Source: Craspedostauros australis
Lineage: Eukaryota
Direction: 5' to 3'
NCBI GenBank assembly: GCA_030167865.1
Contig: JALAGF010002232.1
Location: forward strand, 1 to 46,802
DNA length: 46,802 bases
Shown here: one piece after another, positions 1 to 46,802 of the stretch
Numbering within the stretch: position 1 is the first letter of the stretch
How the letters are laid out: each line of letters opens with the position of its first letter
Notes under the pieces: model-generated
What the model saw: only the letters and a program-made list of their open reading frames with translations
What the model was told of the DNA's origin: nothing
Database searches by the model: none
Translations under genes and position numbers: made by a program

Positions 1-154
1 GCTATTCTTCGCGAGAGTGTAGCAACCGGTGTCAATGAAGACAGTTTTGGCGCCTGATCAGGAAGCGATGTTTCCTCGCGAGGATAGTACGCGATGAAGT
101 GACGAAAAACTTGCAACTGATATATCTTTGGAGGAAGTGAAGGACGAAGACCAA

Positions 155-269
155 NNNNNNNNNNNNNNNNNNNNNNNNNNNNNNNNNNNNNNNNNNNNNN
201 NNNNNNNNNNNNNNNNNNNNNNNNNNNNNNNNNNNNNNNNNNNNNNNNNNNNNNNNNNNNNNNNNNNNN
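155..269. other. Assembly gap (115 N)
   Basis: Run of n characters; a further single n at 649. Confidence 0.99.
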
Positions 270-580
270 CACAGTCCGACTCAACAACACGTAAAAACGC
301 ACGATAATTTTTGGCGCCAACTTTTGTGCGTTCACGGATCGATGATCATGGCTGTCACGAGCATTAGTGACTAACTTTAAACACCCAAAGCAACACACAA
401 AGGTATCCTGGACCGCTGACCAACACACCACCCAAAGCAGAATGAAGTTGCGGATTCAACTATGCCATCCACTTGAGTAATAGACGAAACAGAATTGGAT
501 GCGGGTCTTTGGAAGACAGTCGGTCGAGATTGGACGAAGAAGCAACAAATTTATGTACCAGAACGTCGTAGACTCTACGC

Positions 581-867
581 GGTTACCAATGGTTACCAAC
601 GAAAAAATACCAAAATCACGTCCGTACGTCGTCCGTACGAAAAAGGCCNATAAAGGGTAAAAAGAGGCATCGAGATGAACATGAAGCGGAGACCGTTTGC
701 CTACAATGAACACATCAACAGAGAGCTCTCACTCTCCTCTTTCTAATAATGTAAAGATATCAGGCAACGGGCATCAACTCATCAAATGGCAGCTTGTGCC
801 GTCGGCGATATGCCAATGTTTACCAATAATTACCAATAATTACCAAAAAACCCGGAAATTAGCCAAT
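581..867. repeat. Cluster of short direct repeats (GGTTACCAAY x2, CGTCCGTACG x2, TTACCAATAA x2.7), CCAAT-rich
   Basis: 581-600 ggttaccaat-ggttaccaac; 619-639 cgtccgtacgt-cgtccgtacg; 820-846 ttaccaataa-ttaccaataa-ttaccaa. CCAAT occurs at 586, 813, 823, 833 and 863. Confidence 0.75.
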
Positions 868-1085
868 AGCCACTAGGTGAGAGTAGCATGTGTAAGGAGA
901 GAAGTGAGTAGTTGCAGAGGCTGCGCTCGAGCATCCGTAACGAACTGTGCGCTATCGAAGGCCAGCCTTGGTGGAGTAGGCCTGGGCTGCTGTGATTGCT
1001 GGATCGTGGCCACGGGCAATCGAAAGGACGCATCTCCTCGAGTCGATTTCTTGGCCTCGCATGCCAGCTTGTCTCAGGAACAAAA

Positions 1086-1421
1086 CTAGTCGATTGTTGG
1101 GCTGTTGTTGTCATGATCGGTGTCTTCAACGATTTTCAGCACACTGTCGATGATGTCCACGAGATCGGAAGCATCGGAGGTCATGGAACCACCTCGATCC
1201 AGGCCTTGGTCGCTGGAGAGTCGGAGTGAAATTGGACTTGAGAGTGAATGTGATTGTGCCCGAAGCCCTGCCCTCGCTTGCACTTGTTCCAGGTCCTGTG
1301 ATGGCGTTTGGCCATGATGAGGGACGCGACTCTGAAACAGCTGTCGGGGCCGCAGCAAGTAGCTTGGCTGGCTGGCTAGGAGTGGTTTGGTTGGCAATGA
1401 TGCTGGTGGCGGTGGTACCAT
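1086..1421 (-). CDS. Hypothetical 111-aa protein, disordered, with a C-terminal amphipathic acidic helix (SDLVDIIDSVLKIVED)
   Basis: ATG at 1421 lies within ORF 1086..1853. The upstream sense strand is C/A-rich like other gene leaders here. The C-terminal motif resembles that of ORF 3155..3814. No domain recognised. Confidence 0.45.
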   Translation of the reverse strand: MVPPPPASLPTKPLLASQPSYLLRPRQLFQSRVPHHGQTPSQDLEQVQARAGLRAQSHSLSSPISLRLSSDQGLDRGGSMTSDASDLVDIIDSVLKIVEDTDHDNNSPTID

Positions 1422-3154
1422 CGTTGCGTCCGTGGCTGTGGCTGTAAACTTTGGCGAGTGAACTCGAATCTGTGTTGATCGATGTGTGATTACGGACAGG
1501 AGATGCGCTGTGGGTGAATTACGGGGGATTGGCCTCGTGCAATGATTTTGGTGAGCAACTTCAGTTTGGGTTGTTCTGATTTTGTGGCAGTTGACGATGA
1601 TCGATCTGCCAACATGCCAAGCGCAGGCAGAGTACAGTGCAACGTCATCATGCCACCACAGGCTCGGGCTGAAAGCACCAAGTGCTCTGGTACCACTTGT
1701 GGCAGTACTCGCACCCGCAGAGAGTCGGGTGCAGAGCCGAATAGAGCAGTTGGCCAGAGCAAACTGATCGCCACGTATCGGCTGTCGAGATTTGTCGGGG
1801 CTTGCCGCGGCGTTGCGACACATCGCCTTTCGTTGAAGTTCCCCGTTCCCCAAGAGCGCTGCTGGGACCGAGATGACGCATCCCCTTTATTTATTGATCC
1901 TGGAATGTGAAAAGCGACAAGAATACACGAGATCCACGTCACATAATGTGATGGCAACTTACAACATCATGCTAATACGAAAACTGTTGGTTGCATTTCT
2001 GGTGGTGCGCCGCTGCGGCCTCTCCGCCTGGAATAAGTGTGTTCTGCTCGACTGCGCGGGTACGACTGTTCGAGTACGACTGCTCTCGAGCGACGTGTCT
2101 GAGTGCAACGCGGTATTCCAAGCGTGCGTGATGGATGAATAACTCAGGGACCACCCCCGCTAATTCAAAAATGTGCGTGGGAACCTGTGGCCGAGGCACT
2201 CTGACTTTGCCCACACTTGACGAAGATGCGCAGAAGAGACAGCTGAACCAGCCAAGCAGTTCCAGCAAGACGACAAATATAATTCGTCATTCCTGCTGTC
2301 ACACGTCAGGACCAAAATGGTATGGATGCTGTTCCACGCAGCCGATGCGATCGTAGGTTCCGCGCGAGGATGGTGGGCATTCAGGTCGCATCTCGTCGCG
2401 AATGTGACGGAGACACCGCGCGGTGCGCTCTGAGGGTTATTGCTCGTATCGTATCTGGATTGGTAGCTCGAAGTCGAGCACTGAAGTCTTGAACAGTGGC
2501 GTGTTTGGCACAAGTAACACGACACTCTTCGACCATGGCAAGGCGCTCCATCATTTGTCCGCACCAACTTGTGCGCCGCCGCTGCAACGGTACAGGAAGG
2601 ATTGACCGTCATACTGCTGTACAAGTATCATGCTCTACTTCCCACTCGTCGTACTGAAGCATAGGGCTGGGCACCACCGCTCCGGCTGCCATGCGGTCAG
2701 GAGCACTCTACCAAATCCTGTTTCAAACTATTCTTTCAATTACTTTAGGTTGTAATACTCGTGTACGTAAATAGAATGTAATAGTTGCGACGGTTCACTA
2801 CTGGCCAACTGTTGGGATCACAGCCGTGCAAGCAAGTGCCAAACATGCTCCTGAGCAAGTCCGATCCAGCGATCGGAGCATAGGACGCCGCTGCCGTTGC
2901 TGTTGTCGATGACTAAGATCTGATGTCCAAGGATCTTAGACGTTGGCAGAGCAAACAGTACTCTGTTCGAATGGCTCGCAGGCTGAGATGTGCGGGGCAA
3001 CGTGCTCTCCTCTCCTCACTTCACCACTGCCACCACTGCGGGCGTTTTGTCCATTTGAATTGAGCTTCGTCTGGATGACTTGATGCGCGCCGAACAGCAT
3101 GAAGCGCGTGGAGGGAATCCATTTACCTATGATGTTGAGCGGGGTGCGGCCTCT

Positions 3155-3814
3155 TCATTTGCGTGTGATCGAATGGCACCGATTTCCATCACGCTCATCG
3201 CGACCAGCGCCCACCGGTACTGGCGCGCTCAAATCAAAGTCGCCCAATCTGCGCCGCTTGCATGAAATCGTTTCAAAGATACCATCGAAGGCGTCGATGG
3301 AGGTCATGCCCAAGACGTCCTGCAGAATATCCAACACTTTACGATCTTTGCAGTTTGCAAGCGTGTGATCGTGACCCTCCAATCTGTGATGCCTGATGGA
3401 TGGTATAATCAGCGTTGTACCTTGTCGATCCGAGATGCCGCCGTAGTTATCTGTGCTGACGCCTCGAATCTGACGATCGGAGTGCCATGCTTGCGGAGCA
3501 GAAACTTGCAGATGTGAGTTGGCTCCTACTTCTACGTGACTGGCTGCGTCTGCGTCCATCTCTGCGGCTGCCAAATGCCACAGTGCCTCATGTTGCTCCA
3601 AGTGCGTTCGTTGCTGATCGACGCTGGCATTGCTTGGGAGCAAAAAGGGACCGGTTGCTACCAAGCTGCGCAAGATAAGGCTGGAGAGTGGCACGGCGGC
3701 GCCGTTGTCGCCATCTACGCTTTCGTTGTGGATGGCTGCGTCGATGCGTTGCAAACCGAAGGTTGTCGTCTCATCGTGGCATGCTTGTTTCGTTACTTTG
3801 TCTTCGTCTCTCAT
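3155..3814 (-). CDS. Hypothetical 219-aa protein with amphipathic motif KVLDILQDVLGMTSIDAFD
   Basis: True ATG start and protein-like composition. It is preceded on its sense strand by a C/A-rich leader-like tract (~3820-4200). No domain recognised. Confidence 0.5.
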   Translation of the reverse strand: MRDEDKVTKQACHDETTTFGLQRIDAAIHNESVDGDNGAAVPLSSLILRSLVATGPFLLPSNASVDQQRTHLEQHEALWHLAAAEMDADAASHVEVGANSHLQVSAPQAWHSDRQIRGVSTDNYGGISDRQGTTLIIPSIRHHRLEGHDHTLANCKDRKVLDILQDVLGMTSIDAFDGIFETISCKRRRLGDFDLSAPVPVGAGRDERDGNRCHSITRK

Positions 3815-5940
3815 CGTGGTTCTGATTTGTGAATGTGACTTCTGTTGCGGATGCTGTTGTGGTTATGAAGATATGAACTGAATCGATGAGAGTGTAAAGT
3901 CCTCGCAGATTTTAAGGTGATTATGACCACGGGTGCGGGTACGAGCGTGATTGCGATTGCGATTACGATTGTGAATGTGTGAATGTGTTGGATGTGTGAG
4001 TTGCACGCCAGCAGAATTGTGTCTGACGTTTGTTTTTGTGCGCTTTCGTTCGCTGCGTTGGCGGAGCTTTCGCAGTTGTTGTGGTGGCGTGGTGGCGGTG
4101 GCTGCGATGACCTCTCCTCGTGCCTCATTCGTTGGGTTGGTGGCGACGACACAACCAGAATGAGATCACGGGATGGGGGAAATAATGGTTTCTTGGGGAT
4201 CGACACGGACGGAGATGTGAAGCAATTGGCGAGGTGCAGAATGCACGAACAGGTATGACTGTGCCCATCTTCAATCGAGGTCACATCATGCACAAACGAC
4301 AGTGACATTGCCGTTCTCTTCGAAGGCGCAGCATGTGATACAACACAACATACGTCATTCCGAGACTGCGTCGTCGTGGCGTCTGTATTCTCATGACAGG
4401 TTCTCTCATGCTATCATATGTTCTAGTCCAAGTCATTGATACGATTTGTTTAACCACACATTTGTGCCTGCAACGGAACACTCACAGCATCGTCGAACAG
4501 TCCAAAGCACTTATTCTAAGAGCGGAGTGCTCCGGCACTCGCAGGGAACAGGAAAGTGCAGGGCGATAAGTGAGGAAGGCACCTCTTACACGTAGCTTGT
4601 ACCAGAGTGCATGTCAATCGCCTTGGACGTCATCTTCCTCATTGATACGAACCGCACAAATGCGTAGCTCGGAACAGCGTCGTCTTTGTCTTCCATTCTA
4701 CCCATCCAATACTGTCCGACGGACCGCCGCAGCGCCTCCTGGCGTTCCAACCCCAAGAGCTGTGGCCTCCAAATCACCATCCAGTCTCGTCTGATGTACG
4801 AGCATGGCATGTCTGCACAAGTGAAGGTGCCGCACCTGTTCCTTCCACAGTGAAGCCAAACGGAGTGCAGGACGTTAGAGGATTCCGGCAGAGTGCTCTC
4901 ACGCATGTACCATGCACTGTGATCGCCAGCGTGCGTGCTGAGCCTTTGTGATACTGGTAGATCCACATGCTTTGTACACGTGTGCAGAGTCATCGTTTCT
5001 CTCGGGGGTGCTTGCAGCGGCGCAGCAGCATCCACCAGATGGGATGGCAAAGCCCCAGCACGTCGCCTCGCTGCTGGCGGATCCCAATTTCTTGCTTTGG
5101 AACGCCGCGGATTCGTGGTACCAGGCGAAGACGACAAACCTGTCATGAAGACCGAGTATTGCGCTCGTCGCGCGATGTGAAAGTGTTCACAGGGTGTTTG
5201 CGGAGCTGATGTGCGCTTGGTGTGTCGACAGTTCGGGAAGCCAGATTGCTGGACATGGCTGTTCGACATTTTGTGCCCAACAGCACATAGTATCCATAAA
5301 ACACAACGCATGGACACGATGCAGCCCCTGCGGCTTCGCAACTTGTTCGAGCCTGGGACGAACGTTGTGTCACATGGTGCGGAGCTACCGGCCGTTCTTC
5401 GTCGTTGAAGTGAAGGCGAAGATTCTGGCCACATCTTGCACGTTTGGTTCAGAAACCTTCTCATTGTCAGAACATGGTCGCACCAACTGTGCGCAATCAT
5501 ATTTCTTGCTTGCACACCTCATTTTCACGACACTGTGCGGAAATTGGTCGTTTCATCCGAATTTGTTGTCATCGGCGTGAAAATAAGTCACGATTTAGTC
5601 ATGCAACAGCCTCATGCCTGTTGAATAGCAGACAAATCATGCGAAATATAGTATTGCAACGACTTGAGCCCAAGGACGGATTTTGGATTTCCCCAATCAA
5701 CCATGCGAACACACAGTAACGACTGCGGCACCCAAAACCTGGAAAGGAGCAACAGCACAACAAAGCATCGCGAAGGCTGGAAGGATCCAAGGTATCCTGA
5801 GTTGCCTCCCCATCATCGCTGGTGCGATTGGAGAGGCCCAAAGAGATCTTCAATACAATTGAATTCCATTCAAGTTGCATCTGCATCTGCATCTGTGGAA
5901 AAGCAATCTCTTCCGCCTCAGATTGAATTGGGTCGACGGC

Positions 5941-7968
5941 ATGATGCTGCGCCCATCGCAGAAGACCGTCCTGATTGGGTGGCCTGCTCTTGCTGCAATC
6001 GTTGCCATCGCAAGCGTCGCAGATGGTGTCAGCGGATGGATGCCACACGCACCTGTTCCTCTCGCAGCGAATGCCAACCGACCGATGCACATGAAAGACA
6101 AGCGACGGTCGCAACTGCGCTCTCGATACCCTTTCGAGCTGTGCGCGAAGCTGGACGATGATGATGACGACGATGACGATGACGACGATGACGATGAGGA
6201 AGATGAGGACTACGATGATTTGAATGTGGAAGACAAAGATTGGCGCGATTTCAGGGCCAAGCTGGTTCTGCAGTCCAGAGGCATACCCACTCCCAGCGCA
6301 GGGGAACCAGGCAGCGGCGGAGCTGGCGGCACCGTCGACGACGATGTTACGGGTGAAGCATCAGCATCCGCCACTGCTAGCGATGCAAGCACCAGCGAGG
6401 GCAGCACGCGGGAGAGCTGGGTCTACGAATCCGGCGATGTCATCGAATGCGGTTCCATCGTCATCAGCAAGCCGGTCCAGGACTTCAGCTACGGAGGCTT
6501 CCGACAGCAGTACTTTCACAAGTGCGTCGTGCTCATCGTGTCGCACGACGAGACATTCACCAAGGGAATTATCCTCAACCGCCCGACTGACTTCTTCATC
6601 CCCACCGAGCAGATGGATCTGATCATGTCGGGCGACATCACGCGCTGCGAAAAGACCTCGGATGATTCGATGCCCATCTGGTACGGCGGAGACGTGCAGG
6701 GCTTTGGCTGGAAGTGGGAGGAGCGCGATTGGACCTGCCTGCACCGCCTCGGCGACTCTCCCGATGCCGTCAAGATATCCGACAAGGTTCTGCAGGACAT
6801 CTACTGCACCAGCCTGCAGGGCGCCACGCTCCTCATCGACAAGGGTATCGCGACGATCGACGATTTCCACCTCTTCGCCGGCTACGCTGGATGGGCGCCA
6901 GGCCAGCTGCAAGGCGAACTGGAGCGCGATGGCTGGTACATGGTGGCGATGGACTCCGCCACGGTCGTGCGCGATGTCATCAACAAGAAGTCCAAGCCGG
7001 TCGACGGTGGCATCGACATCTGGGACTGGATCATGAAGCGCATCGGCCAGGCCGATCCCTTCGCGCAGCGGGCGGAGCAGATCTTCATTGACAACATGTC
7101 CAAGGAATGGTCGCGGTCGCACACGACCTCGTTGGCGATGGAAACGCCAGGTGCAAAATCCAACGGCAAGCAGGCGGGTCGGTCAGCCTCGCCGTTATCC
7201 TCATCGTCATCGTCGTCGCCCCTGTTTGCGGAGGGTGACGTCCTGTGCGCCACCAACGACGCCAGTCGGCGTCCACCGTTTTGGCCAGATCAGCCTATCT
7301 TTCACAAATCCATCATCCTGGTGCTCAAGAAGGACCCCAAGTACACCCTCGGACTCGTGCTCAACCGGCCTTGCGCCACGCAGGTCTCGCTCAAGGGAGA
7401 TTCCAAATTGGCGGCGCGGCACGGAGGTCCCTACGCCATCAGCGTGGCCAACCAAAAGCCGCTGGTCTGGCTGCATTACAACCACCCGGGCCTCATGGAT
7501 GCGGACGTCGGCGATCCCATCTCGGCCACCAACAGGAATGGAATATGGAGCTGCTCCGCCCAGGATGTGGAAACTGCAATCAACATGGGTCTGGCATCCT
7601 TCGACGATTTCCTAGCAGTCGAAGGCGTCTCGCTGTGGAGGACGGATGAACCAAATCCGACCAAGCGGCTGGAGAACGAGGTGGAGAACGGATACTTCGA
7701 TATCATTCCATCCGACGGCGACTGTCTCAACGACATGTGGGAGATTCTGAAGAAGCAAAACCAGTTCGGCACGGAGGAGTACATAGACGACAGCATACAG
7801 CTGGGATCCTTGGCGTGGGAGGCTGCTGCTGGTGCAAGCAAGGCGCCACTGGCCGCGGGAGGCGCCGTCTATCGAACCATCCAGGGATCCAGCTTGTCCA
7901 TCGGCGATCTCAGCGAAGATGCGCTTCGCAAGTGGGTGCGTGCCTTTTTGTACGCCAACATGTCATAA
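5941..7968 (+). CDS. Tandem DUF179 (YqgE/AlgH-like) domain protein, ~675 aa, probably plastid-targeted
   Basis: Copy 1 has canonical DUF179 motifs: FHKCVVLIVSH..TKGIILNRP, WYGGDV, LFAGYAGWAPGQLQGELERDGW. Copy 2 is degenerate: FHKSIILVL..TLGLVLNRP..HGGP..WLH..EGVSLW..LENEV. First ATG at 5941 gives a hydrophobic signal peptide (WPALAAIVAIASVADGVSG|WMP), a basic transit-like stretch and a poly-Asp tract. Intronless with strong GC3 bias. Confidence 0.9.
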   Translation: MMLRPSQKTVLIGWPALAAIVAIASVADGVSGWMPHAPVPLAANANRPMHMKDKRRSQLRSRYPFELCAKLDDDDDDDDDDDDDDEEDEDYDDLNVEDKDWRDFRAKLVLQSRGIPTPSAGEPGSGGAGGTVDDDVTGEASASATASDASTSEGSTRESWVYESGDVIECGSIVISKPVQDFSYGGFRQQYFHKCVVLIVSHDETFTKGIILNRPTDFFIPTEQMDLIMSGDITRCEKTSDDSMPIWYGGDVQGFGWKWEERDWTCLHRLGDSPDAVKISDKVLQDIYCTSLQGATLLIDKGIATIDDFHLFAGYAGWAPGQLQGELERDGWYMVAMDSATVVRDVINKKSKPVDGGIDIWDWIMKRIGQADPFAQRAEQIFIDNMSKEWSRSHTTSLAMETPGAKSNGKQAGRSASPLSSSSSSSPLFAEGDVLCATNDASRRPPFWPDQPIFHKSIILVLKKDPKYTLGLVLNRPCATQVSLKGDSKLAARHGGPYAISVANQKPLVWLHYNHPGLMDADVGDPISATNRNGIWSCSAQDVETAINMGLASFDDFLAVEGVSLWRTDEPNPTKRLENEVENGYFDIIPSDGDCLNDMWEILKKQNQFGTEEYIDDSIQLGSLAWEAAAGASKAPLAAGGAVYRTIQGSSLSIGDLSEDALRKWVRAFLYANMS

Positions 7969-8682
7969 TTCTGCAGCAATCATCGTGCTACACACACAGA
8001 GAGAGAGAGGATCCAGATCGAGAATGCTCTGCGAATATGTTCGGCGATTACTCGTGTTGTACCAAGAGTCTTATGGCGGCATGTCTGTGTGGTACAGGCT
8101 CCAGTAGGATAGCAATCAATCTCTTCTCAGATTACTGGTGCTAACGGTATTTCAAGCAACGGTTGCTATCACATACTCGAGACACATTGACCATTGTCTG
8201 CGAGTAGAGAGAAGCGAGGAGGGTGGCTGCTGCAGATGACCACAACTGTTTATGCTTGGATCGTCTCCATCTGGTGGTCAGCACGCCAATGAAGAGGAGT
8301 GCGTAGTCCATTCACGATGATCTTTCAGCCATACGACTACTCTGTGCAATTTTCGAATCAAACACAACTAAACAGGGATACTGCATGGCCGCGTCAACGA
8401 CTTGCATCTCTCTGACACGATTTGATTGGCCAAGTCGTCTGGGTTCGTTTGATTCCCGTTTGCGCACCCTTCATTCGTGTTCTTGTGCAGACAAATGAAC
8501 AAAACATGCACAGACGAGCAACAACGAAAAATGGCAGCCCACATCTCTCCACACAATTTCGACCCAGCCACCCACCCTCGGTTCTCCACATCCGAATCCT
8601 TTCTCTCTTCCATCAACCTCTTCGTCTCCCAATCGCAAATCGCCTCCGACTCTTCTCGTTCAGCAACAGTAACACCCAAAAC

Positions 8683-9237
8683 ATGACAAGAAACCAACCA
8701 AGATCCGCCTCTGCTCGCTTCGGCCTACTCACCATCGTCTTCGCGGCCATCATGATCCTTTCATCAACCACGGTCTATGCTGGCCGGTTGGAAGGATTGC
8801 TCCAAACCGATGTCAATCCTGCCTACGTCAGATCGCACCAGTCGCCGCCACGACGATACTCGACACGAACTGCTTTCGTCACAGCCAGGAAGAACGGCGA
8901 CGGCAACGGCAGCCATGACGGCAACAGCAACTTCGCCGCACTGGAGAATACCGCAACACCAACCCGCCTCGTCCAACGTCACAATGGTATGTCTCGTCGC
9001 TGTTGAAGTGCTGTATGCGCAACGCCCATTTTGCAAGTATTGCGGTCGTCACCTCTCGTCCACTCGTTGGTCTCACATATCCATTGCAATCTCTCATCAT
9101 CTTGGTATTGGTTGCACTCGAATTCACTAAACTATTCAGAAGGAACCCGATCGTCATCATTATCATCTTCTTCATCATACATCCGTGAAGCTGCTGTCCT
9201 GTCATTGTCAAAGATCCAAGGCCGCGATCGGCAATGA
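8683..9237 (+). CDS. Small secreted or single-pass orphan protein, ~133 aa, 2 exons (8683-8986, 9140-9237)
   Basis: N-terminus MTRNQPRSASARFGLLTIVFAAIMILSSTTVYA is signal-peptide-like. Donor G|GTATGT at 8987, branch-like CACTAA and acceptor TTCAG at 9139 join ORF 8422..9006 to ORF 9031..9237 in frame (402 nt in total). Confidence 0.6.
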
Positions 9238-12115
9238 AGCCATTGCACCGCCACAATTACTGAAGTATCATAATTCCCACCATCGTCGACAATGCGGAGA
9301 CGGCCACCATCGCCAGCGGCAGCAGCAGCGACGGCACAACAACCACGAGCGCACAGTCGCACAGGCGCATATAGTGCACTCTGTGAGGGACGGAATAGCA
9401 GGACAAATGAACGTGCGAGCACGGTCTCATTTCACACACCCTCATGACCGACCCACCCTGCATTGCTTTCCTGATGACGCTGTCGCGAAGATTGCACAAG
9501 CCAAATGGGCACGACAACAATCCTCCCTCGTACCCCGACTGAACATGCCACTTTGCCATTTTCCATACCATGTGTACAAGTACAATATATAATATATGTC
9601 AGATAAAAATAGACCAGAATACAATCCAATATTCGCAAACTGGCATATACTTCCTGCCCCGGAAAGGATGGAACAGAACTAACATCGGGCTCTGGGAGTG
9701 CTTGGGACACATTGTCACAATGAGAATTGATACGTCATCCACGGACGTAGTGCACCACCATGGACCATGCTTGGGCTTCGACGAAGGATCACCATCCAAC
9801 GACAGCTTTGCGTCCCGTCCATTCGATGCCAGCGTATGTAGCTTAGGGGTGGCCGCGGTGGCCATCCTCATGACGTTTCCTTGCCGCATGATCTTCAAAC
9901 TGTATGTGCTGAGCGTTGCCACTGGACCGTCGCACTGCATTTGACATGGGTAACAAAGCAAGACGCAACAGAATGCAACGCAATGCAACATGCACGCAAG
10001 TTGGATTTTCGTGTGCTGGTGGGACACGATCCGGAAGGGAAGACCTAGCTAACTGTCAGGCTTGGTGAAGCTGGTGGTGCAGTTAGCAAGGGTGAGCTGT
10101 CTGGGTGATAGTAATGAGTGACAATGAGTAGACTAGAGTGGTTGTGCTGATCTTGAGATGAACTTCAACTACACATAAAAATGATTTTACATATTTTGAG
10201 AATATATTCTACAGTATGATATAATACTATTCTATCAGATGATTATCTGTAAATTCAATGCCATATTTTCATGATCACAAACTTATCGGATGGAGATGCC
10301 TGTCCTCGAGGTCTTCGTCGACGGAGATCAGGCATGTTGTTCTACAGGTTTTCTTGTGGAGAACGTATGACTACAACGGATAATTTACATTTCACCGCAG
10401 CTCCTTTCTTGTACGATTGGTGGTACCGCCGGAGACTTTTCTCGTTTGTTACTGGGATCTCCTTTCTTGTTCACGATGACGAACGTGGCCAACTTCATGA
10501 AGCCAACGATCTGGTCAGGTTGGACATGGTACCGACAGCACAGAACTGGATGGACGAAACCTGATTCTCGCGAGATTTTCATCTTGGTACCTGGTTGACG
10601 CAACCATGTCGTCCATGAACACGGCATTGGCAGATCATCGTGCGGACAGGAAATGAAACCGTTCAACGTGAAACACACTAGAAGCAATCAATGCGCATCT
10701 GTCGCCCCCGTGTTCATCAGGAGCAGCAACGCTGACCTCGCAAGGTTCACATATGGATTTTACCCAGGGCAAACATGATAGAAGTCGAGACCAACAAAGT
10801 GCGATGGCGCTGCGATGGAATCCATTCGCTCCAGCAGCGATCCGGTTCCGCGATCGATGGAAAAATCTGTGCTGTGGTGCCTCCTTGTGTGGTTGGGACA
10901 AGTTCAGCTACTCCACGAGTAGAGAGTACTCTACTCTGGTCTGCTCTCTCACACAGACACACATCCAAAGAGCAGGGCGCGAGGTGCCGCGAGAAGTGAA
11001 ACGATCGGTCTGCTGGCGACACTGGTCTGGATCAACTTGAATGACGCCACAAGATACCCGACAGGGAGACACTCGAAGATGATGATTGCAGCAATCACGC
11101 AAAGGTATGATTCTGCTCATCAGGCAGCATGGATGTACCCTTGCAAACAAAAAAGGATACCGCTCTCGGTACGAATGCATGAGTCTGTTAGAATGCAATA
11201 CTTCTCTGCATCTTGGGTGAATGGATGGTTACCATGCTGTTCCTTCATTCATTGATCCGCTCCTCTTTCGCTGGTACGACAGTCCGAAGATGGGCCTGCT
11301 GATACTTCTACGTCAACAACGCGACAGTGGAAACTGGCGGTGTCATGGCGCCGCCTCCGAGCTCGCGGGACAGAAACGAACCATACGCAATGTTTCGTCA
11401 AATATTATATTATATTATATTATACATGCATGCATGACATAATCCGATTCTGCAGGGTGGAGACTGAGCAGAAAGAAAGTGCGCGCTGCCATTGTACTTG
11501 TATGCGTTGCAGCAAACGCAGGATGAAATAGATCGCGGCCATGTCGCCCCCAATGGCAGAAAAATGAGCGAAGACACGCGCAGCATGTACCGAATGCAGA
11601 GTGAATGCACTCTGGCGTCGGAACGATGCACTGATGGGGAGTTGCGATGACCTCGATGATCTTGTTTCTGGGTTCTCCAGAAACCCTCCGGCGTACTTGC
11701 TGGCGTCCACACGAATTGGTATTGCAGGAGACTCACCCTCCTGGGAAATCGAAGCAAACCGAGCAGAAGAATTCACGCTGCGCCAGTATTGATGAGGATC
11801 ACAAACACAACGGCAACGACCACAGCAACGGTGACAGCAGCAATACTGGTACTCGTACGAGAAGAAAAGAGCCGATCATCTGCGGGCTCGTATGTCATGA
11901 GGGAGAGGATACGAGCTAAGGATGGTGGGGCGATGACAGGCCACCCATTGGCGAACACCTGAGCAACGACATCTGCTGCTATGATCATACTAGTAGGCAC
12001 CACATATCTACACTAGTGCGAATGGGAGTGGGGCTGGTGGGTCTGACAGTTGTGCACCATAGCACAGCATGCTCGCCAGAGCTGACGTATCGATGACTGC
12101 TTTGGTGGACTCGCA

Positions 12116-12185
12116 TCTCTCCGTCTCTCTCTCTATGTGTGTGTGTGTCTGTCTGTCTCTCCAGAGAGACAGAGAGAGAGAGAGC
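12116..12185. repeat. Compound (CT)n/(GT)n/(GA)n microsatellite
   Basis: ctctctctct-atgtgtgtgtgtgtctgtctgtctctccagagagacagagagagagagag. Confidence 0.85.
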
Positions 12186-13907
12186 GTACGTATGCACCTC
12201 GTGGCTATTGGCATGTGTGGATTCAGATTGGCAAACCTCCAACATGGCGGTTTCGCTGCGGATGGTCGGACACTTGAAACGTATGCAAGGTCTGTTTCGC
12301 CGAGGAGCCGATGAGCTGCCATTGTCGCGGCACGTCACGGGTACAGCTGCGTCAGCGTTCAGACCGAAGGAGTTTTTTTGTGCACCGTGGTACCGTGTTC
12401 TTCATGTACACCAGTGTCTTCCTATGTGCTTTCACTTTTCTTTAACGGGGATGCTGTGTCTGGACGAAGGTGCCGATGGGCACACACGAACATGCCCAAG
12501 GAACCTACCATCTGCGCGAGCCAGGGAAGGTGCTTCGACCGTGGAAAAAAGGCCCTTGTGTGCGGTGCAGCCAATCCGTCCATGAGATATCTCTGTCCGG
12601 GTGGCTTTGGGACCAAAGCGCCTTCCACCCATGGACGCAAAAGGATCAGGTATCAACACCGCTACACATCCACCAGTATCCTTTTGCCATCCTCGGTCTC
12701 CGCTATCACCTCGTTACATACGGCTCTGTTCTCCTCCGTGGGATTGTGGCGCGCTGCCACGAGTACGAGTACGCATTGTTTCGTTGTTCCTCGGTGCCAA
12801 TCTCAAGAAACCGGATGAGACAAGGGTAGTGAACGACATCTCCATTTAACCCACGCGACAACGGCCGCCATAACCACACGTGGTGAGGAACACCAGATTG
12901 TCCAAGAGAGCAAACTGATAAAAACACCGAATTGACAAGTACTTATGCTATTGTCTCATTCCGCCATTGGGCCCACGAAACGTGTTCGCAATTGTGCTCC
13001 AAACCAGGTTGTGGATTGGAATAGTGTCCCACATCACACCTATGAAAATTCAGCTTTACCTGTGACGTTCCTCAAGATGTCAAACTGTGATGTGGTGCCG
13101 CCATTCCATCGGTATGTCCTCGGAATGTCTTCGGCGACACATTGATTTCTCTCCCTTGAGTGGTGTGTGGGAGTGACGAAGTCCTCTGCTCTGTGGTGGT
13201 TGTTGCCGTGTTAACGTCAGTCCCTCGTTCCAACTGCGAACGCCCTGCTTGTGCAATGTTCGTAGTTTCTCTACTATGGTTTCTTTGTGCGTGCAGACAT
13301 GAATACGAATGTCATTGGCAGGAATGGCGGTGAGTGTCTTGGTGTGTGATCGTTACGACCATACCTCCTAGCATCCTGTACGACTACTCGACTCAGTTTC
13401 CACGTTGTGGCAAATCCACGAACAGAGACAGCGCGAGATACGTCGTCAGTCAGGATCACACAATCGCAGGTATGATACACGCGTTGGAGCCTGCGCTGGT
13501 CTGCTCCGCTCCGCTTTGTACACGACAGTTCATCAGTGGAGGTTGGCACACAGCTGGCCGGTCAACCGCGGTCTTGCTTCGAACGCTGGCACAGCTCGTT
13601 GCCGTTTACGAGTACGCACTGAGCTTTTGTAGACGCCAACAGAGGGAGGTATTTCTGTTTGCGCAGCATTGGCAACGGGGCGACCGCGACAACGTGCGCA
13701 CGATACGAGTGGAAGTCTCATTCAGGCAAACTAACACGTGTGCTCGGCTTCTGCCGATTCTATCCTGCGTCCCGATCAATGCTCAGGCGCCGATCTTGGC
13801 TCATCCCATCCTGCCGTTCCTTGTCGACATAACCACATTCGATCAATCTCCAGAGGGAGAACACGTATAGCACGAACAGCAGCACTGACGCTATCACCAT
13901 CACAACC

Positions 13908-13989
13908 ATGGTCGTTGCCATCGCCACCACCTGCTCGACTTTCGATAGCCCCGCAATAAGCATGCCATTTCATCAACAGCAACAGTACC

Positions 13990-14021
<32 letters not shown>

Positions 14022-16358
14022 CAACAAGGACGACGCGATCAGCAGGCAGAGGCAGCTCAGAATCCGTCTCCCGCGCCATTCAGAATCGCAGCTGAAATGG
14101 TGAACACATCTCAACTGGGATCCTTTCCGTCTCAGCATGGCGCCGCAAGTGCAGGGGCCAACGCTTGGAACGATGCAAGCATGAATCTCAGCAACACCGA
14201 ACGTCCTGAGGGCATGTTCAGCACCCTCCAGCAGCACCATTGCCAACATCAACCTGCGCTGAACAATCAGTGGAAGCTTGGTCTGACACCAAATGCTGCA
14301 AATGGAGCAGATGCCATCGCCGAGGCTGGCTCCTTTGCGTCTTCTTGCCTTCCACCCTTGCATTCACTGACACTTCCCGCTTCATCTTCCTTCGCACTCG
14401 CAAACGGGCGCTCGCAGATTCAGACCCAGACGCAGATTCACACGCAGAGCCAAGCTCAGGCTCAGGGACTGGCTCATTCGCATTCTATTACCAACAGCAA
14501 CATGAATATGAATATGGACGCGAGAACGAGCATGGGCATGAGCAATGGGATACATTCAGCATTCGGTCTGAACCATAACCTTGCGTTGATGGATCATTTA
14601 TCATCATCTCTCGTACCATCCGCGATGGCCTCCTCGGGATCAACTGCCCATGCCGATCTTCCTTCTGTCATGTCAGCCTTAGCTCCCACTTCAGCTGCCA
14701 GCCTGGCCTACGGCGGCGACCCCAACGTGAGTTTGCATTTGGGGCAGGTCACGACATCCACCGATGCGGCGGATCTTGGTAGCGAGGCCAACAATAGCAT
14801 CGGCAACATCACCAACACCGAAAGCGCGACCAAGCAAGCTTTTGACTGGGTCCTCCGGTCCATCCAAGAGAATGATGCCCTCAACAATGCCAACAACAGC
14901 AGCAATAGAGGCAGGAACATGAGAAATTACAACCTCAACGGTCATAGCCAATACCATCGTCTGCAGCAGCATCGGCAGAAGCAAGATGATCGTGCCAACG
15001 GCTTGGTCATGGAAGACTTGGAGCCTTCGCCCATCGCATTCGACCGGAATGGTACAACAAAGCGCCATTCGCAGCCCAGTAGTTGTGCTGCCCGTGCCGC
15101 TCCTCCCCAGTTCGAGGCAACTACGCTTTGGGGCACTGCCTCATCAACACGACGCATTGGCTCCTCCGAGACTTCTGGTGATGTAACCGCTGTCGCAACG
15201 CCTGCGTCTATTCCATCCTTCTCCAACATCCGGACCGCAACGCCGCTCTTCGACATATCACAAGACGAACAGAAGGTCGCAGCAACCGTCTCAACGTGCT
15301 CTATACGATCAACCCAAGACCCTCCTTCCAGTGCCTTGGGTGCTGCCTTTGAGCTGGGCGACGGCAACAATACGCGCACTTTGGGTGACCCTGATGACAG
15401 CGGCTCCAACACGAAACGGCGCGCGTCCTTCTCATCAGCGCTTCCTCAGCTACGTCAAGACAGATCGAAGCGCCACAAGGTCTCATCCGCATCTCTCGGC
15501 CTTCCAGTTGACTTGATCCAAATGGAACCGCAGGGTTCGACCATATTCCCTCCGATGGCCGTGTCTCAGGCCGCAGGAGGAGACGGAGGACAAATACAAG
15601 GCCATGCCAGTATCACCTTTGATCTGGACATCGACCGTGACCCATGCAACGGTGTGTACGCACAAGCTCAAATTGTTGCAGGTCCTGTTGTGAGCAGCGA
15701 TTGTCTTGAGCAACACGGAGATCTCACTGGTATGGGGAGCGTCGACCAACCGAATGGTTCCGTCCAAATTGAAATCACTGAGAGCGATAAATCTCAGTTG
15801 CATGCACGATCGTGCGAGCAACCGCAACAGCAGCCAGATGCGCCTCCTCCATCGGCATCTTCATCGCGATCAAGATCTCGATCGAGGAAATCATCACGGT
15901 GCAAGCAAGAAGCAAGGTGGAATACGCGATATGCCGAGCTATGTCGATTCCGCGAGCAGCACGGCCATTGCTCTGTTCCTCACTGTTACGATGGCAACGT
16001 CCAGCTCGCGCAGTGGGTCAAGCGACAGCGCAATCAATACAAGCTCAAGGCAGATGGTCGCCATTCCACCCTCACTCCCGATCGAGAGAAGGCGTTGGAT
16101 TCCGTCGGCTTTGTGTGGGACAGCCACCAAGCGCTTTGGGATGAACGATTCCAAGATTTGCTTGCCTACAAGGAAGAGCATGGGCACTGCATCGTTCCGG
16201 CACGGCACAAGGCCAACCGTTGTCTAGCGGTGTGGGTGAAGTGCCAGCGGAGACAGTACAAGCTGCTGAAAGAACAGCAGCGCAGCAACATGAGCGCGGA
16301 GCGTATCCGTCGCTTGAACTCTGTTGGCTTTTCCTGGCACATCCGCAAGAGCATCTGA
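13908..16358 (+). CDS. Helicase-associated (HA) domain protein with two C-terminal HA repeats and a long Q/H/N/S-rich disordered N-terminus; putative DNA-binding regulator
   Basis: Two repeats: WNTRYAELCRFREQHGHCSVP..LAQWVKRQRNQY..REKALDSVGFVW and WDERFQDLLAYKEEHGHCIVP..LAVWVKCQRRQY..RIRRLNSVGFSW. No helicase motifs. The start may instead be the ATG at 13962 (MPFHQQQQ). Confidence 0.92.
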
Positions 16359-19131
16359 GTTAAGAGGATGACCTAGAAGTTGCTTGCGCCGTGAATGGTC
16401 ACCGTGAATGGACGAAGACTTTCGTTTGTACAATAGACTGGGCGAGGGCGCCTGCTGAATAGCTGGGCTGGTCACGCTGCTCGATCCTTGGACAAGCGCG
16501 ACGGGCAGAATGACTGGCAGCTGATGAACTCGAAGATGCGGGTTACGGTGGAGCATGTGCTAGCAAGCCTGGCGATGGTTGGAGTGGGTCACTCTCGGCC
16601 GATGTCATCCCCTGGTCTTGCAACAACATGCACATGCACGCTCATAATGAATAGACACTTATATACAGTAGGCACTGTATCACTCCACATTCGATATTTC
16701 GGTGCAAGCTAGAGCAGAGTACTCCAATAAGAAGTGCAGTGCGATCGTACTCTGCGCATGCATCAGGTATCCCGGTATCTTTCGTACTGCTCTGCGAGTA
16801 TTGCAACATGAGAGAATCACTGTTTCATCACAGCTCGAACGGCCACCATTGCGCCATGAACTCCGCGACTGCTGCGAGCGAGATCAACGGCTGCATCAAT
16901 GCGGTGTCGTCCTGCAAGAACCAAAGTTCGATGCCAAGATGAGCTCGACGTGCAGAAAATGGCGCGTAGCGGACATGGATCGATTTCATTCTTCATCCGA
17001 GTGCATACTCTAGAACTCCATGTTCAGGAGAGCACGCAACTCCGACGTACTTATACCATGCACCATGCAATGTATACCCGTACCTGTGACGACGCACATC
17101 ACGGGGGCGATGTTGGGATGAGAGAAGCAACGATTTGTATTTTATAGAATATTCTATTCTATTCTAATAGAATATAATGTATTTAGATGTTTGTATCGGC
17201 GTGACGCGTTGCCGCGACCTCGACGCGCTTTTTTCTGTTGGGGAATCCTGGGCTGGCGGAGGAATCATGAGTTGGCAGAGGAACGAGTGGAGATAAGCCC
17301 GCGGAAATATGAGCAAACGCGGGAGATGTGTGATATATATCACGTATTGTTGTTTTGTTCCATTTGTGTGCAAGCGATAGTTTACAAGATTGTCGTTGAC
17401 TATCTTTGGTTCTTCCTGAGTAGTGTTGGCGGACACTCTTGGTTTCTCTGGTTTCAATAGGTATCTTGAGGACACGCTTTCATCTTTTCGGCGTGAATGT
17501 GCGAAGAGAGGGACTGTCACTGTACTCTCTCTGTATTCGTAGATAACTCTATGCCTTCACAATACACATTCTGCTCGGCTCCCTGGTGAGTTTTGCATTG
17601 CTGAACCGCGATGAAATTGTTGTTGGGCACGGACGGCGCGAGGTTGCTCCAGACAGAGGCGAAGTGGATGCACGTCGCCCGTCACTCTTGTAGATACGAC
17701 TACATGGCGTGCTGCGAAGGGTTGTGGGCTTGTGCGATGACGCGCCACATCATTTGGATATGGGTCACGAGTGGGTCCTGTTTCGGTGTCACGCTCGTAA
17801 CTGATTCCACAAAGATCCAACAAAGCGGCATCTGGCTGCGCGCAATGGTTCAGCGAAACAGCAGGAGTGATGAAGCGGGGTAGTACGAGCGGACAGAGAC
17901 GGCAGCCGACGGGCGGGGAGAGAAGGATGACAAGATGGACGCAAGACAACGCTACGATGACGAGGACGGCGTGTGACGGACGCGGTTGAAGTAAACCGGC
18001 ATCCGCTCGCTTTGCATCGCAGAGGATTGGTCAGACAGAGGGAGGGAGGGAGGACTGTTCCATTTGGCAGCTGCAATCCAATGACGTTGGTGGGAACATT
18101 CTGTTCCATCTTCCGGTGACTGATAAGTGGCAGCCGGTGACAGCAGGTGACGTCTCCTCGGCGGGTGTGGATCGGATTTGTTGCGCAAGAGACGCGGAGC
18201 CTCCGATGCGCAACGAGCACGATCTTTGTGTGGATTTGCCGCGCCGTGTCCGATTGGAGCAGTTCGACGATCAGCAGAATCTGACAGCGCGACAGTGAGG
18301 ATTGAAGCAGATCTTCTCCCTGTCCGGTGACAACAGCGGCAGCAGCAACAACAACAACGGCAACAGCAACCAGAATGCCCGTGTGTGTTGGTCGTAGTGA
18401 CGTTGCGACAGGATGATGGTTTCCGGGTGGATTGGCTTTGCTTCCGTACTTGTCCTCTTTGCAGCTTTCTCTGCTTTCCGCCCCCGTGTTCGAGTTCCGG
18501 TTTGTCTCGTTGCGGAGCGCTGTGCCGGAACGTTCTCCCATTCCCCGCACAGCCGTGTCTCTCGCGCAAGCCGTGGTTTGTGTCAATCTGTCCATGTGTT
18601 CCCTGGCAAAACACGTGCCGATCATGCGAGCAGAGTTCGTGCTCGTATGTGCTTTTCATGGAGCATAGTACTTGTGTTGCACTTTGCGACTGCGCGACTG
18701 CGCGGTTGTTGGGGTTGCTGCCGATGTGCCCGATTTCGGGCGCGAAGCTGCTGGTTCTTTTGGTGTCATCGGGCGACGTGTCGTTTGTTCGCTGTTCCTT
18801 CGCTTCTGCGAGTTTCCCCGGCTCCTCCGTCCTCACCACGCAGCTGTTCCTGGTTGTCGCTGTTGTTGTCCTTGATGCGTTGGAACACAGGCAACGTGAT
18901 GTTTGTGTGTGGAACACATGGAAAAGGTATCCTCTCACCTTCAAGATTCCGTGTCGACGAAAAGCCACCTGCGACAACGGAAGCAGCTGCACAGTCCCGG
19001 ATACGGTGGACTTGCATAAGACAGAGCGCAGCCAATGAGAAGACGTCTCTGGTGAATACGATGTCGTCAAGATTTAGGAAACCAGTTGTTCTTCGGTTTT
19101 CGTGCGCGTCAGTTGCGTCGCAGTTGATGTT

Positions 19132-19141
19132 GTGACGTCAC
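19132..19141. promoter_or_regulatory. Perfect CRE palindrome GTGACGTCAC (candidate bZIP binding site)
   Basis: 10-bp palindrome upstream of the bZIP gene, with GCGTCA (~19106) and TGACGC (19336) nearby. Function not shown. Confidence 0.35.
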
Positions 19142-19529
19142 TTCTTCAAACAGAACAGATGGGAAACTGGAAAACAGCGGAGTCATGTCAGCACGACCAC
19201 CTGCGGCTTCGCTTTCGGCCCGCGCTTCTGTGCGCATTGTTGCGCGCATACGTTTTTCGATACTCTTCGGAAAAGTCACGCAGGTGCGGCACACTCAACT
19301 GTTTTTCGCGATGTTTGTGCGCAATCCAACAATGATGACGCGAGAGGAGTGGGAGCGAAGCTTCTGGTTTTTGTTCTGCGACAGTTCGTTGCTTCTTCAT
19401 GCACGCTGTTGCTGTTGCTGTTGCTGCTGGCGTTGGTGTCACGGTGAGTGAAAGAGGACGGCCAAATGAGGAAGAACAATCGAACTCAGACTGAGACATG
19501 CGCACGTGTTTGCGCGGCGAAACTGACAG

Positions 19530-19553
19530 CAACAACAACAACAACAACAACAA
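19530..19553 (+). repeat. (CAA)8 microsatellite at the start of a C/A-rich leader-like tract
   Basis: caacaacaacaacaacaacaacaa. Confidence 0.9.
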
Positions 19554-20444
19554 CGACAATCTCCACGACAAACCTCAAGTCAGCACGACACAAGGCAACA
19601 GCTGCGAACACGCACTTTCCGCATTCGGGCACGATCGAAAACGAGACAAGCACAGAACTTGTTGCCTCATTCGCGAGCAGCCAAAACACAAACAAAGCAC
19701 TCTGGAACAAACCACAACCAAACAAGGAAGGAAGGAACCTCAACAAGGAGAGGAGAAACAAGAGCGTCAGACAGCAACCAACCACCACAACAAACCAAGA
19801 AGGAGCAACAGCATCAACGACAGTCGTCACCGAGCCTATCAGAGCAGAGAGCACCAGAACAGGCATTGCAGCAGCAGGAGCAGGAGGGACACAAATCGGA
19901 AGTCTGAGCAGCACTGCGCCCAATCAAAACGAAACGGGACGCAGCGAAAGCACAGAAAACGACAACACTTCAACAAAAACGTCATTGCTGTTCTCATCCA
20001 AAATCCAACAACAGGACCATCGTCGTCATCACCAGCATCACCACAATCGTCGCGATCGCTACGAGCATCTGCAGCCACTTCAATTGACAAACCCTGGCTC
20101 ACCCTATCAGGACGCCGTATCAGCAGTCCGTTTCAAGCCCAAGTGTCAATTGACAGCGTCACCGACGTCAACAGAATCATCGGAAAGCGGAACAACGAAC
20201 ACAGCGGCGTCAGAGGCCAGAGTTCGGACCCGTTCCCTCCCAAACCACGAACTTCGGATCCGATAAACGCACCCACGCATACCAGGACATTAGCAGAACA
20301 AAAGGAAACAGCAGGAGCAGCAACAGAAGCACCACCAAGATCGGGAAGCAAAGGTGGGTGGGAAGCAACGCAGTGCACTTCAGCGCTCGCGACCACGATC
20401 ACGTTTCTGCTCACTCTCGCGTGCTTGTTCGCGACCACGCTCAC

Positions 20445-22956
20445 ATGCCCTTTCACACGCACCCACTTGCCTGCTCACCCACCCATCCGTCCACCCGTCT
20501 CTCCACTCACAATCAAACACGCACTCGCACACCCACGTTCCATCCACTCCGTACCTCAGGTCGTACCCCACACCATTCCACCACAACATCAACAGCATCA
20601 CCAAAATCACAAGACACGAGAATGCAAACCAACCCTCCAGGCACCAACAGTACCACCACCACTGACAGTAACAGCAACAGCAGCAACTCCGCCATGGCTG
20701 CGCTTCCGCTCTCGTCTCCACTCCGGCTCTTCGACGGCCACACCATGGCTGCCGCCCTCAACGCCGCGGCGCAACTGGCGCAACACCAGGACGATGGCTT
20801 CCACTGCCGCCAGCAACCTCACCATCCTCAGCGACAGCTCCAACGACAGCTCCAGCGACAACAGCGTCGTCAGCAACAACAACAACAACAACGAGCGAAC
20901 CACGAGGGACTTGGGCAGGCACGCATGGAGGCGAACACGAACAGCACGTCGCTCACCTCAAACGCACGTTTGGCGGCCCAGTCGAGTGACATTGTCGCGA
21001 ACCATGGCAGCGCTGCCGGCAGAACTGTCACCAATGACCAACGAACTTGCGACTCGGTCCGTATGCACGACCAAAATGAGACCCACGGTTCCGTGTTTCA
21101 AACACGATTGATTGCCGCCCAAGGCCCACGTGACACCACCACGTCCTTTGTACCATCTGCAACGACAGCTGCGCACACAAATGACGCAACCTCCATCGAA
21201 CAACGCAACAAAGACACAAACGCAGCAGCAGCAGTTTCAAACACACGACCCACCAAGAAACCTCGCACAAACGCAGCAGCAGCTTCCACGACTTCATTGC
21301 CACGGTCCGACATTCGCATCAACGTCGCAGATGCACATGCATCTGGCGCCAATGCAGCCGCAGGCGTAGCCACCATGACGAACGATACCAATGCCCATGC
21401 CAGCATCAGTGGCAACCTCAACGCCAACGTGAGCGTGAAGCCCCTGCGAGCATCGAAGTCCGCCAAAGCCACCTCCTCCAAGTCATTGCTGACCAGCAAG
21501 CAGCAGCCGCCAATGTCCACGCTGCGCCTGGACGACAGCTCGCCCCCCAACGCGAAGGCGGCTCGCGCCAACTTGCAGCATCCTGCTGTTTCTGCTGCTG
21601 CTGCTGCCGCCAATCGCAACCGAAGCAGCGCACACAGCAACCACAACAGTGAGGACGATGACGCTGCTGAGGGAGACTCCGTGGAGCGCAGAATCGCCAG
21701 GTCTCGAGAGAGGAACCGAGAGCACGCGCGCAAGACCAGGCTGCGGAAGAAGGCGCAGATGGAGGACCTGCAGCGCAAGGTCAAGGGGTTGCAGGCGGAG
21801 CGCAAGGTGCTGCAGCAGTCTCTGCAGGACTGCAGCATGGCTTCCATCCTCGTGGGCATGTCCAGCTGCTCTTCTTCGGCCAGGCGCGCCTCTGAGCCTC
21901 ATTCATCGCCGCAGCCGCTGCAGCAGCCGAACCAACGCCAGCACCCATCCAAGTCGCCGTCCTCTCCGCAGACGGACCGCCACCGCAGCGACGCCGCCCA
22001 GGCCCTGGCGTCCTGCATGACCGCACCATCCCAGGCCGCTGCTGACGCCAACTACGGCATCGATCGGCACCGCTACATCACGGGCGACAAGGCCGACGGC
22101 AATTGCGACGAGGTCGGCAAGCAGGACATGATCTCGAGCCTGCTCGTGGACGCCACCCAATCCGAGGCCTTGGGCATGACGGCGCAGGACGAGATGACCG
22201 CGTGGCTCATCTCGGGCAAGCGCAAGCGCTTCGTCTCCGGGGATTGGAGCGACCCCACGCACCCAGCTCCCGTGTCCGACGACGGCGCCAGCAAGAAACC
22301 CAGCGTGGTGTCGCCCTCGGCATCGCCGCAGCTCACGCACTCCACCCCACCACCGCACATGCAGCAGCTGGCGCATGCCCCGGAACCGCTGCGCATCAAA
22401 ATCGACGGGGAGATGACCTCCATCGGCGGGGAGGGCACGCACATCAACTGGAAGAGCGGGGTCTACACGGATCGCAACGGCAGCAAGCGTCGGCTCACGC
22501 AAGACCAGCTCCAGTCCTTGCGGTAAGTGTCATCGTTCGGCGTTTCCTGTTGTGCTGTGATATGTTCTGTGCTGTGCTGTGCTCTGCCCCCTTTCCAAGC
22601 ACTGCTTACATGTTTCGCCCATATCTCACGAATGTGCTCCTTCCACCATCCATGCCTTCAATTGCCCTGCCCTGCCATCCAACGACTACAGCCGAGAACG
22701 CAACCGAATGCACGCCAAGATGACCCGCGATCGCAAGAAGTCATTCATCCAAACCATGGAACGCACCATCCACGAGCTCCAGTCCACCAACCGCCGCATG
22801 AAGGACGTCCTGCAAAGAGTCACGGTCCATCACTTCCATTCCGCCACTGTGCTGCCAGGCATTGCACCGGCCACCAACGGCGACGACGATGCGGCGGATG
22901 AGCATGATCACCACCACGGCATCGACGACGATTCCGAGGACCATGCTCCACACTGA
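20445..22956 (+). CDS. Transcription factor with two bZIP domains, 2 exons (20445 or 20622-22522, 22692-22956)
   Basis: bZIP1: RIARSRERNREHARKTRLRKKAQMEDLQRKVKGLQAERKVL. Intron 22523-22691 (CG|GTAAGT...TACAG|C) restores bZIP2: QLQSLRRERNRMHAKMTRDRKKSFIQTMERTIHELQSTNRRMKDVL. Start uncertain (in-frame ATGs at 20445 and 20622). Confidence 0.92.
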
Positions 22957-25647
22957 GACCAGCTTCAACCACAGCGACTGACGTACCCCACGTGCTCCGA
23001 CATGCCGTGCAAGGGGAGGCCTTCGGGTTTGATCCCGCCGTCGTAGCGTCTGGGCGATTTGCTGAAATACTGGGCCCATCGATGATGACTTCTGCACAAC
23101 ATCACGTCCGGGCCATTGCCCCATTGTCCCGCAGTGGGCTCCGGTACCGCAAATTGCACAAGGGCACGCGCTAAGCGGCCACACTCGTGGAACACAAGAC
23201 GTGGTGGAAGCACCGCGCATCGTGATCCAAAGCAGCGAAAAATCGGTGAAATGCCAAATCCGCACATCTCATCCAGATCGCCACAGTACCCGTGTTTGTG
23301 TCAACGCAGGAATACGGAAGGGTCCGGTGATCTCGTCCCATTCCGCAACGAACCGAACTGCAAGGCATGAGGACAGCAACATCAGCTTCTACCCACGGCA
23401 ATACCCCATCCAAACGAGTGATCCCATTCTCTGGTGCACAACGCCTATCCTCACATCCATCGTGCAACCAGCAGCGGCGCGACGCTGCGTCCATTCGTCA
23501 TCTCCCAACACGGGCCTGGCCAACCATCTTATCTATCACGTGTATCCATGTATGTCCATTCATCCGTCCATGTCCCAGTCTCTCCATTCAAGTGTTCTTA
23601 TTACATGTCCCCAAAGTACTCCCACACGTACATGTCCGATAGAATGGTCAGTGCCAACATCATCCAGCCCCAAATGAAAGCTCTTGAGAAAGTCGCGAAG
23701 CTACGTGCTGCAAGCAGCATCATGCGTACTCCCACTCTCCAACAGAGCATATCCTCGTGATTATAGACGATACAAGTTCATACGACACTTTGCGGCAGCT
23801 TGAACCCATCTTTCTCTGCTGTTGTTGCTTCCTATTGTATCTCTTTGCCATGCGGTTATCGAAGGGCAGCTGTTTGCCCCGATGAAGATGTGGTATGGTA
23901 TTACACAATCAAGGTTTCTATGCAGAATCTTGCCGAGTTGGTACCATACCAGACATCTCTTGTGCTTCTGCTTCGATGTCGCGCCATCCAGATCAATTGT
24001 ATCATGCTCGATTGGAACCTATTGTATCACAATCACACAAAATAAAGAACAAAAGCCAACGAGGCCATTCGAATGAGGTCGGGCGAGAGAAAGGAGAAGA
24101 ATAGCGTCGACCGGTTTCCTTCCTGTCGTCCTTGCGAGACCCGCACATGGTTTGTGCACGGTGCAATGAATGGAACTCGCCCTCCTCACCTGAACTCTCA
24201 CAGAGGCGACCGTGCGAGCACCTGTTGGGGAACGATCTATGGTATGGCGCAGAGCATCATGGATGGGTTCACAGACAGACATGCGAGATGGAAAAGCCCC
24301 AAGGGTGTTGCGGTGGTAAACATAGCTCCGAACGACATCCCTGCTTTTCGCTCATGGTTTCGCCGAAGGGATGCGACAGACTGACATCTTGTTGACAAGC
24401 ACCTGCCATGCGGACCTGCCACAAGGCCCAGCAGAACACAACGCATGTTGCGGAGAACAAGGCTGCTTCACGCGACGCGACCAAATCGAACAGAACGGGC
24501 AGCCTCTGGCCCGTCCAAGAGGCTTTCATCGTCTTCTTCGCCCCAAACAGGACCTCTGGACGAGTCAATACCCTCACTACTCTGCGGGTATGTGCATTGC
24601 TCTTGTAATAGATGGATGCTGCGATGGCACCATGTGTACTATACCCAACAGTGACGACAATCGCCGAAATTGATTGACCCAAGACACGTGTGGGAAAGCC
24701 ACAAGGGGAAGACAACCATCGCGACACGACGCAGGGTTGCCACCGGGAGACCGCCCATGCTAGCTTTTCATTGGCAACAAACGACATCCGCGCTTTTGGG
24801 TTGCCCCATTGGTGGTGCGGAAGTGTGAGGCTTTTCAACCACACACATCCGTCCATTCAGACAGCAAAAGCTACTACCTTTTCTGCACCTTGGCGTGTCG
24901 CAACGCCATGCATCTGGCATGACCTGATGGGCAGAAGGGGTAGTGACACCACCAGGAATGGCAATGACATTAAGTCAGACACCGAGGTCTTGCCCATGGT
25001 GAAATCAGCTCTTCTGGAGGACCTAAAGAAACAACAATAATGTCGCTTCGATGCTATGTGACAAACAGCAAGGAGTGAGGAAAAAGAGCCGAACGGAGAA
25101 TCGGGACCCAACGATGACTCTCAATCATGTCATCGAACCTTGGGCAATTCGCGTCACGACATTCAAAACCTGGTAAGAACGATGTGACAGATGACCGCGG
25201 AATCGTGCGTTGATGGACGAGGGACGAAGAGACGCGTGACGAAGAGTCCCTTTGGAGCTTTGGTGGGGAGAGAACGGTCACTTCACTAAAGCGACACCAG
25301 CGCCACAAGATCGACCAACTATTTGTACAAGCGTGTGGATAGATGAACTTACTCTCGTACACCATACCCACAGACACACCAGGCGAAAAGCAAACCTGGA
25401 CAGACAGAGGCTGATCGATGGTTTCTGATGGGCCTCAGCGTCCTTGGATCTCATGTCCGCCTCGGAGCGAAACAATCGATGCACGCAGACATGTGTGTAT
25501 CCCTGTGGACGACGAAGCATGCGCGACGCGTGGGTTGATTGTTGCTTCTGCAGTTGCACCAGCCATAAAACAGACAGCAACAAACGCAACAGTCAATAGG
25601 CAACAGTCAATAGGCAAGGAACAAGAAATAGGCAATAGCAAGCAACC

Positions 25648-27093
25648 ATGTTTGCCAACACCAAGTACGCCGTCAAAGTGGCGGAGCAATTCGCGGCGCA
25701 GCAGCGCGCCAAGGAGCTCGTGAGAGACGGCAGGTCCGACATCGCTGTCATCAACAAGACGGGCCCAGCATCAAAGCGCGGTGCCCGCAACAATGGAAGG
25801 CGGGGACGAGGATTCATGCAGAAATCCTTCAGCATGCGATCCATCTCGTGCAGCACCACCATCAGCACCAACTCGGCTTCCACCTGGAGCGCCGAGAATA
25901 GCCTTTCCAAAGGCATCAGCAATCGCAGCAGCCACAGCCAAGGCAGCGGCATGCGACACGGCATCGGCATCGAATTTGAGACCGGCAACGATGCTGGCCA
26001 TGGACACGCTCTCGGCACCAAACGCGGTCGCAGAACGCTCCTCACCGACACACCACAGCGATCCTTCGATGACGACGAGGAAGTGGAGGAGGGCGACGAC
26101 TCCCAACTATCGGGAGCGCACACGACGCATGGCAGCAAACCAACTGCCTCCATCACGGTTTCCGAAACGGCAAGATCAGAGGACACGCCCATCACATCGC
26201 TGGAGCATTCTGCGACGGGTCTGTGGCCGCGTCGCACATCGGCATTGTCGCCGCCACCCATGAGGCCTGCCAACGCCCAGCAGAGGAAGCAGCAGCGCGT
26301 CGATGTGGCCCTCAGCAAGATCGAGGACGCCGTGGAGCAACAGGAAGCCCAGCAGACGAAGATTGCCAGCTGCATTGACTCGCACGTCAAGCTGGCCAAA
26401 TGTCGCTACGATCACTCCACGGGCAACACCGTCGGTAAGTCGCGATCAATCGATCCATCCACGTGCTGCTGCCATTACGCGCTTTAGTATGCATGTCGCG
26501 CTGGCAGTACTGATGTAGAATACAATATTCCACTCAAGCAGGATCTCATCGTCTCCGTATCTGCGACGACTCACACGAACAACCTCTTGCATCCACCCAC
26601 GCCCAACTCTTTCCCCTACGCGCCAACCGCATCGCCACACTTTCAACTTCACACAGCCGCTTGCTGCAACGCTCACATCATCCGCGAACTGCAACGCGAC
26701 TACAAGCTCATCGACCGCGTCCTCGACGGGCTCGCCCAGCTGGAAATCAACCTCGCACAGGGCTTTGTCAACACGAAACTGATGGAGGCTTCGATCGCCG
26801 AGATCGTCAACATGAAACCAAACATGAAGCCGCTAGAGCCCGTCTGCGACGAGGATTGGATCCAGCTGCTGCTAAGCTCCGACTCCCTCGTACCGCAACG
26901 CAGCAAGACCTCGGCGCGGCGGCGATCCGGCGGCTTCGATCATGACGCTGGATCCAGCGCCTACAGCAGCTACACGAACGCCACCAACCGAAGCAAAGGC
27001 ACCAGCAGCACCGCCAGCAGTCATCGCGGCAGTGGCGCGGAATCAGGCGTCGTCGCCAAGACCGTTGATGTCGTTGTCCCACTGAAGCAGTAG
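25648..27093 (+). CDS. Paralog 1 of an uncharacterised family (conserved N-terminal helix, Ser-rich linker, Snf7/ESCRT-III-like helical domain), ~407 aa, exons 25648-26434 and 26657-27093
   Basis: N-terminus MFANTKYAVKVAEQFAAQQRAKELVRDGRSDI is shared with the other two paralogs. Phase-1 intron 26435-26656 (G|GTAAGT...ACAG|CC) joins ORF 25648..26487 to ORF 26587..27093 in frame. The gene model is firm; the ESCRT-III resemblance is inference. Confidence 0.85.
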
Positions 27094-28205
27094 AGCAGAG
27101 TAGAGTAGAGAGGCGTGTCTGGTGTTGGATTACAACGATGGGACTTGGGGAATATTACTACCATGCATCCGACAGCGTTTTGTGGCGCACGAGTATAGTA
27201 TAATACATACATATGATAGATAGAAGAGACACGAGGAAGCGAGTAACGCCATACTCCTTCGCGATCATTTTAGAAATTTTAAGTGATTTTGTTGACGAAA
27301 GAGCCTATATTCCCAAGATACTTGCGGTTTCGTCAATCCCCTACGACGGACGGACCAGGCAACCAGAGCCGACCGAGACGACACAACGTGGTGCCGGCCC
27401 AGCAGTAGCACCACAGCGACAACACATGACAGCAACAACAGAGAGACCAAACAAACGACAGAAAAAATCAATTGTAACTATCTGATTTACAAACCATACT
27501 ATCACACAGCATCATCATCGTCTGGAACTGCCCTTCGGCTCAAAGCCGGGTAGAGACTGGCGAGGACGCTGTTGTTTCAACAATTTTGGCCTTCGTCCCT
27601 CCATTTTTGCTTGTTGGAAGTCCAAGGGGAAATTCGATTCTTGCATGAAGTGACAGATCGCGACGCGCAGAAGTACGAGACTTGCCCACTTTGTGGCACA
27701 CAAAGAGGGAAGGCAACAGTGTCCCAACAGTGTCGTGTGAGAGGAATCGGATGGTGCGTGTCTGGTGCAAGTACAAGTGCGACTGTACTTGCCAATCACT
27801 CCAGACTCTACTTGCACGCCAACTTCGTGCGAGCGTTCTGCCAGAAGACGACGCTCGCGTGATGCAGACCTGCATGCACAGAAGATTTTTGTCATGTGTC
27901 GTGTCTCTTGGGCAGATTAGAATCGTTGGCCATTGGAGGATCAGACCAAACACGGCGTGACTTGACTTGACTGCAAACACGGCCGATGGAGCCTTCATGG
28001 CCTCACGAACTGAACCCATCATCTGTTGTTCTGCTCGTGCTCGAAGCAGAGCAAACTTGGCGGAACCAGCCGATCCAACCCAGCAAACTCGGGTCTCCAC
28101 AATTGCTTGCGCAAGACGTTGCACTGACAGGGATATTGACTTGCTATTCCGGCATTGTAAGCGCAGGCAGCGGCGGTGGGCGAAGTTCACTGTGCTCTAT
28201 GTAAA

Positions 28206-28231
28206 AGGCAGAGGCAGAGGCAGAGGCAGAG
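28206..28231. repeat. (AGGCAG)n hexamer repeat
   Basis: aggcagaggcagaggcagaggcagag. Confidence 0.85.
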
Positions 28232-29002
28232 ACGGAGGCACAAGATACAGGCCAAGATAGCCGCATGAAACCGAAAGCCGACATCGTCCATCCCATCAGA
28301 GCATTCCCCAACAGCAGCAGATCCAAGAGACCTGCACATGTCACAACCATTGGACGTACAGCAAGAGATGTCCCTCGCGCCCATTCGCCCATTAAAAGAA
28401 TAAAATGAAAGAAGGAAGGAGAGAGAGAGAGCGCGCACCACCTGAGCTCAGCCGACCATATCGGGCCGCAACAACACATCGCATCACATCACGCCACAAG
28501 CCATCCGGCAGCAGGCAGAGCAGGCAGTCGACAAGGTAAGAGCGATTTGAGGAAGCAAATAGTGCCATTTAAATATGGTGCTACCACAGCAATCACCAGC
28601 AGACTGGAACGAGCATTCCAAGTACGGTGAAGCCAAAGGCACCGGCAAATTGGTCTACGATTGTTGGACAAACACATGGTCGAGCTGCTGGCCTCTGCAG
28701 GGTCCAAACGACCTTCCACATACACACCCAATCAAGCTACCAATTGGAAACTTCGATGCAACAGAAAAGGCGTGCTCATCGCTGTGGCATCAACCAAGCA
28801 ACACACGGCTGGCAGGAGTGCAAGCTGCGACGACGATACCGAGTTTGCTCAGACGACGCTGGCACCCTCTGTGGCAACCAAGAGAACAAGTTCTCGCGAT
28901 AGTATGGCAACCAGGTTCGATTTCGTGCGCAGTCCAGGAGAAGCGAGGAGGACCATGTGTGTATGCAATGGGCCGCGCTGATTCCACAAAGCACAGAGCA
29001 AT

Positions 29003-29644
29003 ATGAACGACGTTAGTCTTGAATTTCACTTTAATTCAATGTCCCATCGTGCACTAACCCTTCGTTCCTACTTTTGCATTCTGAAGCATCATCAGCAAGC
29101 CCACCAGTACAGTCGCACCTTGCTCTCTTCACTCATGCAAAGCGTACCAAACGGCGAGAATACCGAACAAGCTACGGAACCGACTTCGGTCTGGACTGAC
29201 GATCGCCTCGAATCCTTGATGGCTGAGTTCGATCAGTTCAGTGAGAGCGATTGGAATCTATCCGATTCGGACTCTGCTGCTTCAGAACTCCATGCATCTA
29301 GGAGGCCAGCTCCTGAGGTTATGATCTATGTCAACGAGGTGACACAGTTCGATGTGAAGTTTGGACGGGGAACTGGGCCCGTTCACCATGCAGGCAACCA
29401 ATTCTTGCTCCAGGCGGTGAGACGGCACATGGTGGAGTACCAGCAGTGCAGCAGATGCGACAAGACAGCTCTCGCACGGAGTCTTGTCCGGCTGGTGGAG
29501 AGGCGCGGTGGTCGCTTCGTCTCTCTCGATGCTTTGATGGGGGCCTGGTATGTTGTAAGCCCACGGGCTGCCCGGGAGAAGGTATCGTCGACCTTTCGCC
29601 AGCTCATTCGTCAGGCTCGGAGGGCTGGTCACGATTCGGAATAA
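29003..29644 (+). CDS. DUF6824 domain protein (family expanded in diatoms); probable intron 29012-29086
   Basis: Signature FDVKFGRG...HHAGNQF....Y.....DK..LA..LV..V...GGRFV......WYVV....AREKVSSTFR. ATGAACGAC|GTTAGT, branch point CACTAAC (29052-29058), a pyrimidine tract and in-frame AG acceptors at 29086 and 29095 suggest a 3-codon first coding exon. Confidence 0.88.
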   Translation: MNDVSLEFHFNSMSHRALTLRSYFCILKHHQQAHQYSRTLLSSLMQSVPNGENTEQATEPTSVWTDDRLESLMAEFDQFSESDWNLSDSDSAASELHASRRPAPEVMIYVNEVTQFDVKFGRGTGPVHHAGNQFLLQAVRRHMVEYQQCSRCDKTALARSLVRLVERRGGRFVSLDALMGAWYVVSPRAAREKVSSTFRQLIRQARRAGHDSE

Positions 29645-31245
29645 TCGTAGCGAGATGCCGATTTGGACAGAGCAAGAGTGCACAAGAGAGTGGTTTGGAG
29701 TAGCATCGTATCATCGCAGCTGTAGTAGCAATCGTAATCGTAATCATAATACAATCTATTGCAATACATTAGAATGCATCATACGAATGCTGCCCACGGC
29801 GACGAAACCGGTAGGCGTCACGATCATGATGCTGACGGCCACCACATTCAATGTTGACAGGCGTTGGAGATCGAGAAAATGAACCGCACCATCAAACTCG
29901 CAGGCAGCCTGGCGGATGGATCGCGAACGCGCCATCGCGTTGAATACAACGTGAACGCACAAGCACACTCGCGCCATATTCGGACCATATTTGTATAATA
30001 CTTGGAAGCACGCTTGTATCCGAACGCGCAAGCACGGCTGCCCATGGAACTGCCGCGAACGGAGCGAGCTGCAGACATCGTGTCATCGCCATCGTACGAG
30101 TATCGTCATCATCATCCCGATCTCCACTGTTGTATTGGAATGGTGAGCCACCAGTATACCATCTGCAGGAACCATCCAGACGTTACCCTTTTCTTGCAAG
30201 AGTGTCCTTGCTTGCTTCCGTGCATGTTGCGGGGGTTCTTGTGGGAGCCTGCATACTTTGGACACATCCGAATCAGGCATCGGCGAAGTTGACAGCCAGA
30301 CCGAACACCAAACGTGCTTGGCATCACAACATCGCTCTGGTCGTTGTTTGCTCTGTTTTGTGGCCATCTTCCATCTCCCACCACACCGTCTTGCTCGTCT
30401 GGCTCCCACCATTTTGCTGTAAACAACCTTGGAACATCGATGATGTTGATCACGTCCATTCGTGATGATGCTTTGTCTGCGGCATCGGTTGTAGCAGCGA
30501 CAGCAGCAGCAGTAGACGCGCAGTCTGAAACAGGAGGAGAGCGAAAGAAAGCGGCGTGAGCAGAATCACGAAGCCGTCACCCACTACTTGATCGGCGCAT
30601 CCACTGGATTCATTCTTGGCAACGTTCGTTTCTGCTCATGATTGTACGTTGCATTATATGCACTAGAATGATGCAGTCTCTGGAAGGGGAAAGGTTGCCG
30701 AACTCTTCGGTTTGCGTTCCTGACAGTCGCAGATAGCTATGACGGCGGCGGCGGCAGAAACGGTGCGTGATGAAGATAGTGTACGCGCTGCTGGGTACGC
30801 AAGGGAGTCTACCCTCCTCTACTCAGCCATGCACCTGCGTACGACGACCGCCACTACTGTACAGACTGTTGGAGCACTTGGTGGTGTATACTGTTTCTAC
30901 TTAAATTTTACATGTGCAGGAATATGCATCGAAAATTGGACATGTCGCCAAGCCCTTTTTGTCCACCCTCCAACAGTCGCTGCGATGCTTGATGGCGACG
31001 GCAATGCTAGAGTATTGGTGCAGCAAGTATGACATGCATGTTGGCTGGGTCCATCGTTCCCTGACTTGGATGGACTGCTTGCGACTGCTCCTCGTCCAGC
31101 GCGATCCTCTCGGACTCTTCGCTTTTCTTCTTTTGTCTCGTTCTGCGGATGACGATGCCTGCTTGCGTGACCTCGATAACGGCAGAGGACGACTGCTAAC
31201 CAGAGCGCAACCTCCGCATGCGAAGAAGCGTCACATCCTGGCAAA

Positions 31246-32662
31246 TCAGGCTTGGGGAATCATGAGGGAGGCACTCGATGCCGACATCCGCTTCTCCTTC
31301 TCCAAGGCCTCGGTCAATTCCCGCAGCAGATCCTCATCCTTGAAGCTCCGGCGCGAGTTGTTGGAGCTTCTGCGGCTGCCCGCGGGCGATGCCGCGCCCG
31401 CGTTGACGACCTCTTCGATGGCCTTATCCATGGAGGAGAGGTCGAAGGCGTCGACGTATCCCAGCCGCAGGTTCTCCTCGATCTGGTGCAGGCCGTTCAT
31501 GAGATGCACGATGTTCTGGCGATCCTGTTGCAGACTCTTGACCGCCTGCATGCTGAGGAGGGCGCCTGCACGTATGGTGGAAGTGAATATGTCGTTGCGA
31601 AGAGGGGGTGAGGTAGGTGGGTAGGTAGGTAGATGGGGACGTTGATACGAATAGCGCGGAGAGTACCAGGTGTGTGTGTATTGCGAATGCAAGGCAATGT
31701 CGAAGATGTGAAGGTTGGCATAGGGCAGAGAAGAGGACGAAAGACGTGGAGGTTGTGGGTTCGGTGAGTACGTGTCTGGGTTCGAGGTCCAGGTTGCTTG
31801 GAAGCAGTCCAGGAGAAGGCAAGCCATAGAGCACCCATCTGTGGATCAACTCGCCACAACGTGCAAGAGTGATATTTTCGATGATACCAGCAGGCAGAGC
31901 AATGAATCAAATAGATTCATGTCGCATCCGTCCAACATGTGTACATGTCATCATTCTGTGGCATGCTTGGGCAACACCTTCACAACTTTGACAAAAATGA
32001 ATGGACCAGGACGAGCCAAAACAGCACAAAGCAAAGATCCCAAAGATGTGCCTCTTGGTCCACCCTGCGCGATGATGTCCACGCGATGCGTCAGCGCAGA
32101 TTCGACGCCGCTGCCTTCACTTACCCATGCTGTTGCTGGAGTACTGCAAGCGAGCCTTGGCCATCTCAGTGTGATGGCGGATGGCGTCCTCGATACGTTC
32201 TTTCTTGTTGGTTTGCGTGTCCATGGCGTCCGCGATCCTTGCCTCGGCCTTTGCGATGGCTTCGGCTTGGCGTCCCTTGAAGTCGAGGGCGGTGCTCGCG
32301 CTCGGACGATGTGCCGTGGTGCTTTGCGACGAGCTGGGGAGGCTGTCGGAGTCCGCCACGGAGCTGGAGGAATGGTCCCTGTTGGACACGCTGGTGTCAC
32401 TGTTGCGGTGCAGATGCGATTCCAGGGGCTTGCTGTGCTTCTTGCTGGTTGGAGAGAAGGGAGCGGAGAGCGATGCAGACTTCGCAGTTGAATCCGTCGA
32501 GGATGATCGAGAAGTTATGCTGGAATTCTTCTTTCTGGCAACAGGACGGCAGTTGTTCCGCAGCTCGATGTTTGAGTGTCCCTTCATGGCGATCTCCTTG
32601 GCGCGTTGCTGCGCCGCGACGCGTTCCGCGATCTTGAATGCTTGGTTTTGGGTGGAAAACAT
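31246..32662 (-). CDS. Paralog 2 of the same family, ~285 aa, exons 32662-32125 and 31565-31246
   Basis: N-terminus MFSTQNQAFKIAERVAAQQRAKEIAMKGHSNIEL. Phase-1 intron 32124-31566 (ATGG|GTAAGT...TGCAG|GC) gives ...AKARLQYSSNSMG-ALLSMQAVKSLQQD..., the same intron position as in paralogs 1 and 3. Confidence 0.85.
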
Positions 32663-35600
32663 CTTGGCTCAATGGTGTGGTGTGCTGGCTCGGCTCTCAA
32701 CTGGTGTGCTTCTGGTTCTGGTCTTTGCGTCTCTGCTGATCCTTTTTGTTTGGCCCGGTTGTCGATTTGTGAGGCAATGTGAGAGGATGACACGATCAAG
32801 GAACGTTGGTGGCTGGGTCTGGGATCGCGGATGAGGTGGTGGTGGATCCGTGCGGAACGAGGAGCTTTCTCATGTGTGTTGCTTTCCATTGTGGTATCGC
32901 ATCGCCGGTGTTGCGTCACACGCCCCGAAGCTGGTAGTCGATTCTTCTCGATGCGAATTGTAGTCGTGTTCGCAGTTGTCGAGCTTTGTGTCCGCTGTCT
33001 CGATGGGAGTTTTTGACACAGATGCGAATTGCGAATGTGTGGAGATTCGTTGTGGATTCGAATGTCTTCAACACTCTGCTTGGGATTTTCGATTTCCTCA
33101 GTGACATTTCTGGTAGTGTGGTTTTGCGTGCTGTTGTTGCAAAGAACAGTGCGCTCACAACTATTCGTTGGTTGGCGTCACAAGTTCCCAACCACAAATG
33201 CGAAGCGCAAGGGATCCATTAAATGAAACAACCAACTGCCCATAAGCGGGCGACACGCCGTCGTGCACGTCAGTACCTTTTTCTTGTCTGACGACATTCC
33301 GGTGTTGCAGAGAGGTTTCAGACACACGTACGAGAAGACAACAACTCCAGCTTGTGACTCACATGGCGAAGGCGCGATTAGTCGCGCACAGGCCCAAAGC
33401 GTGCAACATGACTCATTGCAGCGTTAAGGACATCTTCGGAAGACTGGCAGATTCACTGTGGATTCACTACGACATGTTGAGGCTTCCGATAGCGCGCTTC
33501 TTCATTTCTACCTCACGTTAGGAGATTCGTCGTCTTGGAATTGCCTCCCGCGTGTCGAGTCACGTGTGCAGTTTCGTGACGCTCCCCAAGACCAACAAGG
33601 CACGATCACCAGAAACGATCGTGAAAATCATGTTCAACTGGAATAGAATCTCCATGAATCATCTCCCTCTGTGGTGCCGCACCTCCAACAAGTCCAGGTA
33701 TTCCAACCGTGCTTGTACTTAAACTAATGTCACGCGCTGTTCTTGGAATGCGGTTCGCAGCTGCCTTTCGTTCCCACTGTACCAGTTGCCAGCACAGCCC
33801 GTTCGGCAGAAGAGTACAAATATCGAAAGGGTCGTGGGTCATGTTCCCTGTCGCGAAGCAATCAAATTCAATACTGTGGCCGCCTGCCATGTTGAAGGCT
33901 CAGGACATGAGCCTTGTAACTCATTCTGGCGACAACTGCTTTTCGTGCGTTTCAGTCATCATGTTTACGACTACACGTGCATCTCTTCTATGGATCGATG
34001 TCAACAGGACAACGCGATCTGGAGCGTCGTATTCCGGGCTGATTTACGAGCTGTGTGCTGCGTGCTGCGTGCTGAAGTGACGCAGCATGGAGTGATACCA
34101 TCATTCATTCCTCCATGTGAAGATCTGTCGTGTGTGTTCCGAGGTATGCTTGTGCGAGCATGGTCCAATACTCGCCAAACGACGAAGTGGACCTCCCAAG
34201 AATCGCCACAGCGTGACCACCAAGGCAGTCCTTGCAGGCAATCAAAACATCGAAATCAAATCCTCATCGAACGTATGATTATATTCTATTATTACATTAC
34301 ACCACATTACATTATGTGAGGTAAGCTAGTACGTCACCGTGTCCCACTTCCACTTCCACACCTCTCTTTTTCTGTGTTGTCATCTATTCTATCGTGTCCT
34401 TGTCGCGTCGCCCTTCCGCTTCGTCGTTCCTGTGAGTGGCTGAAAGTTTCTTCGCTGCGAAGGGTTGCCAACCACCGACATGGGGAAGAGTGATGTGTTG
34501 GGAAGCTGCGAACACGGCTCTGACTGTTTGGTAGAATGGAATGTCTGTTTGCGAATATGTATCCCTATGTCAGTTTGCACTTTGTTTTTGTCAGTGTGTT
34601 TGTCGCTCACCAAACAGACTAACATGCACAACGTAACGTCCGCCTTCGTACGTCTGTTGCAAATCAGCACTCATCATTCTCACAAACTTGCGGAATCGGC
34701 TCTGTCCTTGGAAGATTCAGTCTTCAAGACGAAGCCGGATAGGGAGAGGCCGAAGCATCTTCCTAGATGGTTCTGTTGGATCCATCGCTGTTCACATAGG
34801 AAGCATGTCAAATGGGTGTTGTTGGCAAAGACACAAGTTGATGATTTGAGGTGGATACCGTGCGTGTGTTTGATCTGCGCTGTGCGGTTAAGGGACCTTT
34901 GCAATGGGGTGGACAACTGTGATGTCGCAGCAGGTACTGCCTCCTGACAAATCGTGCGTGTTGTTGGGATTTTGTCGTCGCCAAAGCCAATGAATGCAAT
35001 GTTGGAGTTGAGTTGCACCTTGCTCTTCGTGGCGAAACGAGTCATGGAGCCCAAGCATAAAGGGCGCAGACATGAACACACAAGATTACAATGTCACCAT
35101 GACGATGCGATCATTGCAATACGATCATGTCAGGAGCAGCATGGATCCAATCCACGAACAAATCCACAACAAGGACGGAGTAGTCAAAGATATATATATA
35201 TAGAGAGAAGCTTCTAGACCCCTTGAGCAGTCCTCGTTTCGCAGGTGTCGTTCAAGCGTCGTCCTCGTGGAGAGGGCATCTCGGCACGTTGCCACATGGA
35301 GAGACGATGTGAGAGGATTGGTTTTCTTCTCGCATGGCGTGTCACACATAATGCCGGCCTGTCGTCAACGAAGCCCTCTCTGGTTGTTGGCGTTATCGGG
35401 GTGTTCGAAGGAGCAGAAGTGTCGCTGGCAACGTGCTCTTCGTGAGTTTTTGAATACTGGCAACCACGATCGGTGATGTTTGGTCTCTGTGTCGGAAGCG
35501 TGGCTTGTTGGTGGCGATTATTTCCTGTTCGTTCTTGCCGCAACTGTTTGTTTCCGTTGTTTCGCAGCTTGTTGCTCTCCGCACTTGTGCATTGCTTGCG

Positions 35601-36488
35601 CGGGCTTTTTCGCTTGTGAGCGCAGTGGAAAGTGCAACGTCGTACCAGACATGGTAGTGGGACGAAACATTTAATAAGCAAGCTCACAGACGTCATAGTT
35701 GGCCTTCTTCGTGATAAAAAGCAAAGAGCCCTGCATAAGTATGAACTGGGCAGCCGCTGTTCCATCGGAAGCGACACGGCTACGGACAAGAGTCCATTTC
35801 ATCGCGGTGACGTAGAAATGTCGGTGGCGGTACTGAGAAGGAGACATGCACTCACGGACAAATGAAGGAGAGAACAAGCAGGCGGTAACGACTGCGCCAG
35901 CGATTGCCAGTAGAAGTACTCCTGCACAATCACACAACCAGCCCAAAGTCTGGTTCGCGACAACGCCTCCACAAACTCACAACGAAAGAAGACGAGGCGA
36001 AATACAGCGCAACGCACGAGACGTGGCTGCGCGAAGCGATACAGCAGACAGGCGCGCAGAGAGTGAGAAATCAGCGACAAACGAAAGGGAAAACGATGCA
36101 GGAGAAGCCGCTCCAAGGGCAAAAAAGCATGCGCAAATCATGCCCTGTCGTCGTTCTCCTCCTCGCCTCGTTGGTTCGAAGGCGATAATTTCCAACGCAA
36201 ACCACACCGCTCTGCCAATCAGCACGCTGACACAACACCATTGGCAACAACTTTTCGCAACTTCGAATTCAGCAACGGCAGCAGAGGCAACCAATCAACC
36301 CGGACATCCAACCATCGCCGGCACACTTGTCTTGGCGCAACCGCAACAGCACAAAACCGATTGCTGATCCACGCAGACCAAACCTCACATCATAGGCCCA
36401 ACTTCTTTCATACAATAGAACACAATACGAGAAAACACAATTGAATCAACGCTTGTTCATCAACAAAGCATTTCGACAGATACCCACG

Positions 36489-37955
36489 ATGTTTGCCAAC
36501 CAGACGCTGGCCATCCGACAGGCGGAGCAGTTCGCCATGCAGCAGAGAGCGAGGGACATCGCCCTCAAGGGCCACTCCGACATCGAGCTGCTGCGCTCAC
36601 CTCGCAACATGGCCCCCGCCAGCAGCAGCAGAGGCAAGTCGCCCAGCGGCTTCAAGGGTGGCCGCCGCAAGCTGCGAAGGAATGACCTCTTTGGCGGCAG
36701 CTCCCATTCACACTCGCTCTCCAGCAGGCAGCTGCACTCGCAGGCCAGCGACAAGGGGAGCCTAGCCAGCCCATCGCGTTCCAAGAGCGGCCAGGATACG
36801 GGAAGCGGCACTCCTACCACCACCGCAACGTCCGCATCCGCCACTCCCAGCACTGTCAAGCGCAAGCTCAAGGCATCCGTCGCGGCCTTCCAGAACCTCA
36901 TCCGCGGGCCTCCTCTGGCCGCCTCCAACCACAGCCACAATCACAATCACAAACTGGGCAACAGGCGCACCGATCACAGCAATGACAATGACGATGACTC
37001 ATCAGTGGGCAGCCAATCCTTCTTCTCTGACACACCACAACAGCAGCAGCAGCAGCAGCAACAACAACAGTTCCAATTCCCGCGCGGCCCCGGCATGCTC
37101 ATCTCCACCACAGTCCGATCGTTCATCGGTTCGTCGTCACGCTCCATCCTCAGCTCCAACGATTCCATCGCCCACACGGATGTCGATTGCGACAACCATC
37201 ATTACGTCACCAAAACAGAAAAACTGGAAGAAGAGCTGGAGCAGCAGACCCGGACGCTTGAAGAATACCGCAAACGCATCATGCATCATGTGCAGCTGGC
37301 ACATGCCCGCACCACCAATTCGACCAGCACGATAGGTAAGCGGACTCCACTATGCTCGTTCGTTGGTTCGTTCGTTGGTGCGCTTGTTCGATTGCTCATG
37401 TTTGTTGATATCAGCCTGGCGGGCGTCTCCTCGATCGGCTGCAGCTTGCTTGCTTCTATCATTGAGCCAACGAGAGTTCGAACGAAAGCAGAGAAGCAGT
37501 TCATCAATTCACCACCACTGTCGTCCTTCACAAACAATGACGGCTCACAATCTCTTCCTTCCATCACTTCCAACTGCAACCAACTCCACCGTCACCACAC
37601 GCCGCCATCATCCATCGCAGGCGTCTGCCTCAGCCTGCGCACCGTCCACCAGGTGCAACGCGAGTACCTCAACACGAAGCAGATGATCGCCGCCTTCCAG
37701 GAACTGCAATCCACCCACCACCATCTGTCCACCAGGAGCATCGATAAATCCATCCAGGAACTGCACGCAATCCAGCAGAGCAAGAGGATGAAGACGCCGA
37801 AACGCGAGCATGACGACGAATACCTCCTCAACGAGCTGCAGCGCAAACTCAAGGAACACGATGGCGACGTCCAAGCCATCTGCAACAGTTACATTCCGAC
37901 ATCCAGCAGGCCGCAGCGCAAGCACAACAAACCAAAACAGCAGCAACAGCGATAG
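36489..37955 (+). CDS. Paralog 3 of the same family, ~393 aa spliced (exons 36489-37335, 37621-37955); the intron is stop-free and in frame
   Basis: N-terminus MFANQTLAIRQAEQFAMQQRARDIALKGHSDIEL. Phase-1 intron 37336-37620 (ATAG|GTAAGC...TCGCAG|GC) gives ...LAHARTTNSTSTIG-VCLSLRTVHQVQREY..., which is colinear with the paralogs only when spliced. Confidence 0.85.
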   Translation: MFANQTLAIRQAEQFAMQQRARDIALKGHSDIELLRSPRNMAPASSSRGKSPSGFKGGRRKLRRNDLFGGSSHSHSLSSRQLHSQASDKGSLASPSRSKSGQDTGSGTPTTTATSASATPSTVKRKLKASVAAFQNLIRGPPLAASNHSHNHNHKLGNRRTDHSNDNDDDSSVGSQSFFSDTPQQQQQQQQQQQFQFPRGPGMLISTTVRSFIGSSSRSILSSNDSIAHTDVDCDNHHYVTKTEKLEEELEQQTRTLEEYRKRIMHHVQLAHARTTNSTSTIGKRTPLCSFVGSFVGALVRLLMFVDISLAGVSSIGCSLLASIIEPTRVRTKAEKQFINSPPLSSFTNNDGSQSLPSITSNCNQLHRHHTPPSSIAGVCLSLRTVHQVQREYLNTKQMIAAFQELQSTHHHLSTRSIDKSIQELHAIQQSKRMKTPKREHDDEYLLNELQRKLKEHDGDVQAICNSYIPTSSRPQRKHNKPKQQQQR

Positions 37956-38611
37956 AGAGAGAGATATCAAATTGCCTCCTCTCATGTGAACGGCGATGTG
38001 CATTCTGTCCATGCGTTGGTATCCGCCAACATGCGACGGATCGCATAGCCCTGCCACGCAGGTGGACACAGAGATGGTTAATAATTTTTTGAAATGACAG
38101 ATTTTGTGAACAGTGCGCTGCGAAAGATGCTTCGGCTTTGGACCATAGAACGAGGAGGCCGTAGAACTACCTGTTCCTCTCCAAAGCATAGCATAACACT
38201 CGATTCCACATTCTTCCTGCAATGCGTGCATGCATCCACGCACGTGTGGATAGATGAAAGAACCGCCATGCAACTAGTTCATTGAATCATCAGATCGACC
38301 AGCATGTCGTCGCAGCACTGTGTCATGGAAGACTCGTACACAGTGTCGTCTTCATTCTTCGACATCGCTGGACCACGATGTCTGCTTTCTCAGAAACAAC
38401 CTACTAGGCACCATACCACACCATGCTCGGGAGCCCACGGAGACACTTCGACCGCATGTGACGAACCCTCGAGAGAGCTGCTTGGCGACCTACCACCACG
38501 CAGATAAAATGGATGCGATAGGCACGTCCTCGGTCTGATACGCCGACATGCCATCTGCGGAACGCAACCTCGATTGGAGCTCATGTCGCCTTGCATACAA
38601 CACAGACAAGT

Positions 38612-38720
38612 GTACATACAGACAAGAACACCGTCAGACAGACATACTACACATACATGCATACAGACAGACATACATACAGGCAGACATACATACAGAT
38701 TTTGTGGCAGACACACAGAC
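38612..38720. repeat. Degenerate (CATA/CAGA)n tetramer repeat
   Basis: ...catacagacagacatacatacaggcagacatacatacaga... Confidence 0.75.
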
Positions 38721-39016
38721 CCAGAGGGCGACGACTGCAGTTGGTCGGCTTTGTCGAATGAAGCATAAGCACGGAGCATCACTCGTCGTGGCGCATCCTC
38801 CTGTTGACTCTTCGACTCCGCGATTAACCTTGATGTAGAAGAGTGCCCCAAAGCAGCTCTGTTGCAGAATCACAGCTACTCCTGCGCAGCAAGATGCGCT
38901 TGATTCTGATGTCATGCGGTACAGCATAACCAACCCCGCTTTTGCTCAGATCAACCCATTGTGACTGCTTCACATGGCATCCCACACATGCTTGGCTATC
39001 CTCACCTCCATCGCTT

Positions 39017-39069
39017 TGCGTCACCCAGCGTCACCCCTGCGTCACCCCTGCGTCATCCTGCGTCATCCC
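39017..39069. repeat. Five-copy minisatellite with core GCGTCA (= TGACGC on the minus strand)
   Basis: GCGTCA starts at 39018, 39028, 39039, 39050 and 39060. Confidence 0.9.
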
Positions 39070-42000
39070 AATATTTTCGCCCCTTCGCACCTTCTCAGTC
39101 AGGTTCGTTTCGCCCAATTCACAGAACTCACCTCACCTCAAAAACATGTGGTGCCCGTCAGCCGAACCAACGGTATCTCTTCTTCACGCCAAACCTCCGT
39201 CTTTCCACTAGACCCCGCCCAAAAGGTTCAAGCAAGCGAAGCCTGAACAGGAACCGCGATGCAAGTGTGACCAGTCGACGTCAATTCCCGACACTCATGG
39301 CCAATGACGATGGACGACGGTGGCGGTCGATGACCATTACTCGTGGAACACGTCGATCTTCTTCATCTTTGCGATGCCATGCGTTTTCATCATGCGAGTA
39401 CAATATATTTCACGTCCACCGCTATGGTAGAGTAATGCGCTGTCCCCAACTGTGACATAGTACTCCATAGTTACATCATTGGGAAATGACGACGTCGACC
39501 AGAACAAGAAGGGACACCTGGAATCTCCATGGATATCATCGCTGGTCGGTTGACAGACCAGTCCGGCCATGCTGCATATCATCCGCTCCCGCATTCTACC
39601 CAGTCATGCCACGCTCAAAAGCAACGGCATCGATTCGACGTCACCAAGCAGGAATGCACGGGAGGCTATTCATGTTCGCCGTCTCCAGAACCAATGTGTT
39701 GCGAAAAGCCAGACGTCAACTTCGAATAACGCACCACATAGCATCGCATCGTGTCGCTTCTCACCACATACCGGGACGATTGGTGTCGAATCGTGAACCC
39801 AAATGTTGTGCAGTGTGTTGCAACCTCCGCCTGCCACGAGGATGGGATCGACTTCACAATTGGCGCCTTTTGAGGGGCAAGTCTGCCGAAGAAACCCATT
39901 AGTGATAATTATTGACGTCGCCACCATCCTCGCGATCCCAGGAAAACTTTGCACCATGATGGCGTGTTGCATTCGCCATCACAATCGGAAACATTGTGGT
40001 TCTGGATCAAACCGCGAGTAATACAGCACAATCGTCATCACCCACACAGCCACGTTCGGTGTCGTCACCTCGCATCAATTATGCGCACCCTTGCCTTTTT
40101 GGACCCCTGCAGTGTGTTGTGGTGGGACGAGGGGCGGATCGAAGTCCAGCAGCACCAAGAAGGGAGACATATGTGTACTGATACGAGCTGTTGGTGCACC
40201 GCTCGGAGTTCTGGACTGCTACGATCGCAGTCGTCCTTCTTTGGAGTGCTATTTCCCTCTGGGCGAATTTCACACGCACCGTTTTTATTGTGGGCGTTGC
40301 CCTATTTGCGAAGTATTGCTCTGTCCCAAGATGCAAAATCGACAAGAAGTCGAAAGGAGAAAAAATATACTTGGAACAGCAGAACTGCAAGGCGAAGGAT
40401 AAATGGACGGTTTCATACGGGAGCCTCTTGTTCTCAATAGCGTCCACCCCGCTGGATTGCTTTGCATCTCTCTATGTACGCGTCGAATAAGCGAACCAAG
40501 GATCGGGAAAAAGGTGTAAATTGGATCTTTCTGGCCGAGTGACGAATACAAATCGAACCCAGCCTGTCAAAGAGACAGACCAAAGAACAAGCCCAAGACG
40601 ACAAGACGCGTCGTTGACGACGGAATGAGAATGCATCGACTCTGTGTCCACTCTGTTCCAATGCACAATGGACCTCATGCGATCCAGTATCAAAACCAAG
40701 TGTCATTGATCGTATGATGATCGCGGCGATCGCGGTCGCTGACGCCGACATGCGAACGTGATCCATGCTACCGAACGTTCCCGTTCTCGTCCATCCAATC
40801 GTTTTCCCTTTCAGATTTATGTGGTGCAAAAACGCATCACTTAATCAGGATTTTGTATGGAACGTCGAAGAGAGCAGAACAGAGGAAACGTTCTCATCCT
40901 TGGGCGACGATTGCATTGGGTCCTTCTGAGCTGGGGCTGGACATTACACAGCTACCAGCGACAGTCCCCTTTGTGTGAACCACCCACCCTGACGATGATC
41001 ATGACGATGATAATGGTGAATGCAATCGATAGTGTTCAAGTATCCTTGGCTCGTATCCGAAGGCGGCCCTGTTGGCAACGGCTCTCGTTGCCGTTGAAAG
41101 AGCCCGAGGCACTCTTGAAAGAAAGCAGTGCATGCAGCTACACCGCCCACTATCTGCAGGGATAGTGCTGCTCTATAGTACTATGGTCTGGCTCACGGTG
41201 GATAGTACGAGTATTTGGACGATGAGTGGTTGTGTCCACATACCTGGAAAGTTCCTTTTCGCATGCGCGGCAACTCCGCCCCGTATTCTTCAAGCAATCG
41301 ATGGGCCCAACCAGACAGCGAAGAACCTACCAAATGAAACGAAGAATGGTGATGCCTCTTCGTTTTGCAGCGTATTGTGTTGTCGTGTTTCGATTCTCTC
41401 CAATTCAATCGCTTCGACTTTCCATGCCCATATGTTGATTGTGCCTTGTTATGTTCCTTCTGTGGTGTGAACCATTGTTGTTGTGTTTGTCACACGTTCT
41501 CATGTTCGCTTCGTTTCCTTCGCAAGGTTTGATCTTGATTTGCGGAACCATCGTTGACACTACCGGCGTTCGAAAACCGACATGCGCGGGGTTATTTTTC
41601 CACAAAAACTCGCCACGCTTCTGCGAAACAGGCATCAGTCACATCACCTCCAGAGATTCCAGTTCCAATCCTTTGCGCTTGTTCATCGCGGAGGATGTTG
41701 TTCGATTCATATCTGTTTGTGTTCATTGCTGGCGCTTCGTGCGTTTGAGCCGCCTGTCCAAATACTGCGTGGTCACAGAGTCCATTCGGCGCTCCCGCCC
41801 AAGGCTCCGACACACCAACGCGACGATTAATCCATGGGACCACATCACGCGAAGAGGACAGAGCAGGAGGGGGGACAGAGATCAACGACGACCAACAACG
41901 CGCTGGTTGGTTTCTCTTTGTAACTGGTCCCAGAAAGGCAGCAATCACGTAGAGTGGAGTAAACTCTTTTCGATAACTTCAGACGTCTTCGTCCAAACCT

Positions 42001-42464
42001 CCACACCTCCAACGCACCAAAGCAGAACAAAAGCACGTCGAGTCTCCAATACCTGGTTTTGCGCTGATGGCCGAGGGCGTTGTTTCATTCCATCCCATCC
42101 GAGCACGTCTGACAGCGCATGGTGGGTCGATGCAACGACTCGTATGTTCTTGGCACAACTCCCCACCCTGGTGCTGCCGCTCCAGCAACCACATCGACAG
42201 CGAGTGAAACGAGAACAGCAACATGCCGCAGAAAACGACAAGAAAAGAAACCTAAAAACAACGACAAATGTGACAAGAGAGGCGACAACAAAGAGCAGTC
42301 AAAGCACGACGACTCTTTTTCTGGTACCGCACCACACATCCGAGCGCGTCACGATCAATTCCTCAATCAGCACACGAAGTTTGCTCGCCGTGGCCTGAAC
42401 CGGGTTCTTCGGTCCGCACCGCAGGCTCCTCAGTTCTTTTCTCATAAAAGAATCAATCAAACTG

Positions 42465-44253
42465 ATGACAATCCAAATCTCCTCCATCAACATGAATGTC
42501 AAAGCACAACTTTCAGCAACAGCAGATGGCAACGCCATGCCATCAAAGACAGCAAAACTTCCTGAGCCCATGGCTATCCCGAAGCTACACGAAGCACTTG
42601 ACCGCTGCGCTGTCGACTTTGACGAGATCAACTACCCGTTCCCGTACGTCTTGCACAAGATGCTCAGCGAAGTGGAACGGGTCGGTCTGGGACACATCGT
42701 GTCATGGCAACCAAGCGGCAAGTCCTTTCGAGTCCACCAACCTCGCGTCTTCACCGACAACGTGATGAGTAGATTCTTCCGGGCTCAGACCAAATTCAAG
42801 TCATTCCAACGGCAGCTGCACATGTACAAGTTCCGCAGGATCTTGGAAGGCTCCGACAAGGGTGCATGTAAGTCCCTGTGTGCGCATGTGTATTGGTATG
42901 TTCGCAGACTTCCGGCTTGTCAGACAATCACGCAAACGACCACGCAAACAAAAAACGACAAAAAAGCAGATGGAGACTTGTCAACGTCGGCGTGGAGATG
43001 GATAAGGCAAGGAAGCCATCCCCGTCATATGGATGAAATGCAGCAACCGATTTACGTCTAGGTCAGTCGTAGATTGTCCATCGCTTTCGCCAACCTTCAC
43101 CCATCCCAATCATCCACATGGTCCTCTCACAACTTCGCATGCCAACACGTCAACATCTTAACATCTCGCTGTGTGCTTCCGCCTATCAATTCCATTCCAT
43201 CCCGGTACCCGCATCAACTCACCTCATGTCGCCAATTCTATGCTTTGGGCTATCATAGACATGCACATACTGTTCGTGCGAGCGACACCGAAGGCGTGTT
43301 TGCAGATGAAGCGGCTGCCCAAGCCCAAAGCCAAGTCAAAGTCAAAACTGAAGGCATTGACGGCAACTGCGGAGGCGATGAGCACGATCTCTTCTCCGCA
43401 ACAGTTCATCGACAAGGAAAGCAAGAGTGGCGCATGGCCGTCAACGTCGACGTCGTCATCGTTGTCACTCTCATCGCATGCGCACGGCAGCAATCAGACA
43501 TCAATCCTTGATGTTATGGCGAGGTTCCAATTCCCCTCGGCGCCTTTCGTTTCTCCCATGGCTCATCACAAGTCTGCAGGAGGGTACCAAGAGAGTGTCT
43601 CTTCGCCGAGGACACCCGTCGGCTCCCCAGCTGTTGAAGATGCCTCAATGTCGCAAGGCATCCGAACCCGCGATAGTATTGGCCCATCGCCGACCACTAA
43701 CCTGAACGAACTGATCCTTTCCATAGACCCAAGCACTTTGCTGCGAGGATTTAATACTCCTTTTCCACAGAAGATCAGCGTCACCTCAGAGACGCAATCG
43801 GCATCGGCATTGACATCGAAGAGTCATACCACTGCATGTGTGGCTGCACCGCCGGTTGCGACTGGCACCTCGGATGAAGCTCGTGATGCGGCAACAAGCG
43901 CCACCAGCTTCAGTAGTGCCAACCCGTGCGTCACAGGTATTCACTCTGACCACCCATGCGCACCTGACGTCGACGACAAGATCGATTTCTCTGGAGCAAT
44001 CCCGCTGACGCACGGAGTTTGCAACGGAAGCCCCGCTCTTGGTGAAGAATCAAGGACGGGTATCTCCAGACACGTCACACCCTGCCGGGGGCAGAGGGAG
44101 CACACGGACCCATTCGTCGACCAGTTGGGAGGGTCAAGAGACTTGAGTGACCCATTCATCAACCAGCTTGACGCATACGTCAAGGCAGTCACGAGGGAAA
44201 GTTTTGATGGAAATTTGTACTTCTTCGCTGGGAAGCCGTTCTTCCCTGTGTAA
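42465..44253 (+). CDS. Heat shock transcription factor (HSF DNA-binding domain), ~465 aa, exons 42465-42867 and 43259-44253
   Basis: FPYVLHKML...IVSWQPSGKSFRVH....F...VMSRFF..QTKFKSFQRQLHMYKFRRI..G.DKGA. Intron 42868-43258 (T|GTAAGT...CATAG|AC) completes the domain as GA-YMHILFVRATPKACLQMKR. Confidence 0.93.
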
Positions 44254-46637
44254 CTAGACGTTCGTGTCACGATGGATACTGCAACAGAGAAGACAGGCAC
44301 CAGCGAACCTATCTGGAGATCGGTCTTCTCCAACTACGTACTCAGACCGATCGTCGATGCTCAGGACTGCACGATCCACTCAGTATACGATCAAATGCAT
44401 AATACTATGTAGACATCAAACCAAGCGCACGAAAGAGGCGCATCGAATACCCGCACAGGTTGCACTTCATAATAATGCAATGTCTGTACCTAGAGAAGCA
44501 ACACAAGAGACAAGCTGGACAATGGAAATGTTCGTCGCAATAATTTCTTGATTGCGGGCCATGTATGTTCCCATCCATACAAAAGTGGACATCATTTGCA
44601 CAGTGCACTAGTCAGGTGGTGAATTTCGGTTGAGTTCACGACCAGAGATGCGCAACTGCTTGTACTTGTTCAGCGACTCCCAACACGAGGGACTCACAGT
44701 TTCGGGAAATGAAGCCGGGCGTTCGAATCATGGCCGCGAAACGGTGACAGAAGGGTGGCGCGTCGTCAGGAGGCGCGAGCTTATCCCACAACGTCCATTC
44801 CAATGATAAAAATGCTCATCAGTTGACCCCCAGTCCACCCCCGCTTCGACCAGGCTTGCTCGTTTGATGACAATACGCCGGTGGGTTCCCTCAGAGTCGT
44901 TGCAGAGTACGAGCTATCACTTTTCTGGAAGTACCATCCTCGTATTTCGAGTTTGAACAGCGCGCTGTTGTCAGCAGAAAACGATTGCCGCGAAAGCGAT
45001 GAAACGACCTGGGTGTCGAAATGTCCCAGTGTCGGCACCTGAGCCGATGGATGTGGGGTGTGCCGTTGTTCGAAACGAGAAATTGGAACTTTCGCACTCG
45101 TGCTGTACATAACCTGGCGGCCGCCGAGTATTGACAGGCGTACAGTGCACGCAATACCAGTTGACTCCCGAGAGCCACCTAACTCGACGGCTCTACTCCG
45201 CCAACCCTTCTCCACATGCCGATGCAAGCAGCAAAGGCGGTTGCGGTTGGCGTACCCGCGCATTCGAACACTGTTGCTCTATTGCCAATCGTGCCCTGCC
45301 TGTTCATTCCGTCGTACGTCGATTTGTGCTGCGGCAGCGACTGAAGCATCAAACGCCTATCGATAGTTCAGTACTCAACTCATACTTCTACACATCATGG
45401 ATGGAAAAGAAGATGGTCTACTTCTGCACGACAAACACTCCGACAAGTACAACGTTCGAGCAAGCAGTTGGTGATGTTGGAAGGCGCTGTTGTAGTTGTG
45501 TGTTATATTATACAAAGCAATATAGATCTCCGCTGCGTTTCGCTCCAAAGAAGCCCATTGGCAGTAAAACGTGCGAGTACTCATTGATACAAGAAAGGTC
45601 TTCCGACGCTTCAACGGCCTGTGGTGGTGCAGGCAGGAAAATCACGCGGGAGCAGCTCGAGCGGAGCGATAGAAGTTGGACCGCTTCAATCAGATTGCGT
45701 CGCTCGTTTTCCAAGCACCGCGATATTGCACAACCCTCACCGGCTCCCCCAAGGCCGGGCAACTGCGCATCCCCAGCAAGTTGAAAATGGAGTACTCGCG
45801 GACAAGCGACCCAGAGTGAATGACGATAGAGCAAAAGCAATCGATCTCATTGAAGGAGCCTGGCCCGACGGACAACGATGTCGTCACCTGCGGAAAAGTG
45901 CGGCTCATGCACAACCTCACGCTGATGTCATCTACACAAACATTAACGCCGATCAAGTCGGCAAGACAGTGGTTTCAGCAAAGTTCGACTTGCGCAGGTC
46001 AAATCGTGTCAGTCAAGAGGATGTAGAGCTGAGACTGCAAGGGAAGACAGCGAATCTACGATTCTGCTGGATAGAGAATTGACAGCGACAGTGCACACCA
46101 AGCAAACGCTGAGTATCGGCCATGTATCTGTATGAGAAACCTCGTTGAATTGCGGTTATTGAAAACTCCGAAGCGGTGTGAGATCATAGATCTACTTTCA
46201 GTTGAAACGATGTGCTGAAAATGGCGCGGTATTGTGTGATTGCTGTGCATTTCCAACAGTCAACCTCGCTCCAGCCCTCTGCGCAACTTGGATCCTATGG
46301 AGCTTGTTGCGGTCCACGCACTGCATCCGCTATGTGAGTTTGTAATGGTAGATCCACCTGGCGCGGAGTTAGGATTCGCAGTTTGATGGCCCGTACTGAT
46401 TGTCGTTCTTGCTCGAATCATTGCCGTCTTGTGTTGCACTCATTGGTGTGCGATGCACTTGAGTGAAGGTTGAAGTTTGCAGAGGGATGGTGGGCGAGCG
46501 TGGTGGAAAGAGACGTGGATGTGAGGCAAATGGGCTAACTCGCTGCGTCATCGCATTGGCAACGAAAGGCACTGCTGGCAAGCGTAAGAACTCACCTCAT
46601 TGCGTCCTTCTCAATTGCGTGCTGGACTTGTCGATGG

Positions 46638-46664
46638 ATGCATGATGTACGATACATCATGCAT
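46638..46664. repeat. Perfect 12-bp inverted repeat with a 3-nt loop
   Basis: ATGCATGATGTA-CGA-TACATCATGCAT. Confidence 0.9.
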
Positions 46665-46680
46665 TGTCGTTGTCGTTAAT

Positions 46681-46733
46681 GCTGCTGTTGTTGTTGCTGT
46701 TGTTGTTGTTGTTGTTGCTGTTGTTGTTGTTGC

Positions 46734-46802
<69 letters not shown>
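46681..46802. repeat. (GTT)n microsatellite with GCT interruptions, running off the window end
   Basis: About 40 GTT/GCT triplets. Confidence 0.98.

Follow-up and report, generated by a model that had tools for sequence, protein, structure and literature searches.

Three split genes and their family

Three paralogous two-exon genes at positions 25648-37955 of the window (the whole stretch of 46,802 nucleotides of Craspedostauros australis DNA analysed here) raise the question of whether their products descend from the ESCRT-III (Snf7) proteins or merely share a helical fold with them, and what such proteins may do. The sequence-only reading of this DNA had described a cluster oriented +, -, + (here P1, P2, and P3), and our gene models give translations identical with the spliced core strings proposed there.

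P1 (+ strand, spliced product of 407 aa) consists of exon 1 (25648..26434), an open reading frame with an ATG that encodes the N-terminal motif (25648-25755), a Ser/Arg/Gly-rich linker, and helix alpha1 as far as the hairpin turn; a phase-1 intron (26435..26656, 222 nt, GTAAGT..CAG), whose junction is colinear with uninterrupted homologues; and exon 2 (26657..27093), which encodes alpha2, a short helix, and an acidic DED-W-I..LL helix, followed by a hydrophobic-hydrophobic-Pro motif, a Ser-rich tail, and the stop codon. P2 (- strand, 286 aa) has the N-terminal motif, a Ser-rich linker, and alpha1 in exon 1 (32125..32662), a phase-1 intron (31566..32124, 559 nt, GTAAGT..CAG), and alpha2, a short helix, an acidic DEDLL..L helix, and the stop codon in exon 2 (31246..31565). 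P3 (+ strand, 393 aa) begins with exon 1 (36489..37335), where the N-terminal motif and alpha1 are separated by a long linker carrying a poly-Gln run (about 37029-37080); its phase-1 intron (37336..37620, 285 nt, GTAAGC..CAG) is in frame and stop-free, and exon 2 (37621..37955) encodes alpha2, a short helix, an acidic DDEYLL..L helix, and a basic/Gln tail before the stop codon.

By running HMMs built solely from family members outside the window on 1118 six-frame pieces of the window, we recovered exactly the three exon-1 and three exon-2 pieces, and no other piece scored better than E 0.015. E values for P1, P2, and P3 were 5.6e-11, 2.1e-12, and 9.4e-11 with the N-terminal block HMM, 1.1e-15, 7.9e-8, and 3.2e-6 with the alpha1 HMM, and 4.5e-8, 3.4e-8, and 7.6e-5 with the exon-2 HMM. 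Profiles from other organisms therefore support the cluster and its paralogy. In an exhaustive search, 1.84 billion representatives yielded 15 family matches at E up to 1e-3 (P0001 and the like below), 14 of them credible. P0013, a Ser-rich protein from fish, was rejected as a false positive. The sole family member with a named organism comes from Cylindrotheca closterium. Judged from these sequences, the family is rare and so far seen only in diatom-type sequence, in agreement with the lineage restriction proposed previously.

All three genes carry a single GTAAG..CAG phase-1 intron in the hairpin turn, where it splits the codon after an S/T-x-x-T/M-V/I turn. The common intron position claimed in the sequence-only reading holds to within one residue, because the P1 loop has one extra residue. 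Five uninterrupted database homologues (P0007, P0010, P0011, P0012, and P0014) and also P0016 are colinear with the spliced products across the predicted junction with no gap; the 95 codons of the P3 intron have no counterpart in any homologue (alignments A6 and A7), and the P2 intron, if retained, would bring in a stop codon two codons past the junction. The intron site appears to be shared elsewhere, since 6 of the 15 family matches (P0001, P0002, P0003, P0005, P0006, and P0009) are open reading frames that stop shortly past the same junction, and P0002 and P0009 read G-K there, like P1-P3 when read through, as a GGTAAG donor would yield.

The three predicted splice junctions draw their support from homology. 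Two RNA-run contigs of unassigned strand cover 30994-31290, i.e., the last P2 codons and the region downstream, and no RNA read obtained crosses any of the three junctions. Besides, the one transcript from a close relative, an MMETSP sequence for the P1-like gene P0001, is unspliced at the shared intron site; splicing could therefore be inefficient, or truncated isoforms could be made as well. Both observations would suit the view that P1-P3 are not functional, being either decaying duplicates or chance open reading frames joined by imagined introns. However, all six exons are open and detectable with external profiles, 13 columns of the N-terminal motif are invariant across 7 sequences, the splice sites are canonical and of the same phase in all three genes, and uninterrupted homologues exist; we find this view hardly credible.

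Domain architecture and predicted fold

The three-part layout noticed at the outset (N-terminal block, variable linker, and helical C-domain) is common to P1-P3. The N-terminal block comprises 36 aa with 50-56% pairwise identity among the three proteins, and includes a nearly invariant helix of about 33 residues (M-F-x-x..A-x-K-x-A-E-Q-F-A-A-Q-Q-R-A-K-E-I-A-x-K-G-x-S-x-I), for which comparison with solved structures revealed no likeness (best E 0.19). The linker (93-196 aa, 27-40% S+T in P1-P3) is disordered, Ser/Thr-rich, and very variable in length, with basic clusters. The C-domain of about 125 residues is less conserved (19-29% pairwise identity) and is predicted to fold back on itself as a hairpin (about 50 + 36 residues) whose three-residue turn lies at an S/N..G motif. 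Two short helices come next, the second of which is an acidic amphipathic helix ([DE]-x-x-L-[LIV]-x-x-L) modelled with high confidence, and the domain closes with a conserved hydrophobic-hydrophobic-Pro motif. Neither a signal peptide nor a membrane segment is evident in the P1-P3 translations, and Pfam identified no enzyme or other known domain in the six window pieces and 12 homologues.

The window's own spliced P1-P3 are represented here by AlphaFold2 models of the homologues P0011 (pLDDT 80, pTM 0.62; helices 2-17, 71-120, 124-159, 168-175, and 187-196) and P0010 (pLDDT 84, pTM 0.67; helices 4-25, 43-93, 97-132, 138-149, and 161-169). Both contain a hairpin of 50-51 + 36 residues with pLDDT above 90 and, after it, two short helices. 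The hairpin turns exactly at S/N..G, the fold that the sequence-only reading had named as a check.

Relationship to ESCRT-III

In the models, the ESCRT-III-like geometry is real. As in the ESCRT-III/Snf7 superfamily (PF03357, including CHMP4/Snf7, CHMP3, IST1, archaeal CdvB, and bacterial PspA/Vipp1), a long alpha1-alpha2 hairpin has a tight turn in the same register. Superposed over 76-81 residues (79-81 in the case of Snf7), it deviates from Snf7, Shrub, CHMP4B, and Loki CHMP4-7 by an rmsd of 0.7-1.4 A, e.g., 0.7 A over 80 residues for the Snf7 core 5fd9 (20% identity, Z 9.8) and 0.9 A over 78 residues for Loki CHMP4-7 (23% identity). Closed ESCRT-III cores align over 110-118 residues, acidic C-terminal helix included: CHMP3 (3frt_A) over 116 residues (rmsd 3.5, Z 9.2), Ist1 (3ggy_A) over 118 (rmsd 3.3, Z 8.9), and CdvB (9s9j) over 110-111 (rmsd 2.8-3.0, Z 8.1-8.8).

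Considering these similarities, the ancestor of the domain might be a subunit of the Snf7/CHMP4 type. On this view, alpha3-alpha4 and the basic face were lost and an N-terminal extension was gained; the present proteins would cap, regulate, or polymerise together with canonical ESCRT-III at membranes, and their acidic C-terminal helix would be autoinhibitory or MIT-binding (MIM-like). Foldseek with model 1 placed members of the superfamily (CdvB2, IST1-CHMP1B, Snf7, and Loki CHMP4-7) at ranks 1-9 with probabilities of 0.91-0.99 and in 22 of the 40 rows listed, and ESCRT-III proteins occupied 14/50 and 15/50 of the best matches in two unbiased structure searches and 28/50 in a second-look alignment. 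However, with model 2 they accounted for only 7 of the 42 rows listed, translin being the best match, and the Foldseek E values were 0.19 or worse. Their Z scores of 8-10 tie with those of BAR/F-BAR domains and CNOT3, below the value of about 13 that the search tool advises for helical folds, where lower scores are common; no structural score is significant or set apart from those of generic helical proteins.

These matches also suit a generic antiparallel coiled coil that serves in dimerisation, BAR-like or otherwise, whose likeness to ESCRT-III would reflect convergence of long helical hairpins. The best unbiased matches were in fact CNOT3 (N-terminal coiled coil; Z 10.4 and 9.9) and the BAR or F-BAR domains of ACAP4 (Z 10.2 and 9.7) and of APPL1, FCHO2, and arfaptin (Z 9.3-9.6), all over 104-124 residues and with Z equal to or slightly above that of ESCRT-III. 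Unlike the family domain, with its two long helices, BAR/F-BAR domains and CNOT3 are larger three-helix dimers, those of the BAR type having 200 or more residues; sequence identity is 3-12%. With rmsd values of 2.7-4.9 A for the most part (8.8 A in the case of ACAP4 and model 2), they fit less closely than the ESCRT-III hairpins do (0.7-2 A), and Pfam detected no BAR domain in the window pieces and homologues. We consider a BAR-like origin unlikely. The structural matches fit unrelated hairpin or BAR-type proteins equally well.

Sequence comparisons did not lend stable support to descent from Snf7. No Pfam match to Snf7 (PF03357) or PspA, which the sequence-only reading had named as a check, appeared in the 18 sequences even at E up to 10. 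When PDB sequences were searched with a four-sequence profile, the four best matches were yeast Snf7 (E 0.034, gapless over alpha1-alpha2), all of them yeast Snf7 constructs, and unrelated coiled coils trailed them by a factor of only about four. Once the profile was enlarged to 15 or 18 rows, the Snf7 match was gone and Tektin-1 came first. Comparison with 39 archaeal CdvB sequences by hhalign was also negative (probability 0.7-1.7%).

Tektins are filament proteins of ciliary microtubules, and the hairpin could be a fragment from their helix 2A-loop-2B region. With E values from 3.5e-4 to 7e-3, Tektin-1 orthologues took the first four places for the 15-row profile and surpassed the next unrelated match about 100-fold. 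The family L-A-x-A-R-L-E turn region (centred on A-x-x-R-L-E) was aligned to the tektin A-H-T-R-L-E-T-R..R-P-N-V-E-L-C-R-D loop, and the 18-row profile found Tektin-1 at E 0.0056. However, the alignment needs two insertions, the tektin loop nonapeptide is absent from the family, and the family domain is one third of the tektin length. Tektin-1 (418 aa) was matched alone, no other paralogue being listed at E up to 10, and PDB entries with Tektin-1 should presumably also hold several other tektins. The four-sequence profile did not list it, no tektin was among the best 50 structural matches, and Pfam gave no Tektin match. Pennate diatoms, Cylindrotheca among them, are not known to bear flagella. 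A tektin origin thus seems very improbable.

Several features also separate the family from ESCRT-III. The basic patch is missing and the alpha3-alpha4 region is shortened, as noted before: alpha1 (about 50 residues) has no basic face and a net charge of +1, +1, and -2 in P1-P3, and a single helix of 8-12 residues takes the place of alpha3-alpha4 in the homologue models. The family adds the invariant N-terminal helix, which is weakly amphipathic with negative mean hydrophobicity, and the disordered linker. The MIM1 core, which we take to be [DE]xxLxxRL, fits 3 of 11 complete modules and is incomplete in P1-P3, which lack its Arg. Of the proposed ESCRT-III derivation, therefore, the hairpin geometry stands in the models, whereas descent lacks Pfam matches, stable profile matches, and significant structural scores; we rate it as a serious candidate that is nevertheless rather unlikely.

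Possible function

Our best reading, held as a whole with moderate confidence, is that P1-P3 are real, spliced, protein-coding paralogues whose products are probably soluble and non-enzymatic, each being a modular adaptor of an orphan family with a fold like that of ESCRT-III. In such an adaptor or scaffold, interaction or assembly would fall to the hairpin domain, shaped like a closed ESCRT-III core, and the invariant N-terminal helix would be the peptide that docks onto a conserved partner, while the linker would act as a regulated spacer; a conserved Ser three residues past a Lys in the N-terminal helix may be a regulatory phosphosite. In two homologues, P0012 and the C. closterium protein P0016, two modules stand in tandem. 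That modules are fused in this way in other species suggests cooperation between different modules, and therefore the neighbours P1-P3 may form hetero-oligomers. The C. closterium protein, CAJ1956779.1 (UniRef A0AAD2FY78, 'unnamed protein product'), is a true family member that resembles the window genes in its N-terminal motif, hairpin, and C-terminal motifs, but differs from P1-P3 in having two complete modules fused in one chain of 398 aa with very short linkers.

A family of three split genes and its intron

The three neighboring paralogues at 25648-37955 of the Craspedostauros australis contig (P1, P2, and P3 on the +, -, and + strands, respectively) constitute a genuine, narrowly distributed gene family with a conserved intron, and all family members have the same tripartite layout, namely an N-terminal helix motif, a Ser/Thr-rich linker, and a helical C-domain. 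Gene models were read from the stop-to-stop ORF map and from the bases flanking each proposed junction. P1 (+ strand, 407 aa when spliced) comprises exon 1 at 25648 (ATG)-26434, an intron at 26435-26656, and exon 2 at 26657-27093; P2 (- strand, 286 aa) comprises exon 1 at 32662 (ATG)-32125, an intron at 32124-31566, and exon 2 at 31565-31246; P3 (+ strand, 393 aa) comprises exon 1 at 36489 (ATG)-37335, an intron at 37336-37620, and exon 2 at 37621-37955. All three introns are in phase 1 and end with a CAG acceptor, and the donor is GTAAGT in P1 and P2 and GTAAGC in P3. The split codon lies in one common loop, in which P1 has a single additional residue, so that the positions match within one residue. 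To this precision, the sequence-only reading of three genes with a common layout and a phase-1 intron at a matching site was correct, and the core strings it had quoted are present in the spliced translations. These predicted splice models are based on homology together with splice signals. The P3 ORF reads through its junction because the intron is in frame and stop-free; if retained, it would contribute 95 codons, with a largely hydrophobic stretch of ~40 residues and a Ser/Pro-rich stretch at the hairpin tip, whereas retention would lead to a stop after two codons in P2 and after 17 codons in P1.

Pairwise identity among P1-P3 is highest in the 36-residue N-terminal block (50-56%), falling to 19-25% for helix alpha1 and to 19-29% for exon 2. 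As an independent test, three HMMs built only from members in other organisms were searched against the window in six frames (1118 pieces in all). The exon-1 ORFs of P1-P3 were matched by both the N-terminal block (E 2e-12 to 9e-11) and the alpha1 model (E 1e-15 to 3e-6), and the exon-2 ORFs were matched at E 3e-8 to 8e-5; the best remaining piece reached E 0.015, and no fourth copy was found among the 1118 pieces. In a tree of the exon-1 blocks, the only resolved clusters are P1 with P0001, a close relative from another organism (91/79), and three other tight groups, i.e., the first modules of the tandem homologues P0012 and P0016, their second modules, and P0006 with P0009. The duplication order of P1, P2, and P3 is not recoverable from this tree.

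Transcript evidence was available from one public run (contigs only, presumed to be RNA) that matches the window at at least 99%. One of its contigs, spliced at 28532/29084, bridges the neighboring DUF6824 gene, implying that the run does contain transcripts of this organism, and two contigs cover the 3' end of P2 (30994-31290). No contig in that run crosses the P1-P3 junctions, which has no bearing on their expression either way. That P1-P3 are non-functional genes seems to us extremely improbable, given the outside-member HMM matches to both exons of all three.

Distribution and architecture of homologues

With P1 exon 1 as query, a word-index search detected only P0001, an MMETSP transcript that is unspliced at the family junction. 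The same kind of search with the whole P3 ORF scored none of 8000 candidates, probably because poly-Gln and Ser-rich words swamped the query. The poly-Gln run, at window ~37029-37080 in the linker of P3, was skipped as a repeat in read placement. An exon-1 profile, run exhaustively by hmmsearch against 1.84 billion representatives, yielded 15 proteins at E <= 1e-3, among which a Ser-rich fish protein (P0013) was discarded as spurious. The whole domain is uninterrupted in five of the 15 (P0007, P0010, P0011, P0012, and P0014), and the ORF ends just past the junction in six others (P0001, P0002, P0003, P0005, P0006, and P0009); P0004 and P0008 are short N-terminal fragments, and P0015 was placed in no class. 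P0016, listed for Cylindrotheca closterium as an "unnamed protein product" (CAJ1956779.1), was recovered in a further search. Clusters contain one or two sequences throughout, and the sources are ENA, Logan, JGI, or MMETSP. Neither P0001 nor residues 40-175 of P0010 had a usable match in the ESM Atlas, and metagenome locus scans with the family alignment and with P0002 gave pattern matches, none of which was confirmed by tblastn. The family has no Pfam model, and we did not find it described in the literature records examined on ESCRT-III or tektins in diatoms.

When aligned jointly with the uninterrupted homologues, P1 and P2 run without a gap from their exon-1 into their exon-2 pieces, as the homologues do, and this colinearity supports the splice models. 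P0002 and P0009 read G-K at the junction, as P1-P3 do when read through, which is exactly the product of a GGTAAG donor. These alignments also show the intron site to be common to several organisms. The six ORFs that end at the junction represent either transcripts that kept the intron or reading frames predicted from genomic contigs, and the intron may often be retained in the family.

In two homologues, P0012 and P0016, two complete, divergent modules (each with N-terminal motif, hairpin, and C-terminal motifs) are fused in tandem as a single chain, and the linkers are very short; this is a Rosetta-stone-type hint of interaction between different modules. A hydrophobic-hydrophobic-Pro motif after the acidic helix is found in all 11 complete modules (e.g., L-F-P, I-F-P, L-I-P, L-V-P, M-I-P, and Y-I-P). 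A second C-terminal motif, ending in (S/P)-P-(F/I/L), was observed in P0010 and in both modules of P0012 and P0016.

Predicted fold of the C-domain

Structures were predicted by AlphaFold2 with family alignments for two uninterrupted homologues, P0011 (model 1) and P0010 (model 2), rather than for the window proteins. Model 1 (pLDDT 80, pTM 0.62) has helices at 2-17, 71-120, 124-159, 168-175, and 187-196, with residues 18-70 disordered, and model 2 (pLDDT 84, pTM 0.67) has helices at 4-25, 43-93, 97-132, 138-149, and 161-169. The predicted domain is thus a helical hairpin followed by two short helices. Its two arms comprise 50-51 and 36 residues at pLDDT > 90 in both models, and the turn at the S/N..G motif, which had been anticipated from sequence, appears in both as a confident hairpin with a three-residue turn. 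In each model, alpha2 and the C-terminal acidic helix are separated by a single helix of 8-12 residues. Amphipathicity of the N-terminal helix is weak (hydrophobic moment 0.33-0.45, mean hydrophobicity below zero), and the profile of its motif had no match below E 0.19 among PDB sequences. IQ, PP1-docking, and SxIP motifs were poor fits to the N-terminal block by eye.

Possible relationship to ESCRT-III

The family is best described as belonging among helical-hairpin, ESCRT-III-like domains. Whether this likeness reflects descent of the C-domain from ESCRT-III was considered using structure, profile, and motif comparisons. ESCRT-III proteins have an alpha1-alpha2 helical hairpin of ~70 Å, and both models contain an alpha1-alpha2 hairpin. 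In a Foldseek search of the PDB with model 1, ranks 1-9 were all occupied by the ESCRT-III superfamily (probability 0.91-0.99), which accounted for 22 of the 40 matches listed; however, the best E value was 0.19, with nothing at E 0.001, and model 2 gave a mixed list with ESCRT-III in 7 of the 42 matches listed. In an unbiased VIA search (48,161 representatives), ESCRT-III took 14 (model 1) and 15 (model 2) of the best 50 places; re-alignment of the Foldseek candidates for model 2 gave 28 of 50, with Snf7 at the top (Z 9.9). Nevertheless, the VIA Z scores of 8-10 for ESCRT-III tie with those of CNOT3 (10.4 and 9.9) and BAR or F-BAR domains (9.3-10.2), and they lie below the Z of ~13 that the tool itself gives as the grey zone for helical folds. 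The hairpins of Snf7, Shrub, CHMP4B, and Loki CHMP4-7 superpose with an rmsd of 0.7-1.4 Å over 76-81 residues at 16-23% identity (79-81 residues at the same rmsd for the Snf7 core alone). The family has one short helix in place of alpha3-alpha4, yet the closed cores of CHMP3, Ist1, and CdvB align over 110-118 residues, last helix included.

Sequence comparisons were less favorable to such descent. Pfam hmmscan returned no Snf7 (PF03357) or PspA_IM30 row at E <= 10 for six unspliced pieces of the window or 12 homologues. When PDB sequences were searched with a 4-sequence profile, the best four matches were yeast Snf7 (E 0.034), but this was only about four-fold better than for unrelated coiled coils and restricted to yeast Snf7 constructs, and Snf7 was no longer listed with an 18-row or a cleaner 15-row profile. 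When the domain alignment of the family (17 rows, among them the spliced P1-P3) was compared with 39 archaeal CdvB proteins by hhalign, the probability was 0.7-1.7% and P 0.012-0.08 (0.35-0.9 in the reversed control), and hmmsearch of the domain against the same 39 proteins from Thermoproteota genomes gave nothing; these tests have little power because the archaeal CdvB proteins themselves match Snf7 only weakly (29-59 bits). ESCRT-III proteins combine a basic N-terminal hairpin with an acidic C-terminal half, a pattern that P1-P3 do not show: their net charges are +1, +1, and -2 in alpha1, -1, 0, and +1 in alpha2, and -4, -2, and 0 in the tail. The MIM1 consensus is [DE]xxLxxRLxxL[KR]; of the 11 complete modules, 3 (P0010 and the first modules of P0012 and P0016) contain its core, [DE]xxLxxRL, but none of P1-P3 does, as they have L or E at the Arg position. 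The N-terminal helix, weakly amphipathic and without a match among solved structures, also counts against descent.

For the proposal of a divergent ESCRT-III-derived family, the hairpin fold and the narrow distribution held up, whereas no Pfam match was found, the profile matches were unstable, and alpha1 is not basic. We regard descent of the C-domain from ESCRT-III as possible though doubtful. A more elaborate version, to which we give slightly less credence, is a diatom-specific minimal ESCRT-III, in which a Snf7/CHMP4-type subunit would have been cut to the hairpin and an autoinhibitory acidic helix, would have gained an invariant docking helix at the N-terminus and a linker regulated by phosphorylation, and would have been locally triplicated (with tandem fusion in Cylindrotheca), its hetero-oligomers perhaps capping, nucleating, or redirecting ESCRT-III polymers at diatom-specific membranes. 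If an ESCRT-III link is true, the family would represent a rare case in which a photosynthetic stramenopile has a lineage-specific, strongly reduced paralogue of ESCRT-III, and it would offer a handle on diatom membrane remodelling; otherwise, it is a clean example of how readily long helical hairpins mimic ESCRT-III in fold searches.

Tektin, BAR, and a proposed orphan adaptor

With the two larger profiles, the top PDB match was instead Tektin-1 (E 0.0056 with 18 rows and 3.5e-4 with the cleaner 15 rows), and whether Snf7 or Tektin-1 was matched thus depended on profile composition. The Tektin-1 match is confined to orthologues of one protein, and its alignment requires two insertions. Tektins are recognized by a Pfam Tektin match, a four-helix layout of ~400 aa, and a conserved loop nonapeptide. 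In contrast, the family domain has ~125 aa and a turn of 6-7 residues and lacks the nonapeptide, and Pfam scans of the 12 homologues contained no Tektin (PF03148) row. A tektin link is therefore very unlikely in our judgment. BAR and F-BAR domains are three-helix crescent dimers of at least 200 residues with a BAR-type Pfam match. Their structural Z of 9-10 against the family represents partial overlap only; the family has two long and two short helices in ~125 residues, and no BAR-type Pfam match was found for the six window pieces or the 12 homologues. We consider a generic or BAR-like hairpin unlikely, albeit less so than a tektin link.

The reading that we favor, an orphan adaptor whose fold origin is left open, takes the remainder of our confidence after descent from ESCRT-III, a generic or BAR-like hairpin, a tektin link, and non-functional genes. 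As such, the proteins would be modular adaptors in which the hairpin domain may mediate interaction or assembly, with the invariant N-terminal helix as a putative docking peptide. The tandem fusions hint at joint action of different modules, so that P1-P3 may hetero-oligomerise. Being invariant, the N-terminal motif would be expected to have a conserved partner, which makes this motif the feature of the family most open to test. Three of the many unannotated genes of diatoms are thereby defined as a family, with a gene model, three sequence motifs, an intron that is conserved, and a fold predicted with confidence.

Other features of the window

The DUF6824 gene (28508-29738, + strand; Pfam E 5e-19) contains a GT..AG intron of 551 nt at 28533-29083, which is the one bridged by the run contig. 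Other ORFs encode AlgH-like/DUF179 (5863-7968), helicase-associated (HA; 13833-16358), bZIP (20154-22526), and HSF DNA-binding (42399-43061) proteins, and this gene set (HSF, bZIP, HA, DUF6824, and AlgH-like) presumably fits a diatom genome. The assembly has a gap close to the left end, seen as N at window 155-269 (a run of 115) and 649 (a single N).
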